Source: a virus. From it: 64,000 nucleotides of DNA. Location: positions 215-64,214 of IMG/VR virus record IMGVR_UViG_3300020202_000079; one strand, written 5' to 3'. Within the stretch, counting starts at the first letter, position 1. The number at the start of each line of letters is the position of its first letter. A program made the position numbers and the translations under genes. Of this stretch, positions 1 to 64,000 are shown one piece after another. Below the pieces are notes generated by a model. It was not told where the DNA came from and did no database searches. It was given only the letters and a program-made list of their open reading frames with translations.

Positions 1-498
1 GATGAGATCGACGGCGTTGCCCAGCGGCATGCACGCAACGCGATCGAGGCGCTGGTCAAGCTCCTGTTCTATGGCTCGAGCGAGGCAGCGAAGATCACGG
101 CGGCGAAAGAGATTCTCGACCGCGGCTACGGCAAGCCTGCCGTCGAGATCGGCGGCGATGCGGCCCTCCTCCCGTTCATGCTGGCGCCGGCAACCGCCGC
201 CCAGTCGACGTCGCTGACAGCGGAGATCCGGAGCGAGTCGCGCAAATACGCCAATCTGGCTATCGAGGTGCTGCGCAAAATCGCGGCAGACGGCGCGAGC
301 GAGACCGCGATAGCGTCGGCCTCCAAGGCGCTGCTGGACCGCGGGCTTGGTACCGTCGGCAAGGCGCGCATGCCCGAAGAGCAGCGCGACCGGCCGCTCG
401 GCAAGAAGGAGATGGCGCAGCGCGCCGCGCAAGCTGCCGCGGTCGGGCGCCTGGCTACCCCAGCGCCTCCGAAGATGTTCGCTGAAACCGTGCAATGA
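1..498 (+). CDS. terS: Terminase small subunit (5' truncated by window edge)
   Basis: Frame open from base 1; two LDRG(Y/L)G helical motifs and a C-terminal GKKE..A..AA.G..ATP.PP motif; ATGA overlap with terL. Confidence 0.75.
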   Translation, partial: DEIDGVAQRHARNAIEALVKLLFYGSSEAAKITAAKEILDRGYGKPAVEIGGDAALLPFMLAPATAAQSTSLTAEIRSESRKYANLAIEVLRKIAADGASETAIASASKALLDRGLGTVGKARMPEEQRDRPLGKKEMAQRAAQAAAVGRLATPAPPKMFAETVQ

Positions 499-2276
499 CC
501 CCACTCGATCCCTGGTGGTCGACGGCATGCGTGGATTGGGAGCAGCGTATCGCCGAAGGGCGATCGCTCATTCCCTTCGAGCCGCTCTTCCCGGCCGAGG
601 CGGCGTCGGCGCTCAATGTCTTCAAGTCATGGCGCATCGTCGACGTGCCCGGCCGGCCGACCATGGGCGAGGCGTGTCGCCCCTGGTCGCTGGACTTCGC
701 AGGCACCGTGTTTGGCGCCTACGACCCTTCAACGGGCATCCGCTACATAAACGACTTCCACCTGGACATCGCCAAGAAGAACATCAAATCGACCTTGGCG
801 GCCGGCGTGATGACGACTGCGCTGATCCGCAACTGGCGCGAATCCGGCGAGTTCTACATCCTCGCGCCGACCAAGGAGATCGCCGACAACTCGTTTTTCC
901 CAGCCCGCGACATGGTCAACGCGGACGAGGAGGCGAGAGACCTTCTGCACGTCCAGTCCAACTTCAGGATGATCACGCATCGCAATACGGGTGCGTTCCT
1001 GAAGGTGGTAGCCGCCGACAGCGAAACCGTCGGCGGCAAGAAGACGATCGGGCTCTTCATCGACGAGCTCTGGCTGTTCGGCAAGCGTGCCAATGCCGAC
1101 GCGATGATCCGGGAAGCCAAGGGCGGGCTGGCCTCACGTCCCGAGGGGTTCGTGATCTCAGCTTCGACCAAGCCTGACGGTCCGCCTGCCGGCGTCTATG
1201 CGCAGCGGCTCGACTATTTCCGTGGCGTGCGCGACGGCAAGATCAACGACCCGCGCAGCCTCGGCGTGCTCTACGAATATCCGAAGCGTTTCATCGACAG
1301 CGGCGACTTCAAGAAGCGCGAATTCTTCTTCATCCCGAACCCGAATCTCGGCACCTCCGTCTCCGAGCAGTATCTGATCGACGAGCGCGCGAAGGCCGAA
1401 CATGCCGGCCAGGCGGCTCTGGTCAATTTCTACGCCAAGCACCTCAACGTGCAGCCGAGCATGGCCATGCGCTCCGATGGCTGGGCGGGTGCGCTGGTGT
1501 GGGGACGAGGCCTCGAGCCGACGCTTACGCTGGACGAGCTGCTCGCCAGGTCGGAAGTCGTGACGGTCGGGATCGATGGCGGCGGCCTGGACGACATCCT
1601 CGGCGTGGCGGTGATCGGCCGGGATCGTGAGACCAAACGCTGGCTCTGCTGGGCGCACGGGCTGATCTCGACGGTTGGTGTGCTGCGCCGCAAGGCGAAT
1701 GCATCGGACTACCTGACCTTCAAGCGCGCCGGCGAGCTCACCGTCTTCCGCTTCGGCCTCGAGGAGGAAGAGGAGGCGAGCGACCCGGCCCTGATCGAGC
1801 TGCTCGCCGACGTGCCGCCGGCCGACACGGATCCCGAGACGCTAGCGCCGGACATCAAGTTCGTGGTCGACCTTGTCGCGCGCATCGAGGAGCTCGGGTT
1901 GCTCGCGCAGGTCGGGGTCGATGCCGCGGGGATCGGCGGCATCGTCGATGCGCTGGCTGCCATCGGCATCACCCAGGACGCGGAGACGCTCGAAGGCATC
2001 CGGCAGGGCATCGCCTTGATGGGTGCGATCAAGACGATCGAGCGCAAGCTGGCCGATGGCACCTTCCGGCACGGCGCGTTGCTCCTGCTCACCTGGTGCG
2101 TCAGCAACCTCAAGATCGTGCCTACGCCCACCGCAATGCGCGTTGCAAGAGACGAGTCCGGTTTCGGAAAGGTCGACGTCGCGATGGCCCTGTTCAATGC
2201 CGCTGCCCTGATGGGCCTCAACCCGGAAGCTTCAGGAGCGTTTTCCGAAGACTACCAGCTGCCGGTGTGGGCATGA
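495..2276 (+). CDS. terL: Terminase large subunit (Terminase_1/HK97-like)
   Basis: Walker A IAKKNIKST, Walker B LFIDELW, nuclease VGIDGGGLDD and KVDVAMALFNA. Confidence 0.95.
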   Translation: MTPLDPWWSTACVDWEQRIAEGRSLIPFEPLFPAEAASALNVFKSWRIVDVPGRPTMGEACRPWSLDFAGTVFGAYDPSTGIRYINDFHLDIAKKNIKSTLAAGVMTTALIRNWRESGEFYILAPTKEIADNSFFPARDMVNADEEARDLLHVQSNFRMITHRNTGAFLKVVAADSETVGGKKTIGLFIDELWLFGKRANADAMIREAKGGLASRPEGFVISASTKPDGPPAGVYAQRLDYFRGVRDGKINDPRSLGVLYEYPKRFIDSGDFKKREFFFIPNPNLGTSVSEQYLIDERAKAEHAGQAALVNFYAKHLNVQPSMAMRSDGWAGALVWGRGLEPTLTLDELLARSEVVTVGIDGGGLDDILGVAVIGRDRETKRWLCWAHGLISTVGVLRRKANASDYLTFKRAGELTVFRFGLEEEEEASDPALIELLADVPPADTDPETLAPDIKFVVDLVARIEELGLLAQVGVDAAGIGGIVDALAAIGITQDAETLEGIRQGIALMGAIKTIERKLADGTFRHGALLLLTWCVSNLKIVPTPTAMRVARDESGFGKVDVAMALFNAAALMGLNPEASGAFSEDYQLPVWA

Positions 2277-2431
2277 TTTTTGCCGTCTCCAGATTCATCG
2301 TCGCGGCCGCCGGAGTTGCGCTCGTCGGATATGGGGCTTGGCTGCATTATCCGCCTCTCGGCTTCGTCATCGGGGGTTTGATGCTCTTCGGCCCAGCGTT
2401 GATCGGGGCGCTGCGCGCCGGGAGGGCGTGA
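2273..2431 (+). CDS. Small two-TM membrane protein
   Basis: 52 aa hydrophobic ORF, ATGA-coupled to terL, typical terL-portal position. Confidence 0.7.
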   Translation: MIFAVSRFIVAAAGVALVGYGAWLHYPPLGFVIGGLMLFGPALIGALRAGRA

Positions 2432-2434
2432 GGC

Positions 2435-3829
2435 ATGGACTGGTTCTCGCGTTTCCTCGGGACGCCGGACGTTGGAGCGCAGGACCGCTATGTCGACGAC
2501 TGGCTGAAGGGCCTGGAGCGCGGCCTTGTGTCCGCTACCGGCATCCGCGTCACCGTCCAGGAGGCGCTGACAGTTCCCGGTATCGCCGCCTGTGTACAGG
2601 TGCAGTCGGAAGACCTGGGCAAGGTACCGCTCGAGCTCAAGAAGCGCGCCGACAAAGGCTTTCTGCCGGGAGATGACCACGATCTGTATCGATTGCTCAA
2701 GTTCGGCCCGGCGCCTTGGCTCCCGTCCTACAGGTGGCGCAAGGCCATGGTCCATGGGGCAATGGCGCACGGCAATCACTATTCGCGCGCCTGGCGCAGC
2801 GATGCTGGGAGGCTGGACAGGATCACGCCGATTCAGCAGGGCCGCTGCACGCCGCGCTGGGCCGATGACGGCGAGCCCTTCTTCGACGTGACGTCGAAAA
2901 CCGGCATCGAGCGTGGCCTGACCTGGCAAGACATCATCCACGTTGCCTACCGCGACTCCAACGACGGCGCGGAAAACGGCGGCATCATCGGCGTCTCGCC
3001 GATCCTGCAGAACAAGGAAACCGTCGCCTTGATGCTCGCTGCCGAGCGTTTCGCAGCGGCCTTCTTCGCGAACGGCGCGCAGCCGTCGATGATCCTCGAA
3101 TACGACAAGAAGCTGCCGAACGATGAGGTCGCAGCACGCATCCGTGCTGGGATCGAGCGTGTCTATGCGGGCATCGGCAACAAGTGGAAGGTTGCGATCC
3201 TCGAGCTCGGCATGAAGATGCGCGAGATCTCGTTCGACCCCTCGAAGACACAATTAACGGAGACTCGCAAGCTCGGCGCCGAGATGGCGTGCACGATGTA
3301 CCGCACGCCGCCGCACAAGATCGGGCTTTTGGAGAGAGCGACCAACAACAATATCGAGCACCAGTCCATCGACTATGTGACGGGCCCGCTGTCGGCACTC
3401 GCGAAGTCGGTCGAATCCGCGATCGCCACCACTTGCCTGACCCCGGCGGAGCGCGAAACCTACAAGGTCGAGCATAACCTCGAAGGGCTGATGCGTGGCG
3501 ATCTCCTCTCCCGGTACCGCGCATATGCGATCGGCCGGCAGTGGGGCTGGCTCTCGGTTAACAAAGTCCTCGAGCGTGAGAACGAAAACACGATCGGCTC
3601 AGAGGGCGATCAATATCTTGTGCCGCTCAACATGGTGCCAGCCGGCGAAGACCCGATGAAGGACGATCCGCAAAGGCCCGGCAGCGCATCCTACTGGATG
3701 CCAGGCGATGTGCGCTATGCCATGCCGGCCTTCGCATCGTTCGATCCGAATCGCGTCAACGGACACAAGGTTCTGCGCCGTGTCGCGTCGATCGTCGGTG
3801 CCAAAGGCGAACCACTCTACCTCAACTGA
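2435..3829 (+). CDS. HK97-family portal protein
   Basis: ANGAQPSMIL, RTPPHKIG, NNNIEHQSID, LMRGD...RYRAY motifs. Confidence 0.95.
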   Translation: MDWFSRFLGTPDVGAQDRYVDDWLKGLERGLVSATGIRVTVQEALTVPGIAACVQVQSEDLGKVPLELKKRADKGFLPGDDHDLYRLLKFGPAPWLPSYRWRKAMVHGAMAHGNHYSRAWRSDAGRLDRITPIQQGRCTPRWADDGEPFFDVTSKTGIERGLTWQDIIHVAYRDSNDGAENGGIIGVSPILQNKETVALMLAAERFAAAFFANGAQPSMILEYDKKLPNDEVAARIRAGIERVYAGIGNKWKVAILELGMKMREISFDPSKTQLTETRKLGAEMACTMYRTPPHKIGLLERATNNNIEHQSIDYVTGPLSALAKSVESAIATTCLTPAERETYKVEHNLEGLMRGDLLSRYRAYAIGRQWGWLSVNKVLERENENTIGSEGDQYLVPLNMVPAGEDPMKDDPQRPGSASYWMPGDVRYAMPAFASFDPNRVNGHKVLRRVASIVGAKGEPLYLN

Positions 3830-3842
3830 GAGGACCAACTTC

Positions 3843-4730
3843 ATGACCCGCGCCTATCAGGCGCTCACGGCAGAGCCGTGGGCGATCGAACCGTCTTGGC
3901 TCCACCTCCTGGCCGCAGTCGCGCGACGCGACAGCGCATCGCCCGAGCTGCAGGCGCGGCAGGATTGGCAGGAACGCGACTATGCGGCCATGGCCGGGCC
4001 CGCGGCGGCGCGGCTGGCTGGAGCTCATCGGGCATATGTGATTGACGGCGTGGCAATCCTCCCGATCACCGGGCCGATCTTTCCTCGTGCGAATCTCATG
4101 ACCGAGATGTCAGGCGCCTCGTCGGTCACGATGCTCCAGAACGATTTCCGCATTGCGCTCGAGAACAAGGATATCGGGGCGATTCTGATGCTGATGGACA
4201 CTCCGGGTGGGGCGGTGTCGGGAATCAACGCGTTCGCCGACACGGTGCATGCAGGGGCGAAGACAAAGCCCGTCGTCGCGCATGTGGCCGGCACCGCCGC
4301 TTCGGCCGGATACTGGATTGCCAGCTCGGCGAGCGAGATCACCATGGAGCGGACTGGCATGGTCGGCTCCATCGGTGTGGTCTCGGCAATCCCCAAGCAA
4401 GTCGAACCCGACAAGAACGGCGAGATGTGGATCGAGATCGTCTCCACCAACGCGCCGAACAAACGCCCAGATCCCGAGAGCGACGAAGGTCGCAGCGAAA
4501 TCGTGACCATGCTCGATGCAATCGAGCAGCAGTTCATCGCTGACGTCGCCCGCGGACGCAAGGTATCAGTCGAGAAGGTCAAGGCCGAGTTCGGCGCCGG
4601 CGGCATGAAGGTCGGCAAGGCCGCGATCGCGGCCGGCATGGCCGACAGGGTGCAATCGCAAGACGCAACGCTCAACGCGCTGCGCAAGGAAGTGGCCAAC
4701 AAGCGCCGCCTCGAGGCGCTGAGGCAGTAA
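3843..4730 (+). CDS. S49 (SppA-like) capsid maturation protease
   Basis: DTPGGAVSG, ASAGYWIAS, GSIGV motifs; GAGG SD before ATG 3843. Confidence 0.9.
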   Translation: MTRAYQALTAEPWAIEPSWLHLLAAVARRDSASPELQARQDWQERDYAAMAGPAAARLAGAHRAYVIDGVAILPITGPIFPRANLMTEMSGASSVTMLQNDFRIALENKDIGAILMLMDTPGGAVSGINAFADTVHAGAKTKPVVAHVAGTAASAGYWIASSASEITMERTGMVGSIGVVSAIPKQVEPDKNGEMWIEIVSTNAPNKRPDPESDEGRSEIVTMLDAIEQQFIADVARGRKVSVEKVKAEFGAGGMKVGKAAIAAGMADRVQSQDATLNALRKEVANKRRLEALRQ

Positions 4731-4792
4731 TCCACGGCGGAGGCCGCCGGGACCCCGGCTCGCTCAGAGCCACCACACCAAGGAGAACTCCT

Positions 4793-6253
4793 ATGACGTT
4801 GAAGCTTGGCTTCGGCGTCGGCCTCGCGGCCGTCGTCGTGCTCATGGCCCTTGCGGTCGCAACATCCTACCCGGTCGGAGACCCGACGGCCGGGCTTCTC
4901 ATGGCGCTGACGCCGCTGCCGGCAGCTCTGCCGCGAGATCTGGTCGGTCTGCGCCAGCTCAGGGCGACTGCCTACCAGGAAATGGAGGCCGCGCTCGCGC
5001 TTGAAGGCGATGCTCGGCAGACAGAGTTCGATGCCGCTTCGGCGAACGTCGAGCGGCTCGATGGCGAGATCGCAAATGTCGAGCGGCTCCAGAAGCTGAA
5101 GGGCGGTAGCGCATTGCCGGGGATCATCGATCCCAACCAGGTCGGCGGCTTCATGGCGAAATACGCCAAGCTGCCGGCGGGCGCGCATGCGCTACGGCCG
5201 GGCCAGACCCTGACCGACGCCCAGACGGCTGCCTTTGGCGACATGCTGCAGGCAGTCCGGAGGGCAGCACTTGGGCGCGGAACCGACGAGCGCCTGGTCG
5301 AGGCTTCGCTCGGCTCGAACGAGACCGTGGCCGAAGATGGCGGCTTCCTAATCGAGAAGGACGTCAATGACGGCCTACTGCGGCGCACCTTTGAGCGGTC
5401 CATGATCGGCAGCAAGGTCCGCCGGATTCCGATCTCGGCCAAATCGAACGGCCTCAAGATCAACGCGCTGAAGGACGACAGCCGCGCAACAGGAGCGAGG
5501 TGGGGCGGCCTGCAGCTCTACCACATCGGGGAAGGCGACTCCCTGACGCCGTCGCGTCCGAAGTTCCGCCAGATGAACCTGCAGTTGAAAAAGCTCGCCG
5601 GCCTGCTCTATGCGACCGACGAAATGCTGCAGGACTCAACGGCGCTTGCCGGCGTCATCGCCGAGGCCTTCCCGGACGAGTTCTCGTTCATGGTCGACGA
5701 CATGATCTTCGAAGGCGGCGGTGTATCCACTGCTCTCGGCTTCATGAATGCAGGTTGCAAGGTCGCGATCGCCAAGGAGACCGGGCAGGCCGCGCGAACC
5801 ATCCTCTTCGAGAACATCACCAAGATGTTCGCGCGGCTCCCCGCGCGGTCGATCCCGAAGTCTGAATGGTGGGTGAACCAGGACACCATGCCGGCACTGA
5901 TGGCTCTGCACCAGGTTATCGGCACCGGCGGCGTGCCCGTTTTCCTGCCGCCCGGTGGCCTGTCCTCGTCGCCCTATGGCACGCTGCTCGGCCGGCCGGT
6001 GATCCCGCTCGAGTTCAGCAACACGCTGGGCACCGAGGGCGACATCGTGCTTGCCGATCCCTCGAACTACGTGATGATCGACAAGGGCGACATCCAGTAC
6101 GCGACATCCATTCACGTCGCGTTCCTGACCAACGAGCAGGCGTTCCGCTTCATCTACCGGTACGACGGGCAGCCGGTCGACGACAAGCCGATCACGCCGT
6201 TCAAGGGCACCGACAAGCAGTCGACCTTCATCACCCTCGCCAACCGCGCCTGA
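4793..6253 (+). CDS. Major capsid protein, HK97 fold, with hydrophobic N-terminal extension
   Basis: EDGGFLIEKD, KLAGLLYATDEML, TLLGRPVI, FLTNEQAFRFIYRYDGQP; AAGGAGA SD. Confidence 0.93.
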   Translation: MTLKLGFGVGLAAVVVLMALAVATSYPVGDPTAGLLMALTPLPAALPRDLVGLRQLRATAYQEMEAALALEGDARQTEFDAASANVERLDGEIANVERLQKLKGGSALPGIIDPNQVGGFMAKYAKLPAGAHALRPGQTLTDAQTAAFGDMLQAVRRAALGRGTDERLVEASLGSNETVAEDGGFLIEKDVNDGLLRRTFERSMIGSKVRRIPISAKSNGLKINALKDDSRATGARWGGLQLYHIGEGDSLTPSRPKFRQMNLQLKKLAGLLYATDEMLQDSTALAGVIAEAFPDEFSFMVDDMIFEGGGVSTALGFMNAGCKVAIAKETGQAARTILFENITKMFARLPARSIPKSEWWVNQDTMPALMALHQVIGTGGVPVFLPPGGLSSSPYGTLLGRPVIPLEFSNTLGTEGDIVLADPSNYVMIDKGDIQYATSIHVAFLTNEQAFRFIYRYDGQPVDDKPITPFKGTDKQSTFITLANRA

Positions 6254-6345
6254 CGCGCTTCGGCGCTCTGTCGGCGCCGGCCGGGCTGTGCCGGCCGGCG
6301 CATCTTCACCCTTCTCGCAATTCTTTCCCCTGAGGGAGAAACCAA

Positions 6346-6819
6346 ATGTCGAATCTCACATTCGGCGAGCGGCACATCGTCAAGGGTCTCGACGCTGTCG
6401 CCGACGCCTTTTCGGGCACCGTCTACTCCGACGTCGTCAATGCGGAGGCGTACCACGCCGTCCGCTTCATCGTTCACAAGGGCGTCGGCGCCACCGGCAC
6501 CTCGACGCTCACGATTGAGGCCTGCGACAATGCCGCCGGCGACAACCCCGAAGCGGTGCCCTTCTACTACCAGAAGTACGACAATTCCGACGACGTGCCG
6601 GACGACGTCCAGGCGGCGACGACGTCAGGCTTCGCCACTGTCGCGGGATCGAGCCAGCTGTATGTGCTGGAAGTCGAATCGCAGCGGTTTCCGGCGGCCA
6701 AGCCCTGGGTCCGCCTGAAGGCCGTCGAGGTGGTCGACAGCCCCGTGCTCGGCGGCATCCTCATCGAGATGCTGAAGCCGCGTTACGCGCGGCAGGTTCC
6801 CGACACGGTCATCGCCTGA
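6346..6819 (+). CDS. Putative capsid decoration/accessory protein
   Basis: Beta-rich 157 aa ORF directly after capsid gene, GGAGA SD. Confidence 0.6.
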   Translation: MSNLTFGERHIVKGLDAVADAFSGTVYSDVVNAEAYHAVRFIVHKGVGATGTSTLTIEACDNAAGDNPEAVPFYYQKYDNSDDVPDDVQAATTSGFATVAGSSQLYVLEVESQRFPAAKPWVRLKAVEVVDSPVLGGILIEMLKPRYARQVPDTVIA

Positions 6820-6922
6820 CCTTTCAGCCTGATCCTGATCCCGGGCGCGTCGGGTTTCCCGGCGCGTCTTCTCCCCTTTCGCCAAGCATGGCGGCCGATA
6901 GGCCGAAAACAGGAGAACGAGC

Positions 6923-7636
6923 ATGTCCATTCATTCGATCCACATCAACGGCGCCCTCGCCTTCTGGGAGGGTCACCGCAAACGCATCGTCGACGCGCTT
7001 GGCTCCGATGTCGTGAAGTTTGTGGACGATTTCGTTGCCGTGCCCGGCACCGATGCCACTCTCGACCAATGGACCATCACGCTGGTCGAGGCCGGCGCCG
7101 GAGAATCCACTGTGGCCGCCGGAACGGGTGGCAACGGCACGCTGGTCATCACGACGGACGGTAACGAGGATGATGGCGTCAACATGCAGCTGAAGGGCGA
7201 GGCCTTCAAGCTCGAGGCGAACAAGCCGCTCTATTTCGGCGTCCGCTTCAAGATCAGCGACGCCACGCAGTCGGATTTCTTCATCGGGCTCGCAATCACC
7301 GACACCACCATCCTCGGCGGCGTGACCGACTCGATCGGTTTCCTGAAGGCCGATGGCTCTACGGCTATGTCCTTCGACATCAACAAGAACTCGACGGCAA
7401 CGAATGTCGCGGCGATCCACACGGTCGTCGACGATACCTTCCTTGTCGCCGAATTCTACTGGAACGGGGCCGCACTCGAGGTTTTCGTTAACGGCGCGTC
7501 CGTTTCGGTGCCGGCTATCACCAACCTGCCGGACGACGAGGAACTGACGCCCTCCATCCATTTCCTGGCAGGTGCTGCAGCCGCGAAGACCTGCACCCTC
7601 GACTGGATGCGCTGCATCAAGTTCGGCCGACAGTAA
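6923..7636 (+). CDS. Virion-associated protein, lectin/jelly-roll-like
   Basis: Beta-rich, AEFYWNG..LEVFVNG segment; AGGAGA SD. Confidence 0.55.
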   Translation: MSIHSIHINGALAFWEGHRKRIVDALGSDVVKFVDDFVAVPGTDATLDQWTITLVEAGAGESTVAAGTGGNGTLVITTDGNEDDGVNMQLKGEAFKLEANKPLYFGVRFKISDATQSDFFIGLAITDTTILGGVTDSIGFLKADGSTAMSFDINKNSTATNVAAIHTVVDDTFLVAEFYWNGAALEVFVNGASVSVPAITNLPDDEELTPSIHFLAGAAAAKTCTLDWMRCIKFGRQ

Positions 7637-7683
7637 AAACCGCCGCTCTCCCCGCACTCATTCGCCACTGAGGTTGCCCTGCC

Positions 7684-8091
7684 ATGGCCGTCGCCGGAAC
7701 TGTCACCGTCACCACTTCGGATCTGGGCGGCGGCTACTCGAAGTACAGCATCGCCTGGGTGTCGTCGGCAGGCGGTGCGGTCGCAGAGAATGCCGTCGGG
7801 ATCAAACGCGGCCATATCCACCAGGCGAAGTTCGTTCCGGATGGTGGCGGCACGCAGCCCACCGATCTCTACGACGTCACTCTCCTCGACGCGATCAGCG
7901 GTGGCGTCGATTTCCTGACCGGCATCGGTGCCAACCTTTCGAACGCTAACCGCAAGATCGGCGTGCCGCAGGTCGGCGACGGCACTACCGCGCTACAGCG
8001 TGTCTTCCATGAAGGCGGGGACCTCTATCCGACCGTCGCCAATGCCGGCAACGCCAAGGGCGGCACCATCATCCTTGTCATGGGGCCTTGA
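7684..8091 (+). CDS. Hypothetical virion protein
   Basis: G/T/V-rich ORF in head-neck block. Confidence 0.6.
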   Translation: MAVAGTVTVTTSDLGGGYSKYSIAWVSSAGGAVAENAVGIKRGHIHQAKFVPDGGGTQPTDLYDVTLLDAISGGVDFLTGIGANLSNANRKIGVPQVGDGTTALQRVFHEGGDLYPTVANAGNAKGGTIILVMGP

Positions 8092-8093
8092 TC

Positions 8094-8354
8094 ATGAAAG
8101 CCAAGATGACGTTCCACTACACGAGCGCGGCCGGCGCGATCGCGCTCGCCAAGGCCGGCGAGGCGATCCCCGCTGAGGACCGCGCCGTCTTTCGGGAAGG
8201 CGACCCGCGCGTTGAGCGCGTCGCTGAAGCCGTTCCGGCCGCGGCGGCGGCCGACGAGCTGCAGGCCGAGGACCCCGCACCGGTTCCGCCACCCCCGCCC
8301 GTGGATCAACTCAAGGCCAAGAAGCCCGCCAGCAAGCCCCGTCCCAAAAAATGA
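8094..8354 (+). CDS. Small protein with Pro/Lys-rich tail
   Basis: Typical short ORF before the head-tail connector. Confidence 0.6.
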   Translation: MKAKMTFHYTSAAGAIALAKAGEAIPAEDRAVFREGDPRVERVAEAVPAAAAADELQAEDPAPVPPPPPVDQLKAKKPASKPRPKK

Positions 8355-8998
8355 TGTCGACCCTGGCGGTCACGACGCCCGCCACGTCGTTGGCCCTGCT
8401 CACGCCGGCCGAGCTGCGCGAGGCCGCCGGCGTCAGCGACAACAGCCAAGACGCCAAACTCGCCGCGCTCGGGCTTCGCATCGCGGCCGCAATCACGGCC
8501 GAATGCGGTGTCGCAGTCGGAGCAGGGGCGGCACCGACGCTCCGACGCGAGACGCTGACCCAGACGATGCGTTGCGTCGGGGCAAAGCAGATCGAGCTCG
8601 CCCGGCGGCATGAGGTATCGATCACGAGCGTCGTGGCCGATCTGGAGACGCTGACAACCGACGATTATGTGGTCGACCCCGAATCCGGGCTGCTGACACG
8701 GCTCAGCAGCGACTTGCCGATCAATTGGTGCGCGAACAAGGTCACCGTGGTGTACGCCGCCGGCTTCGACGAAGTGCCGCCTGACCTGAAGATGGCCGCT
8801 ATGGATTTTGTGCGGCTGGCCTGGGCTGAATCACGTCGCGACCCTGCCTTGCGCGGTGAAGTCGTGGACATCCCTGACGTTCGTCGGGTGGAAAAGACTT
8901 GGTGGGTCGGATCGGTGCCGGGGTCCTCGCATGAGGGTGCGGTGCCGGACATCGTCGCCGGACAACTCGCACGATTCCGCAATTTGGTGTTTGCCTGA
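8351..8998 (+). CDS. Head-tail connector (gp6-like)
   Basis: LTPAELREAAG, VTVVYAAGFDEVPPDLKMAA motifs. Confidence 0.8.
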   Translation: MMSTLAVTTPATSLALLTPAELREAAGVSDNSQDAKLAALGLRIAAAITAECGVAVGAGAAPTLRRETLTQTMRCVGAKQIELARRHEVSITSVVADLETLTTDDYVVDPESGLLTRLSSDLPINWCANKVTVVYAAGFDEVPPDLKMAAMDFVRLAWAESRRDPALRGEVVDIPDVRRVEKTWWVGSVPGSSHEGAVPDIVAGQLARFRNLVFA

Positions 8999-9402
8999 TG
9001 GAAAATCCCGGCATCTATTCGCTTGGCGACTTCACGATCACCGCGGCCGGCACGCAGATAGGCACCGTGGTCGACGACCTGGCGGGTGTGGCCGAGCTCG
9101 ACGCGCAGCTGCGGCTTGCCTATGGCAGCGGCGGTACGGCGGTGAAGGCCTATCTGCAGTCTTCACTCGATCAGGGCACGACCTGGTTCGACCTGTTGTG
9201 CTTCACCGCCACTACGGCGGGCAAGACGCGGGCGCGGCGGCTGAAGCCGGACGGCAACGAACTGACACCGACCGATGGCGCGTTGGCTGACGACACGGTC
9301 GCGGCCGGCATCGTGCTCGGCGACCGCTTCCGGCTGAAGGTCGTTTCGACCGGCACCTATGCCGGGAGCACCGTGCTTTCGGCGCGGGTGCACGCGCGGT
9401 GA
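8998..9402 (+). CDS. Hypothetical virion protein
   Basis: Coupled ORF, YLQSSLDQGTTWFD jelly-roll-like segment. Confidence 0.6.
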   Translation: MENPGIYSLGDFTITAAGTQIGTVVDDLAGVAELDAQLRLAYGSGGTAVKAYLQSSLDQGTTWFDLLCFTATTAGKTRARRLKPDGNELTPTDGALADDTVAAGIVLGDRFRLKVVSTGTYAGSTVLSARVHAR

Positions 9403-9758
9403 TAACGCCGGCCGAGCTGATCGCCGATCTCGATGCGGCTCTGGAAGAGGGCGGGAACACGGTCACCCTCCGGCGGCTGACGCTTGGGCCCGGCGGCACG
9501 CAGATACCATTCGATGCCGAAGGCCTCCCGGCGTCTGTCCGGCCGCTGAAGCCGGAAGAGCTCGTCGGCGGCATCGATCAGACCTGGTCGAAGGTTGTTC
9601 TCAGCCCGACCGGGATCAACGCCGCACAGTGGCCGCTGCCGATCCGCAAGGGCGACAAGATCGTCGAGACGAGCGGCAAGATCCGCAACATCGAGTTCCC
9701 GGGGCACATCTCGGTACAGGACGTGTTGGTCCGGATCGAACTGATGGTTGGAGGATGA
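9399..9758 (+). CDS. Head-closure/head-tail joining protein
   Basis: Size, position, VRPLKPEELVGGIDQ and PIRKGDKI motifs. Confidence 0.65.
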   Translation: MITPAELIADLDAALEEGGNTVTLRRLTLGPGGTQIPFDAEGLPASVRPLKPEELVGGIDQTWSKVVLSPTGINAAQWPLPIRKGDKIVETSGKIRNIEFPGHISVQDVLVRIELMVGG

Positions 9759-9973
9759 TGATTCGGTTGCGCTCTCACTCCAACAGGGCCCGAACGGATC
9801 GTTGCGGCCTGCGCAGCATGCCGTCGCGGTACTTTGATGACCGGGGCCTCAAGAGCGTTGCCGGCGGGGCGGCACGGCACAGCCGCAGGCTACCCTTCGT
9901 TGGGCTGAAGGCGAGGTTGCGCGGTTGGCATTTCACGCCCTGGGCGCGGCCGTGGGTCGCGCAGCGCTTCTGA
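9755..9973 (+). CDS. Small Arg-rich ORF
   Basis: 72 aa; ATG overlaps the upstream stop and its stop abuts the next ATG. Confidence 0.4.
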   Translation: MMIRLRSHSNRARTDRCGLRSMPSRYFDDRGLKSVAGGAARHSRRLPFVGLKARLRGWHFTPWARPWVAQRF

Positions 9974-10600
9974 ATGTCCCGCTTCGAGACGTTCGATCGC
10001 GACATCAGGCTCGCGACGGAAGGGATTTCGCAAGACGCGATCAGCGCCGAGCTCGCCAAGCTGGCGAAGGCCGAGCTCGCCCAGGTGATTGCGTCGGGTG
10101 TTGCGTCGCGGCGGTACCGGACATTCGTCAACGGCCGCGAGGGTGCGGCCGAGGAGAGCGTCAGCGCACCGGGCCCGATCGTCTACGACTTCATCTGGTG
10201 GTCGGTCGTCGTCATCGCTGCGCTTGCCGAATTGCAGCGGTTCGCGCCGGTCAAGTCGGGCCGGTACCGCTCTTCCTTCGTGGTGCTGGCGAACCGCGTG
10301 CCGGTAGCGGATTTCGAGAGCATCCCCGCCGAGGCCGAGGTCGTGGTGACGAATGTGCGGCCTTACACCCGGAAGATCCAGCAGACCGTCGTGCCGCTGT
10401 TCCACCGGGCCCGCTCGGGCGTGCTGAGGAAGATGGGCAGCAATCTGGTGAGCTGCCGTGTCGAGTTCCTCGACCTGCCACAGGGGATCCATCCGCAGGT
10501 GCCCTACATCCTGCGCGGGCCGACACGCTCGCGCCGCGCGGACCGGCAGCCTGGGCAGCGGATCACCTATCCGTCGCTGGTGATGAGGATGATTGACTGA
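9974..10600 (+). CDS. Tail completion/neck protein (gp10-like)
   Basis: FAPVKSGRYRSS motif; position before tail terminator. Confidence 0.65.
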   Translation: MSRFETFDRDIRLATEGISQDAISAELAKLAKAELAQVIASGVASRRYRTFVNGREGAAEESVSAPGPIVYDFIWWSVVVIAALAELQRFAPVKSGRYRSSFVVLANRVPVADFESIPAEAEVVVTNVRPYTRKIQQTVVPLFHRARSGVLRKMGSNLVSCRVEFLDLPQGIHPQVPYILRGPTRSRRADRQPGQRITYPSLVMRMID

Positions 10601-10763
10601 GCGGCGGGTGTCTCACCCGCTCTCCCATGCCCCAGTCAGGGATAGCCACAAGCAGGTACCGTATGGGCCCGAGGGCACCCACCGCTTTCGCAGCGCCGCA
10701 AGCAGCCCCGACGCTTCACGAGCGTCGGCATAACGCTCAGCCGAGCAACGGATAGCACAGCAT

Positions 10764-11180
10764 ATGTCCAGCCCGGAAGCCTTTAGCGGCATCGAGACCT
10801 ATCTGACAGCGAACTGGACGGCGACGCCGCTGGTCTTCGAGAATCCGCAGGATCCGACACCGGCCGACCAACCTGCGCATTTTCTTTTTGTGGAGATCGT
10901 CGGCAACGCCTTTGACCAGGTATCGATCGGTGCGGACCCGACGATTTCAAACCGCTGGCGGGAGTGGGGTCAGATATTCCTGCACGTGATGACGAAGAAC
11001 GGCATCGGCAGCCGCCAGGCGCGCGTCTTTGCCAAGCAGGCCCTCGACCTCTTCCGCGGCAATGAGGACGCCGGCATCCGCCCGCGCGGCATGTCTATCG
11101 GCGCCGGGGAGCCGGGCGTGCCGATCGCCAACTACTTCGCCATGACCGCAATCGTCGACTTCGAGAAGGATCACGACTGA
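10764..11180 (+). CDS. Tail terminator protein
   Basis: WTATPLVFEN, QVSIG, WREWGQIFLHV motifs; precedes tail tube. Confidence 0.75.
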   Translation: MSSPEAFSGIETYLTANWTATPLVFENPQDPTPADQPAHFLFVEIVGNAFDQVSIGADPTISNRWREWGQIFLHVMTKNGIGSRQARVFAKQALDLFRGNEDAGIRPRGMSIGAGEPGVPIANYFAMTAIVDFEKDHD

Positions 11181-11356
11181 TGAGCGCAACCGTCGCCAAA
11201 GCGTTCAAGAGTGCACAGTGCAAGTTCTTGCCCGGCGCCCCGGTCTCTCCGGCCGATGATCTCTCGCCGCACGACTATACCGACCTAGTGAAACGCGGCT
11301 TCATCGTCGAGGCGAAAGCCGAGCCGTCTCCGAAATCCGGCCGCCGCACCACCTAA
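11180..11356 (+). CDS. Small hypothetical protein (58 aa, below ORF-track cutoff)
   Basis: MSATVAKAFK...GRRTT, TGATG-coupled to upstream gene. Confidence 0.6.
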   Translation: MSATVAKAFKSAQCKFLPGAPVSPADDLSPHDYTDLVKRGFIVEAKAEPSPKSGRRTT

Positions 11357-11436
11357 ACCACCCCCCTCCCTTTCCTTCCTCGTGATGACCACCCGCCCGG
11401 TCGCGCCAGGCGGCTATCAGCCAATGGAGTGACGCC

Positions 11437-12900
11437 ATGACCGATTCAAACCGGCTTCGCCTGACCACCGTGCGCGAGACGACGCTCGGCACAACGCCCG
11501 GCTCGCCGCGCTTCCGTACCGCCCGCATCACCGGCGAAAGCCTCGGCTTCGAGCCGGTATTCGTCCAGTCGGCCGAGCTTCGGTCGGACCGCATGAACGC
11601 CGATCCGATCAAGGTGAACGAGACCAACCAGGGCGGCATCAATTTCGAGCTCTCTTTCCCGGTCGACGACAGCCCGTTCAGCGACCTGATCCGCTCGGCG
11701 ATGTTCTCGACCTGGGTCAACTCGCCGGTGCGCGACAATGACGGCACGGCCGACAGCGTCATCACCGCCGTCACGGCTGCGTCGGACACCTACACGGTCA
11801 CCACCGGGGCCGCCTTCGTCGAGGGCCAGCTCGTGCGGGCGACCGGCTTCACCAATGCCGGCAACAACTTGATCTTCCGCGCGCAGTCAGGATCCGGGGC
11901 GACTTCGGTCGTGGCGCCGGCGTCGCCCGGACTGACCGACGAAACCGCCCCCCCGGCGACGGCCCGGCTGAAAGTGGTGGGCTTCCAGGGGGCTTCGGGC
12001 GACATCACCGCGACCTCGACCGGGCTCGGCTCGACGGCGCTCGATTTCACCACGCTCGGCCTCGCCGTCGGCATGTGGGTGAAGATCGGCGGCACCGCAG
12101 CGGGCGACAAATTCGCAACCGCGGCCTGCAACGACTGGGCGCGCGTCACGGCGATCGCCGCCACGGCGCTCACGCTCGACAATCTGCCGTCCGGCTGGAC
12201 GACGGACAGCGGCTCCTCGAAGACCATCAAGGTGTGGTTCGGCGACTACATCAAGAACGGCACCACCCGCACCTCGCTGTCGATCGAGCGTGGCTTCATG
12301 GGGCAGGCGACCCCGACCTACGTGCTGCAGCGCGGCATGGTCGCCGGCCAGTGGGACACCTCCTACCAGACCGAGCAGATCGTCACCGGATCGTTCAACA
12401 TGCAGGGCCTGACCGGCGCGCAGGACACCACCTCGCAGGATGCGTCGCCGGATGCGGCGACAACCAACGCGATCATGTCAGCGAACGTCAATGTCGGGCG
12501 GATCGCGGAATCCGGCGTCGCGGTCGCCTCGCCGAACTTCATCCGCAGCGCGTCGATCTCGATGAACAACAATCTGAGGATGATCACGGGGGTCGGCAGC
12601 GTCGGTGCCGTCGACATCGGCGTCGGGGAATGTGCCGTCACGATCAACCTCGAGACCTATTTCGGCTCGAATGCGCTGTACACGAAGCTGCTCGCCGGCA
12701 CGGTGGGCAATATCAACATCCGCACCCAGAAAGACAGCCAGGCGGTGATCGACGCCGTGCCGCGGGTGACCTTCACCGGCGGTGCGCCGTCGGCCGGGGC
12801 GAAGAACCAGGATGTGATGCTGCCGCTGGCCGGCATGGCCAGCTACGACAGCCTCACTGGCGCGCATCGCATCGTCAACCGCCTCGAATATTACGAGTGA
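11437..12900 (+). CDS. Major tail tube protein with inserted beta domain
   Basis: RETTLGTTP, SAELRSDRM, ISMNNNLR, INLETYF motifs; T/G/A-rich central insert. Confidence 0.85.
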   Translation: MTDSNRLRLTTVRETTLGTTPGSPRFRTARITGESLGFEPVFVQSAELRSDRMNADPIKVNETNQGGINFELSFPVDDSPFSDLIRSAMFSTWVNSPVRDNDGTADSVITAVTAASDTYTVTTGAAFVEGQLVRATGFTNAGNNLIFRAQSGSGATSVVAPASPGLTDETAPPATARLKVVGFQGASGDITATSTGLGSTALDFTTLGLAVGMWVKIGGTAAGDKFATAACNDWARVTAIAATALTLDNLPSGWTTDSGSSKTIKVWFGDYIKNGTTRTSLSIERGFMGQATPTYVLQRGMVAGQWDTSYQTEQIVTGSFNMQGLTGAQDTTSQDASPDAATTNAIMSANVNVGRIAESGVAVASPNFIRSASISMNNNLRMITGVGSVGAVDIGVGECAVTINLETYFGSNALYTKLLAGTVGNINIRTQKDSQAVIDAVPRVTFTGGAPSAGAKNQDVMLPLAGMASYDSLTGAHRIVNRLEYYE

Positions 12901-12993
12901 TTGGCGTCTCCGCCGACACGGGTCAGGTTTCGGCCGAAAGGGCGGGCGGCATGTCGGGGCCGCTCGCCTCCTTCCGACAAAGGGAAAATCACC

Positions 12994-13392
12994 ATGACCG
13001 TAAAGCTTTCCTCGCTGAAGGCGGACCTTGTGCGCGAGAGCGTCGGCGACTGGGTCCCATATCCCCAGTGGCCCGGCGTGCGCTTTCGTGTCTCCTCGCT
13101 CAACAAGCCAGAATACGTAACGGCGCGAGACAGCCTGATGCAGCGGCTCGCGCGCACGAAGTCCGACGCTGCCGTCGAGTTCGGTCGCCTCTATGCCGAG
13201 CACATCCTGCATGAATGGGACGGGCTCGACGAAGCCTATACTCCCGAACTTGCCCACCACACGCTGACCAATCCGGAGTTTCGCGAAGTGGTGCGTGCTG
13301 TCGAATGGTGCGCCTCGCGCCTTGCCGAGCTCAACCTCGAGTTCGTGGAGAAGACGGGAAAAAACTCCGCGCCGCCCTCCGGTGGCGGCTAG
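12994..13392 (+). CDS. Tail assembly chaperone (gpG-like)
   Basis: Position between tube and tape measure; ends just after a slippery site. Confidence 0.8.
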   Translation: MTVKLSSLKADLVRESVGDWVPYPQWPGVRFRVSSLNKPEYVTARDSLMQRLARTKSDAAVEFGRLYAEHILHEWDGLDEAYTPELAHHTLTNPEFREVVRAVEWCASRLAELNLEFVEKTGKNSAPPSGGG

Positions 13393-13730
13393 AGGGGCAA
13401 AAGACTGCGGCCTGGCTCAGTCGGCTCGCCGAGGAACATCCAGACGAGATCACCGTTGACGCCCGCCCCGAACCGCCGCCCGATCAGGAGCGCTGGCATG
13501 ACCTTTACTGGCGCGCCTGGGACATGCTTCGCTTCGACCGGCAGTACGGGGCCATGGGCGGCCAATCTCCGATCCTCTTCACGGCAATCGACTGCTACGC
13601 GCACCGGTACGGCATCGAGGGCGAGGAGTTCGACATCTTTCGCCACCTGCTCACAGCGATCGACACGGAATGGCTTCTGTGGGCGGCGGAGCGGGAGAAG
13701 GAAGAGGCGGCGCGCAGGCGGCCTCGATAG
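12994..13730 (+). CDS. Frameshifted tail chaperone (gpGT-like)
   Basis: -1 frame reads KKLRAALRW...YWRAWDMLRFDRQYGAMGG..ILFTAIDCYA. Confidence 0.8.
13356..13365 (+). other. Programmed -1 ribosomal frameshift site GGGAAAAAAC
   Basis: G GGA AAA / A AAA AAC heptamers in phase; -1 frame is open to 13730. Confidence 0.85.
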
Positions 13731-13754
13731 CTCAAAATCCTGGACGGGGCCTAT

Positions 13755-16700
13755 ATGACTGTTTCCCTGCGGCAGCTGCGCGTCAGCGCCGACTTCGACG
13801 CTTCGAAATATGTTGCTGGCATGGCAGCGAAGGTGTCGGCCGACAAAGCCGGCGCCGCGTCGAGCCGCGAAGTCGGTGATGCGATCACAACGACCGACCA
13901 GAAAGCCCAGCGCTTGACCGGCGTCGAGCGGCTGTCACGGCAGTTCATCGTCGGTTATGGCGAGGCGCAGAGGTTCAACGCCGCGCTGATGAACATCGCC
14001 AAGGCGAGCAACGTCACCGAAACGTCCATGGCTCAGCTCGAGGCGCTGGTCGAGGGTGTGTATCGCAAGTTCGGACTGCAGGCGGACGCGGCGCAGCTGG
14101 CCGCGGCCGGCTACCACAACGTCTCCTCGGCAATCGCCGCCGTCAACAGCCGATACGAAGCCCAAGCCGAAGGCGCGCGCAGGGCCGCCATCGCGGTCCA
14201 GCACCTCGCCGATGCGCAGCAGGCGCAGGCGCGCGTCAACGCCGCAACAGGCGTCAGGAGCGACTTCAACTCGCAAGCGCGGGCGGACGATATTGCGGCC
14301 TACGGGGCCGAGCTCGACCGGCTGCGGGCAAAGTACAATCCTCTCTTCGCGGCGCAGCGGGGCTATCTCGCGACCTTGGAGGAAATCCGCCAGGCTCATC
14401 GTGTCGGCGCCCTCTCAGCCACCGAGGCGGCGGATGCCATCCAGCGCCATAAGGCATCCTTCGCCAATCAGGTCCTGGCGCTCCGTGGGGTCGACCCGGC
14501 GGTCAGGACGGCTGCGAAAGGGACGGCGCTGGCCGCGCACGAGGTGAGCAACCTGTCGTTCCAGATGAACGATATGGCGATGATGCTCGCCTCCGGGCAG
14601 TCGCCCTTCACGCTGATGATGCAGCAGGGGACCCAGGTCGCTCAAATCATGGGCAAGCGCGGCCTGGGAGAAATCTTTCCGGCACTTGCGCAGGGGCTCG
14701 TCTCGCTGGTCACGCCGACCACCTTGTTCCTCGCCGGCATCACCGCGGCTGGCTATGCCGCCTACTATCTCTTCCGCTCGCTTTCGCCTGAGGTCGAGAA
14801 GCTCGACGGCATCCTGGCGCGGCATGAGGCTAATATCCGCCGCCTCGGACCGGCCTATGACGATGCGCGGGCCAGAGCTGAGGGCTACGCCAGCGCAAGC
14901 GCGGCGACGATCAACCTGGTGAACGAAGGAGAGCTGGAAAAGGCCAAGCGACTGCTGATCGAACAGGTCGACGGGATCATCAGCGACACGCGTGAACGGC
15001 TCCGCTATGGCTTCCGTGGCTTTTTCCCGGCGGAGGAGTTCAAGCCGTTTGAGAAATTGATTCAGAGCCTGCGTGAAAGCGCTCGCGACGGCACGCCAGA
15101 GATCAGGGCTTTTTCGGATGCCGTCACTGCGTTGGCCAAGGCCGATCCGAACCTCAAGCCTGCAGCCATCGAGATCCAGAATCTCGCCAAGGATGCGCTC
15201 GAAACCGCTTCGAGGCTTCCCGAGGTCGGCAAGCAGGTCGACGAGGTTGCCGGCGCGTTCGGGCGAATGAAGGCGGAAATCGACCGCGTTCCGAGCGCAG
15301 GGGTGCAGGACTATATAGGCACCCTGGCAACGGACCTGCGCGCGGGCCGGATCACCGCCGAGGAATTCCGGACGGCGCTCCTCAACCTGTCCGGCGTCTC
15401 GCCGGATTTCTCCGGTGCCATCGCCAGCGTGTCAGGCCTCGCCGGGGAGCTGGAGCGGGCTCAACGGGCAGCGCTCGGCCTCGCGAACACCACGCCCAGA
15501 ACGAGCCGGCTCGGCACGATGGATCGCATGGTCGAGGGGTTCCGCGATGCGTTCGAGATGTGGCGGCGGTTCGGGGATGATGGCAGCAAGGGTTTCGACC
15601 CGGACAAGCCCGCGAAAATCAAAACGGGCAGCACCGCGAACGCCTATCGTGACTTGGTCAAGAGCGCGCAGGACCGGATTGATCAGATGCGTCTCGAAGC
15701 CCAGCTGGTCGGCAAGACCGGCGTGGAAGCCGAGACCTTGCGCTTCGAGCTCGACCTGCTGCAGCGCGCCTACGACAAGGGCCGCAGGCCGACTGAGGCG
15801 CAGATAGCGCAGCTGAAGGAACTGGCCTCTAGCTACGCCGAGGTCGCCAGGAGCACCGCCGAGGCCCGGGCGACAGCGGATTTGCACTTCGAGCGGGAGC
15901 AGCTCAGTCGAACCCGGCAGGAAAAGGAGGTCTATTCGCGCATCCGCCAACTCGGCCTGGACATCAAATCCGCCGAAGGCGAAAGGGTTGCGTTTGCCAT
16001 TCGGCAAAACCAGCAGATCGAGCGCCAGCGCCACCAATACGAGGAAATCGCAGACGTCGTAGGCGACACCTTGGGCGATGCCTTCACCGAAGTTTTCCTG
16101 GGTGGCATCAAGTCGTTCGATGACTTTGCCGAACACGTGGCTTCCGGCCTCGCGAGGCTCGGCGAGCAGAACCTCGCCAAGCTCTTCGACTTCTCGGCGG
16201 AAGGCATATGGGGCGGGGGCGGCGCCGCGAACGACAATCGCAAAGACCCATGGGCGGGGATGCGCGACGCCGTTGAGAAAGGTGCCTTTGCCGGCACGAG
16301 CAGCGGACAGGCTCCGCTCGTCGGCCTGTTCGAGTCGCTCGGAATGTCGGGCGCGGGCGCAGGCAAGGCCGCCGCCGGCGTCAGTGCTGGCCTTGGCGGG
16401 TTCGGCATGGGTTATCAGTCGCAAAATCCGGCGATGGGCGCGCTGGGCGGCGCATTGAGCGGCGCCGCCGCGGGAGCCCCCTTTGGCCCAATCGGTATTG
16501 CCGTCGGCGCCCTGATCGGTGGCGCTGCTGGTGGGTTGGGCGGCATTTTCGGCAACAGCCAGCAGAAGAAGAAGGATCAGCAGCAGGCGCGCGACAGCAT
16601 CGAGCAGAGCCGCTCGACGATCGACACGCTCATCGACACGGGCATGGGCCGGGGCGTGGGCGGAATGGAGCAGACTTTCCGCGATTTCCGCGATGAGGCG

Positions 16701-18038
16701 GTCAAAGCGTGGCAAACGGCATGGAAGGCAGGCGACCACGCGCTCGCCAACGAGCTTGTCGTGGCCATCGACAATTTCCAGGGCATCCTCAGGGCCGATT
16801 TCATCAACGGCTTCACCGGCACGCTGGAGGCGCTGCATGCCGGGCTTGGCGGCGACAGTCCCTTCGTTCAGGCGCAGCAGCGCATACGCGCCTTGCGCGA
16901 GGAGATGAAGGGGTTCGTCGAAGACGCCGCGTTCGCCGGTGCGAGCGTCGGCGACGCGCTGGCGGCAGCGCGGTCCAATCTGTTGATGCAATTGCGCGGC
17001 GTCGAAGAGCTTTCGCCGATGCAGGCCGAAATGCAGCGGTTGGTGGGCACGGTTGCCGGCCTTTCGAGCACGCTCGTCGAACTTGGGCTGACCGCCGAGC
17101 AGGCCGGCTGGATGGTGCACCACAATCTCAGCCTGGCGATCGCCAAGCTGCGCGATGATTACACGGAGGGTCTCACCCGCTCGATCAACGAGTTGCGCGG
17201 CAATGGCTATCTCAACGAGATTGCCGACGCGCAGAAACGCTACAATGAGCGCCTGCGCGACGCCGCAGCGCTCGGCTTGAGCGCCGCACTCGCCCAGGAG
17301 GAATACAATCTGGCGGTGGCGAAGATCTTTGAAAGCGCCGATCTCGGGGCCGACGAGATCGCCCGGCTGACCGCGCAGTTCCCGTTTCTGGCATCCGCCG
17401 TCGACTCGGCGCTGAAGGACATCCGCCGCTCATTCGCGGAGACGATCACCGACTTCTGGCGTTCGATCCGGCTGGACGCGGGTTCCTCGATCCTGTCGCC
17501 CACCGACCAGCTCGCCGAGGCGAAGGCCGCTTTCGAGCGTGCCGCGTCCGGGGCGCTGGGCGGCGACCGGTCCGCCATGGACGGGCTGCAAGGCGCGATC
17601 AGCACCTATCTCGAGCAGGCAAAGTCGTATTTCGGTTCCGCCGCCGGCTATGTCGACGCATTCAACTCGATCGACTCCGTCATCCGGCAATTGCGCCAGG
17701 CCGGGGGCCTCACGCCGGGCTTCGCCGGCGGCGGCTACACCGGCGACATGGCCACGAACCGGGTCGCCGGCACCGTGCACGGGCGCGAATTCGTTGCGAA
17801 TGCGGCGGTGACGGCACGATGGCGGCCGGAGCTCGAGGCCATGCACGCCGGAACGTTCCAGCGCGGCGACGGCAGGGAAAACTTTCGCGAACTCGGCCGC
17901 ATGGTGGCAGCGGCGACGGCCGCCCAAACCGAAGCGCTGGCTTCGCAGCTCGCCGACGTGCGCGCCGAGCTCAGGCGGCTTGCCGACGCGCAGCGCCTGG
18001 CGGCCGAACGCAAGCCCGCCCCGGGCAAGGCCGCTTGA
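13755..18038 (+). CDS. Tape measure protein
   Basis: 1427 aa, Ala/Gly-rich helical, NLSFQMNDMAMMLASGQSPF...QQGTQV lambda-like motif. Confidence 0.93.
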   Translation: MTVSLRQLRVSADFDASKYVAGMAAKVSADKAGAASSREVGDAITTTDQKAQRLTGVERLSRQFIVGYGEAQRFNAALMNIAKASNVTETSMAQLEALVEGVYRKFGLQADAAQLAAAGYHNVSSAIAAVNSRYEAQAEGARRAAIAVQHLADAQQAQARVNAATGVRSDFNSQARADDIAAYGAELDRLRAKYNPLFAAQRGYLATLEEIRQAHRVGALSATEAADAIQRHKASFANQVLALRGVDPAVRTAAKGTALAAHEVSNLSFQMNDMAMMLASGQSPFTLMMQQGTQVAQIMGKRGLGEIFPALAQGLVSLVTPTTLFLAGITAAGYAAYYLFRSLSPEVEKLDGILARHEANIRRLGPAYDDARARAEGYASASAATINLVNEGELEKAKRLLIEQVDGIISDTRERLRYGFRGFFPAEEFKPFEKLIQSLRESARDGTPEIRAFSDAVTALAKADPNLKPAAIEIQNLAKDALETASRLPEVGKQVDEVAGAFGRMKAEIDRVPSAGVQDYIGTLATDLRAGRITAEEFRTALLNLSGVSPDFSGAIASVSGLAGELERAQRAALGLANTTPRTSRLGTMDRMVEGFRDAFEMWRRFGDDGSKGFDPDKPAKIKTGSTANAYRDLVKSAQDRIDQMRLEAQLVGKTGVEAETLRFELDLLQRAYDKGRRPTEAQIAQLKELASSYAEVARSTAEARATADLHFEREQLSRTRQEKEVYSRIRQLGLDIKSAEGERVAFAIRQNQQIERQRHQYEEIADVVGDTLGDAFTEVFLGGIKSFDDFAEHVASGLARLGEQNLAKLFDFSAEGIWGGGGAANDNRKDPWAGMRDAVEKGAFAGTSSGQAPLVGLFESLGMSGAGAGKAAAGVSAGLGGFGMGYQSQNPAMGALGGALSGAAAGAPFGPIGIAVGALIGGAAGGLGGIFGNSQQKKKDQQQARDSIEQSRSTIDTLIDTGMGRGVGGMEQTFRDFRDEAVKAWQTAWKAGDHALANELVVAIDNFQGILRADFINGFTGTLEALHAGLGGDSPFVQAQQRIRALREEMKGFVEDAAFAGASVGDALAAARSNLLMQLRGVEELSPMQAEMQRLVGTVAGLSSTLVELGLTAEQAGWMVHHNLSLAIAKLRDDYTEGLTRSINELRGNGYLNEIADAQKRYNERLRDAAALGLSAALAQEEYNLAVAKIFESADLGADEIARLTAQFPFLASAVDSALKDIRRSFAETITDFWRSIRLDAGSSILSPTDQLAEAKAAFERAASGALGGDRSAMDGLQGAISTYLEQAKSYFGSAAGYVDAFNSIDSVIRQLRQAGGLTPGFAGGGYTGDMATNRVAGTVHGREFVANAAVTARWRPELEAMHAGTFQRGDGRENFRELGRMVAAATAAQTEALASQLADVRAELRRLADAQRLAAERKPAPGKAA

Positions 18039-18048
18039 AGGCACGATC

Positions 18049-18834
18049 ATGCTGGCGATGACACGCAAGCTGCAGCGGGCGCTGGGCAATCATACGCTGG
18101 GCATCGCTTCCTATGCGCCGCCGGCGACACTCGCAGGCTCGCTGCACAATCAAAGCCCGACCGAGGACGGGGTCACCACCTTCGAGGTCGCGGCCGGAGG
18201 TTATGCGCGGGCGTCGCTCACGGGCCTGATGTCGCCGGCCAATGCGTCGACCGGAATCTCGCGGCTCGACCACGTCGTCAACATCGGCCCGGCGACCGCA
18301 AACTGGGGTGTCGTCACCTATTTCGGCATCCACGACGATGTCGGCGACATGATCTTCTACGGTGCGCTCAACCCTTCGCAGAGCGTCGAGACCGGCCAGC
18401 AATTCCAGCTGACCCCTGGCCAGCTCACAGTGGCGATCACCGAGGGCGCCACCCTTTGGCTCGCCAAGAAGCTGCTCGACCATGTGCTCGTCGGCATCCC
18501 CTGGACGATGCCGACGGCGATCCGGCTGGCACTTCACCTGGCGAGCCCGACCAATGCGGGATCCGTAGCAGCCGAATGCACCGGCGGCGGCTATGCCCGT
18601 CCGAACCTGACCGGGCTGATGTCGACCTTCGATCTGGCGTCGGGCGTCTCGACGCTGGCGACGGATGTAAATATCGGCCCCGCGACGAACGACTGGGGCG
18701 CCATCACCGACGGCTCGCTGCACGACCAGGCCGGCAACATGCTGATCTTCGGCCAGAGCCAGGAGGCACAGATCGTGCCGATCGGCGAAAGCTTCCGGCT
18801 CAAGGCCGGGCGCTTCGCCATCCCGTTTCGCTAA
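18049..18834 (+). CDS. Tail protein made of two tandem ~130 aa domains
   Basis: Both halves carry GGGYAR, NIGPAT.(N/D)WG, HD..G.M motifs. Confidence 0.75.
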   Translation: MLAMTRKLQRALGNHTLGIASYAPPATLAGSLHNQSPTEDGVTTFEVAAGGYARASLTGLMSPANASTGISRLDHVVNIGPATANWGVVTYFGIHDDVGDMIFYGALNPSQSVETGQQFQLTPGQLTVAITEGATLWLAKKLLDHVLVGIPWTMPTAIRLALHLASPTNAGSVAAECTGGGYARPNLTGLMSTFDLASGVSTLATDVNIGPATNDWGAITDGSLHDQAGNMLIFGQSQEAQIVPIGESFRLKAGRFAIPFR

Positions 18835-18867
18835 GTAACTACCCGCCTTCGCAAAGGAGAAACCCAG

Positions 18868-19335
18868 ATGCGCGGTTATGCACTTTCCAACACGCTCGCC
18901 GGCACCCAGCAGGCGGTCTCGACGGCGTTCAAGACGCTGGTCAACCTGTCGGCGTCGAACACCACTCTGTTGAAGCGTGCCGCCGTGCACGAGTTCGCCG
19001 TGGGCGTCGACGGCACGCCGGCCGACCAGGTGATGACCTGGGACATCTCGCGCACCACCGCGATCGGCACCGGCACGTCGGCGACACCGACAAAGCTCGA
19101 CCCGGCCGACGGCGCGACGCCGATGGTGGGCACGGTGAACCACACCGCCGAGCCGACCGTCACCGCCGCGTCGAGCCTGTGGGCCGCCGGCATCAACCAG
19201 CGCGCGACGCACCGCTGGGTGGCGATGCCGGGCCAGGAGCTGATCATTCCGGCAACCGACGCCAACGGCCTGGCGCTGCGGGTGAAGAGCCCCGGCTACA
19301 CCGGTACCGCGATCGGGCAGCTGCACTTCGCCTGA
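18868..19335 (+). CDS. Hypothetical virion protein
   Basis: T/A-rich beta protein, AAGGAGA SD. Confidence 0.65.
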   Translation: MRGYALSNTLAGTQQAVSTAFKTLVNLSASNTTLLKRAAVHEFAVGVDGTPADQVMTWDISRTTAIGTGTSATPTKLDPADGATPMVGTVNHTAEPTVTAASSLWAAGINQRATHRWVAMPGQELIIPATDANGLALRVKSPGYTGTAIGQLHFA

Positions 19336-19381
19336 CAGCCGTTCCGCAAAAGAGAGGCCGCGCCCCAACAGGAGACCCAAG

Positions 19382-19789
19382 ATGGCTACCAGCGTCCATC
19401 ACGAAGCGGCGATCGCGTTCATCACCGCGCTCGCTGCCGACCCGCAGTCGGCCGAGACGTTCAAGCAGCACCTCGACGACGTCTTTCCCGGCTGGCGCTC
19501 CAATGCGTCGCCGATGCAGGGCTATTCGACCGGCCACCACCATGTGAGCCTGATCGTCGGCCGGTCGCTGCACGACGCACTGCCGCAGCCCTACAACGCG
19601 CTGCCTTACCAGTGGGAGCAGAAGCACGGCTTCGGCGCCGTGGTCGCGTATGTGGAGCAGGCCGGCCGCACCGAGAAGGAGGTCGACGAACTGCTGCGGG
19701 CCGGCGCGGCCGCGCTTCAGCGCGTCATCACCGACGCCGGCGGCGAGCCCACAGGCGAGGAAACGGCGAAACCAGCGAAGCGGAAGTAG
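19382..19789 (+). CDS. Hypothetical protein
   Basis: AGGAGA SD, phage-like codon usage. Confidence 0.65.
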   Translation: MATSVHHEAAIAFITALAADPQSAETFKQHLDDVFPGWRSNASPMQGYSTGHHHVSLIVGRSLHDALPQPYNALPYQWEQKHGFGAVVAYVEQAGRTEKEVDELLRAGAAALQRVITDAGGEPTGEETAKPAKRK

Positions 19790-19801
19790 AGGCCGACATC
19801 C

Positions 19802-20059
19802 ATGCGTCGGCCCGGTGGCTATTTCTTCACCTGCGACGAGACGGGCAGTGAGCGTGTCCAGGACACCTTCACCTGTGCCCACTGCAATCGCATCGTCGCG
19901 GTGAAGCCGCTCGCCGACCCAGCGAACATGGGTGGCCGCTGCTATGTTTGCGACAAGCTGATCTGCCCGCTCTGCCTCGGTAAGGGCTGCGATCCGCTCG
20001 AGAAGAAGCTGGAGCGTATCGAGGCCAGGGACCGCCTTTACCGCGAAATGCGGGGTTGA
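19802..20059 (+). CDS. Small Cys-rich putative zinc-binding protein
   Basis: CAHC, CYVC, CPLC and further Cys in 85 aa. Confidence 0.65.
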   Translation: MRRPGGYFFTCDETGSERVQDTFTCAHCNRIVAVKPLADPANMGGRCYVCDKLICPLCLGKGCDPLEKKLERIEARDRLYREMRG

Positions 20060-20062
20060 TCC

Positions 20063-21538
20063 ATGTACGGCCACCAACCGTACGGAACGACGCCGTACGG
20101 CGCCTCCGAACCGCCGGAGGCTGTCGCAGAGATCGTCCTCGCCGACAAGTGGACGCCGCCATTCTCGGAGCCGGTGCGCCGCCGCGTCGACCCGCAGGCG
20201 CATGCGGCGAGGCTTGCCGCCGAAGGCTTCCGCATCGATCCGGCTGCCCTGACGTTCGCCGAAGCGGTGACGGCCGACCGGTGGGTGCCACCGCTGTCGG
20301 AGCCGGTGCGCGTCCCGCGCCGGCTTCCGGCCGGCGAGCAGCAGTTCGCGGCCTTCACCGGCTTCGCGCCGTTCGCCGAGGCCGTCAGCCCGGATCGCTG
20401 GCAGGTCGCGTTCCAGGAGCCGATCCGCCGGCTGCCGCAGATCGAGCCGGGCTCGCAGCTCTTCGACATGCGCACGGACATCGCGCCGGCGCTGATCTGG
20501 TTCCAGCCGCTGTCGGAGCCGGTCCGCTTCAGGCGGGCATTGCCGGCATGGCAGCAGCAGTTCGCCGCCTTCGTGCAGTTCGCACCCTTTTCGGAAGCCG
20601 TCAGCGCCGATCGCTGGTATCCGGCGCTGTCGGAGCCGCGGCGCTATGCACGCCGGCTGCCTGCCCATGCGCAGCAATTCGCCGCCTACCAGGGCTTCGA
20701 GCCGTTCACGGAAGGCGTGACGGCCGACCGCTGGGTGCCGCCGCTGTCAGAGCCGGTGCGTTTCCCGCGCCGGCTTCCGGCCGGCGAGCAGCAGTTCGCG
20801 GCCTTCACCGGCTTCGCGCCGTTCGCCGAGGCCGTCAGCCCGGATCGCTGGCAGGTCGCGTTCCAGGAGCCGATCCGCCGGCTGCCACAGATCGAGCCGG
20901 GCTCGCAGCTCTTCGAAATGCGCACGGACATCGCGCCGGCGCTGATCTGGTTCCAGCCGCTGTCGGAGCCGGTTCGCTTCAGGCGGGCATTGCCGGCATG
21001 GCAGCAGCAGTTCGCCGCCTTCGTGCAGTTCGCGCCCTTCGCGGAAGCCGTCAGCGCCGATCGCTGGTATCCGGCGCTGTCAGAGCCGCGGCGCTATGCA
21101 CGCCGGCTGCCTGCCCATGCGCAGCAATTCGCCGCCTACCAAGGCTTCGAGCCGTTCACGGAAGGCGTGACGGCCGACCGCTGGGTGCCTTCGCTATCGG
21201 AGCCGGTGCGCTTCCCGCGCCGGCTTCCTGCCGGCGAGCAGCAGTTCGGGGCGTTCGTACAGTTCGGCCCCTTCGGCGAGCTGCTTTTCCCCGATCGCTG
21301 GGGACAGCCGCTCTCGCAGCCGGTGATCTACCCGCGGATGCTGGCGACGTCGCTGCAGCAGTTCCGGGCCTGGTCGGAATGGCCGGTGACGCTCGACCAG
21401 CCGGTGATCGCGCTGGTGGCGTCGATCGGCTTCGACATGGCACCGCTCAGCCGCTTCGCCGAGATGCTCGATGACGAGGGCGCAATGAAGGCCTTCGCGG
21501 CGATCCTGAACCCCTGGTTCCTCTCGGATAGGTCATAG
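20063..21538 (+). CDS. Repeat-rich tail-module protein
   Basis: 34-39 aa DRW..LSEP.R..RRLP..QQFAA units arranged in 150 aa super-repeats. Confidence 0.8.
   Translation: MYGHQPYGTTPYGASEPPEAVAEIVLADKWTPPFSEPVRRRVDPQAHAARLAAEGFRIDPAALTFAEAVTADRWVPPLSEPVRVPRRLPAGEQQFAAFTGFAPFAEAVSPDRWQVAFQEPIRRLPQIEPGSQLFDMRTDIAPALIWFQPLSEPVRFRRALPAWQQQFAAFVQFAPFSEAVSADRWYPALSEPRRYARRLPAHAQQFAAYQGFEPFTEGVTADRWVPPLSEPVRFPRRLPAGEQQFAAFTGFAPFAEAVSPDRWQVAFQEPIRRLPQIEPGSQLFEMRTDIAPALIWFQPLSEPVRFRRALPAWQQQFAAFVQFAPFAEAVSADRWYPALSEPRRYARRLPAHAQQFAAYQGFEPFTEGVTADRWVPSLSEPVRFPRRLPAGEQQFGAFVQFGPFGELLFPDRWGQPLSQPVIYPRMLATSLQQFRAWSEWPVTLDQPVIALVASIGFDMAPLSRFAEMLDDEGAMKAFAAILNPWFLSDRS
20267..21248 (+). repeat. 450-bp tandem repeat, about 2.2 copies
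   Basis: Identical blocks offset by exactly 450 bp (e.g. 20371/20821, 20701/21151). Confidence 0.95.
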
Positions 21539-23113
21539 ATGTTCGGTCGCGCACCCTACGGCGACGCCGCTTATGGCGATGCGTCGCAGCGGCCCGCCGG
21601 CTTCACCATGTTCGTCGGCGCCGTGCTCGCGGTGGATTTCGCCTACCGCATCTTCGTCGCCACGCGCGAGCTGGTCACCGTCGCCGCCGACAGTCCGGCG
21701 AACCAGGCTTTCGTCGGCTCGCTCGAACAGGCCCTGCGCTTCCGCCGCTCGATCGTCCAGCAGGATGGTTTCGGCGGCTTCGTCGTCGGCCAGGGCGAGC
21801 TGACCGTCCAGAATACCGACGGCGCCTTCGACGCCCTGCCGCAGAGCTACGCGCTCGACGGACGCGAGGTCGAGGTCAGGCACGGCCGCGTCGGCGACCG
21901 CTATGCCGACTGGTTCGTCGCCTTCAAGGGCGTCGCGGCCGACGCGCATGTCGACGAGGCGGCGCTGACCGTGCCGCTGCAGGACTATTCGTTCCGGCTC
22001 GAGGCGCCGCTCAACGCCAACCGCTATGGCGGGACGGGCGGCGCCGACGGCGGCGAGGATCTGGCCGGCAAACGCAAGCCGCGGGCCTTCGGCTTCGTCG
22101 AGAACGTGGCGCCGCCGCTGGTGACGCCGACCTCGCTGATCTACCAGGTCAATGACGGACCGGTCGGGGCGATATCGGCGGTCTATGTCCGCGGGATGGC
22201 GCTGACGCCGGGCAGCAACCATGCCAGCTATGCCGCGCTTGCCGCCGCCACGGTATCGTCGGGCACGTTCCACACCTGCCTGGCGGAAGGTTTCTTCCGG
22301 CTGAATTTCGTGCTCGAGGGAGAGGTTACCGCCGACGTCGAGGGCGATGCCAGCGGCGCCGGCTATGTCGAGACGCGCGCCGGCATCGTCAAGCGCATCG
22401 TCGAGCTCGCGACCGACATCGCCACCGACGCGACCGGCCTCTACCTGCCGGCCTTCACGGCATTCGAGGCCGCCGATTCCGCAGCCGTCGGCTGGTGGGC
22501 CGACCACAATGACGGGTCGAGCGTCGCCGATGCGATCGCACAGGTGATCGGGGCCGCGGCCTGGGCCGGCTTCCGCCGCGACGGGCGCTTCGAGGCGATG
22601 CGCTTCTCGCTGCCGTCAGGTGCGCCGGTCTGGCGCTTCGACAAGACGCTGGTCCGCGACATCCGCCGCGAGAGGCTGCCGTCCGGCCTGACGCCGCCGC
22701 CATGGCGCTGGCGCGTGCCCTGGGGGCGCAACTGGACGGTGATCTCCGACCCGGCCGGCGCCGTCTCAGAAGCGCGGCGCGCCTTCCTGGCGGAGGAGGT
22801 GCGGTACGCCGGCGCCGAGGCCGCGGCCATCAAGGTCGATCACCCGCTGGCGCTGGAGCGGACGATCGGGGGCGCGGCTTATGCGGAAGCTGCCGCCGCG
22901 CAGGCCGAGGCCGACCGGCTGCTGGCGCTGCATCGCCGCAGCGCCGCGATCTATCGCATGACCTTCGACCTCAGGCCGCTGGTGCTCAATGTGGGTGACG
23001 TGATCGAGGCGACCTATCCGCGCTGGGACCTTGCCGAAGGGCGGCTGCTGCGCATCGTCGAGATCGGCGAGGACGCCGCAGCCGGTGAGATCGAGATCGT
23101 GGGTTTCGGCTGA
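21539..23113 (+). CDS. Tail tip/hub protein
   Basis: GKRKPRAFG..NVAP, IYQVNDGPV, C-terminal LNVGDVIEATYPRWDL. Confidence 0.7.
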   Translation: MFGRAPYGDAAYGDASQRPAGFTMFVGAVLAVDFAYRIFVATRELVTVAADSPANQAFVGSLEQALRFRRSIVQQDGFGGFVVGQGELTVQNTDGAFDALPQSYALDGREVEVRHGRVGDRYADWFVAFKGVAADAHVDEAALTVPLQDYSFRLEAPLNANRYGGTGGADGGEDLAGKRKPRAFGFVENVAPPLVTPTSLIYQVNDGPVGAISAVYVRGMALTPGSNHASYAALAAATVSSGTFHTCLAEGFFRLNFVLEGEVTADVEGDASGAGYVETRAGIVKRIVELATDIATDATGLYLPAFTAFEAADSAAVGWWADHNDGSSVADAIAQVIGAAAWAGFRRDGRFEAMRFSLPSGAPVWRFDKTLVRDIRRERLPSGLTPPPWRWRVPWGRNWTVISDPAGAVSEARRAFLAEEVRYAGAEAAAIKVDHPLALERTIGGAAYAEAAAAQAEADRLLALHRRSAAIYRMTFDLRPLVLNVGDVIEATYPRWDLAEGRLLRIVEIGEDAAAGEIEIVGFG

Positions 23114-23865
23114 TGGGCAAGGCTGCAGTGCTTTTCGAGAACCTCGCCGACCTTGCGTCGGTCATCGCGGGCAGCCAGGTGATCACGACGCCGGCCGCCA
23201 ACGTGCAGAACGAGCACGTGGCGCGCAAATGGCGCTCGCGCATCTCCAGCGACTACCTGCTGTTCGACTTCGGCGCGTCGACGGCGATCGACACGGTCGC
23301 GGCGATCGGCCTGACGGCAACGACGGCGCGGTTCCGTTTGTCGACTGCCGACGCTTCCGGTGCGGCGGGCGACGCCTGGGACACCGGCACGGCGGCGGTC
23401 AGCCAGGCCTACCTGCAGGCGATCGCAGTGCGGGCGGCGAGTGTTGCCGGCCGCTATCTCCGCATCGACCTTGCCGGCACCGGGGACTTCGTCGAGTGCG
23501 GCCGCGTCGCCGCCGGCGTGCGGGGCCGCTTCTCGCGCAATTTCGCCTATGGCTGGGGCCGCGCCTGGGCCGACCCGTCGTTGCGCACGAAGACCCGCGG
23601 CGGGCAGACGCAGATCGGCCGGGAAACGTACTACCGCACGCTGGAGCTGCCCTTCGAGGTGATCAGCCCCGTCGACCGGCAGGGGTTTGTCGAGACGATG
23701 GACCGTGTCAATGGCGCCAGCACGGATGTGCTGTTCATGACGGATGACGAGAGCAGCGAGCTCGCGCGCGACAGCGTGTGGGGCCTCGCCGCCGACGTCT
23801 CGCCGGTCGTCCAGCCCTACTTCGAAACCTTCAGCAAGACCTATCGCATCGAGGAACGCCTCTGA
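23113..23865 (+). CDS. Minor tail protein (distal-tail-like)
   Basis: GRYLRIDL, NFAYGWGRAWADPS..TKTRGG motifs. Confidence 0.65.
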   Translation: MGKAAVLFENLADLASVIAGSQVITTPAANVQNEHVARKWRSRISSDYLLFDFGASTAIDTVAAIGLTATTARFRLSTADASGAAGDAWDTGTAAVSQAYLQAIAVRAASVAGRYLRIDLAGTGDFVECGRVAAGVRGRFSRNFAYGWGRAWADPSLRTKTRGGQTQIGRETYYRTLELPFEVISPVDRQGFVETMDRVNGASTDVLFMTDDESSELARDSVWGLAADVSPVVQPYFETFSKTYRIEERL

Positions 23866-24761
23866 TGGCCTATGTGCAAAAAGACAACGTCGCGGAATCC
23901 TCCATCACGACGGGCACCGGCGAATACGAGCTCGCCGGCGCAGTGTCGGGGTATCAGGAATTCGGCGACGTGATGGCCAATGGCGACGTCTGTAACCTGG
24001 CGGTCAGGGGCGGCGCGAACTGGGAAACCTTGCTCGCAACCTACAACAGCGGGACGAACAGGCTGGCGCGCACCGCCGTGATCGAGAGCTCGAACGGCGG
24101 CGCCGCGGTGGACTGGCCGGCCGGCACCAAGACGCTGATCATGGCGCCGCTGGCGTCGACGACGCTGGATCGGCGGTCGGCGCTGGTGCACGACAACGCT
24201 TTGATCATAGCCAACGCTGCGGATCCGACGAAGCGCGCCCACCTCGATACGAGTGGTGTCACCGCCGGACAGGACCGTGCCCTCACGGTGCCGAACTTCA
24301 ATGGCACGCTAGCGACGCTGGCCGGCACTGAAACGCTGACCAACAAAACACTCACGTCTCCAACCATTGACACCGGCATCTCCGGGTCCGCTATCGCTGA
24401 TCAAGCCGCGATGGAAGCTGCGTCGTCCCTGGCGCTGGTCGTCACTCCGGGTCGGCAGCAGCTTCACCCGAGCAGCGTCAAGGGTTGGGCGTATTTCGGC
24501 GTCACCGGCAATCTGGCGGCGTCCTACAACGTCACCAGTGTGACGGACAACGGAATTGGTGACGCGACCGTCAATTGGGGCACCGATTTCAGTACTGCAA
24601 ACCACTGCGACCTCGTCAGTGTCGAGGTTTCAGGCGGCACGTTCGGGGCGCCAAAAAAATACAACGCCACCGCAGGAATCACGAGTGTCGCAAACTTCAA
24701 CTCCTCCTTCGTCTTAGCAGATCCCGGGGCGTGGGCGGTGGCCTCTTTAGGAGATCAATAG
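23865..24761 (+). CDS. Tail fibre protein
   Basis: DNVAESSITTGTG N-terminus, TETLTNKTLTSP, KGWAYF...SYNVTSVTDNGIG..TVNW C-terminus. Confidence 0.8.
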   Translation: MAYVQKDNVAESSITTGTGEYELAGAVSGYQEFGDVMANGDVCNLAVRGGANWETLLATYNSGTNRLARTAVIESSNGGAAVDWPAGTKTLIMAPLASTTLDRRSALVHDNALIIANAADPTKRAHLDTSGVTAGQDRALTVPNFNGTLATLAGTETLTNKTLTSPTIDTGISGSAIADQAAMEAASSLALVVTPGRQQLHPSSVKGWAYFGVTGNLAASYNVTSVTDNGIGDATVNWGTDFSTANHCDLVSVEVSGGTFGAPKKYNATAGITSVANFNSSFVLADPGAWAVASLGDQ

Positions 24762-25445
24762 ATGACCCCAAACATGGTGCTGTTGTGGACCCGCCCCGAC
24801 GGCAGAACGGCGATCATGCGCCCCGCCCTGTTGCCGCTCATCCGCATGCAGATGCAGCGCAAGGACTATGAGCCGGCTGAGGATATGCAGACCGTGGCAG
24901 AGGCTGGAGTCCCGGCCGAGCAAGCGAAAGAGTATGTCGCGCGGCGATACGATCGCGACCATGAACTCGGCAAGTTGAAGTCGAACGGGAGCCCAGAGGC
25001 TCGCGTCGCGGCCGCACTCGCCTTCTTCGACGCCGAGGAGAAGGGTGGGCTGACGCTCGAGGAAGCCTGCCGTGTGATCGCCATGAAGGACGGTGCATGG
25101 GAAGGCGGCGAGATCACGGTCTGCACCGAGGAGGACTTCCTCAACGCCTGCGGCGGCGATGTCGGGCTGCGGCATGCAGTTCGAGCTGAAAAGGGCAAGC
25201 CAGTCATCGACATGGCGCTGGCGCGAGATCTCCATCGGCACAGGCTGCGCAGCGAACGGGTTCCAGAGCTGGCTGCTCTCGACGTCGACTATCAGCGCGC
25301 CGACGAGGCCGGCGACGGTGCCGCCAAAGCCCGTGTTGCGGCGCGCAAGCAGGCACTGCGCGACGTGCCCAGGGCGAAAGCGATCGAGGCGGCCGACACG
25401 CCCGCAGCGCTTGGCAAGCTCACGCTTGAGGCGTTGACAAAATGA
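24762..25445 (+). CDS. Tail fibre assembly chaperone-like protein
   Basis: IDMALAR...ERVPELAALDVDYQRA...KQALRDVP motif; follows the fibre gene. Confidence 0.65.
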   Translation: MTPNMVLLWTRPDGRTAIMRPALLPLIRMQMQRKDYEPAEDMQTVAEAGVPAEQAKEYVARRYDRDHELGKLKSNGSPEARVAAALAFFDAEEKGGLTLEEACRVIAMKDGAWEGGEITVCTEEDFLNACGGDVGLRHAVRAEKGKPVIDMALARDLHRHRLRSERVPELAALDVDYQRADEAGDGAAKARVAARKQALRDVPRAKAIEAADTPAALGKLTLEALTK

Positions 25446-26578
25446 CGGCCAACCTCGTCGACCTTCTGCAGGACACTCCGGCCAACGATGAGCTGACACT
25501 GACCGAAGAGACACACCTCCATACCCCATACACGCGGCAGCATGGGGTCAGGATCAACCGGAATGGAAAAAAGCTCTGGCTGACTCAGCCGCTTACCTTT
25601 GCCCCGCTCAACCCGGCCGAGACTATGAAGTTGCTCGGGCCAGGTCCGATCCAGTGGACGAAGGCCAATGCAGGCAACGAGCGTGCCCTGATCATGAAGG
25701 GCGGCTTCGAGATCGAGGATGCTCAGGTATTGCTCGACGTCTCGCGCAGCGGGTCAAACCTGAGCTTCAGCGCTCCGGCATGGCTCATCGAGATCGACGC
25801 GCCTGACGCCTGCGCGCCGGCCCGCATCGACGGCGTGAGCGCCAGCGGCAACTTTCAGTACGGCGCCGGCTTCTTGAACGGAAAGCAGTGCGCCGGCCTT
25901 GAAGCGCTCGAGGTCGCTGGCGGGCCGCTTCGCTACATCCACGGCGGCATCATCCTCGTAGGTGCGCGCCATACGCGCATCAAGCACGTGGCCACCCAGC
26001 ACGTCTCATGGACAAGCTTTTTTGCCAACCTGTTCGAGGATCTCGAATTTTTCTACACGAGCGCTTCGATCTCGGGAGATGGCACATCCGGCGACGGTAT
26101 GATGATCGGCAGCGGCAACGGGCTCCGCGTCATCGGGCATCGCAACAAGTTTGGCTCTTGCTATGGCGGCTTGGTGAAGCCGGACGCCAACATCCCGCTG
26201 GTGAACGCGCTGTTCGAGAACTGCGATTTTTCGGCCGGTCTGACAGCCGGCTTCTTTGGTCAAGGCTACAGCGCATCGCAACGAATCGAAGGCCTTACGA
26301 TCACCGGTTGTCAGTTCGCGTATAATGGCGGTCGCGCGGTGCAACTCCGAAACGTCAACGGGCTGCGCGTCATGTTCAACGAGTTCTGCCACAACAACAA
26401 CAGCAACCTGGATGACGGTTCTCAGATCGCGTTCGTGGATGCAAATAATATGCCGACGAGCAACGCTCTGGCCAATGTCCATGTAGCCGAATGGCACCAC
26501 AACAGCCGCGTGAAACAGTACGGCACAGAGTTCAGCCCGCCGGTCGAGGACTATAAGCTACCCTACGTGCCAATTTAG
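25442..26578 (+). CDS. Right-handed beta-helix protein (tailspike/pectin-lyase-like)
   Basis: G/N-rich coil repeats (FENCDFS, ITGCQF, VQLRNVNG, MFNEFCHN). Confidence 0.6.
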   Translation: MTANLVDLLQDTPANDELTLTEETHLHTPYTRQHGVRINRNGKKLWLTQPLTFAPLNPAETMKLLGPGPIQWTKANAGNERALIMKGGFEIEDAQVLLDVSRSGSNLSFSAPAWLIEIDAPDACAPARIDGVSASGNFQYGAGFLNGKQCAGLEALEVAGGPLRYIHGGIILVGARHTRIKHVATQHVSWTSFFANLFEDLEFFYTSASISGDGTSGDGMMIGSGNGLRVIGHRNKFGSCYGGLVKPDANIPLVNALFENCDFSAGLTAGFFGQGYSASQRIEGLTITGCQFAYNGGRAVQLRNVNGLRVMFNEFCHNNNSNLDDGSQIAFVDANNMPTSNALANVHVAEWHHNSRVKQYGTEFSPPVEDYKLPYVPI

Positions 26579-26587
26579 TGGTATAGC
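26579..26587 (+). promoter_or_regulatory. Possible extended -10 promoter (TGgTATAGC) for the methyltransferase moron
   Basis: Motif lies in the AT-richer gap upstream of the GAGGGG SD. Confidence 0.3.
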
Positions 26588-26619
26588 AGCTATCTAAACG
26601 GCTGTTGAGGGGTACTTTC

Positions 26620-27396
26620 GTGCAGAAGATTGGGAGGGACGTTTCGGCCGCTCAATATTGGGCTGACAAGAACGAGCAGTACGTGGCTGCGTTGGCAAAT
26701 TCCTACCATGCGCATCGGCTTGGAGTGGTAAAAAGCCTGATCGGGCAGTTCGATCCAGCCGGCAAAACTGTTCTCGATTTCGGCTGCGGCGACGGCGTCA
26801 TGCTGGATCATTTCGCTGGCGCGACGAAGATTGGTATCGAGCCGGACAAAGGCCTGATCAGCCATGCGAGAGCACGAGACGCCTCTGCTACGTTCTATCT
26901 CGGTGGACCTGCCGAACTTGCCAAGGTTCCAGACGCTTCTATCGACCTCGTCCTGTCGCTGAACGTCAACGCGTACATGACCGATGCCGAAGACCGCGCC
27001 TTCTACGAAGGGGTTCGGCGCGCTCTAAAGCCGGGCGGCGTGCTCGTCATCACGCACTCGAATGAGTTGTTCGACCTGTTCACGCTCAACGCGTACACGG
27101 TGCACTTCTTCGAGACCCATTTCGGCACCGCCAATGCCCGGTGGCTTCTGGTTCGGCCATCCGAGCCGGCGGATGCGACCTACAACATCCGCGAAAATCC
27201 TCTTACGTATGGTCGGAAGCTGGCGTTGTTCGGTCTCGTCGAAGAGCGGCAGGAATTCATCAACTACCACGAGAAGCCTCCGCTGCTGGGAAAGGACCGG
27301 GCGGTCTATCGCGACACCCTTCAGGTCCCAGAGCACGATCGCTGGAAGCTCATGTTCCAGTGCAGCACCTTCGGGGCTCGAGCCCGCAAGGCCTAA
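26620..27396 (+). CDS. Class I SAM-dependent methyltransferase (non-DNA type)
   Basis: VLDFGCGDG motif I, IGIEPD, SIDLVLS, RALKPGGVLVI; GTG start inferred from SD (ORF open from 26605). Confidence 0.85.
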   Translation: MQKIGRDVSAAQYWADKNEQYVAALANSYHAHRLGVVKSLIGQFDPAGKTVLDFGCGDGVMLDHFAGATKIGIEPDKGLISHARARDASATFYLGGPAELAKVPDASIDLVLSLNVNAYMTDAEDRAFYEGVRRALKPGGVLVITHSNELFDLFTLNAYTVHFFETHFGTANARWLLVRPSEPADATYNIRENPLTYGRKLALFGLVEERQEFINYHEKPPLLGKDRAVYRDTLQVPEHDRWKLMFQCSTFGARARKA

Positions 27397-27592
27397 GCAA
27401 ACCCGACCGCGACGTTCGTCCGCGGCGTGTTCCGCTGGCCGCCCGCCTTGCCGCTCAAGCGTCAGGGGGCGTTAGCCTCGGCATTCCTCTCCCGTATGTG
27501 AGCTTTCCGTACCAGTAGCGGCGCTCAAAGCCCTTTCCACATTTCGCACTCCCTCAAAACACTCTGCCGGAAACGGCGGAAGGAGAAAACCA

Positions 27593-28306
27593 ATGGCTCT
27601 TCGCAAGAAGACGACCCTGCTTGTCGTGCACGTGACCGCAACGCCGCCCTCGGCCGACATCGGCGTGAAGGAGGTTCGCGCGATGCACAAGGCCCGCGGC
27701 TGGGCGGATATCGGCTACCACTACGTCATCCGGCGCAGTGGCAAAGTCGAGGCCGGCAGGCCCGATAACCAGATCGGCGCGCATGTCGAGGGTTTCAACT
27801 CGGTCTCGATCGGCGTCTCGCTGGTCGGCGGGGTCGATGCCAAGGGCAAGCCGCAGGACAACAAGACGCCCGATCAGGAGCGCGCTCTGGAAAAGCTGCT
27901 GCGCGAGCTCACCGGCCGCTACTCCGGCGCCAAGATCTGCGGTCACCGCGACCTGTCGCCCGATAGGGACAAGGACGGCGTGATCGAGGCGGCTGAGTGG
28001 ATCAAGGCCTGCCCCTGTTTCAACGCCATCCCCTGGGCTGCTGCGCGCGGCCTGCCTGCAGCGGCGATCAAGGGGCCGTGGGGCGGCTCGGCGGACAAGC
28101 CCGCTCCCGCAGCGCCGGACGCGCGCGGCGTCTACCTGCAGCGGCTGCTCGCCAAGGCGGTCGGGGAATCGTTCGGGCCGATCGACGGCATCATCGGCGA
28201 CAAGACCGGAAAGGCGGTCGAGCGCTTCCAGAAGATGGTCGGCCTGGCCGTCACCAAGCAGTTCGACAAGGCGACCGTAGCCAAGCTGCGGGCGATGTTC
28301 GAATGA
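27593..28306 (+). CDS. Endolysin: N-acetylmuramoyl-L-alanine amidase with C-terminal peptidoglycan-binding domain
   Basis: VVHVTAT, GWADIGYHYVI, GAHVEGFN, CGHRD, KACPCF; DGIIGDKT..AV.RFQ. Confidence 0.93.
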   Translation: MALRKKTTLLVVHVTATPPSADIGVKEVRAMHKARGWADIGYHYVIRRSGKVEAGRPDNQIGAHVEGFNSVSIGVSLVGGVDAKGKPQDNKTPDQERALEKLLRELTGRYSGAKICGHRDLSPDRDKDGVIEAAEWIKACPCFNAIPWAAARGLPAAAIKGPWGGSADKPAPAAPDARGVYLQRLLAKAVGESFGPIDGIIGDKTGKAVERFQKMVGLAVTKQFDKATVAKLRAMFE

Positions 28307-28641
28307 GCAAAGCGACGGGGATCGTCGCTGTGCTGCTCGACGGCGAGAACAAGCACGACCGCGCCCGGGAGAAGCCGGGCTCGTTCTTCTACTGCTCGAC
28401 GGAAAGCCACGGGCCGTCGGCAGGCATCATCCATTCGTGCCCGTGCGGCTGCGGCAACCTGGGCCATCTGAATCTCGACCCTGCGGCAGGGCGGCCTCTA
28501 TGGACCAATGCTGGCACGCGCGAGAAACCGACGCTCACGCCATCTGTAGGCATCAAGAAATACCGCGACGATCAGGACGTCGAGGCTGATGGCTACCACT
28601 GGCACGGCTACCTGACCAACGGCGTCTGGACGTCCTGCTAA
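28303..28641 (+). CDS. Cys/His protein, DUF6527-like
   Basis: CPCGCG, PTLTPSV, HWHGYLTNGVW. Confidence 0.65.
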   Translation: MSKATGIVAVLLDGENKHDRAREKPGSFFYCSTESHGPSAGIIHSCPCGCGNLGHLNLDPAAGRPLWTNAGTREKPTLTPSVGIKKYRDDQDVEADGYHWHGYLTNGVWTSC

Positions 28642-28689
28642 TCCGCGCCCGGCCGGCCGCCGGGCACCTTCAAATCAAGAGACTTTCCC

Positions 28690-29184
28690 ATGCGCAAGCT
28701 ATTCGCTTTCGCCGCGCTGGCCCTCGCCTGCGCGGTTCCGGTCCTCGTCGCGATCGCAGCTTCCGTCGCCCTCGCGCAGGAAACCGCCATTCCGGCGGAC
28801 GACTTCCTCGCGCCGATCCGGCCTTATCTCAACGAGCTGATCAGCGTGCTGGCCATTGCTTTCGTCGGCTGGCTCACGACCTGGCTCCGCTCGCTGTTCA
28901 AGGTGAACCTTGACGAGAAGCACCGCAACGCGTTGCACGCCGCGCTCGAGAACGGCGCTCGCCTCGCGATGGAGAAGCTCGACGCCTCGCTCAAGGACAA
29001 GAAGATCGATGTCGGCAGCCCGCTGGTCAAAACGGGGCTGGATTACGTGCTCAAATATTCGCCGGATGCGATCAACTATTTCGGGCTGTCCCCGGAGAGG
29101 GTGCGCGAGATGCTGCTCGCCAAGTTCGCGCCGCCGCCTGAAGCCGCCGCTGTGGCCGAAGCGGTCGCCGGCGAGAAGAAGTAG
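28690..29184 (+). CDS. Holin-like membrane protein
   Basis: Two hydrophobic segments, LHAALENGA motif, lysis-cassette position. Confidence 0.55.
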   Translation: MRKLFAFAALALACAVPVLVAIAASVALAQETAIPADDFLAPIRPYLNELISVLAIAFVGWLTTWLRSLFKVNLDEKHRNALHAALENGARLAMEKLDASLKDKKIDVGSPLVKTGLDYVLKYSPDAINYFGLSPERVREMLLAKFAPPPEAAAVAEAVAGEKK

Positions 29185-29189
29185 CGAGC

Positions 29190-29432
29190 ATGACGCTCGC
29201 GATCGTCGCCGGCCTGATCATCGCCGTGCTGGGCGCCATCTTCTGGGCGTCCCGCACGGGTGCATCGGCCGCGCGCGCCAAGGCTGGACGCGATGCTGCT
29301 GAGGCTAAGGCAGAAGCCGCCATCAAACACCTCGAGATGCGCGACGAGGGCCGGAAGATCGGGCTTGATGTCGAGAAGCTGACCGAGGCCGAGCTGGATG
29401 CCGAGCTCAAAGGGTGGAGCCCGAAGAAATGA
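29190..29432 (+). CDS. Putative inner-membrane spanin
   Basis: N-terminal TM followed by Ala-rich coiled coil. Confidence 0.55.
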   Translation: MTLAIVAGLIIAVLGAIFWASRTGASAARAKAGRDAAEAKAEAAIKHLEMRDEGRKIGLDVEKLTEAELDAELKGWSPKK

Positions 29433-29644
29433 GGATGCTCGTTTTCGCATCGATCCTGATGCTCAGCGCGTGCGCGGCTCCGAAACCGGAGCCGATCATC
29501 ACGGATCCGCGCGCCGTCTGGTGCGCGGAGAATTCGCCCGAGCGGCCCAGCGAGGCCGAGATCGCGGTGATGCCGATCGAGCGCAAGCGCGCGATAGTCG
29601 AGCACAATCGCAAGGGCGTAGCCTGGTGCGGGTGGGAACCATGA
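29429..29644 (+). CDS. Putative outer-membrane spanin lipoprotein
   Basis: Lipobox LSAC, Pro-rich linker, two further Cys. Confidence 0.65.
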   Translation: MRMLVFASILMLSACAAPKPEPIITDPRAVWCAENSPERPSEAEIAVMPIERKRAIVEHNRKGVAWCGWEP

Positions 29645-29784
29645 TCCTCGCCCACATCGTCGCCGGCGTTCGGGCTGGAGCTGCGCTCGATCCTGAAGCG
29701 CGAGCGCAGCGCATCGATCGAGCCAATGCGCGCGTCACGCGTTGTGCGAGGCACTATGACAGCCTGGCGAAGAAGCTGAAATGA
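29641..29784 (+). CDS. Small hypothetical protein (47 aa)
   Basis: ATGA-coupled on both sides. Confidence 0.45.
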   Translation: MILAHIVAGVRAGAALDPEARAQRIDRANARVTRCARHYDSLAKKLK

Positions 29785-30146
29785 CGACGGCCAGCAATCA
29801 GGAAATCTTCCGCGCGATCGGCGAGCTCACGGCCGACGTGAAGGGCCTACGACGCGACGTCGAGCGCTTCGACAAGCGCAACGAGGAGGCCCAGTTTCGG
29901 GCCGATGAGCACCGCGCCGCGATCCATCAGGAAGTCACCGACCTCGCCGGCCGGATGGACGCGGTCGACGGCCGCATGGCCGCGGTCGAGGAGGTCTTGG
30001 GCGAGACCAAGGCGGTGACCGACGAGGTGAAGATGTGGAAGCAGCGGGGCATCGGCGCGATCGCCTTTGCTGGCCTGGCCGGCACTTCGATCGGCGCGGG
30101 CGCGCTCTTCCTGATCGGCAAGGCGCTCGACCTCTGGCGCCAATGA
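29781..30146 (+). CDS. Coiled-coil protein with C-terminal TM (lysis-associated)
   Basis: IFRAIGELTADVK coiled coil plus hydrophobic tail. Confidence 0.65.
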   Translation: MTTASNQEIFRAIGELTADVKGLRRDVERFDKRNEEAQFRADEHRAAIHQEVTDLAGRMDAVDGRMAAVEEVLGETKAVTDEVKMWKQRGIGAIAFAGLAGTSIGAGALFLIGKALDLWRQ

Positions 30147-30188
30147 ACCCGAGCCCGGCGGGATAACCGAGCACCTCCCTTACCTCGC

Positions 30189-30222
30189 ACCCCGCTCGGC
30201 GCCGCCGCGCGGGGTTTTTTCG
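30189..30222 (+). terminator. Rho-independent terminator ending the late operon
   Basis: ACCCCGC...GCGGGGT stem followed by a T-run. Confidence 0.8.
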
Positions 30223-30240
30223 TTTGTGGAGGATGCCGTT

Positions 30241-30567
30241 CTAGGCCGCCTGCCGGTCCTCGGCCGGGACGATTGCCGCCAGTTCCGTGGCGAGGCGCCG
30301 GCGCTCGTGCCAGAGGTCATAGTCGACCTGCAGGCCCATCCACATTTCGGCCTCGCTGCCGATGAAGGCGCTGATCTTCAGCGCCGTCGCCGGCGTGACA
30401 GGGCTTTCACCGAGCAGCACCTTGTTCAGGCCGGTCGGCGACATGCCGATGGCCTTCGCGGCCTGCCGCATCGAGATTCCAGCGCCTGCCAAGGCGTCGG
30501 CGATGACCGAACCGGGGTGGGGTGGCGCGACCTGGCGCGGGCCGGCGGGGAGCGACTTCGTCGTCAT
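30241..30567 (-). CDS. higA: HigA antitoxin
   Basis: PPHPGSVI, HTH, SPVTPATALKI, EMWMGLQVDYDLW; GGAGA SD. Confidence 0.92.
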   Translation of the reverse strand: MTTKSLPAGPRQVAPPHPGSVIADALAGAGISMRQAAKAIGMSPTGLNKVLLGESPVTPATALKISAFIGSEAEMWMGLQVDYDLWHERRRLATELAAIVPAEDRQAA

Positions 30568-30607
30568 GTGGTCTCCGGGAGGGGGAGAGGGGCTGTCGCC
30601 CCTCGCC

Positions 30608-30886
30608 TCAGTGCGGCTGTTCAAGGTCGACATCATACGCATGCCCGTTCTCCCATGCAAAGGTGATCCGCCACTGGCCAGACACAGAGATTGACCACTT
30701 GTTCTTCCAACCCTTCCACGGGTGTAGCGCATAACCGTGGACGTCGAGCTGCCTTGTATCGGTGGCGCGGTTCAGGACCGCCAAGCGGTCGAGGCAGCGC
30801 CGCGCCAAAGTGCTGTCCATCCTGCGTGCCCTGCCGGTCTCGAAAAGCTCCTTCAGCTCCCGGCTCTTCCACGTCCTGATCGCCAT
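30608..30886 (-). CDS. higB: HigB (RelE-family) toxin
   Basis: LKELFETG, LHPWKG, WSISVSGQWRITF.W; toxin-first order. Confidence 0.92.
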   Translation of the reverse strand: MAIRTWKSRELKELFETGRARRMDSTLARRCLDRLAVLNRATDTRQLDVHGYALHPWKGWKNKWSISVSGQWRITFAWENGHAYDVDLEQPH

Positions 30887-30912
30887 TTCCGCTCTCCCGT
30901 CCTATGAGCAGA

Positions 30913-30948
30913 AATGTAATCTATCAGAGCACAGATGTCAACTGATAG
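30913..30948 (-). promoter_or_regulatory. higBA sigma70 promoter with overlapping operator
   Basis: TTGACA (30941-30936)-17 bp-TACATT (30918-30913); inverted repeat CTATCAG-N14-CTGATAG. Confidence 0.8.
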
Positions 30949-30981
30949 AGCACAAAAAGGCGAAAAAAGATTGGCTGTTTC

Positions 30982-31386
30982 TCATTCCGATCTGCGGGTG
31001 ACTGTCTTGATGATCCCGCCGAAGTCCGGCGGGAAATCGCGGTCGTGCCTCAGGCCGCCGCCGTTGCAGACACAGGGCTCGCCTGCGTCACCGCATCCAT
31101 CGTGCTGCCAAGGCTTGTCGGCGTGCTCCTCGCAGACCCAGCCTTTGCCCGCACAAACCGGACAGTTGGCGGTTATGGCGCGCGACAAGGCATCGTCGGC
31201 GTCCGGCTCGTCGATCTCCAGCGGTTCATGGCCAGGCGTCTCATGGTAAATGACCTGGCGCAGGTCCCGCATGTCGACCGGCTGGCGGCAGAAGAGGCAT
31301 GAGACATAATGCTCAGCTTCGTTCGCGGGTTCGCCCTCGTGCGGTCTACCGCTGACCTTCGGGCCGAGTTCGGAAAGTTTGGTCAC
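30982..31386 (-). CDS. Double Cys/His metal-binding small protein
   Basis: CLFC..YH.TPGH domain plus CPVC..WVCEEH..C..C.CN domain. Confidence 0.65.
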   Translation of the reverse strand: MTKLSELGPKVSGRPHEGEPANEAEHYVSCLFCRQPVDMRDLRQVIYHETPGHEPLEIDEPDADDALSRAITANCPVCAGKGWVCEEHADKPWQHDGCGDAGEPCVCNGGGLRHDRDFPPDFGGIIKTVTRRSE

Positions 31387-31628
31387 CCAGGATGCCGTTC
31401 GGGATCTTTGCCGTAGGTCCGCTCGGACTCTATCTCGCCATTTGCCTTATGATAGACGACCTGGCTCAGGCCACCGTCCTCATTGTGCTTTTTCGCGGCG
31501 GCCGTCGCCTGGTTCTCGGCGTCGCGCTGGGTTTCAACCGTCGCCTGGACTTTGCCGTCGCGCTGCACCTCCCAGCCCTCCTTGCTCAAAATCGACCGAA
31601 AGACGACACGTTTGGCTGTCTGGGCCAT
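31383..31628 (-). CDS. DUF2188-like protein
   Basis: GWEVQRDG, ETQRDA, VVYHKANGEIESERTYGKDP; AAGGAGG SD. Confidence 0.8.
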   Translation of the reverse strand: MAQTAKRVVFRSILSKEGWEVQRDGKVQATVETQRDAENQATAAAKKHNEDGGLSQVVYHKANGEIESERTYGKDPERHPG

Positions 31629-31730
31629 TTTCACCTCCTTGTGATGACAGCATTTAACCGTGCTCCTGCCGGGATTGTTCCGGAACCGATTCGATGCAAA
31701 AGGGTTGAGTCGCGCTTTTGAGCTTGGCGG

Positions 31731-32600
31731 GTGTTGCGTTTGGCGTTGAAGTTCATCGAGCCGATGAAGCCGACCTTGGTCGAGGTTCCTCCCAAGGGCG
31801 ACAACTGGATTCACGAGGTCAAATTCGACGGCTACCGGTCGCAGGCGCATATCGAAAACGGCCTGGTCACGATCTTCACAAGCCGCGGCGTCAATTGGAC
31901 GACCAAGTATCCAACGATCGTGGAGGCTGCTTCGCATCTTCCGGTCAGATCGGCCATCATCGACGGCGAAATGATCGTACCGATGGTCTCGGGAGCATCA
32001 GACTTCCAGGCATTTCGGAGGGCGATCAAGAGCGCCCCGGACACGCTTGCATTCGCCACTTTCGATCTTCTCCACCTCGACGGCGAGGATCTTCGGCGCT
32101 TGCCCCTCCTGGAGCGCAAGCAGCGCCTTTGGGACTTGGTTGCCCCGGCTGAGGGTGCGATCCAGTACAGCCAGCATTTCCATGCCGGCGGTCAGGAGTT
32201 CTATGACCGCATGGTCGCCATGGAACTGGAAGGCATGGTCTCGAAGCGGCCGGACAGCCGATATGCCAGCGGCAGGACGGAGCAATGGCTGAAGACCAAA
32301 TGCTTCGACGAGGCTGAATTCGAGGTGGCGGCGGTGCTGCGAGAGCGCGGCAAGCCGGCGATCGCCTACATGGTCGACGAGGAGCACCGCTATGTCGGCG
32401 GCGCCTTCATCACGCTCAATCACGCGCTCCGGGAGCGGCTTTGGGCCCGGGTGCAGGACAAGGCGCCAAAGGTGAAACCCAAGGGGATGAAGCCGAAGGA
32501 GGGCGCGCAGTGGCTGAAGCCCGGGCTTCGAGCCCGCGTGCGCTTCCTGAAAGGCGAGGAGGAGCTGCGCCATGCCACGCTCCAGGAGCTGCTCGACTAA
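31731..32600 (+). CDS. ATP-dependent DNA ligase (LigD-type ligase domain)
   Basis: HEVKFDGYR, IIDGE, FDLLHLDG, EGMVSKR, WLKTK; exact start uncertain. Confidence 0.9.
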   Translation: MLRLALKFIEPMKPTLVEVPPKGDNWIHEVKFDGYRSQAHIENGLVTIFTSRGVNWTTKYPTIVEAASHLPVRSAIIDGEMIVPMVSGASDFQAFRRAIKSAPDTLAFATFDLLHLDGEDLRRLPLLERKQRLWDLVAPAEGAIQYSQHFHAGGQEFYDRMVAMELEGMVSKRPDSRYASGRTEQWLKTKCFDEAEFEVAAVLRERGKPAIAYMVDEEHRYVGGAFITLNHALRERLWARVQDKAPKVKPKGMKPKEGAQWLKPGLRARVRFLKGEEELRHATLQELLD

Positions 32601-32669
32601 ATTTTTTGCCGGCGGCTTGGAACAGAGCAGGACGGCCCATCATTCCGTTCAATGCTTCACGTTCACATC

Positions 32670-32744
32670 ATGACGTGGTTCACGATCGGACTTGTCGCCG
32701 CCATCTTTGTAGCGGGAGCGATCGCCCTTCTGGTTGGCGCGTAG
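32670..32744 (+). CDS. 24-30 aa hydrophobic peptide
   Basis: MTWFTIGLVAAIFVAGAIALLVGA; alternative ATG at 32652; no clear SD. Confidence 0.35.
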   Translation: MTWFTIGLVAAIFVAGAIALLVGA

Positions 32745-32767
32745 CCAAGCGGCACGCTACACCTGGA

Positions 32768-33010
32768 CTAGGCAGGCTGGCCGTGGATCGAGCGAACAGC
32801 GCGAGCGATCGCCTCATCCGTTTCCAAGTTCGCCTCGAGCGCCATAATGCGGGCGAGCGCAAGGTTGAGCAGCGCGAAGGCGGTTTCATCCTGCGACCAG
32901 CCCGCCGCCTCGGCGCGCGCAGCTAGCGAATTGAAAGCAGGCTGAACTGCCTCCTCGGCATGAAGCCCCCGGTCGGGATGGTGCGGAAGTCGAGGATGCG
33001 CATCAGTCAT
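32768..33010 (-). CDS. Small hypothetical protein
   Basis: PDRGLHAEEA...AEAAGWSQDE motif. Confidence 0.6.
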   Translation of the reverse strand: MTDAHPRLPHHPDRGLHAEEAVQPAFNSLAARAEAAGWSQDETAFALLNLALARIMALEANLETDEAIARAVRSIHGQPA

Positions 33011-33140
33011 GCCTCTCGAATCCACGAGATTCCAGAAGGTTCCTCCAGCGGAGTGATCCGCTCGATCATATCGACGGTTTGTCGTCTGGCTGCTTTCCTT
33101 CCGCCAATGGGGGAGGAATCGCCATGGCCGACTACAAAGG

Positions 33141-33617
33141 CTAGTTCGCTTGGCATCTGCAGTGCCAAGTGCCATCGCGCTCGATCATTTGGCCAGAGTG
33201 CATGTTCGACGAAATCACGAACTCTCTCTCTGAAAGCGCTCGAACATTGAAGCACATGTTATAGCGGTCGATATAGTCGAAGAGCAGGTCCTGAGCGGTT
33301 TCCGCTTTCAGCCTGGCGAACTCGCAAACGTACGCCTGTTGAACGCTCTCCGGCACGAAGCGCACAACAGTAGCCCCAGCAGTTTCCCTCTCTAGGAGCC
33401 TGGTGAGGATTGGAAGCGGCTGACTCTCACCGTTCGCGTTCAGCGGGGTGGTGAACTCCTTCGGGCGAGGGGAGGCGCATTGCGTTGAGAGGACCAGAAG
33501 AATGCCACCTGCAATCCACGTGGCGGCCGCGCCAACGAGGCCGCTTCGTATGTCGCTGGGAATAGGACGAACGTACTCAACGAGCCAACTACGCCGAGTT
33601 ATCGCTTCGTCGGACAT
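33141..33617 (-). CDS. Single-TM protein with Cys-containing C-terminal domain
   Basis: Hydrophobic GLVGAAATWIAGGILLVL; atypical codon usage. Confidence 0.6.
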   Translation of the reverse strand: MSDEAITRRSWLVEYVRPIPSDIRSGLVGAAATWIAGGILLVLSTQCASPRPKEFTTPLNANGESQPLPILTRLLERETAGATVVRFVPESVQQAYVCEFARLKAETAQDLLFDYIDRYNMCFNVRALSEREFVISSNMHSGQMIERDGTWHCRCQAN

Positions 33618-33630
33618 CTATGAAAGCCTT

Positions 33631-34230
33631 TCAGGCTAGAGGAATCCTGACCTCCACGGTGAGCGACGCGTAAGAAATCGCCAGCGTGTACGTTTTGTTC
33701 CCTCCCCCAACACCACACCCCACCTTCATCCCCTCGGGAGTTTGGGCGCTATAGGGGTTTCCGGCGAAGGCAGCCTGTGTGCAGGTGATAATCTCATCAT
33801 AGTTTTCCTCGATCAAGTTATGCAGTTTCACGCCCCCGATCGACGCGAAGCGTTTGTCTTTGAGGAGCGGAAACTCCAACGTGTCGAGTAAAGGCTGGCG
33901 CGTCTCCTGAAGAAGCGCAGCTTGTTCTGCAGCGGGTGCGAGCGCTGCCGCTTGCACCCTCTTCGCAACCTCGGCCGCCGGCCGTTCGTTGTCCCCGGCA
34001 TCCGAGGGCATCGCTACGTCAAAAAAGCACGCCCCGCCGCCTTCCTCGATAACGGACGCCAGCGTTAGACGAGAGTCGTACCAGACAGTGGTAAAATTGC
34101 AGGTCGCTTCCCAGGTCTCCGCCGAGCTCTGCGGCTGAACAAAGATGAGACCAGCAATCGCTATAAGGAACGCTGATACACTTCGGCTCACTGCCCGTTG
34201 AAGTCTGATCAAGACTGCGCCCCTCCTCAC
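33631..34230 (-). CDS. Putative secreted/periplasmic protein
   Basis: Signal-like AFLIAIAGLIFVQPQSSA, four downstream Cys; start uncertain. Confidence 0.6.
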   Translation of the reverse strand: MRRGAVLIRLQRAVSRSVSAFLIAIAGLIFVQPQSSAETWEATCNFTTVWYDSRLTLASVIEEGGGACFFDVAMPSDAGDNERPAAEVAKRVQAAALAPAAEQAALLQETRQPLLDTLEFPLLKDKRFASIGGVKLHNLIEENYDEIITCTQAAFAGNPYSAQTPEGMKVGCGVGGGNKTYTLAISYASLTVEVRIPLA

Positions 34231-34247
34231 TAACGTTACCGTTTTTT

Positions 34248-34263
34248 GTAAACAAATCGTTAA
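34248..34263 (-). promoter_or_regulatory. CtrA-like box TTAA-CGATTTG-TTTAC
   Basis: One mismatch to TTAA-N7-TTAAC, in an AT-rich gap upstream of 34230. Confidence 0.55.
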
Positions 34264-34297
34264 CCATGTCGGGGGGCGCGGGTCAATTCCGAGACGA

Positions 34298-34991
34298 TTA
34301 TAGCGAATTAACAGGTTCGATCATCGAAGCCCTATCGTTCGGCTGCTTGTTGATCGCAGCCGCGTTCACGTCTCGGCTGACGCGTGCAAATCGACATTCC
34401 CCGTTTATCCGCTGGCCCAGCAGCCCTTTCACATTTTCGGCGGGAGTCTGCGGATCGAGCCAGGCATCGTAGACCGCGGGATCGAGCATGATCGGCTGCC
34501 GGTCATGGAGCTGGCTGACCGGCTGTTCGGCCGGCCCCGTTATGATCGTGCAGCTGGTGATATCGAGCGCCTTGTTGTGCGCCCATAGGCCGGCAAAAGA
34601 AAACGGCTCGTGATCGCGCAGGAAGATGTGCCAAGGGTCCTTGCCGCCGTCGGCCGGGCTCTTCGTCCACTCGTAATAGCCATCCGCGGGTATTAGGCAT
34701 CGCGTCGACCGAAAAGCATCCTTGAAGGCGTTCGACGTTTCGACCGTCTCGATCCGCGCATTGAAACATCGCCTGCTTCGGCATCTCCTTCGCCCACCAC
34801 GGGACGAGCCACCAGCGGCCCTCCCGAAGCTTGTGGGCGCCGTTCTCGCCTTGGGTGACGAAAGGCACTGGGTCGGTCGGCGCGATGTTATAGCGGGGCG
34901 CGTCGTTGCGCTGCCGCTCCCAATCGGTCGTGAGCCGATAGAGGCGCTGGATCTCGGACCAGGGCAGGTATCGCGTAAAGCGGCCGCACAT
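34298..34991 (-). pseudogene. SOS response-associated peptidase (SRAP/YedK), frameshifted
   Basis: MCGRF...YNIAPT..WWLVPWW in one frame, FNARIET..RCLIPADGYYEW..HDRQP in another; extra base at 34764-34766. Confidence 0.85.
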
Positions 34992-34994
34992 CGA

Positions 34995-35264
34995 CTACTC
35001 CATGTCAGGCACTTCGCCGTGAACATAGAGGGTTTTGGGTGGGCCGTATTCCCCGATCGAAGGATTGGCCTCGCGCGACCAGGCAATAGCGCCGGCGTGC
35101 TTCCTGGCCAGCGCCATGGCGGTTCGAATAGCGCGCTCCTCGCTGATCGATTCCGCCGGACCAAACGCAGCTTGCAGCTCGCCTTCCTCGTCGCGGTCGA
35201 ATGCGGCCACGACGATCAGCTTGGGCGTGACCTTGCGCTCAGGCAGCAGGCTGATTGTTTTCAT
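34995..35264 (-). CDS. Hypothetical protein of SRAP cassette
   Basis: LIVVAAFDRDEEG...AWSREANP...GEVPD. Confidence 0.7.
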   Translation of the reverse strand: MKTISLLPERKVTPKLIVVAAFDRDEEGELQAAFGPAESISEERAIRTAMALARKHAGAIAWSREANPSIGEYGPPKTLYVHGEVPDME

Positions 35265-35849
35265 GGTGCTTGCCGTAAAGCCTGCCCACCCATTCCGCGT
35301 CGACAATGCTCGGCACCCAATCGACGAGCTCGAACAGGTCGCCATCGTCCACGCGAGACCAGTGCGGGTCGTCGTCCGCGGGGTCCAAGGCCGGCTCGGT
35401 GCGCCACCGCACGTGCGCCATCGATCCGGTCTTGTCGCGCCCGGCAATGATCGTTCCGTCGCGGGGTGCCTCAGCGGCAGGCCTTACATGCTCCTGGGCC
35501 ATGAACTCGATCTCGGCCGGGCTCGGACCGTCGTCCTGCTCCTCGGCAACGTCCCGCTCTGGCTCAATCAGCTTCAGGTAAGAGTCCGGCGGCACCTTCG
35601 CGCCTTGGCCGAGTGCTGCCTCAAACGCGGCATGCTCGGCGTCGTCCCACACGTGCGCGATCGCCGCTTCTTCATCCGTGTATTCGACCGGGGCACCCAT
35701 GTACCAACCCTCACGCGCGAAACGGGCGTCAGCCGCGGCGCCCGGGTGTACACCAAGCTGGCGGAAGTGTGCGGCGGCGGCCTCGAGGCCCACTCGCAGG
35801 CGGTCCGCCGGGCTCCGGGAATATCCAACTCCAGGGTGACGTTTGCCAT
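35239..35849 (-). pseudogene. Hypothetical gene with probable single-base deletion
   Basis: GGAG-N7-ATG at 35849 (MANVTLELDIPG) shifts near 35793 into the VGLEAAAAHF frame ending at 35239. Confidence 0.55.
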
Positions 35850-35874
35850 TTTGGAACTCCACGCTGTCGACCTT

Positions 35875-35889
35875 GTTCTCATTTTGTTC
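35875..35889. promoter_or_regulatory. Alphaproteobacterial LexA (SOS) box GTTC-N7-GTTC
   Basis: Exact GTTCTCATTTTGTTC between divergent genes. Confidence 0.85.
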
Positions 35890-35926
35890 ACGTAGTAGCG
35901 AGAGTCAAGCTCGGCACGAAATCGGC

Positions 35927-36205
35927 ATGGCAATCGAGACGCTTTACGACCTGTGGCTCGCTAAGGGGCGCATCCACGTGCGTTGCGCCTGGGGCGGCCG
36001 GGAAGGCATGAAATCGATTCGGGAATGCGGTTTCCGCATCGAGCCCGACTTGATGACCCTCATGCTCACCCGCGGCCGGCGTTGCGAACTGGTTGATCTC
36101 AGGACGAAGTTCCGCTGTCCGATGTGTGGCTCCTGGCGGGTGACGATCGGCGTCACGCTGCCCGGTCAGACGGACAGTTCGGCAATAAGGGCTGCGCTGG
36201 GATGA
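35927..36205 (+). CDS. Small zinc-ribbon-like protein
   Basis: RC..., C, CPMCGS motif. Confidence 0.7.
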   Translation: MAIETLYDLWLAKGRIHVRCAWGGREGMKSIRECGFRIEPDLMTLMLTRGRRCELVDLRTKFRCPMCGSWRVTIGVTLPGQTDSSAIRAALG

Positions 36206-36591
36206 CGGCTTCCCACAAGCGTGCCACCAGCTCACGGGCTGCAATCGACCGAGATTTGCCGCACCAGGTCGCGCTGCCGAATGACATGTGCACCCAGGAG
36301 AACTATTGGCCGCTGCACAACTTCTGCGACAGCCTTGGTGTGCGATGGAGCACCCGGCATGTCATTGCCCAATGGGCGGACGGCGTTGAGCGCGAATACC
36401 GGCTATATTGCTTCGCCACACCCGAAGCGGCCGGCCGCTTCGCCAAGCGCTTCGAGGGGACCCCATTCGACCCCAAACGCGATCGCGAGAAGGGTGGGAC
36501 GAAAGGGGCCTGGCACCGCACTGATGCGTCAGCGATGCCGGAGAGGTGCGGGCCGCTGAAGATGCCGAAGTTCTTCATTGAGCACCCCTAG
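36202..36591 (+). CDS. Hypothetical protein
   Basis: IDRDLPHQVALP...YCFATPE...F.GTPFDP; ATGA-coupled. Confidence 0.7.
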   Translation: MTASHKRATSSRAAIDRDLPHQVALPNDMCTQENYWPLHNFCDSLGVRWSTRHVIAQWADGVEREYRLYCFATPEAAGRFAKRFEGTPFDPKRDREKGGTKGAWHRTDASAMPERCGPLKMPKFFIEHP

Positions 36592-36688
36592 TTCCCAAGG
36601 CTGCCGGCAGTTAGCCGCAGCAGGCGGGAACGGAGGGAAAACCGAGCCTGGCTAACCTCCAGACAAGTGGTTGATATGCCCGGACCTT

Positions 36689-36710
36689 GTTCGTCCCTCC
36701 GGGCCCACCA
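36689..36710 (+). other. tRNA 3'-end-like fragment, candidate att core
   Basis: GTTC(--)GTCCCTCCGGGCCCACCA resembles T-loop remnant, T-stem strand, acceptor strand and CCA; no 5' tRNA half present. Confidence 0.55.
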
Positions 36711-36752
36711 AGTTCGACGCGCTGCCTTAGCTGACGTGCGGACACCTATCCG

Positions 36753-36957
36753 GCCACATAACCTGCCACAAAAATCCCTTTCGGGTTAGAAATCGTCAGT
36801 GTTTTCAATGGCTGGTCATCTGCGTGGTGCATCTCGACCGCACCAAAACGCCGCCTGCAAACCATTTACAATCCATTGATTTCATAGCGTTTTCGGGCGC
36901 GGCTTCGGCCGCTGCTTGATTTTGCGCACCGTTTCATGCCACAAAACCTGCCACATA
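36753..36957. repeat. Integrase arm-type repeats and IHF site
   Basis: Two pairs of GCCACA at 12-bp spacing (36753/36765, 36938/36950); WATCAANNNNTTR match at 36869-36881 on minus strand. Confidence 0.65.
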
Positions 36958-36992
36958 TCAGGTCCCTCAGTGGCGTTTTGTAGGGTGCGCGC

Positions 36993-38366
36993 ATGGGCAG
37001 GAATCTGGCCCGCAACGATCCCGATCGATACCTCTCCAAGCTCTTCTCCGAGAACTATTTCTACAAGCGACGCGTGCCGACCAGCGTCGCCAATCTCGAC
37101 AGCCGCGCGCCGGTCATCCGCATCGCGCTCAAGACCGACGACCTGGTGCTCGCACGCCGCAAGCGCGACATGCTCGAGGCCGCCGACGACGCGCTCTGGG
37201 CTTCCTACATCGAAGAAGACGGAGCCACGGATCCCGCGCGCCGCCGATACGAGGCGGCGGTCAAGCGCGTCGAGGCGTTCGGCTTCCATTTCCATTCCTC
37301 GCAGGAATTGCGGCGCGCCAGCTTCGACGAGCTGCAGCGGCGCTTCCGCGAGATCGACGACAGCTCGACCCGCGACGTCGACGTGCCGGCGCTGCTCGGC
37401 GCGATCGATGTGCCGGCCACCACGATCAGCCAGGCCTTCCAGATGTATTGCGACGAGATCGTAGCACCCGTGCTGATCGCCAAGAGCGTTCCGCAGCGGC
37501 GGCAGTGGCGGAAGGTGAAGCAGCGGGCGATCAACAAGTTCGTCGAGCTCAATGGCGACCTGGCGATGGTCGACATCACGGCCGACCATGCGCGGCGCGT
37601 CTACGGCTATTGGCTGAAACGCATCGCACCGCAGGCGAAGGATGGGCCGGCGACCGCTTCCGCCTCGTCGGGCAATCGCGACATCGGAAATCTGCGCGTG
37701 CTCTACGAGGCCTACTTCCGCCACATGGGCGAGATGGACCGGCAGAACCCGTTCGCCGGCTTCAGCTTCGCCATCAAGATCAGGCGCACCCGCCCGACGA
37801 TTCCTGCAGAGTGGATCAGGGATCGGGTGCTGGCGCCTGGCGCGCTCGCCGGCATGAACGATGAGGCGCGCGGCATCCTGCTGATCATGATCGAAAGCGG
37901 AGCTCGGCCGAGCGAGATCGCCAATCTCGACCCCGTGCAATTCCGCCTTTCGCACAAGGTCCCGCACATTGCGATCGAGCCGCGGCTCGACCCTGAGAAC
38001 CCACGCGAGATCAAGACCGAATCGTCGAAGCGCCTGGTGCCGCTTGTCGGCGTCTCGCTGGCGGCGGCGCAGCGGCACGCGGCTCAAGGTTTTCCGATGT
38101 ACAGGGATCGCGAGACGCAGCTTTCTGCGGCCATCAACAAATATCTCAGGGCGCACGCGCTGCTGCCGACCAATGCACACACGCTCTATTCCTTCCGCCA
38201 TGCTTACGAAGACCGGATGAAGGAAGGCGACATCGACGAGGAGCTGAGGCGCATCCTCATGGGTCATGCGCTCGACCGGCCGCGCTATGGCATCGGCGGC
38301 GGGCTCGCCTGGCGGCGCAAGCAGATGCTGAAGATCATGCTGCCGTTCGATCCGGGGATCGTGTGA
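36993..38366 (+). CDS. int: Tyrosine integrase
   Basis: FYKRRVP N-domain; GARPSEI, SFRH, MGH, RYG catalytic motifs. Confidence 0.93.
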   Translation: MGRNLARNDPDRYLSKLFSENYFYKRRVPTSVANLDSRAPVIRIALKTDDLVLARRKRDMLEAADDALWASYIEEDGATDPARRRYEAAVKRVEAFGFHFHSSQELRRASFDELQRRFREIDDSSTRDVDVPALLGAIDVPATTISQAFQMYCDEIVAPVLIAKSVPQRRQWRKVKQRAINKFVELNGDLAMVDITADHARRVYGYWLKRIAPQAKDGPATASASSGNRDIGNLRVLYEAYFRHMGEMDRQNPFAGFSFAIKIRRTRPTIPAEWIRDRVLAPGALAGMNDEARGILLIMIESGARPSEIANLDPVQFRLSHKVPHIAIEPRLDPENPREIKTESSKRLVPLVGVSLAAAQRHAAQGFPMYRDRETQLSAAINKYLRAHALLPTNAHTLYSFRHAYEDRMKEGDIDEELRRILMGHALDRPRYGIGGGLAWRRKQMLKIMLPFDPGIV

Positions 38367-38574
38367 GGCGGGCGCGCGCAGCTTCCATCGCCGCGTCGGC
38401 GACGCGCCGCTTCTCCAGCTCTTCCTCGAGCCGCTGCCAGATCGGCAGATAGAGATCGGCGCGCCGGCCAGCCTTGACCATGTAATGCGCAGTCAGGTCC
38501 AGCCACCGCTCGATGTCGGCGGCCGTGACCGGGGGCAGGGGGCGGGTCGCCCAGTTCTGCCGTGGCTTTTTCAT
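38335..38574 (-). CDS. Small helical protein convergent on int (possible excision factor)
   Basis: IERWLD...YLPIWQRLEEELE; position only, function inferred. Confidence 0.6.
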   Translation of the reverse strand: MKKPRQNWATRPLPPVTAADIERWLDLTAHYMVKAGRRADLYLPIWQRLEEELEKRRVADAAMEAARARLTRSPDRTAA

Positions 38575-39668
38575 TCCACCTCGACCGGCTTGCCGTCGAC
38601 CAGGCGATAGAAAACCATCGGCTTGATGCCGTCGCGGCCGGCAATGCCGGACCAGACGTTGCGGATCGAGCCATCGTAAGGGCTGCGCTCGACCAGGAAG
38701 AGCGCGCAGCCCTCGGCGCCGCGCACCTTGCCCTCAATGCCCGATGCGGTGGCAGCGCCCCAGTCGCCGGATGCGGTGGCAGCGCCCTGCGCTCCTGATG
38801 CCGTGGCAGCGCCCTGTTCACCGGATGCGGTGGCAGCGCCCTGATATCCAGATGCGGTGGCAGCGCCCTGATATCCCGATGCGGTCGCAGCGCCCTGATA
38901 TCCCGATGCGGTGGCAGCGCCTCGCGTACCCGATGCGGTGGCAGCGCCCCGCTTGCCGGATGCGGTGGCAGCGCCCTGCGTACCCGACGCGGTGGCAGCG
39001 CCTCCGTCTCCAGATGCGGTGGCAGCGCCCCAAGCTCCCGATGCGGTGGCAGCGCCCTGCGTACCCGATGCGGTGGCAGCGCCTCTGTCTCCCGATGCGG
39101 TGGCAGCGCCCTCGGTGCCAGATGCGGTGGCAGCGGCTCCCCACCCTGATGCGGTGGCAGCGCCCTGTTCACCGGATGCGGTGGCAGCGCCCCGGTCGCG
39201 ATTGTTCTTCGCGCCTTCACGCTCGCCCGTTGCAAAGTCGCCCTTCACCCAAGTCACCCGCTCGGTGACATAGCGGATTGCGGCAGCGATCAGTTCCGGC
39301 AACCGGATCTCTGCCTTGATGGTGATCTCGGCCGCGGCGATCTTGGTATCGCCGCCTTTCTCGCGCGCGGTCTCGCCGCCGAGCTCGACCACGGCATAGC
39401 GGCTGGTCGCCGGCGGGTAGTAGGCGAAGACGTTGAGCGGATGCTCGCAGGCGTGAAAGCCGCTTTCGCACGCGACGACAGGGCCTTCGTGCTTGAAGCT
39501 GCCGCCGATCTCGAACTGGAAGTCGCGGCATTTCAGGTTCCGGTCGAAGCCCTTGTAGGCCACGATAGTGACGGGCTTTTCGGCAGGCACGGCTGCGGCC
39601 ACGGCCGCCTTCGACTTGCGAGGCATCGCTCTAATCTTTCCGTTGCTTGGGGTTTTTTGCTTCGTCAC
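38571..39668 (-). CDS. DUF7666-like protein with 9-aa repeats
   Basis: YKGFDRNLKCRDFQFEIG, CESGFHACEHP N-domain; start may be 39626. Confidence 0.8.
   Translation of the reverse strand: MTKQKTPSNGKIRAMPRKSKAAVAAAVPAEKPVTIVAYKGFDRNLKCRDFQFEIGGSFKHEGPVVACESGFHACEHPLNVFAYYPPATSRYAVVELGGETAREKGGDTKIAAAEITIKAEIRLPELIAAAIRYVTERVTWVKGDFATGEREGAKNNRDRGAATASGEQGAATASGWGAAATASGTEGAATASGDRGAATASGTQGAATASGAWGAATASGDGGAATASGTQGAATASGKRGAATASGTRGAATASGYQGAATASGYQGAATASGYQGAATASGEQGAATASGAQGAATASGDWGAATASGIEGKVRGAEGCALFLVERSPYDGSIRNVWSGIAGRDGIKPMVFYRLVDGKPVEVE
38743..39192 (-). repeat. 27-bp coding tandem repeat, 17 copies (GAATASGxx)
   Basis: GA(T/C)GCGGT(G/C)GCAGCG core at exact 27-bp period from 38743 to 39175. 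Confidence 0.95.
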
Positions 39669-40065
39669 AAATGCGCGGATATTGCCGCTTCCAGCGCTCC
39701 GGCCAGTCGGTCGCGAGAAGGTCGAGGTAGACGTCGGCGTGACATGCGGCGCCTGGCTTGCACCAGCAGGCGAGGTTGTGGCCGCGCAGGTGCCAGATGT
39801 TCGCCCGGATCCTGTTGCGCAGGACGATCATACCGAGCCCCGCCAGCGGCGCCCGCTCGCCATCCTCGAACTGGGTGCCATCCATGATCGCGGTCTGGCT
39901 CATGTGGCGCAGGAAGCGGCGGAAGGTGCGGGCGGTGTCGAAGGGATTGCCGAACAAGCCCGGCCGGGTGACGACGCGCCCCGGCAAGCCGTTCAACGCG
40001 AGCGACGTCGCCTGCAGATCGAAGCCGCGGTGGCGGGACAGTTGGAGGCGGACGGCGGCCGTCAT
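39631..40065 (-). CDS. DUF4326-like protein
   Basis: VTRPGLFGNPF, LRGHNLACWCK...CHADV. Confidence 0.8.
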   Translation of the reverse strand: MTAAVRLQLSRHRGFDLQATSLALNGLPGRVVTRPGLFGNPFDTARTFRRFLRHMSQTAIMDGTQFEDGERAPLAGLGMIVLRNRIRANIWHLRGHNLACWCKPGAACHADVYLDLLATDWPERWKRQYPRICDEAKNPKQRKD

Positions 40066-40340
40066 GAGCACCCCTCACCAAGCGCGGCCGGCGGTTCGGC
40101 TTCGCCGATCCGGGCCTTGCTATCCTCTCCCGCAAGGGGCGAGGTGGAGCTTGCCAGCGCGCGGCGTGCCAGGTGGACGAGCGGCTTAAACGGGTTCGGG
40201 CGCTTGAAGCTTCCGATTCGATTGAGGAAGACCCAGCGTGTCGCGAAATAGCCGAACATCCAAAATTTGTAGCGGCCGAGTGCTGCCCAGGCTTCCCGCT
40301 CAGCCTGATCGAGTTCGGCGGCGAGCTGCGGCAGCGTCAT
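40062..40340 (-). CDS. Hypothetical protein
   Basis: AWAALGRYKFWMFGY...WV.LN..G...PNPF; coupled. Confidence 0.65.
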   Translation of the reverse strand: MTLPQLAAELDQAEREAWAALGRYKFWMFGYFATRWVFLNRIGSFKRPNPFKPLVHLARRALASSTSPLAGEDSKARIGEAEPPAALGEGCS

Positions 40341-40537
40341 GCCGGCATCCTCTCGTCAGCGTCGATCTTGGGGCAGCGCGAAACGTAACAGGCCTTCCAC
40401 TCGTCGAGCGTGGCTTCGCCGCTCATGAGCTTCTGCAGGTTGCCGGCAAGTTCATAGAGCGCATAGGCCGTACCGCCGTCGCGGTGGCGCAGGGCGTCGG
40501 CGGCGCTGCAGATGAGGCCGGGTGCGTCGTATTTCAC
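40337..40537 (-). CDS. Hypothetical protein
   Basis: ATGA-coupled. Confidence 0.6.
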   Translation of the reverse strand: MKYDAPGLICSAADALRHRDGGTAYALYELAGNLQKLMSGEATLDEWKACYVSRCPKIDADERMPA

Positions 40538-41697
40538 GGCGCGGCCCTCGGAAACTCGCTGTGCTCGACGCCGTCGAGGAGGCGGCCGGCGGCCTTCTTG
40601 CCGACCTTCCAGCTTGTGTAAGCCGGTGGCGCTCCGGCGACGCCGCCTGGATGCCAGTTGCCGTCAGCGCCCCAACAACCACGCGGCAGCTTGGGGGACG
40701 CTTTCAATCCGGCCGCTTCAAGCACGCGCGGGAACGAACCGACCGGGTGGCATTCCTGCGGCCACCATTCTCCCCACTGCTTGAAAAAGAACGCCACGCC
40801 GGCCGCCTGGCATTGGTCGCGGATCGAGCGCGCCCAAGCTGGGTGCATCGGGCGGGCCTCCGGGCCGCTCTCGCCGCCGACGATGACCCAGTCGATGAAG
40901 CGAGCACTCGCGGACACAAGCGCCTGCCTATGATGCGTGACGTTGGCTCCAGCCGCGATTCCCTCTTCAGACGTGTTGTATGGGGCAGGCCATTGTGCGT
41001 GGACCGGCCACATGTAACGACGATAGTCGATCGGCCCGAGCAACGGCTCGGCGCTGACGAAGCGGATCGCGGCCGGCGTGGCGAGCAGTTCGATGACACG
41101 CTCGTCGGCGCGCGGCTGGTCCTCGGCCGAGACGCCGAGCCACACGTTGGGGAGCGGGCCGCTGCTGATTGCAGCGCAGGCAGCGACAACTTCGTCGTCA
41201 ACGAGTTGGCGACCTACACCACCACTGTCGCCGTTGAGAACGCTGCGCACGTTCGCCGGCATCCAATCTTCGCTGAGATATTCCCGCATGCGCTTCGCGC
41301 GCTTGGTCAGCACGATGTGGGTGTGCTGCGGCGTCAGCGCCATGACGGCAAAGCAGCGGTCGATCATCTCGTCCGGCACGAAGTCGCCGAACATGTCCGT
41401 CATCGAGCACCAGAAGATGGTGCGCGGCGATTTCCAGCGCAGCGGCTGGGTCAGCGCCTCCTCGTCGAGGAAGATGTCGACCAGCTTCTCATTGCCGGGC
41501 TTGTAGGCGAGCTGGGTGCCGAATTTGAAAAAGCCCTGGTTGAGCTTCTCGGCGTAGCAGAACCGGCAGCCGTCGGAGGCGTGCGTGCAGTGCCAGCCGA
41601 CTCGGCCGGTTTCCTTGTGCCTGGCGCGGATCGGGTTGAGGGTTTCGCCCTTCGTACCCGCGCGGTGCGTCCACTCGATCGCGGTGCCGTCAGCCAT
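40534..41697 (-). CDS. Gp37/Gp68 (DUF5131) family protein
   Basis: TAIEWT, CTHASDGCRFCYA, SMTDMF, LTKR, WLGVSAE, FVSAEPLLG, VGGESG, FFFKQWG. Confidence 0.9.
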   Translation of the reverse strand: MADGTAIEWTHRAGTKGETLNPIRARHKETGRVGWHCTHASDGCRFCYAEKLNQGFFKFGTQLAYKPGNEKLVDIFLDEEALTQPLRWKSPRTIFWCSMTDMFGDFVPDEMIDRCFAVMALTPQHTHIVLTKRAKRMREYLSEDWMPANVRSVLNGDSGGVGRQLVDDEVVAACAAISSGPLPNVWLGVSAEDQPRADERVIELLATPAAIRFVSAEPLLGPIDYRRYMWPVHAQWPAPYNTSEEGIAAGANVTHHRQALVSASARFIDWVIVGGESGPEARPMHPAWARSIRDQCQAAGVAFFFKQWGEWWPQECHPVGSFPRVLEAAGLKASPKLPRGCWGADGNWHPGGVAGAPPAYTSWKVGKKAAGRLLDGVEHSEFPRAAP

Positions 41698-42034
41698 GGT
41701 CCTCTCCGTCGTCGAGGACCGCATCGATCATCTTCTCGTCGACCACCGTCTCGACGATGAGGCGCGCGAGATGGTTCGGGTGGATGTTGCGCTTCGCAGC
41801 GTGCGGCCCGAGGCTGTCCAGCACGTCGATCGGGAAGAGCACCGTCCGGCACAGTTCCTCGATTGGTCGCGGCGCGCGCTTCGGCCGGCCGGCCGAATGC
41901 TCAAGCGCGGACACCGTCTTCGTTTCGATGCCGAGCCGTGCAGCAATTGCCTCGGTCGAGAAACGCTGCGCACGCAGTGCCAGCACGGCATCGGTGCGGC
42001 TTGCGTAGCCGAGCGTCGGCTTCCTCGCGCCCAT
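41690..42034 (-). CDS. HTH-containing protein
   Basis: STEAIAARLGIETKTVSALE. Confidence 0.65.
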   Translation of the reverse strand: MGARKPTLGYASRTDAVLALRAQRFSTEAIAARLGIETKTVSALEHSAGRPKRAPRPIEELCRTVLFPIDVLDSLGPHAAKRNIHPNHLARLIVETVVDEKMIDAVLDDGEDHG

Positions 42035-42037
42035 CCG

Positions 42038-42712
42038 TCACCACACGTGTACGGCCAGGCTGTCGGTCGGCTTGCCGCCTTCAGCGATAAAGCGATCGTA
42101 CCACGCGAGGCGAGCCTCCAGGGTCAGAGGCTCGCCATCGGCGTCGACCCAGCCCTCACCTTCCACGAGAAGCAGGGCGGCTGTGGGCGAGCACTCGACG
42201 CAGGTGATCGTCTCGCCGCCGAGATAGCGATCGCCCTTGAAGATCGGGTTGGAGCACGCCACGCAGGTGACGCAGTCGGCGTTTTCGATCTCGATCTCGA
42301 TCGCGTCCAGCGCCTCCTCGACCGCCTTGAAGCGGGCGTCGGTGACGGCGAGCAGGGCATCGCGCTCGCGGTGAATCGCAACGCTGGCGGCCTTGGCGAC
42401 GAGCCAGCGCTGCTTCAGCGAGGGCAGCGCGGCCTGGATGAAGCCGTCATATTCGGGCGAGCCGGCCATAAGGCTGATCGCGTGAGCTTCGGCATCGTGG
42501 GGCCACTCGATCGGCACGGCCCACATACGCGGGTCGAGCCGCTCGTCGAGTGGCTTTTCGGTGCGCAGCTTAAGCCACCAGTCGTTGAAGGCCTTCGCCA
42601 CCTTGACGGCGTCGAGATAGGAGCCGACGGCGATGACATCGTCGGGCCCGTGGATGTTCACGCACCAGAGGACGGCGTTGGTTTTCTCGGCCATGGGCGG
42701 GAGTCCTTTCAC
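42038..42712 (-). CDS. Hypothetical protein with C-terminal CxxC pair
   Basis: LWCVNIHGPDDV; CVAC...CVEC. Confidence 0.65.
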   Translation of the reverse strand: MKGLPPMAEKTNAVLWCVNIHGPDDVIAVGSYLDAVKVAKAFNDWWLKLRTEKPLDERLDPRMWAVPIEWPHDAEAHAISLMAGSPEYDGFIQAALPSLKQRWLVAKAASVAIHRERDALLAVTDARFKAVEEALDAIEIEIENADCVTCVACSNPIFKGDRYLGGETITCVECSPTAALLLVEGEGWVDADGEPLTLEARLAWYDRFIAEGGKPTDSLAVHVW

Positions 42713-43092
42713 GCGATCTCGGCGAGCTTGGCGCGGGCGGGGTCCATGATCTCGAAGGTGCGGCGCAGCTGCTGCAGGCGGGCATCGTTGGCCGCATCCT
42801 CGCGCTCGCGCTCGGCTTTTGCCGCGGCTACCGCGGCCTCGTATTTCTCGGCGGAGCGGCGCTTCCTGGCCTCGATCTGGGTCTCGAACTCGCGGATCTT
42901 CGCCACGAAACCCTGCAGCCAGATGCTGGTCGCCTTCAACATGGTGTCGATGCCGGGCTGCGCCTTCGCGCTCTCGGCCGCCTTCATCGCATCGGCGACG
43001 AAATCGTCGCCGAGGTTGACCTCGTCGCCCTCGTGCGGCGCGCTGGCTTGCATGTTCATGGGTGCCTCCTGTGGGTTTGCCGCGTCAGGCAT
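42709..43092 (-). CDS. Coiled-coil hypothetical protein
   Basis: Ala/Glu-rich, overlapping gene junctions. Confidence 0.6.
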   Translation of the reverse strand: MPDAANPQEAPMNMQASAPHEGDEVNLGDDFVADAMKAAESAKAQPGIDTMLKATSIWLQGFVAKIREFETQIEARKRRSAEKYEAAVAAAKAEREREDAANDARLQQLRRTFEIMDPARAKLAEIA

Positions 43093-43390
43093 CGAACTGC
43101 TCTCCCGGCGCGGCGATCTGCCAGTCGACGCGCTCGCGGATGATCGCCGGGGATGGCGCGTCGTAGTGGGAGACGACGACGATCAGCAGCTTTCCCGTCG
43201 TGAGCATGCGCAGCCGGTCGAGCCAGCCGAAGCGAAAGCGGACGGCCGTGCGCGACCAGCCAGACAGGGTCTCGATGCCCTCGGGCTCGTTGCCCAGGTG
43301 ATAGCGGAAGCCCAGCGCGCGGCGCATGCGCTCGCGCGATGTCGGGATGTGCGTCATCGCGAAATTGTTCGCGGCCTGTTCGTCGCTCAT
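43085..43390 (-). CDS. Hypothetical protein
   Basis: RFGWLDRLRML.TGKL; coupled. Confidence 0.6.
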   Translation of the reverse strand: MSDEQAANNFAMTHIPTSRERMRRALGFRYHLGNEPEGIETLSGWSRTAVRFRFGWLDRLRMLTTGKLLIVVVSHYDAPSPAIIRERVDWQIAAPGEQFDA

Positions 43391-43737
43391 GCGCTGCCTT
43401 TCGTCGGGTAGGACTGCGCCATGGCGGCGAGCTTGTGCTCGCGCCAAGCCGTCAGCTCGGCATGGATGGCGTCCATGCGGCGAAGATCGTCAGGCGTCTC
43501 CTCCACGCCGGGATCGAGGGTGGCCATGATGCTCGACCAAAGGTGCTCGGCGCCGTGCATGTAGGCGTCGCGCAGCGCCGGCAGGCGCGGGTCGGCTGCG
43601 TCGATCTTGCTGATCACGACGAAGGCGTCGAAGCCGCCCTCGATCAGCTTGCCGTCGTTTGCCAGCTCGTGCGTGAGGCGCAGCGCCTCGCGCTCGACAG
43701 GGCTCCGACGGTCGCGCTTGCGTTTGGCTTCACCCAT
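43387..43737 (-). CDS. Hypothetical protein
   Basis: GKLIEGGF...AYMHGA.HLW.SI...LDPG. Confidence 0.65.
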   Translation of the reverse strand: MGEAKRKRDRRSPVEREALRLTHELANDGKLIEGGFDAFVVISKIDAADPRLPALRDAYMHGAEHLWSSIMATLDPGVEETPDDLRRMDAIHAELTAWREHKLAAMAQSYPTKGSA

Positions 43738-43957
43738 GGCCCGCCCGCTCTTCGTAACGCCGGACGGTCAGGCGGCCGGCATCGCTGATGCGCGGGACGG
43801 CGCCGTTCCATGTGATCAAGCCGCGGCGGTCGAGCGCGGCGAGCAGCTGCGTCTCCGCCGCGGCGTGCAGGCCAGCGATCGGGCAGATGTTGCCGCGTTC
43901 GCGCGCAGCCGCATTGCGCAAAGCCTTCAGCATCGGCGCGGTGACCTCGTCAGCCAT
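43730..43957 (-). CDS. Small winged-helix-like protein
   Basis: ALDRRGLI...RISDAGR. Confidence 0.55.
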   Translation of the reverse strand: MADEVTAPMLKALRNAAARERGNICPIAGLHAAAETQLLAALDRRGLITWNGAVPRISDAGRLTVRRYEERAGHG

Positions 43958-44276
43958 TGGACGCGGACCGCATCGTGCGGCGCAGCCGGGCGATGCCAGC
44001 CACGCGCTTCTGGATCTCGGCCTCCACCGCGTCGAGCCGCTCGGCGAGGAAGGCCATGCGATCAGATGCGGCGTCGAAGCCGTGGATGTCGGCGAGCGGT
44101 ATGCCCGCGTCTGCGAGCAGCTTCACTTGTTCGACGCGCCGGTACTGCTCGAGATTGTAGATGCGCCGCGTGCCCACGCGCCGCGGCTTGATCAGCCCCT
44201 TCTGTTCCCAGAAACGCAGCGTGCGCAACGTCAGGCCGAAAGTGGCGGCGATCTGCGCGATGCTCATGTCAGCCAT
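43950..44276 (-). CDS. MerR-family HTH protein
   Basis: MSIAQIAATFGLTLRTLRFWEQKGLIKPRR.GTRRIY. Confidence 0.85.
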   Translation of the reverse strand: MADMSIAQIAATFGLTLRTLRFWEQKGLIKPRRVGTRRIYNLEQYRRVEQVKLLADAGIPLADIHGFDAASDRMAFLAERLDAVEAEIQKRVAGIARLRRTMRSASNG

Positions 44277-44559
44277 GCTTCGCCTCCTTCGCGGGAAGCG
44301 CGGTGGCGGCGGCGAGCATCTGGGTCTTGTAGACGCGCAGGAAATTTTCCGCGGCCTCGAACAGGGGGCTAAGCAGCGCTTCAGCCGCGCGGCGCTCCGG
44401 ATGAATGAAGAGGCTCGGCGCCACGACGGGGCCGATGTTCTCCATCGCCTGCTTCTCCTTGAGGAACTGCGCGATGGTTTCCTCGACGCCGGCGAAGACG
44501 CAGGCCGCCGTGCTCATCGCGGCCGTCGCTTCCTCGAGCTTCCTGCGGGCGGCGTTCAT
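44269..44559 (-). CDS. Hypothetical protein
   Basis: Coupled ORF. Confidence 0.55.
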   Translation of the reverse strand: MNAARRKLEEATAAMSTAACVFAGVEETIAQFLKEKQAMENIGPVVAPSLFIHPERRAAEALLSPLFEAAENFLRVYKTQMLAAATALPAKEAKHG

Positions 44560-44789
44560 GGCAGGCTGCCTTCAGCTTTGGCTTGCGCAAGCAAAAGCTT
44601 GACGCGCTCGCGGTCGAGCCAGACGACGAGGCCCAACTTTTCCATGCCGTTCGGTGTCAGCGGCTGGGGCGTTCCGAACGTGATGCGGGTGATGCCCCTG
44701 TTCATGTTCAGGCTGTCGGCGCACTCGTCCAAATTCTGGAACTGCACCTTGTCGTCGCCGTAGGCGGCAATCAGCGCGGAGAGTTTCAT
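44556..44789 (-). CDS. Hypothetical protein
   Basis: GDDKVQFQNLD...TRITFGT; ATGA overlap. Confidence 0.65.
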   Translation of the reverse strand: MKLSALIAAYGDDKVQFQNLDECADSLNMNRGITRITFGTPQPLTPNGMEKLGLVVWLDRERVKLLLAQAKAEGSLP

Positions 44790-45049
44790 CCAAGCCACCC
44801 GAGCCCGTTTGCAACCATGAAGCCGGCCGCGATGATCGCGCCGCAAAGCACGATCGACACGATGCATGCGAGCAGCGAGGAGCCGCGGTCAGGTGGTGCG
44901 ATGTCGAAGCCTTCGGCCTCGAAGCATTGGCCGAACGGACCCGGATCGTCCGGGCGGCGGTTCGTGCGAACCAGACGCCAGCGACGCGCAAGAGCCTCGT
45001 CCAGCGGGAGATGGATTTCCTTCGACCGGCCGAGGGTGCGTGTCATCAC
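44786..45049 (-). CDS. Small protein with C-terminal TM
   Basis: Hydrophobic LLACIVSIVLCGAIIAAGFMVA. Confidence 0.55.
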   Translation of the reverse strand: MMTRTLGRSKEIHLPLDEALARRWRLVRTNRRPDDPGPFGQCFEAEGFDIAPPDRGSSLLACIVSIVLCGAIIAAGFMVANGLGWLG

Positions 45050-45516
45050 GCCGCCTCGCGTGCTTCGACAGGCTCGGCACAGGCTGCTTCGTCGGCGGGC
45101 TTCCTTCGAGGCTCGGCGTTGCCGAGCGCCTCAGGATGATGGCCGCGGGAGATGGCGATGGCGAGGTCGGCGGCGTCGATGCCGTGGCGGTCGATGTCGG
45201 CCTGGTCGAAGCCCGCCTGACGCAGCGCCTGGGCATGGAACGGCCGGCCGCTTGCTGCGAGCCCGAGCATGATTCGCGCCATGCGCTCGACGAGCTGGAG
45301 CCGAGCGAAGGCCGGCGTGCAGAGCGTGAAGCAGGCTGCCGCGCCGCCGCCGATCAGATGGCATCCCGCGCTTTCAATGTCCTCGGCGATCGCCTGGATT
45401 TCAGCGCGTGCGAGGTCCGGATTGCCGGCCAAGAAGTGCGCCAGCGATCCGGTCCATTCCGGTTCGCCTGTCAGGCCGTGGCCTTGGTGAAGCAGGATCG
45501 TCTGGCGGAGGTTCAC
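45046..45516 (-). CDS. First gene of leftward early operon, hypothetical
   Basis: GTG start inferred downstream of PL; ORF open from 45564. Confidence 0.6.
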   Translation of the reverse strand: MNLRQTILLHQGHGLTGEPEWTGSLAHFLAGNPDLARAEIQAIAEDIESAGCHLIGGGAAACFTLCTPAFARLQLVERMARIMLGLAASGRPFHAQALRQAGFDQADIDRHGIDAADLAIAISRGHHPEALGNAEPRRKPADEAACAEPVEAREAA

Positions 45517-45548
45517 GTCGTCGCCCCATCGATAATTCGATGGCAGCG

Positions 45549-45600
45549 ACTTTGCCATTTGCAAACTTAAGGGTCAAGCCGAAAGTTTGCTATGTGCAAA
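45549..45600 (-). promoter_or_regulatory. PL promoter and two operators
   Basis: TTGACC-17-CAAAGT; TTTGC-N5-GCAAA at 45551-45565 and 45586-45600. Confidence 0.75.
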
Positions 45601-45609
45601 CATCGCGAC

Positions 45610-45966
45610 TTAGTTGGTGGTGAAGTCCTTGAGCGACTTGATGTATAGGCCGAGTCGGCGCCGCTCGTCTTCCGGCAGCTCGCCGATGATCGCGGCTGCA
45701 ACGTCGGGGTCTGCGAGGTCCGCTTCTGATTCGCTGCCACTGACCGGAGGCTTGCGAGTAAGAAGCCATGAAACCGGCACCTTGAGGGCGGCGGCGGCTT
45801 TTTCCAGGATATCCTGGTTGTACCGCTGGTTGCCGCTTTCCAGCGACGACAAATACCCCTCGGTGATGCCCATGGCATCGGCCAGCACTGCTTGGGTCAT
45901 GTTGTTTCTGGCGATTCGCCACTCGCGTATGAAAGTGCGCCGCCACTGCTTCGGTTTTCTTGCCAT
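45610..45966 (-). CDS. XRE-family immunity repressor without peptidase domain
   Basis: MTQAVLADAMGITEGYLSSLESG HTH; divergent from cro-like gene; 118 aa. Confidence 0.85.
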   Translation of the reverse strand: MARKPKQWRRTFIREWRIARNNMTQAVLADAMGITEGYLSSLESGNQRYNQDILEKAAAALKVPVSWLLTRKPPVSGSESEADLADPDVAAAIIGELPEDERRRLGLYIKSLKDFTTN

Positions 45967-46000
45967 GGGCACAGTATGAACACCCGGCAGATCAAGCGTA

Positions 46001-46052
46001 TTTGCCATGTGCAAACTTTCCCGTTGACTTTGAGGTTTGCAAATACCAAAGT
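46001..46052 (+). promoter_or_regulatory. PR promoter and operators
   Basis: TTTGCCATGTGCAAA 46001-46015, TTTGAGGTTTGCAAA 46029-46043; TTGACT-17-CAAAGT. Confidence 0.75.
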
Positions 46053-46060
46053 CCGCGCCC

Positions 46061-46288
46061 ATGACTGCAGGGCCGCTTACGTTTGCTGGTTGGGTCGAGA
46101 AATCGGGGCGAAGCCGCGCCGACATCTGCGGCGAGCTCAAGATTTCCGCCCCATACCTGTCGCAGATCATCAATCGAAAGCGTCGCGTGTCGCTCGAGCT
46201 CGGGTTGAAGATCGGGAACATGTGCGGTGGTGTTGTGCCGCTTGAAAGCCTGGTCATCGAGCAGCCCCAGAATGAGGCAGCCGAATGA
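46061..46288 (+). CDS. Cro-like HTH protein
   Basis: RADICGELKISAPYLSQIINRKRRVS; no SD, possibly leaderless. Confidence 0.8.
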   Translation: MTAGPLTFAGWVEKSGRSRADICGELKISAPYLSQIINRKRRVSLELGLKIGNMCGGVVPLESLVIEQPQNEAAE

Positions 46289-46290
46289 TT

Positions 46291-46569
46291 TCAGTGCAGC
46301 GCCATGCAGCGCATGAACACCTCGCAGCACCTCATGCCGAAATAGGCGAAGGTCGCGCGGATGGTGAACCAGATCAGCGTCGGGCCGCTGACCAGGCGCA
46401 CCTTGACCACGGTCTCGACCGTCACGTGATCGTAGGTCGAGACCTGCCTGGCGCAGAAGGTGTAGCGAATGTTGCCGTCGCCGGCGTCCTCGATCCCTCC
46501 AAGCTCCGAAACGTAGATATCCTCGACGATGACAGGCTCGTGGAGTGCATGCGGCTGCAGCTGCATCAT
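46291..46569 (-). CDS. Antisense small protein in cro-cII interval
   Basis: GAGGGGG SD; EPVIVEDIYVSELGGIE...RYTF. Confidence 0.7.
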   Translation of the reverse strand: MMQLQPHALHEPVIVEDIYVSELGGIEDAGDGNIRYTFCARQVSTYDHVTVETVVKVRLVSGPTLIWFTIRATFAYFGMRCCEVFMRCMALH

Positions 46570-46671
46570 GGTTGCCCCCTCTTTTGCAAGAAGAGTAGCC
46601 GACAAGATTTGGCGCGTCCTGTTGTCCTTCGGTGGCGCACCCGCGTTCATCACAGCTGCTCATTGCCAGCC

Positions 46672-46687
46672 TTAACGATACGTCAAT
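46672..46687. promoter_or_regulatory. CtrA-like box TTAA-CGATACG-TCAAT
   Basis: TTAA-N7-TCAA in an AT-richer gap; the minus strand gives a TTGACG -35-like hexamer. Confidence 0.5.
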
Positions 46688-46722
46688 CAAATCTTCCGAA
46701 GTCCATGGCTGGGCGACGCGCA

Positions 46723-46956
46723 TCAATGGCCACCCCGCGCCAGGCTGCGGCGCAGGTCGCGCACCAAATCGTGCGCGACCTCGGGCGGCAGCACCATTCT
46801 CGCCACGATGCGGCGCTCGCGCATGGGGCGGGAGACGTCCTCCCAGCCGGTGACCCGCACGCAATGGTCGGTCGTCTCGACCTCGACGCCGGCGCAAAAG
46901 GCGCTGGCAACGACGACCGGCTCGGTCAGCGGCGCCTTGTCGTCAAAGCTGGCCAT
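46723..46956 (-). CDS. Antisense small protein, possible paralog of 46291-46569
   Basis: LTEPVVVASAFCAGVEVE...RVTGW...VARMVLP. Confidence 0.6.
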   Translation of the reverse strand: MASFDDKAPLTEPVVVASAFCAGVEVETTDHCVRVTGWEDVSRPMRERRIVARMVLPPEVAHDLVRDLRRSLARGGH

Positions 46957-46988
46957 GGCCACCGTTCCTGCGCGTCCGGAGTGCCGGC

Positions 46989-47186
46989 ATGAGCGCCCCC
47001 GTCGAGATCAGCGTCGAGCTGCCGGGGGCGGTGTTTGTGGCGCTGCGCCTGGTCGAGGTGGCGACCGATCTGCCGCGCGGCGAGATCGTGGCGCGCGCGA
47101 TCAGCCGGTATGCGGCCGAGCAGGGACTGCCGGCGCTGGCGCGTGACATGGACGAGTTCGAGAAGGATCTGGAGGTGCGGCTGTGA
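46989..47186 (+). CDS. Ribbon-helix-helix-like protein
   Basis: EISVELP beta strand then two helices (RGEIVARAISRY). Confidence 0.55.
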   Translation: MSAPVEISVELPGAVFVALRLVEVATDLPRGEIVARAISRYAAEQGLPALARDMDEFEKDLEVRL

Positions 47187-47398
47187 CCACCCCCATCAAT
47201 TCCCGCGCCGGCATCCTCCCCGGAGACCGCGCGGTGGTGCAGCCTGGAGCAAGCCTTGGGAGGCTCGGCAGCGCCGAGGCCGGTGATCCCCCCTCGCCGG
47301 CCGCCATCTTTAGCGATGCAGGCGAGCTGCTCGACCTGCCCGAATTCGCGCGGGCCAATGTCTCGCGCTTTGCGCCACACCTTGAACGTTGCGGATGA
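47183..47398 (+). CDS. Small hypothetical protein
   Basis: GTGA-coupled. Confidence 0.4.
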   Translation: MTTPINSRAGILPGDRAVVQPGASLGRLGSAEAGDPPSPAAIFSDAGELLDLPEFARANVSRFAPHLERCG

Positions 47399-47603
47399 TG
47401 ATGAACGAAGCACCGAAACTCCCTCCGTAGCGCCACCGATGTCGGCCTGGCCGACACGCGCTTTTTGAAACGACCGAGGCCTTCCCCGCCACGGGGAACG
47501 ACACGGGGTTTCCCCGTGCCGGGGAGGTTTTGCGTTCGCGCCGCGTAGCAGCCGAGTCATCCCGCCAATTTTTTCCAGCTCGCCTCGGGGAGGGGCGACG
47601 CCC

Positions 47604-48110
47604 ATGGTTCCGAACGCAAACGCGCGGCATTTCCTCATCAAGGCCAAGCAGCGCGACCTGATCACCGCCGCCGGCGGGCAGGTGCGCGCGGCCGAAATCT
47701 GCGGCTACGGCAAGTCGACCGTGGGGCGCTGGGCCGATCCCGGCAGCCCCGAATGGATGCCGCTCGACGCGCTGTTCAAGCTCGAGGAGGACACCGGCCG
47801 GCACGACCTCTCGGAAGCGATCGCCGCCTGCCGGGGAAAACGCTTCTCCGATGAGCCCGGGACAGCTGCCGCCAACGGCTCGGCCATGTCGGCGCACGCC
47901 GCAGCGGTGGTGCAGATGGGCGAGCTGATGACCACCGGCGCTCTCGCCTTCGCCGACGGCAAGCTTACGCCGGCGGAAGCGACGCAGATCGACCGGGCGC
48001 TCTCCAAGCTGGAAGAGGCGGTCGAGGAGTATCGCAAGGTGATGGCGGGCGCGCGCGGCGCCGGCGGCCTCGACCTGGTCGGCAAAGCCGACCGTGACGA
48101 GGAGCGCTGA
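47604..48110 (+). CDS. CII-like phage regulatory protein
   Basis: AAGGQVRAAEICGYGKSTVGRW..P...MP.D....LE; DGKLTPAE C-terminus. Confidence 0.75.
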   Translation: MVPNANARHFLIKAKQRDLITAAGGQVRAAEICGYGKSTVGRWADPGSPEWMPLDALFKLEEDTGRHDLSEAIAACRGKRFSDEPGTAAANGSAMSAHAAAVVQMGELMTTGALAFADGKLTPAEATQIDRALSKLEEAVEEYRKVMAGARGAGGLDLVGKADRDEER

Positions 48111-48112
48111 CG

Positions 48113-48478
48113 ATGCTGCTGCGCTATTTCCTGATGGGCGTTCTGATAGCCGCCTTCTACCTTGCGCTCTGCGTGGCCGCCTGGCTCGGCGCGTTCGACG
48201 GCGAAGCGCGGGCGCACGATGCGCTGCCCACGGCCTCGGCGCCGCTTGGCTGGTCTTATCCGTTCTCCTGCTGCTCCGGCTACGACTGCCGGCAGGTGCC
48301 CCCGGCCGACGTGTTCGAAGGGCCGGACGGCTACCGCATCGTCGGTACCGGCGAGGTGCTGGCCTACTCGGACAGCCGCATCAAGGATTCGCCCGACGGC
48401 GAATTCCACTGGTGCTCGGTCGCCGGGAAATCTGACGGCAAGACCATCTGCCTCTTCGTGCCGCCGAGGGGGTTTTGA
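48113..48478 (+). CDS. Exported Cys-rich protein
   Basis: Signal-like N-terminus; GWSYPFSCCSGYDC, HWC, CLFVPP. Confidence 0.7.
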   Translation: MLLRYFLMGVLIAAFYLALCVAAWLGAFDGEARAHDALPTASAPLGWSYPFSCCSGYDCRQVPPADVFEGPDGYRIVGTGEVLAYSDSRIKDSPDGEFHWCSVAGKSDGKTICLFVPPRGF

Positions 48479-48693
48479 TGCCGCGCTGGGAAAATCCCGA
48501 CTGGAGCGCCGACGAAATCGAAGTGCTGAAGCTCGGCTGGTTGGAGCTCGGCAAAAGTGCCGAGCAATGCAGCCGGCTGCTCAAGCGGCGGCTCGGTGTA
48601 ACGCGTTCGCGCGCCGCAATCTGCGGCTTTGTCGATCGCAACCGTGACGTTTTCGGCAGCCGCGTGCCGGCCTCGAAAGTCGAGGCAGCCTGA
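48478..48693 (+). CDS. GcrA-like N-terminal HTH only
   Basis: W...EIEVLK..WL..GKSA.Q.....GVTRSRAAICG..R matches the GcrA N-domain pattern. Confidence 0.7.
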   Translation: MPRWENPDWSADEIEVLKLGWLELGKSAEQCSRLLKRRLGVTRSRAAICGFVDRNRDVFGSRVPASKVEAA

Positions 48694-49511
48694 TGCGCGC
48701 GATCGCACCCTTGCGCCTGCCGGACGTAACCCCTGCCATCATCAAGGGCGCGCCGCCGGTGGCGAAGCTGGTCGAGCCCGGCTCGCTCTATGTCGACGAG
48801 AGCTACCAGCGCGCGCTCTCGGAGCGATCGGTGAAGCTGATCCGCAAGATCGTGGCGGAATGGGACTGGCATGCGTTCAAGCCGCCGATCGTGGTCGAGG
48901 TCGAAGGCCGTTTCGAGGTGATCGACGGGCAGCACACCGCGATCGCCGCGGTGACGCATGGCGGAATCGACCAGCTGCCGGTGCTGATCGTCGACGCCGA
49001 GACGGTGGGGTCGAAGGCTTCGGCCTTCGTGCGGCACAATCGCGACCGCATCCAGGTCACGCCGGTGCAGCTGCATACGGCCATGGTCGCGGCCGGCGAC
49101 GAGGATGCCCAGACCGTGGCGCAGGTGTGCGAGCGCGCCGGGGTGAAGATCCTGCGCAGCCCGCCGGCGCTCGGCCGCTACGCCACCGGCGACACGATGG
49201 CGATCACGACCGTCCGCGCCCTGGTGAACCGGCGCTACGCCGCCGGTGCCAGGCGGGTGCTGGAAACTTGCGTGAAAGCCGGCTGCGCGCCGGTCTCGGC
49301 CGCGATGATCAAGGCCGTCGAGCACCTGCTGTTCGCGCCCGAATATGCGGGCGAGCTCAACGAGGCGCGGGTCGCGCTCGTCGTCTCCGCCAACATGTCG
49401 ACCATCGAGAAGGAGGCTGAACGCTTCGCGGCAGAGCGCAAGGTGCCGCTTTGGCGGGCGCTGGCCAGCGTCATCTACATGAACCGGCGGAAGGCCAAGA
49501 ATGCAGCCTGA
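48693..49511 (+). CDS. ParB-N-like (DUF6551-type) protein
   Basis: LYVDESYQRAL, VIDGQHT.IA, AFVRHNRDR. Confidence 0.75.
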   Translation: MRAIAPLRLPDVTPAIIKGAPPVAKLVEPGSLYVDESYQRALSERSVKLIRKIVAEWDWHAFKPPIVVEVEGRFEVIDGQHTAIAAVTHGGIDQLPVLIVDAETVGSKASAFVRHNRDRIQVTPVQLHTAMVAAGDEDAQTVAQVCERAGVKILRSPPALGRYATGDTMAITTVRALVNRRYAAGARRVLETCVKAGCAPVSAAMIKAVEHLLFAPEYAGELNEARVALVVSANMSTIEKEAERFAAERKVPLWRALASVIYMNRRKAKNAA

Positions 49512-49860
49512 CGTCATCCAGCAGATGCGCGAGGAGATCGACCGGCTGCGGGAGCGCATCCGCGTGCTCGAGGCGGCGCTGGCGCCGGCGCTCGACATCC
49601 CGATCGAATACGGGCTGACCGCCACGGAGGGCCGGCTGTTCGCGCATCTCAGCGCCAGGCCGCAGGTGACAAAGCGCGGGCTTTACCTCGCCGCCTACGG
49701 TGACTGGACCGACGAGACGCCCGACGAGGCGGTGATCGAATCGCATGTGTGCAGGTTGCGACGAAAGCTGCTGCCGTTCGGTTTCCGGATCATCGGCGAG
49801 CGCTTCGCCGGCTACCGCCTCATCCAGCCCGGCGACAGGGGGGGGCGACATGCAGCCTGA
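49501..49860 (+). CDS. Coiled coil plus OmpR/CtrA-type winged HTH, copy 1
   Basis: LTATEGRLF, VIESHVCRLRRKL, AGYRL; no receiver domain. Confidence 0.8.
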   Translation: MQPDVIQQMREEIDRLRERIRVLEAALAPALDIPIEYGLTATEGRLFAHLSARPQVTKRGLYLAAYGDWTDETPDEAVIESHVCRLRRKLLPFGFRIIGERFAGYRLIQPGDRGGRHAA

Positions 49861-50209
49861 CCTCGTCCAGCGGCAGAACAACGAGATCGCCATGCTGCGC
49901 GAGCGCGTGAGGCAGCTCGAGGAGGCGCTTGCGCCGGCCGCGGTCACGGTGCCGCTGGAATGGGCGCTGACCGCGGCCGAGGCGCGCGTCTTCGCACATC
50001 TCACCACGCGCGAGATCGCCAGCAAGCAGTCGATCATGGCGGCCCTCTACAGCCTGCGGCCGGATCTGGACGAGCCGGAGATCAAGATCGTCGACGTCTT
50101 CATCTGCAAGATGCGCAAGAAGATTGCGCCGTTCGGGGTGAAGATCGTCACCGTTTGGGGCCAAGGCTACGCGCTCGTCGGCCGTGAAGACTATGCGAGG
50201 GCGGCATGA
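49850..50209 (+). CDS. Coiled coil plus CtrA-like winged HTH, copy 2
   Basis: DEPEIKIVDVFICKMRKK and TVWGQGY closely match the CtrA C-terminal domain. Confidence 0.88.
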   Translation: MQPDLVQRQNNEIAMLRERVRQLEEALAPAAVTVPLEWALTAAEARVFAHLTTREIASKQSIMAALYSLRPDLDEPEIKIVDVFICKMRKKIAPFGVKIVTVWGQGYALVGREDYARAA

Positions 50210-51065
50210 CTCCCCGCCTGATTCACGGCCTCGCCGAGGAACATTGGCCGGCAAGGTGGCCGAGCGAAGCGTTGACATGATCTACGCCGATCCGCCGTTC
50301 GGAAACGAGCAGGTTTGGAGCGGCCGGTCCGGTTCGTTCGACGATCGCTGGAGCGATCGCGCCCCCTCGCAGGCCTCATGGGAAAGGTTGCGCGCTCATA
50401 ACGTGGCCGGTGCTGCCGTGCTCGAAGTCGCGACGGCTAGCGCTGCTGCGCGCTCCTATCTCGGGGCCATGGCCGATATCCTGGTCGCCAGTCACCGCTG
50501 CCTGAAACCGACGGGAACGTTCTGGCTGCATTTCGACGACACGATGGGGGCGCATCTCCGACTGCTTTGCGACGTGGTCTTCGGGCCGCAACTGGCAATC
50601 GGGACGCTGTTCTGGAAGCGCACCCTCGGCGGCCACGCCAACGCGAAATCATTCGGGCGCGTGCATGACACCATCGCATGCTACGGACGCACCGAGGCCG
50701 CGCGCTGGCGGTTGTGGCGCATCGGCACCCTGGGTGGCGATCCCTTCGGAAGCGGCTTTAACCGGTTCCATGACTTTGCCGATGCGGCCCCACTCAACAC
50801 TGGCAGCAATGAGCGTGTGGGCTATCCAACGCAGAAGCCCGTCGATCTGCTCGTGGAGATCATAAGGGCTGCGACGCGCCCGGGGGACCTGGTTGTCGAT
50901 CCGACATGCGGCAGCGGGACCACGCTGGTTGCGGCTATGAAAACAGGCCGCCGAGCCATCGGTATCGATCAATCTGCTGATGCAATTGCAGCGGCCCGTA
51001 AGCGGATAAGCGGCCCGTCTACGAGCCAAGGTTCGCTCTTCGATTTCGCCGAGGTGGCGGCATGA
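50206..51065 (+). CDS. Beta-class N6A/N4C DNA methyltransferase, probable single-base deletion near 50240
   Basis: DMIYADPPF, YPTQKP, VVDPTCGSGTT; the ATGA-coupled start 50206 (MTPRLIHG) is out of frame with the body. Confidence 0.8.
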
Positions 51066-52315
51066 CGATCGACCTGCCGCCGCCCGACCAGATCAAGGCG
51101 CATCCGCTGGCCGAGCTGTTTCCGATGCTGCCGGAGCAGGAGATCGCCGAGCTCGCGGACGACATCGTGACCTATGGCCAGCGCATGCCGATCGTCATCT
51201 TCGAGAACCAGGTGCTCGACGGGCGCAACCGGCTTGCCGCCTGCCTGTTTGCGCAGGTCGAGCCGAGCTTCGTCGTCTACGATGGCGACGATCCGCTCGG
51301 CTTCGTGCTGTCGCACAATCTGCACCGGCGGCACCTTTCGCCCAGCCAGCGCGCCATGGTGGCGGCCTCCATCGTCGACTGGGAGGTCGGGCTCAACCAG
51401 CATTCGGCAGGGTCTGCAAATTTGCAGACCCACAAGGCGGCCGAGCGGCTGTCGATCAGCGAGCGGGCGGTGGCTGCGGCCAAGCGCATCCGCGAGCACG
51501 GCTCGGCCGAGCTGGTGCAGGCGATCCGCGACGGTCGCGTCTCCGTGCATGCCGGCGAGGCGCTGTCCGACCTGGCGCACGAGGCGCAGCGTGCCGCGCT
51601 CGCCGAGGAAGAGCGCGAGATCATCCGGCGGGCGAAGGAAATCCGGGCGGCCAGGCAGCAGCTGCGCCACGCCGAGCGGCTGGCCAACATGGAGCGGATC
51701 GCCTCGGCCGGGGCATCGCGCGCGCCGCAAAAGCTCGACCGGCTCTATGGCGTCTACTACGCCGACCCGCCCTGGAAATTCGACGTGCGCTCGGAAGAGA
51801 CCGGGCGCGAGAAGAGCGCCGAGAACCACTATCCGACGATGACGACGGAGGAGATCGCGGCGCTGCTGGCCGAACTGATCGGCGGCGACACGCCGGCGGT
51901 GTTCTTCCTCTGGGCCACCAACCCGATGCTGCCCGACGCGCTCGACGTGCTTGAGGCCTGCGGCTTCACCTATGTGCATCACTGGATCTGGGACAAGGAA
52001 GTGGCCGGCACCGGCTATTGGGGCCGCGACCGGCATGAGCTGCTCCTGATCGGCCGTCGCGGCGACATCGCCTCGCCGCTGCCCGGCACGCAGCCGGAGA
52101 CGGTGTTCCGGGTGAAGAAGGGCAGGCACTCGGCCAAGCCGGATGTGTTCGCCGAAACGATCGAAAAGCTGTTTCCGGGCGTGTCGCGGCTGGAGCTTTT
52201 CGCGCGGCGTGCGCGGCCGGGCTGGGATGCGTGGGGTTACGAGGCCGACGAGGCGGGCGGCGAGGCGGACCAGCCGGAAACGGCAACGCCGCCCGCCGAG
52301 GCGGTGCCGGCATGA
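51062..52315 (+). CDS. ParB-like N-domain fused to MT-A70 methyltransferase
   Basis: HPLAELFP, LDGRNR, NLHRRHL; YADPPW, LWATNP, HSAKP, LELFAR. Confidence 0.88.
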   Translation: MTIDLPPPDQIKAHPLAELFPMLPEQEIAELADDIVTYGQRMPIVIFENQVLDGRNRLAACLFAQVEPSFVVYDGDDPLGFVLSHNLHRRHLSPSQRAMVAASIVDWEVGLNQHSAGSANLQTHKAAERLSISERAVAAAKRIREHGSAELVQAIRDGRVSVHAGEALSDLAHEAQRAALAEEEREIIRRAKEIRAARQQLRHAERLANMERIASAGASRAPQKLDRLYGVYYADPPWKFDVRSEETGREKSAENHYPTMTTEEIAALLAELIGGDTPAVFFLWATNPMLPDALDVLEACGFTYVHHWIWDKEVAGTGYWGRDRHELLLIGRRGDIASPLPGTQPETVFRVKKGRHSAKPDVFAETIEKLFPGVSRLELFARRARPGWDAWGYEADEAGGEADQPETATPPAEAVPA

Positions 52316-52320
52316 ACGTG

Positions 52321-52974
52321 TCAGATCGTCAGATGTTCTGGATTCTCGGCTATGAGCTCAACGCGTTCATGCCGCGCTCCGATGATCTTGAGTTTGACGC
52401 GAGCACCAACCGGGACGTTGAGCGTCCCTTCTATCGGACCATCTTTTTTTGCGAACATCTGGATCGAGACCCGCACACGGGGCGGTGGTTTGGTCCGGTC
52501 AAGCCATCCCGGAATAGTGAAATGGACGCCTTCCGTTTCCGGATTCACGGTTTGGAGCACCTGGAGCATTGGGTCTTGGAACTCGATGCTGCCAAAGACG
52601 GTCTGACCCTCGGCTGTAATGTCCTCGACTTCGATCGACCGGCGGTTCCAATTCGTGATGACCACATCCACCACCGAAAAACCTTCGTCGCTCTCCTCCA
52701 GCTCGACCGTCGGCAGGGCATCTCCGACGACGAATGCCGTCTGGCGGCGGGCCTCGCGCATTTGGCCGGCAAGGAAGGTGATGGTAGCGCCGGCGGCAAT
52801 GGCCGCGGCCCAACCGCTGAGTGCTCCGATCCATTCGCGCAGGCAATCCGCCTCGCCAGCGACGCACCAGTCGGCGCGCACAATGGCGAAATCGGAAATG
52901 GCGAGAAAGGCAAAACCGCCCAATGCGGCGCCTCCGAGAAGAACGATGAAGTCGCCGGTGCCCATGTCGCGCAT
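52321..52974 (-). CDS. Antisense membrane protein (moron)
   Basis: Two TM segments, CLREWIGALSGWAAA; atypical codon usage; start may be 52965. Confidence 0.65.
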   Translation of the reverse strand: MRDMGTGDFIVLLGGAALGGFAFLAISDFAIVRADWCVAGEADCLREWIGALSGWAAAIAAGATITFLAGQMREARRQTAFVVGDALPTVELEESDEGFSVVDVVITNWNRRSIEVEDITAEGQTVFGSIEFQDPMLQVLQTVNPETEGVHFTIPGWLDRTKPPPRVRVSIQMFAKKDGPIEGTLNVPVGARVKLKIIGARHERVELIAENPEHLTI

Positions 52975-53018
52975 GCGGCGCTGAATAGCACAGCCGGCGT
53001 TTGCTTCGCGAGGGCCGC

Positions 53019-55643
53019 ATGAACGCGACCGTCGCCGCGCCTCTCGATCCCTATCTCGATTTCCTCCGCGGCAAGATCAAGCTGGCCGAGCTCGCCGGCT
53101 TCCATGTCGAGCTGGACGAGATCAACCCGGCGCTCGCCCCACATTGCCGCGCGATCGTGAGGTGGGCCGCGGCCGGCGGCTGCCGCGCGATCTTTGCCAG
53201 CTTCGGGCTGCACAAGACCTCGATCCAGATCGAGCTCATGCGGCTGATCGGCAAGCGCTTCCGCGGGCCGCGCCTGATCGTGATCCCGCTCGGCGTGCGG
53301 CACGAGTTCTTCGCCGAGGTCGCGGAACGCTTCACCGGGGAGCATGCCGCGACGCTGCGCTTCGTGCGGCGCGACAGCGATATCGACTGGGCCGACGATT
53401 CCGTCATCTGGCTCGCCAATTACGAGAGCGTGCGCGACGGCAAGATCGACCTGTCGCGCTTCGTCGCCGCCTCGCTCGACGAGGCGGCAGTGCTGCGCGG
53501 CTACGGCACCAAGACCTTCCAGACCTTCCTGCCGCTGTTCGACAAGGTGCGCTTCAAGTTCGTCGCGACCGCCACGCCCTCGCCGAACCGCACCAAGGAG
53601 CTGATCCACTATGCTGGCTTCCTCGGCATCATGGACACCGGCCAGGCGCTGACGCGCTTCTTCCAGCGCAACTCGGAGACGGCCGGCGACCTGACGCTAT
53701 ACCCGCACAAGGTCGACGAGTTCTGGCTGTGGGTGCACAGCTGGGCCGTCTTCCTGCAGAGCCCGGCCGATCTCGGCTTTCCCGATGAGGGGTACCGGCT
53801 GCCGCCGCTCGAGGTGCGCTGGCACGAGGTGCCAATCGACCACTCCACCGCCGGCGTCGACCGCGACGGGCAAGGCCTGCTGTTGCGAAACACCGCGCTG
53901 GGCTTGAGCCAGGCCGCCGCGGCCAAGCGCGACAGCCTGCCGGCGCGGATCGAGAAGATGAAGGCACTGATCGCCGAGGATCCTGCGGCGCACCGGGTGC
54001 TGTGGCACGACCTCGAGGCGGAGCGCGAGGCGATCGAGGCGACGGTGCCCGGCGTGCGCTCGATCTACGGCAGCCAAGACCTGGACGCGAACGAAGAGAA
54101 CGCCGTCGGCTTCAAGGAAGGGCGGTTCGCCTTCTTGGCCACGAAGCCGGAGATGAGCGGCGCCGGCAACAATTTCCAGAAACACTGCCACCACGCCATC
54201 TTCGTCGGCATCGGCTTCAAGTTTCACGACTTCATCCAGGCGGTGCATCGCATCGTGCGCTTCGGGCAGCATCACGCCTGCCGCATCGACATCATCTACT
54301 CGGAAGCCGAGCGGGAGGTGCGCAAGAGCCTCGAAGGCAAGTGGGCCGAGCACGATTCCATGATGGGCCGCATGGCGGAGATCATCCGCCGCTACGGGCT
54401 CGCAGGCCTGCCGGCCGAAGATTTGCTAACGCGCTCGATCGGGGTCATGCGGCGGGTCGAGGAAGGCCAGTTCTTCCGCGTCGCGCACAATGACGCGGTC
54501 GAGGAGGCGAAGCTGACGGCGGACGCGTCAGTCGGGCAGATCGTGACCTCGATCCCGTTCGCCAACCATTTCGAATATTGCGCCAGCTACAATGATTTCG
54601 GCCACACCGAAGACAATGGCCATTTCTGGCGGCAGATGGATTTCCTGACGCCGGAGCTCTACCGGATCCTGCAGCCGGGGCGGCTCGCCTGCATCCACGT
54701 CAAGGACCGGGTGCTGTTCGGCAACGTGACCGGCGAGGGCGTGCCGACCATCTCGCCCTTCCACGCCGAAGCGATCTTCCACTACCTCGCCCACGGCTTC
54801 CAGTATTTCGGCATGATCACCGTCGTCACCGACGTGGTGCGCGAGAACAACCAGACCTATCGGCTCAGCTATTCGGAGATGATGAAGGACGCCACCAAGA
54901 TGGGCGTCGGCTGTCCCGAATACGTGCTCATCTTCCGCCGGCCGCAAAGCGACCAGAGCAAGGGCTATGCCGACCTGCCGGTGGTGCATGACAAGCCGCT
55001 GGTGATCGCCGCCGACGGCAGCCGGCAGCGCTGGAGCGACGGCGACAAGCGCAGCCAAGTGCCGGACAGCGGCTATACGCTGGCGCGCTGGCAGCTCGAC
55101 GCGCATGCCTTCTGGCCGTCATCCGGCAACCGGCTCCTGACCACGGCCGAGCTGGTGAAGCTCGGCAGCAAGTCGACATCGGCTCTGTTCAAGCGCCTCT
55201 TCGAGGATGGCGGAGGCCCTTACGATTTCGCCGCACATGTGCGGCTCGGCGAGGAGCTGGCCGAGCGCGACAATCTGTCGAAGACCTACATGACGCTCGA
55301 CCCGCCGTCGAAACATCCGGCGGTGTGGACCGACATCGTGCGCATGTTCACGCTGAACGGGCAGCAGGCGCAGAAGAACCTCGAGAAGCATGTCTGCCCG
55401 TTGCAGTTCGACATCGTCGACCGGCTGATCGAGCGCTACTCGAACCCGGGCGAGACGATCTACGACCCGTTCGGCGGGCTGATGACGGTGCCCTACCGGG
55501 CGATCCTGAAGGGCCGGCGCGGGCAGGCCTCGGAACTCTCCGCCACCTATTTCCATGACGGGCTCAATTACTGCCGCCAGGCCGAAGCCAAGGTCGCGGT
55601 GCCCGACATGTTCGCGGCGCTGGAAGCGGAGGCAGCGGCATGA
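53019..55643 (+). CDS. SNF2-like helicase fused to DNA methyltransferase
   Basis: FASFGLHKT, LDEA, TATPSPN, QAVHRIVRFGQ; IVTSIPF, HVCPLQFD, YDPFGGLMT. Confidence 0.85.
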   Translation: MNATVAAPLDPYLDFLRGKIKLAELAGFHVELDEINPALAPHCRAIVRWAAAGGCRAIFASFGLHKTSIQIELMRLIGKRFRGPRLIVIPLGVRHEFFAEVAERFTGEHAATLRFVRRDSDIDWADDSVIWLANYESVRDGKIDLSRFVAASLDEAAVLRGYGTKTFQTFLPLFDKVRFKFVATATPSPNRTKELIHYAGFLGIMDTGQALTRFFQRNSETAGDLTLYPHKVDEFWLWVHSWAVFLQSPADLGFPDEGYRLPPLEVRWHEVPIDHSTAGVDRDGQGLLLRNTALGLSQAAAAKRDSLPARIEKMKALIAEDPAAHRVLWHDLEAEREAIEATVPGVRSIYGSQDLDANEENAVGFKEGRFAFLATKPEMSGAGNNFQKHCHHAIFVGIGFKFHDFIQAVHRIVRFGQHHACRIDIIYSEAEREVRKSLEGKWAEHDSMMGRMAEIIRRYGLAGLPAEDLLTRSIGVMRRVEEGQFFRVAHNDAVEEAKLTADASVGQIVTSIPFANHFEYCASYNDFGHTEDNGHFWRQMDFLTPELYRILQPGRLACIHVKDRVLFGNVTGEGVPTISPFHAEAIFHYLAHGFQYFGMITVVTDVVRENNQTYRLSYSEMMKDATKMGVGCPEYVLIFRRPQSDQSKGYADLPVVHDKPLVIAADGSRQRWSDGDKRSQVPDSGYTLARWQLDAHAFWPSSGNRLLTTAELVKLGSKSTSALFKRLFEDGGGPYDFAAHVRLGEELAERDNLSKTYMTLDPPSKHPAVWTDIVRMFTLNGQQAQKNLEKHVCPLQFDIVDRLIERYSNPGETIYDPFGGLMTVPYRAILKGRRGQASELSATYFHDGLNYCRQAEAKVAVPDMFAALEAEAAA

Positions 55644-55894
55644 AGCCCGACTTTTCGCCCGAGATGCTGCGGTTCTTCCTGCATGCGCGCTACCGCCATT
55701 CGGGCAGCGAGGCGCCGGCGGCGAAGGCGCTCAACTGGCTGCGCAAGGCGGCCGGCGTCGACGTCTACGACATGCGCGCGGCGATCGCCGGGCACCTGAC
55801 CAGGGCCAAGCCGCGCGTGCGGCTGTGGGGCGCGCTCGGCCATGTGGTGGCCGACCATGGAATTACCCTGACGGATGATGGAGGGCAGCGCTGA
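55640..55894 (+). CDS. Hypothetical protein
   Basis: PDFSPEMLRFFL...LW.ALG; coupled. Confidence 0.65.
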   Translation: MKPDFSPEMLRFFLHARYRHSGSEAPAAKALNWLRKAAGVDVYDMRAAIAGHLTRAKPRVRLWGALGHVVADHGITLTDDGGQR

Positions 55895-56160
55895 TGCGGG
55901 CCGGCTTCGACTGGCGGCGCTTTGGCCGCGACGTGCGCAAGGGCATTGCAGGGCGGGCGCTGAGGCCGCTCGCCGAAGAGGTGGGCGTAACTTCGACCGA
56001 TCTCTCGCGCGCCTCATCCGGAACCAATGTCAGCATCGAGAAGGTGCTCGCCATGTGCGACGCATTCGGGCTCTCGGCGCGGCGCTATTACCAGAAGCCG
56101 AGCCCTGAAAAATCAGCACGTTGCACCTCCGCTCACGTGAAACAGGAGGCGCGCGCATGA
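55894..56160 (+). CDS. XRE-like HTH protein
   Basis: LRPLAEEVGVTSTDLSRA..G..VSIEKVLAMC. Confidence 0.7.
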   Translation: MRAGFDWRRFGRDVRKGIAGRALRPLAEEVGVTSTDLSRASSGTNVSIEKVLAMCDAFGLSARRYYQKPSPEKSARCTSAHVKQEARA

Positions 56161-56747
56161 ACGGCTTGGCCGGTTTTCCAGCCCAGCAGGCGTGGGTGTG
56201 CGGGCTGTCGATCATGCAGCAATCGGTGCTGTTCGCCGCGGTGAGAGCGCCAGACGGCATCCGCAAGGATCATCCGGTCAAGGTGCTGTTGCGCTGGTAC
56301 CGGCGCTGCGTCCTCGTCTCGGCCTTCGACGGCAAGGCCCTGACCGACCCCTTCGTCGGCGGCGGGGGCAGCTTCACCGGTCCCTACGACATGCACCACG
56401 CCGCGGCCTTCGACCCGGCGCTGACGCCGAGCGAGCGGCGTGCGCTCGCATATGGCGATGTCGCAGTCTGGGATCGGCTGCGGGTGAATTCGTTCGACGG
56501 GCAGCGGGACACCTATCTCCGTCACGTCGACGAGCTGCCGCACCACTTCCAGCTGCATTTCATGCATGCCGCCGAGATCGTCGGCTACAAGCATCCCGAC
56601 CTGGCCATCAGGAACTGGTGGCGGGACTTTTACGAAGCGCTCGTGAACGACGCGCATCTGTTTCCCGAAACCGAGGAGCAGATGGATGAGCGGCTGAGCG
56701 ACTGCGAGGCTGCGTGGCGCGCTCGTGAGTCGGTGGTGGCGCGATGA
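56157..56747 (+). CDS. Conserved-looking hypothetical protein
   Basis: QQSVL..AVRAPDG, LPHHFQLHFMHAAEIVGYKHP. Confidence 0.75.
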   Translation: MNGLAGFPAQQAWVCGLSIMQQSVLFAAVRAPDGIRKDHPVKVLLRWYRRCVLVSAFDGKALTDPFVGGGGSFTGPYDMHHAAAFDPALTPSERRALAYGDVAVWDRLRVNSFDGQRDTYLRHVDELPHHFQLHFMHAAEIVGYKHPDLAIRNWWRDFYEALVNDAHLFPETEEQMDERLSDCEAAWRARESVVAR

Positions 56748-57043
56748 GCGGCGAAGCCCACTGCACCGACAGCCTGCTGCCGATCATCGCGCAGATGCAC
56801 AATGCGGCCGACGACCGCGCACGCGCGGCGGTGCTGCTCGCCGTCTCCGATGCGATCCTGTGCAAATACCGGACTGTGTTCGACCAGGCCTGCCAGCGCG
56901 CGGCCTTCGACCTCGGCCGAAAATTCATCGAGATGCGGCGGGCCGAATGGTGTGCCAAGCGCGGGCGTGACGGACGGCATACCAATCCACTGTTCGAGCA
57001 GGTGCGGGCCGAGTTCGCTGCGTTTGCCGCGGGAGGCGCCTGA
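56744..57043 (+). CDS. Hypothetical protein
   Basis: ATGA-coupled. Confidence 0.6.
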   Translation: MSGEAHCTDSLLPIIAQMHNAADDRARAAVLLAVSDAILCKYRTVFDQACQRAAFDLGRKFIEMRRAEWCAKRGRDGRHTNPLFEQVRAEFAAFAAGGA

Positions 57044-57046
57044 GCC

Positions 57047-57649
57047 ATGGCGCGGGTCTCCTACGATCCGGAAGGCGACGTCAAGCTGCGGCGGGAGCGG
57101 GGCGGCCTGGATGCCGAGCTCAGCCGGATCTGCCGGCGCGAGGAAGCGCGCGCGCGAAAGTCGTGGAATGTGCTCAGCTCGCCCGACGCGCCGCTGCCGC
57201 CCGGGCGCCAGGCATCGGCGCCGCGCGACGAGCAGGCGGCGGCACTGGCGCTGATCCACGACGCTGTGCGCGCCGGGCAGCAGCAGATCGCCGCCGCGCA
57301 CGCTGCGGCGAGAAAGCGAATCGCGGCCGCTCGCATCGAGGCGCAGGCGCTCCTCGCCACGCTGCCCGACTTCGCCGCGCTCGAGGCCGCGCCGGCGAAG
57401 CGCGGCAAGAGCGCCGGTCGCGCCATGCGCGAGGCTGCCGACCGGCGTGGCGTTCCGGTGGCGGCAATCATCAGCGCCTCGAAGAGCCCGGTGGCGAGGC
57501 TCGCACGCCTGGAGGCGGTTCTCGGTGTCGTGGACGCCTGCCCGGGGCTCTCCCGCGAGCAACTGGGGAAATTGTTCAAGCGCTCGGGCGAAACCTTCTC
57601 GCGGCTCTACCGTGAGGCGCTCGAAGCGCGGCGGAGAGGCGAGATATGA
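57047..57649 (+). CDS. Coiled coil plus DnaA domain IV-like HTH
   Basis: EAADRRGVPVAAIIS...ARLEAV......PGLSREQLGKLFKR. Confidence 0.55.
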   Translation: MARVSYDPEGDVKLRRERGGLDAELSRICRREEARARKSWNVLSSPDAPLPPGRQASAPRDEQAAALALIHDAVRAGQQQIAAAHAAARKRIAAARIEAQALLATLPDFAALEAAPAKRGKSAGRAMREAADRRGVPVAAIISASKSPVARLARLEAVLGVVDACPGLSREQLGKLFKRSGETFSRLYREALEARRRGEI

Positions 57650-58068
57650 GCCTGCCGCGCGCCATGCATGTCGGACGGCAGCCGGACGATCCGCGCACAC
57701 TGTTCGTGATCTTCGACCGCGAGCCGACCGACGACGAGATGGAAGCGGTGCACGCGCTGCTGCGCGAGGCGGCGGACGAGGGTGCGGGCCCAAGGCCCTT
57801 CGCGCCGCTCGAGGCCTATGCCGACGCGGAGACGGGCGGGAAGAACCATGCGGCCGAAGCCGCGATGAAATGCGGCGACCCGGCCTTCAAGCGCTTCCTG
57901 ATGGAACGGCACGGGCTGGAAAGCCCGGCCACCGACGAGCGCGCCACGCAGAAGCTGCGCAGCCTGCTCGGCATCACCAGCCGGCGCGAGCTCAACCATG
58001 GCGGGCTGTCAGCTGAAGCCTGGGTGCGGCTGCGCCGGGAGTTCGAGGCGTGGAGGCGCGCGGGATGA
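57646..58068 (+). CDS. Hypothetical protein
   Basis: AAMKCGDPAFKRFL...LRSLLGITSRRELN. Confidence 0.7.
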   Translation: MSLPRAMHVGRQPDDPRTLFVIFDREPTDDEMEAVHALLREAADEGAGPRPFAPLEAYADAETGGKNHAAEAAMKCGDPAFKRFLMERHGLESPATDERATQKLRSLLGITSRRELNHGGLSAEAWVRLRREFEAWRRAG

Positions 58069-58250
58069 AGCGGGACCGTGCCTTCCTGATCTTCTACGCC
58101 CGCGTGCTCTTGCGCGAATGCGCAGCCCGGCGGGGCAGCAATGACTTTTACTGGATGCTGTTCGACGGTGCGCAACGGGCGCGACGTGAAGTCAAGGCGC
58201 TGTCGCGTCAGCCGCGCCAGCTCCGTCTTTTCGGGGAGGTCGCGGCTTGA
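58065..58250 (+). CDS. Small hypothetical protein
   Basis: ATGA-coupled, ends QLRLFGEVAA. Confidence 0.6.
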   Translation: MKRDRAFLIFYARVLLRECAARRGSNDFYWMLFDGAQRARREVKALSRQPRQLRLFGEVAA

Positions 58251-60610
58251 ACGCACAATTCATGCTCGAAGCCCCGGCCCAGAGGGGCAAGCCGCTGCCG
58301 TGCCTGCCGGCGCGCGGGCGCATGCGGCCGGGCAGGCAGCATCGGCTTCCAGTCGCCCCGCCGCCTCTTTGCGGCCCGCGCAAGGTGGCCGTGGTCGACA
58401 GCTTCGCCGGCGGTGGCGGGGCATCGAACGGCATCGAGCTGGCGCTCGAAATCCTGTCGCGCATGGGCCTGCTGCCGGCCGGGCACGACACGCTGGTGCA
58501 CTACGCCATCAACCATGACGAGCCGGCGCTCGCCATGCACGAAGCCAACCATCCGCGCACCAAACACCTTCCCCACAATGTGTGGAAAGTGTCGCTGCGC
58601 GAGATCCTGGGCGACAATTTCTTCGGCCTGCTCTGGCTCTCGCCGGACTGCCGCGACCATTCGCCGGCCAAGGGCGGCCCGATCACCTCGCGCTCGGTGC
58701 GCGATCTTGCCTGGGTGCTGGTGCGCTGGCTGAAGGAACTGCCGGACTGGCAGCGGCCATGGTGCATCTTTCTCGAAAACGTTCCGGCCTTCTCCAAGTG
58801 GAGCCCGCTGGTCGAGCGGGCCGACGGCAAGGGTTACGAGCGCGACAGGAGCCGCGAGGGCGAGATATTCCATCGTTTCGTGCGCACGGTCTGCAAGCAG
58901 TTCGGCTATTCGGCCGGCTGGCACGAGGAGATGTCCTGCCGGCACGGCGACCCGACCATCCGCAAGAGGCTCTACCTGGTGTTCCGCCGCGATGGGGAGC
59001 GGGTCGAGTTTCCCGACCAGACGCACGGCGACCCGAAATCTGAAGCCGTGAAATGCGGCAAGCTCAAGCCCTGGCCCGTCGCCGCCGACATCATCGACTT
59101 CTCGCTGGACTGCCCGTCGATCTTCATGACCAAGGCGGAAGCCCGCGATTATACACGCCGGACCGGAAAGCGGCTGATCCGGCCGCTCGCCTTCAAGACC
59201 GACGCGCGGCTGGCCAAGGGCGTGAAGCGGCATGTGATCGATGCCGGCGACGAGGCCTTCGTGGCGACCTGCAACCATGCCGGCGACGGGTTCCGCGGGC
59301 AACCGCTCGGCGAGCCGTTCGCCACCGTCGCCAGGGCGCGGGACGCGCACGGTCTCGTCCTGCCGCACGTTGCGGTGTTTCGCGGCGACAGCGACGGCAG
59401 GCCGGTGACGGCGCCGGCGCCGACCGCGACGGCCAACAGCTTCATCAAGCGGCCTGGCGGCGCCTCGCCTCTGGGCGTGGTCGAGACGTCGGCGGTGCCG
59501 TTCGTCAGCCGCGGCCAGCATGGTGGCGGCAACCGGCCGGCCGGCGAGCCGCTGCACACGATCGCCGCGTCTGACGGCGACACCAACCAGATCGCCCAAG
59601 CGGTGATCGCTCCCTTCGTGGCTGTCCAGAACAATGACACGAAGCCGGACGGCGCGCAGTATCACCGGGCGGGCCGGGCTGTGACACAGCCGCTGGGAGC
59701 CGCGACGACATCGCCGACGCATTCGCTCGCAGTGCCCTATCTGGTGCCTCGCTACGGCGAGCGTGAGGGGCAGGAGCCGCGATCGCTCCCGATCGACCGG
59801 CCGATGCCGACCCCGGTGCCGGACGGCAACCAGGGCAGCCTCGCGGCCGTCTATCTGGCGCAGCACAATACGGGTGAGGAAGGGCACTCGGCCGGCCGTC
59901 CGGTCTCGACCATCGTGCAGAAGGGCTGCACGCAAGGCGTCGTCGCGGCCTCGATCGTGGAGATGCACGGCCGCTCGGACGCGCGCCCGGCCGGCGATCC
60001 GCTTTCGGCCGCCACCGGCACCAGCGCGCACGGTTTGATGGCGGCGCACATGCTGTCGCTGAAGGGCAGCGATCGCCGCGACGGGCCGTGCACCGATGCG
60101 CACGATTCGATCTGTGCCGGTGGCCAGCACTCCGCCGTGGTGACGCTGCCGCTGGTGACGGCGTACTTCGGTCAAAGTGTCGCTTCGCCGGCCGATGAAC
60201 CGCTGGGGGTCGCGGGAACGAAGGACCGCTTCGCGGCGACTCAAGTCGAGGCGGCCGTTCCGCCGCTCTCCGAGCGACAGCTCGCCCGCGCCCGCCAGGT
60301 CGCGGAGTTCCTCCGCTTCCACGGCTGCTGGGACGGCGGCGACTTCGTCACCGTCATCATCCGAGGCGTCACCTTCATCATCGTCGACATCGGAATGCGC
60401 ATGCTCACGCCGCGCGAGCTCGCACGCGCGCAGAGCTTCCCCGATTCCTACGTGCTTGACCCGATCGTGAACGGAAAGAGGCTCTCCGAGACCGAGCAGC
60501 GCCACAAGATCGGCAACTCGGTCACGCGCTTCACCGCCGCGGCGCACATCGTCGCCAATTACCGCCCGCCGCTGTCATGGGGCGAGCAGGAATATCGGGA
60601 GGCGGCTTAG
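58247..60610 (+). CDS. C5-cytosine DNA methyltransferase, long form
   Basis: DSFAGGGG, SPDC, ENV, PTIRKRL, RMLTPRELARAQSFP, IGNSV; TTG start. Confidence 0.9.
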   Translation: MNAQFMLEAPAQRGKPLPCLPARGRMRPGRQHRLPVAPPPLCGPRKVAVVDSFAGGGGASNGIELALEILSRMGLLPAGHDTLVHYAINHDEPALAMHEANHPRTKHLPHNVWKVSLREILGDNFFGLLWLSPDCRDHSPAKGGPITSRSVRDLAWVLVRWLKELPDWQRPWCIFLENVPAFSKWSPLVERADGKGYERDRSREGEIFHRFVRTVCKQFGYSAGWHEEMSCRHGDPTIRKRLYLVFRRDGERVEFPDQTHGDPKSEAVKCGKLKPWPVAADIIDFSLDCPSIFMTKAEARDYTRRTGKRLIRPLAFKTDARLAKGVKRHVIDAGDEAFVATCNHAGDGFRGQPLGEPFATVARARDAHGLVLPHVAVFRGDSDGRPVTAPAPTATANSFIKRPGGASPLGVVETSAVPFVSRGQHGGGNRPAGEPLHTIAASDGDTNQIAQAVIAPFVAVQNNDTKPDGAQYHRAGRAVTQPLGAATTSPTHSLAVPYLVPRYGEREGQEPRSLPIDRPMPTPVPDGNQGSLAAVYLAQHNTGEEGHSAGRPVSTIVQKGCTQGVVAASIVEMHGRSDARPAGDPLSAATGTSAHGLMAAHMLSLKGSDRRDGPCTDAHDSICAGGQHSAVVTLPLVTAYFGQSVASPADEPLGVAGTKDRFAATQVEAAVPPLSERQLARARQVAEFLRFHGCWDGGDFVTVIIRGVTFIIVDIGMRMLTPRELARAQSFPDSYVLDPIVNGKRLSETEQRHKIGNSVTRFTAAAHIVANYRPPLSWGEQEYREAA

Positions 60611-61033
60611 ATGATTAATCGGCGGGTTCATTCGCTCGACGAGCCTGAGGCTTTTGCCATTGCCACGCGCCTGACGGCGCAGGGCCAGGAAGAAGGTGCC
60701 ATCCCGCGCGATCGCGCGCCGCTGACCGGATGTGAAGACGCCTTCTTCGCCTATGAGGGCGGTACAGTCGTCGGCTGCGCAGTGTTCTGGAATCCGGAAG
60801 GGCGGCCGTTCCTCTACCTCGACATCCTGTTCGTCGCGCCGGAGCACCGCCGGCGTGGCCTGGGTGCTGGGCTCCTGGACGCGGTTGCGGCGGAAGCCGC
60901 TGAGCTGGGTCTGACAGAGATCCATTTCGGCACGATGCTCGCTAATGCGCCGATGCAAGCGCTCGGCCGGAAAGCCGGCTTCGAGACGAAATACGTTGTC
61001 ATGGTGCGCACGCTTGTGGGTGCCGGGGTATGA
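60611..61033 (+). CDS. GNAT acetyltransferase
   Basis: LFVAPEHRRRGLGAGLL, NAPMQALGRKAGF. Confidence 0.85.
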   Translation: MINRRVHSLDEPEAFAIATRLTAQGQEEGAIPRDRAPLTGCEDAFFAYEGGTVVGCAVFWNPEGRPFLYLDILFVAPEHRRRGLGAGLLDAVAAEAAELGLTEIHFGTMLANAPMQALGRKAGFETKYVVMVRTLVGAGV

Positions 61034-61551
61034 CCTCGATCGCCGATTTCGCCGCGTTCCGCGCCTCGCCCAAGAGCAAGAGTGACAAGGTCGTCAGAGA
61101 TGAGGCACTGCAGCCGAATGGTGTTGCCGGCCGGCTCAAGCCGCTGGAAAACACATTCTTCCGGTACAAGCAGATTGCAGGGATCGACCTTACCGATTGC
61201 CTGGTCGAGCGCCTCAGCCCGATGCGGATTCGCATCTGGGAGCCGCTGCTGACCAAGGCACCTTCGCCACCCAAGGCGGCGCCCTTCTGCTGCTACATCC
61301 AGACGGTCATCTTCTACCACTTCCCGCACATCCTGCAGCTGCGGAAGAGCTATTGGCGCGACGCTTCCGGGATCCTGCGCGAGGGCAAACGCGGGTTCGA
61401 GGAATGGGACCAGATCAAGACGCGTTTGACGTCCGACGACGTCGTTGAGTTCGAGGGTGAGCGTTATGTGGTCAATGGTGGGCAGGTTCTCTGGAAGCGC
61501 AGTCGCTGGTGGATGCTTCGCGGCGCCAGACGCGAGGAACGGCAGCGATGA
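61030..61551 (+). CDS. Hypothetical basic/aromatic protein
   Basis: ATGA-coupled both sides. Confidence 0.6.
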   Translation: MTSIADFAAFRASPKSKSDKVVRDEALQPNGVAGRLKPLENTFFRYKQIAGIDLTDCLVERLSPMRIRIWEPLLTKAPSPPKAAPFCCYIQTVIFYHFPHILQLRKSYWRDASGILREGKRGFEEWDQIKTRLTSDDVVEFEGERYVVNGGQVLWKRSRWWMLRGARREERQR

Positions 61552-62819
61552 GCGAATCTTCACGCGCTTGGAGCTGGCGCCACGCCTTCGCCTCGTCGGA
61601 CCTGCCGGCCACGACCAAGGCCGTGCTGCACACGCTCGGCATGTTCATGAACGAGCTCGGCGAAGGCTGCTACCCCTCCGTCGCCGATATCTGCCGCTAT
61701 AGCGGACTCGACAAGAAGACGGTGCTGAAGCACCTCGCTGTGGCGCGGGAGGCGGGCTGGATCGGCATCGGCCAGCACGGCTATCGCGGCCAGAAATGGA
61801 AGCGCAGCGAATATGTGGCGCGCTGGCCCTCGCGCGATCTCGATGCGCCTTGCCTGCCCTTCGACGACGAGCAAGAGGCGGGGAGCGGCGGCGCGACAGG
61901 GACAGAGGAAGACCCCGAAAAAGGTGGTGGCGCTACTCCACCACCTTCCGACGCCGGCGAGGTGGTGGAATCCAGGGGTGAAGGTGGTGGAATTGAGGGG
62001 TCGAAGGTGGTGGAGCAGCTCCACCAGGATAAGACCAGTCCAGTAACCTCTCCAGATACCAGTCCAGTTGAGAAAGAGCGCGGGCGCGAGGAAAATGGTC
62101 CAGAAGGGCTGACCAAGCGCGCCGAGGCGCTGTTCTACGCCACGTTCAAGCACTGGAAGCGCTTCGACGTCTCGCCGAAGCCGCCGATGCTGGCGGCATG
62201 GGGCAAGCTCAGCTGGGCCGAGATGGAGGAATGCGCGCCGACGGTGCCGCTCTTCCTCGAGCAATGCCGAAAGGATGGCGTCTCGCACCCTTGCGCGGTG
62301 GCGACCTTCATCGGGCAGGCCATGTGGAAACCGTTCATCGAGGCGGCACGCAATTCAGGGCCGAAGGCCGAGCCGGTCGAGGCAAAACCGCTCGGCAAGG
62401 CGTGGATGGCGCTACGGCTGAAGGCCCTGCTCGGCGGGCCGGTGGCGACGGTCTCGACCAAGCTCACCAGCTTCGAGGAAAAGCTCGTCCTCGACGGCAA
62501 GGCCAATGCCGATGAGCTGAGGCGCGACAAGCTCGCCCAGGTCGGCTACCCGGCCGTGAACCGGCTGCACGACCAGCTGCGCTTCCGCACGGTGGCGATC
62601 GTCGATCCGACGCTGGCAGAGCTCGCCTCTGGCTTCGTGCCGGTCGAGGTCGGCAGTGCGACCTGGCTCGCCTGGAAGGACCTGCATGCAGCGCGCGGCT
62701 GGCCGTGGCTGCCGGATCTCGGATGGATCAAATGGGTCTACTTCCCGGCCGACGGAGCGGACGGGTTGCATGCCTTCGAGCAGGCGCTGAAGGGCACGGA
62801 AACGGGGAAGGCAGCATGA
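61548..62819 (+). CDS. Replication initiator with N-terminal HTH
   Basis: TKAVL..LG.F....GEGCYPSVADIC..SGLDKKTV.KHL....GWI; internal iterons. Confidence 0.8.
   Translation: MSESSRAWSWRHAFASSDLPATTKAVLHTLGMFMNELGEGCYPSVADICRYSGLDKKTVLKHLAVAREAGWIGIGQHGYRGQKWKRSEYVARWPSRDLDAPCLPFDDEQEAGSGGATGTEEDPEKGGGATPPPSDAGEVVESRGEGGGIEGSKVVEQLHQDKTSPVTSPDTSPVEKERGREENGPEGLTKRAEALFYATFKHWKRFDVSPKPPMLAAWGKLSWAEMEECAPTVPLFLEQCRKDGVSHPCAVATFIGQAMWKPFIEAARNSGPKAEPVEAKPLGKAWMALRLKALLGGPVATVSTKLTSFEEKLVLDGKANADELRRDKLAQVGYPAVNRLHDQLRFRTVAIVDPTLAELASGFVPVEVGSATWLAWKDLHAARGWPWLPDLGWIKWVYFPADGADGLHAFEQALKGTETGKAA
61922..62068. repeat. Iteron-like repeats, probable origin
   Basis: AGGTGGTGG at 61922, 61960, 61982, 62005; inverted copy 61938; ACCAGTCCAG twice. 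Confidence 0.65.
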
Positions 62820-63559
62820 TGGTCGATCGGGTGGGTAAGAGCGAACGCGTCTGGCTCGATCGCGCCGGCCAGCCGATCGAGGCGGCACCTCGGCTGGCGT
62901 TCGTGCAGCGGCAGCAACAGCTGACCCGTCGCGGCCAGGCACTGCTCGCTGCGGCCGGAGAGGTTGCTCCTGAGAGGCGGTGGTATGTGGTGCGCGTCGC
63001 ACCAGGTCAGGACAAGGCTGTGGACAATTCGCTCGCTGAAGCCGGCATCGATCGGTGGATGCCGGAGGAGAAGCGTGTCGTGAAGCGGCGCGTCGCCGGC
63101 GGCCGGATGGTCCGGAAGGACGAGATGCGGCCCTGCCTGATCGGCTATGTATTCGTGCACATCGTATCGTGCCCGGAGCATTGGCACGGCATCAAGAAGA
63201 TCGACGGCTGCCTCGACGTGCTCGGCGGGATGGAGCGGCCTTGGCCCGTGCTCGAAAAGGAGTTTGCCGAGCTGCGCGATCTCTTCGGGCTGTCGCCCAA
63301 GGCGCGCGAGCGAGTGCTCGCCGAGCGGGTGAAACAGGCCATGGCGCTAGAACCTGGTGATCCGGTGAGGGTCACGGCGGGGCAGCTCGCCGGCCGCACC
63401 GGCGACTATGAGGGCGAGGATGGGACGTTCCGGGCATGGGTGATGATGAGCCTGTTCGGTGGGCGCGTGCCGGTCAGCGTCCCTCTTGCGGATATCGAGA
63501 GAATCGGCGTAGCCACTGCGCCCCAGGACGAGTCGACAGAGCGCGGCAGGCCATCATAG
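62816..63559 (+). CDS. NusG-family antiterminator at the lambda Q position
   Basis: WYVVRV, CLIGYVFV, KOW GDPVRVTAGQLAG, SLFGG.VPV. Confidence 0.85.
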   Translation: MMVDRVGKSERVWLDRAGQPIEAAPRLAFVQRQQQLTRRGQALLAAAGEVAPERRWYVVRVAPGQDKAVDNSLAEAGIDRWMPEEKRVVKRRVAGGRMVRKDEMRPCLIGYVFVHIVSCPEHWHGIKKIDGCLDVLGGMERPWPVLEKEFAELRDLFGLSPKARERVLAERVKQAMALEPGDPVRVTAGQLAGRTGDYEGEDGTFRAWVMMSLFGGRVPVSVPLADIERIGVATAPQDESTERGRPS

Positions 63560-63629
63560 CCCAGCCAGTGCCATCGGCCCCAGGCGAAGCAGGGTTTGAA
63601 GCTTCGCCGCATTGGAAGCGATTCCCGAA

Positions 63630-63980
63630 GTGGCAAAGTTGCGGACGCTGCAGTCGCGTGTGTTGGCGCGTGACCTGCGCAAGGTGAAGGTAGCGCCGAA
63701 GCGCGCCGACCCGGAGCTGCAGACGCCCGAGCATCGAGCCTGGAGCCTGGCGGTCCGCAATCGCGCAGGGTGGCGTTGTGAATGGGTGGAGGACGGCAAG
63801 CGCTGCACCCGCTCCAAGGCCAACGGCGATCAGATGCTCGCCGATCACATCGTCGAGCGCAAAGACGGCGGCGACCCGCTCGATCCGAAGAACGGTCAGT
63901 GCCTCTGCAACCCGCACAACACGTCGAAGGGCATCCGCGCTCGAGCAGCTCGGATGGGGGTGGGGGGTCCAAATCTCTAG
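63630..63980 (+). CDS. HNH endonuclease (packaging-associated)
   Basis: C..C, ADHIVE..DGG, NGQCLC.PHN..K; GTG start inferred (ORF open from 63612). Confidence 0.88.
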   Translation: MAKLRTLQSRVLARDLRKVKVAPKRADPELQTPEHRAWSLAVRNRAGWRCEWVEDGKRCTRSKANGDQMLADHIVERKDGGDPLDPKNGQCLCNPHNTSKGIRARAARMGVGGPNL

Positions 63981-64000
63981 CAGGCCTTGGGGGGTCGCAC

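Follow-up and report, generated by a model that had tools for sequence, protein, structure and literature searches.

The early operon described here raises the question of whether its genes for domains related to GcrA, CtrA and DnaA form, together with a DNA methyltransferase thought to be of the CcrM class, one module that would lock the host in a single cell-cycle state by dominant-negative competition at the sites of all three regulators. This had been proposed in a preliminary description of the sequence. We consider it quite improbable. The CtrA-, GcrA- and DnaA-like genes were acquired separately, as accessory genes, and do not make up a fixed hijack module; the sole evolutionarily fixed unit is a DUF6551 gene with a translationally coupled CtrA-like gene for a 119-aa protein.

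Organisation of the early operon

The operon comes from a temperate siphovirus infecting Hyphomicrobiales (rhizobia-type bacteria); the window is the whole stretch of 64,000 nucleotides that was analysed. The region of interest is a mosaic early operon, rightward in direction, that combines four DNA methyltransferases with accessory DNA-binding proteins (Table 1), and a terminator-like hairpin is found at 47440-47456, just 5' of the cII-like gene. The ORFs of the proposed set are all real, all on the plus strand, and are translationally coupled through TGATG or ATGA-type overlaps. The genes encoding the GcrA-like, CtrA-like and DnaA-like proteins do lie in one early operon, and HMM and structure searches identified their products as stand-alone domains related to GcrA, CtrA and the DnaA domain IV fold, in which the DNA-binding parts are kept without the control domains. 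That all three relationships are real, and that the genes share an operon, speaks for the one-module proposal.

Table 1. Features of the early operon and CtrA-type sites in the window
Feature	Position	Strand	Evidence
TAAACAAATCGTTAACCAT, one-mismatch box, includes TTAACCAT and TTAACGAT	34249..34267	+	site count in window
TTAACGATACGTCAA, TTAA-N7-TTAA with one mismatch	46672..46686	+	site count in window
cII-like activator, opens coupled early block	47604..48110	+	phrog_101 E 1.4e-19; Phage_CP76 23 bits
GcrA DNA-binding domain alone, 71-72 aa	48478..48693	+	relatives P0127, P0129; Foldseek 5yiu, 5yiv
DUF6551 protein, ParB-CTPase fold	48693..49511	+	PF20188 36.3 bits (Pfam gathering cut-off 26.8); phrog_1033
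wH1, coiled coil and OmpR-type winged helix, recognition helix diverged	49501..49860	+	Trans_reg_C 26.8 bits
wH2, coiled coil and CtrA-type winged helix	49850..50209	+	NCBIfam CtrA 48.6 bits
beta-class N6/N4 DNA methyltransferase (DPPF)	50184..51065	+	PF01555 108.9 bits
ParB-N/MT-A70 DNA methyltransferase fusion	51062..52315	+	MT-A70 74 bits; phrog_21315 E 4e-155
helicase-like/N6_N4 methyltransferase fusion	53001..55643	+	phrog_16 E 3e-102; PF01555 32.9 bits
DnaA domain IV-like HTH behind long helical N-terminus	57047..57649	+	Foldseek, Atlas
C5-cytosine methyltransferase-like protein, fourth methyltransferase	58247..60610	+	TIGR00675 dcm E 1e-8; FAGGGG and PC motifs in translation
replication initiation protein, O-like, HTH_36	61509..62819	+	phrog_270 E 2e-26; PF13730
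NusG-like antiterminator, closes early operon ahead of late genes	62705..63559	+	PF02357 57 bits; phrog_6386 E 7e-34

The GcrA-like and DnaA-like proteins

A Pfam search at E 0.1 and a genome search gave no match for the GcrA-like ORF, and the NCBIfam GcrA model reached it at E 0.048 only. In exhaustive HMMER comparisons its best relatives were two full-length Pfam-GcrA proteins, P0127 and P0129 (E 1.8e-9 and 1.3e-4), aligned N-terminus on N-terminus; since P0127 itself matches Pfam GcrA at 56 bits, the homology is transitive. Foldseek moreover matched the ORF to 5yiu and 5yiv at 38% identity. These relatives, along with the fold, bear out its identification as the N-terminal DNA-binding domain of GcrA (PF07750, NF050816). 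The ORF stops at residue 72, and no remnant of the sigma70-interacting C-terminal domain was found in any frame of the whole window.

The base- and methyl-reading residues of GcrA are R33, N34, I37, G38, H41 and R42 (PMC5887438). Their equivalents in the phage protein are R46, A47, C50, G51, D54 and R55, so that three of the six base-contacting residues are kept, while N34, I37 and H41 are changed; a double alanine mutant of N34 and I37 is impaired in GcrA function. Mimicry of GcrA, as the one-module proposal demands, is not what these substitutions suggest.

ORF 57047 found no sequence family in profile searches including Pfam. At the level of the fold it is nevertheless DnaA domain IV-like, as had been described: Atlas features placed it, with a score of 0.87, among viral Bac_DnaA_C clusters, whose 106-200 members are mostly viral, and with its AF2 model (pLDDT 80) Foldseek returned DnaA domain IV at ranks 1-4 with probabilities of 0.97-1.00, a TM by target of 0.70 for ranks 1-3 and an rmsd of 1.4-2.0 A over 74-78 columns. 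The HTH occupies approximately residues 120-200, at the C-terminus. The motif with which DnaA domain IV (PF08299) reads the DnaA box, RDHTTV, has become RSGETF, and with its loss the supposed mimicry of DnaA is not supported either. In the GcrA-like and DnaA-like proteins half or more of the residues that read GANTC or the DnaA box are lost. Both proteins, their specificity residues altered, probably recognise sites that are specific to the phage or differ in some other way.

The DNA methyltransferases

The methyltransferase gene following wH2 had been placed at an ATG at 50206, which is out of frame with the body of the enzyme; in-frame starts are at 50184 and 50193. Its motifs follow the beta-class order, with DPPF (residues 36-39) ahead of the SAM-binding motif (near residue 240), and CcrM is its best match both in the PDB (6pbd) and in NCBIfam (NF050803). 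The CcrM model, however, scored 66 bits against a cut-off of 830, in a match restricted to residues 211-277, and the resemblance to CcrM as a whole is local (residues 205-277), whereas a genuine Mesorhizobium CcrM scored 646 bits over model positions 2-348. The phage enzyme is 27% identical to this CcrM and ends some 16 residues past the SAM-binding motif, the CcrM C-terminal domain being missing. An orthologue of CcrM was rejected on these grounds. Among isolated phages its nearest full-length relatives belong to actinophages and Flavobacterium phages. The designation as a beta-class DPPF methyltransferase therefore stands, that of CcrM class does not, and the enzyme is one of four in the operon, which we take to be self-marking or anti-restriction enzymes.

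Co-occurrence in related phages

Close relatives of the GcrA-like protein were found in none of 80 related phage loci, and the same was true of the DnaA-like protein (0/80). When Pfam families were considered in 50 related records, GcrA was present in 13, DnaA_C in 8 and both in 2, against 2.1 expected; GcrA-family and DnaA_C genes assort independently. Records with a winged-helix (wH) gene were not enriched in DnaA_C (8/50 vs 4/47 of the wH-negative records, p 0.36). GcrA-family genes were commoner in them (13/50 vs 3/47, Fisher p 0.013), in a comparison confounded by phage lineage, by the non-independence of records and by a less complete comparison set. In 9 of the 13 records the GcrA gene is on the same strand as the wH gene and within about 7 kb of it, often in the same operon. 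This enrichment and proximity count in favour of the one-module proposal, and because of them some functional link between CtrA-like and GcrA-like genes is possible. The complete set acting together is nonetheless at odds with both surveys, in which its parts were not found together as one group.

The DUF6551 and winged-helix pair

The protein annotated as ParB-like was confirmed as such by its DUF6551 match and by the PHROG assignment 'ParB-like' (Table 1). Its gene has a winged-helix gene immediately downstream in about 70 of the 80 related phage loci, and the motif DGQHT, present in 66 of 74 DUF6551 homologues, may be the counterpart of the P-motif arginine GxxR that is needed for nucleotide binding. 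Binding of CTP or ATP has been shown for phage fusions of DUF6551 (bioRxiv 10.1101/2025.10.10.680097). Gene linkage suggests that DUF6551 is probably a nucleotide-dependent partner of wH2.

In this phage the winged-helix gene of the pair is duplicated, giving wH1 and wH2, which share their first 12 nt. Each is 119 aa long and consists of a short coiled coil (residues 1-33, a heptad segment) followed by an OmpR-type winged helix with Trans_reg_C scores of 26.8 bits in wH1 and 33.1 bits in wH2, the cut-off being 26.2. A receiver domain with a phospho-acceptor Asp was matched in neither protein by Pfam and NCBIfam profile searches.

The best NCBIfam model for wH2 was CtrA, at 48.6 bits (runner-up 26.6), which falls short of the curated cut-off of 350 bits for the CtrA equivalog (NF045991). 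Over 80 columns of the DNA-binding domain wH2 is 43% identical to Mesorhizobium CtrA; the recognition helices, KIVDVFICKMRKK in wH2 and KIIDVFICKLRKK in CtrA, differ at 2 of 13 positions, and wH2 also carries TVWGQGY. When a Mesorhizobium genome was searched with wH2, CtrA was the top cellular match (42.8 bits; next regulator 22.6). Moreover, in a quick-search tree of 87 columns the phage proteins and CtrA fell on one side of a branch with SH-aLRT 96 and 9 of 10 other OmpR-type domains on the other. The second protein, wH1, is a diverged paralogue (32% identity to CtrA, 42% to wH2) whose recognition helix, AVIESHVCRLRRK, is not of the CtrA type. The earlier account of two CtrA-like winged helices is thus correct as to the missing receivers and as to the helix and wing of wH2, and not as to the helix of wH1.

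The wH family comprises more than 135 protein clusters and 176 IMG/VR contigs, and its coupling to DUF6551 is almost constant; throughout the family the recognition-helix residues D82, V83, F84 and C86 hardly vary. Since wH2 has kept the CtrA recognition helix, it is fair to hypothesise that this protein mimics CtrA independently of signals. With a short leucine zipper taking the place of the receiver domain ahead of the CtrA-type winged helix, wH2 would dimerise through the zipper and bind CtrA-type half-sites without phosphorylation during early lytic growth. A complex of wH1 with wH2 was predicted with a score of 0.39 (best of three controls 0.00), which is weak evidence. Among 80 solved complexes the mark was passed by 58, and among 110 mismatched pairs by 2; only 7 of the 80, together with both of these mismatches, passed it with scores of 0.60 or lower. 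In this model contacts agreed by at least 59% between runs and partner pLDDT was at least 68.

CtrA boxes and the likely targets of wH2

No perfect TTAA-N7-TTAA occurs in the window, and the two one-mismatch sites (Table 1) compare with 1.1 expected, a number equalled in 32 of 100 shuffles. The CtrA-like boxes formerly assigned to two phage promoters are consequently at chance level. The motif TTAACNAT is found three times against 0.66 expected, and three copies were reached in 5 of 100 shuffles. Across the 50 related records there were 3 perfect CtrA boxes and 3 of the control pattern, and 47 copies of TTAACNAT against 40 of its control. There is hence no excess of TTAA-type sites in the window or in these phages.

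Because the window and its 50 relatives carry no CtrA boxes beyond this level, host CtrA-controlled DNA would be a more likely target of wH2 than phage promoters. We infer host targeting solely from these missing boxes, and a zipper dimer could use another half-site geometry, invisible to TTAA-N7-TTAA scans.

A purely phage-internal function has also to be weighed, in which the DUF6551/winged-helix pair and the other small HTH proteins would serve operator binding, a partition-like role or anti-defence; evolution would have drawn on the CtrA domain just for a DNA-binding fold, and the host cycle would be unaffected. The pair does keep a constant early-operon position beside methyltransferases and ParB-methyltransferase fusions, prophage ParB-fold fusions are suspected anti-defence genes, and wH1 is proof that a recognition helix can diverge. 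Yet the near-invariance of the CtrA-specific helix residues argues for CtrA-like specificity retained, and the phages offer the pair no surplus of TTAA-type sites to bind. We regard such a function as possible, though on the doubtful side.

Our preferred reading of the whole is an accessory mosaic with one fixed pair, DUF6551 and the zipper-CtrA-domain protein, in which wH2 would act as a phosphorylation-independent dimer aimed at host CtrA DNA, and the remaining GcrA-like, DnaA-like and methyltransferase genes would be accessory and independently assorting; we see it as evenly balanced between right and wrong. A further-reaching version, which we think unlikely, is that the coiled-coil CtrA-domain proteins and their ParB-like partner act early in infection as phosphorylation-independent mimics or competitors on host CtrA sites and, with facultative GcrA-type genes, make up a loose toolkit. 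If true, temperate rhizobial phages would set the cell-cycle or motility state of their hosts by this toolkit. What is of interest is the widespread pair itself, with its plausible phosphorylation-independent CtrA mimic.

Comparison with known systems

Published work already includes receiver-less CtrA and GcrA proteins of phages as well as phage analogues of CcrM. In roseophage RDJL Phi 1 a receiver-less CtrA lies between homologues of GafA and rcc01866 (Fogg 2019, PMC6363796), and a receiver-less CtrA beside a regulator resembling the DnaA DNA-binding domain has thus been described before, the N-terminus of GafA being similar to that domain (PMC6363796). The gafA of Rhizobiales frequently comes as two separate ORFs (PMC6363796). 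A cascade of this roseophage or gene-transfer-agent type, where receiver-less CtrA and a GafA-like protein would jointly activate the late genes of the phage itself, has this neighbourhood as its precedent; for the operon studied here it seems to us the least probable of the readings, and very improbable. A comparison of ORF 57047 with gp38 of RDJL Phi 1 revealed no similarity (hhalign probability 0.14), nor was any seen for the ORF after it, and no sigma-like or DUF6456 match was obtained. The CtrA-like and DnaA-like genes are moreover 7 kb apart, and the NusG-like antiterminator occupies the position expected of a late-gene switch.

Like gp37 of RDJL Phi 1 and its relatives in Rhodobacter and Paracoccus phages, wH2 is a stand-alone CtrA-type winged helix of an alphaproteobacterial phage. 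However, gp37 is a protein of 151 aa whose domain spans residues 19-91; it lacks an N-terminal zipper and is flanked by GafA and DUF6477 homologues, whereas wH1 and wH2 have a zipper before the domain and their gene is duplicated and coupled to that of DUF6551. The recognition helix and the wing of wH2 are both nearly those of Mesorhizobium CtrA (L165:982-1677); the CtrA of Alphaproteobacteria has a receiver with a phospho-acceptor Asp and wH2 has neither.

The phage GcrA homologues phiCbK gp222 (PMC3556154), P0127 and P0129, the latter two from phage early operons, resemble the GcrA-like ORF in their GcrA-type N-terminal HTH and in operon position, and in L193 a GcrA-family gene directly follows the cII-like gene. 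These homologues are full length with a Cys-rich sigma70-binding domain, while the ORF ends at 72 aa. ORF 57047 has its fold in common with stand-alone phage Bac_DnaA_C proteins and with DnaA domain IV (PDB 3pvp, 1j1v); it is below the Pfam threshold, and where DnaA carries an AAA+ domain it has a long helical N-terminus. With CcrM the phage methyltransferase shares the beta-class motif order, DPPF preceding the SAM-binding motif.

Genome organization and host

The window covers almost all of the virus record in IMG/VR, which has 64,214 bases and is about 95% complete. After the repressor and cro-like region comes a long rightward early operon, which closes with the genes for a replication initiator and a NusG-like antiterminator. 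Its genes between 47604, where the cII-like gene starts, and 52315 overlap at TGATG or ATGA-type junctions. An antisense ORF breaks the operon between the MT-A70 and helicase-methyltransferase genes. Mesorhizobium, Sinorhizobium, Rhizobium, Aminobacter and Methylobacterium are the sources of the homologues, so that the host is probably one of the Hyphomicrobiales.

Features of the window and of related loci (named by locus or record)
Feature	Position	Strand or direction	Remark
Terminase, portal, major head and tape-measure genes	0.5-18 kb
HTH repressor gene	near 46 kb	leftward
cro-like gene	near 46 kb	rightward
Terminator-like hairpin	just before the cII-like gene
cII-like gene	47604-48110	+	first gene of the coupled early block
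GcrA-like ORF	48478-48693
DUF6551 ParB-like gene	48693-49511	+	ParB-CTPase fold
wH1	49501-49860	+	winged helix
wH2	49850-50209	+	winged helix
Beta-class methyltransferase	50184-51065
Four DNA methyltransferase genes	50184-60610		beta N6/N4; ParB-N + MT-A70; helicase-N6_N4 fusion; Dcm-like C5
Antisense ORF	52321-52974	-
DnaA-like ORF	57047-57649
ORF after the DnaA-like ORF	57646-58068
Closest relative of the GcrA-like ORF	L190:8001-9435		phage early operon
Methyltransferase and GcrA-family genes	L162:1477-3104		Mesorhizobium sp. B2-3-4
359-aa open frame	L201 (G020:C1:35352-35711)	-	related provirus
C-terminal-only GcrA match	G096:C1:7532-7672
C-terminal-only GcrA match	G092:C1:6989-7183
C-terminal-only GcrA match	G059:C1:7963-8055

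The CtrA-like winged helices and the coupled DUF6551 gene

The two winged-helix proteins, wH1 and wH2, are paralogues with 42% identity, and the first 12 nt of their genes are identical. In this family the Trans_reg_C domain is preceded by invariant leucines at heptad spacing. The top NCBIfam model of wH2 is CtrA (48.6 bits, against 26.6 for the runner-up), and in a Mesorhizobium genome with an orthologous prophage its top cellular match is again CtrA (42.8 bits, the next regulator scoring 22.6), at 43% pairwise identity. The two proteins read KIVDVFICKMRKK in wH2 and KIIDVFICKLRKK in Mesorhizobium CtrA, and TVWGQGY and TVWGRGY, respectively. A peptide pattern taken from the wH2 helix recovers genuine ctrA genes in hundreds of alphaproteobacterial genomes. 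A quick tree of 87 columns drew at random on the 99 phage rows (35 taken) and the 78 CtrA rows (30 taken), and also included both window proteins and, from Mesorhizobium, 10 other OmpR-type domains; in it one branch (SH-aLRT 96) has the phage winged helices and CtrA on the same side, and CtrA itself is monophyletic (99). The recognition helix of wH1 has diverged, and this protein is only 32% identical to CtrA.

Structure prediction gives weak support to a complex of wH1 with wH2. The pair scored 0.39 (best of three controls 0.00). Of 80 solved complexes 58 attained the mark set for such scores, as did 2 of 110 mismatched pairs; at 0.60 or less it was attained by just 7 of the 80, and by both passing mismatches. 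The runs shared at least 59% of contacts, with a partner pLDDT of at least 68.

Through the winged-helix family 80 IMG/VR loci were retrieved, and in about 70 of them the DUF6551 ParB-like gene lies immediately 5' of the winged-helix gene, which is doubled in 12 of 82 loci when two genome loci are added to the 80. Binding of CTP or ATP is known for DUF6551 ParB-fold proteins of phages (bioRxiv 10.1101/2025.10.10.680097). The DUF6551 family also shows a DGQHT motif, conserved in 66 of 74 homologues (L081-L160), which is a DGQHR-like (DndB-type) signature with Thr replacing Arg.

CtrA binding sites

The preliminary description had placed CtrA-like boxes at two promoters of the phage. Phage DNA was scanned for full boxes, the 8-mer half-site, TTAA spacing (as histograms) and sites in the module flanks. 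The window has no perfect TTAA-N7-TTAA and two one-mismatch sites, where 1.1 are expected. The 50 related records hold three perfect boxes against three for the reversed control, and TTAACNAT was counted 47 times against 40 for the control. Within plus or minus 10 kb of the module, the 80 loci had neither an excess of CtrA sites nor a favoured TTAA spacing. On these counts, phage-borne boxes are unsupported. The main argument for a target, an indirect one, is the conserved helix together with the absence of phage sites, from which wH2 may act on host DNA.

The GcrA-like protein

The GcrA-like ORF has no Pfam match, and the NCBIfam GcrA model reaches it with an E of 0.048. A word-based homologue search returned the self-match only. 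Searched exhaustively with HMMER, 1.84 billion representatives yielded five proteins, and the two best non-self matches (E 1.8e-9 and 1.3e-4), aligned N-terminus to N-terminus, are Pfam GcrA members of 216-234 aa located in phage early operons; one of them lies directly 3' of a cII-like gene, as in the window. Two genes downstream of the closest relative is a GapR_DNA-bd gene, GapR being an alphaproteobacterial nucleoid and cell-cycle protein. In the AF2 model (pLDDT 80), Foldseek ranks 2 and 3 are the Caulobacter GcrA DNA-binding domain (38% identity). No remnant of a sigma70-binding domain was found in any frame of the window. A PDB profile match to GcrA was discarded as circular, the profile having contained canonical GcrA, and a single-sequence PDB search with the GcrA-like and DnaA-like ORFs gave nothing useful.

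The residues by which GcrA contacts bases or the methyl group are R33, N34, I37, G38, H41 and R42 (PMC5887438). Three of these six (R33, G38 and R42) are retained, and N34, I37 and H41 are replaced by A, C and D. By homology and fold the ORF is therefore a GcrA-type domain, but owing to these replacements it probably does not read methylated GANTC faithfully.

Other forms of GcrA were seen outside the window. In winged-helix-negative phages with the ParB-MT-A70 gene, GcrA matches are solely to the sigma70-binding C-terminal part of the model and lie in ORFs of 120-161 aa, the converse of the window's DNA-binding-domain-only protein. A gene for a 337-aa beta-class DNA methyltransferase in Mesorhizobium sp. 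B2-3-4 is overlapped at its 3' end by the next gene, a divergent, full-length member of the GcrA family (205 aa), the two possibly forming a writer-reader pair. The 359-aa frame of a related provirus matches positions 2-44 of the GcrA N-terminal model and 3-66 of Bac_DnaA_C, and appears to join the two HTH types in a natural fusion.

GANTC is strongly depleted in the window (93 sites, 313 expected, sd 17) and the 64 kb contain only 12 TTAA, a scarcity that may reflect host composition or restriction avoidance.

The DnaA-like protein

The DnaA-like ORF had no match in family or PDB sequence searches. Its Atlas features lead to clusters with Bac_DnaA_C, the members of which are mostly viral (0.87; 187-188 shared features), and in the AF2 model (pLDDT 80) Foldseek ranks 1-4 are DnaA domain IV, with a TM by target of 0.70 for ranks 1-3. 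The predicted structure is thus that of the DnaA domain IV fold. Aligned to DnaA of Mesorhizobium and to a phage DnaA_C protein that is Pfam-positive and has NHTTV, the ORF carries RSGETF in place of the RDHTTV motif, an alignment that gives no sign of DnaA-box reading. Phages of many hosts commonly carry such stand-alone domains. A split GafA was also considered and found no support; hhalign gave the ORF a probability of 0.14 against RDJL Phi 1 gp38, and no match was found for the ORF that follows it.

The methyltransferases

In the beta-class enzyme (PF01555, 108.9 bits) DPPF precedes the SAM-binding motif. The CcrM model covers just its residues 211-277, the stretch to which PDB 6pbd also aligns, with 66 bits against a cut-off of 830, whereas Mesorhizobium CcrM scores 646. 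Identity to the latter is 27%, and the CcrM C-terminal domain is missing in the phage enzyme. Its closest full-length relatives among isolated phages are from Streptomyces, Mycobacterium and Flavobacterium phages. It is one of four methyltransferases of different classes in the same operon, and to single it out as CcrM is not justified.

The ATG at 50206 is coupled by ATGA to the stop of wH2 but does not lie in the frame of the methyltransferase body, which is open from 50184 or 50193. The frame from this ATG reads MTPRLIHG..., resembling the usual beta-class N-terminus; an assembly error, or a change of frame by one base near 50240, may be involved.

Co-occurrence of the parts

Among the 80 winged-helix loci none encodes a close relative of either the GcrA-like or the DnaA-like protein of the window; the beta methyltransferase has motif-level matches only, in five, and the ParB-MT-A70 gene is present in 25. 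With Pfam profiles, 50 whole related records gave GcrA-family matches in 13 and DnaA_C in 8, the two together in 2 (2.1 expected, Fisher p 1.0). Another 47 records, picked by the ParB-MT-A70 gene for comparison, all lack the winged helix; 3 of them have a GcrA match (p 0.013) and 4 a DnaA_C match (p 0.36). Since GcrA is the more frequent in winged-helix records, and in 9 of those 13 lies within about 7 kb of the CtrA-like gene on the same strand, the CtrA-like and GcrA-like genes tend toward the same phages. The association is loose, with lineage and completeness as confounders, and does not include DnaA_C.

The preliminary description had proposed a complete set of cell-cycle mimics acting as one module. 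That reading is not supported. At the level of domains it was largely right, as the GcrA-type, CtrA-type and DnaA domain IV-fold calls were upheld. Caution is needed, as independent assortment can yield clusters of "regulator mimics" in phage early operons.

Significance and comparison with known systems

In Alphaproteobacteria replication and division are under the control of CtrA, as are flagella and pili, two structures that serve phages as receptors. The pair made up of a DUF6551 gene and a coiled-coil CtrA-domain gene is the part worth experiment. The winged-helix family is common in prophages of nitrogen-fixing symbionts and therefore easily tested genetically. A strict coupling to the ParB-CTPase fold would offer this poorly understood class of phage ParB its first candidate partner. 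In the literature we did not find the zipper form of a phage CtrA domain, or its coupling to DUF6551, described. Beyond the roseophage case below, we found no further papers on "CtrA-like" prophage proteins or receiver-less phage CtrA.

Phage GcrA homologues are known from phiCbK (PMC3556154), and phage analogues of CcrM have been described (PMC9437464). Roseophage RDJL Phi 1 has a receiver-less CtrA, annotated in GenBank, between homologues of GafA (DnaA-DBD-like) and rcc01866 (PMC6363796). Phages are known to carry, in their genomes, binding sites by which they read host CtrA (PMC9437464); the reverse case, if true, would be a CtrA domain made by the phage and independent of the signal, with which the phage itself writes the CtrA output.
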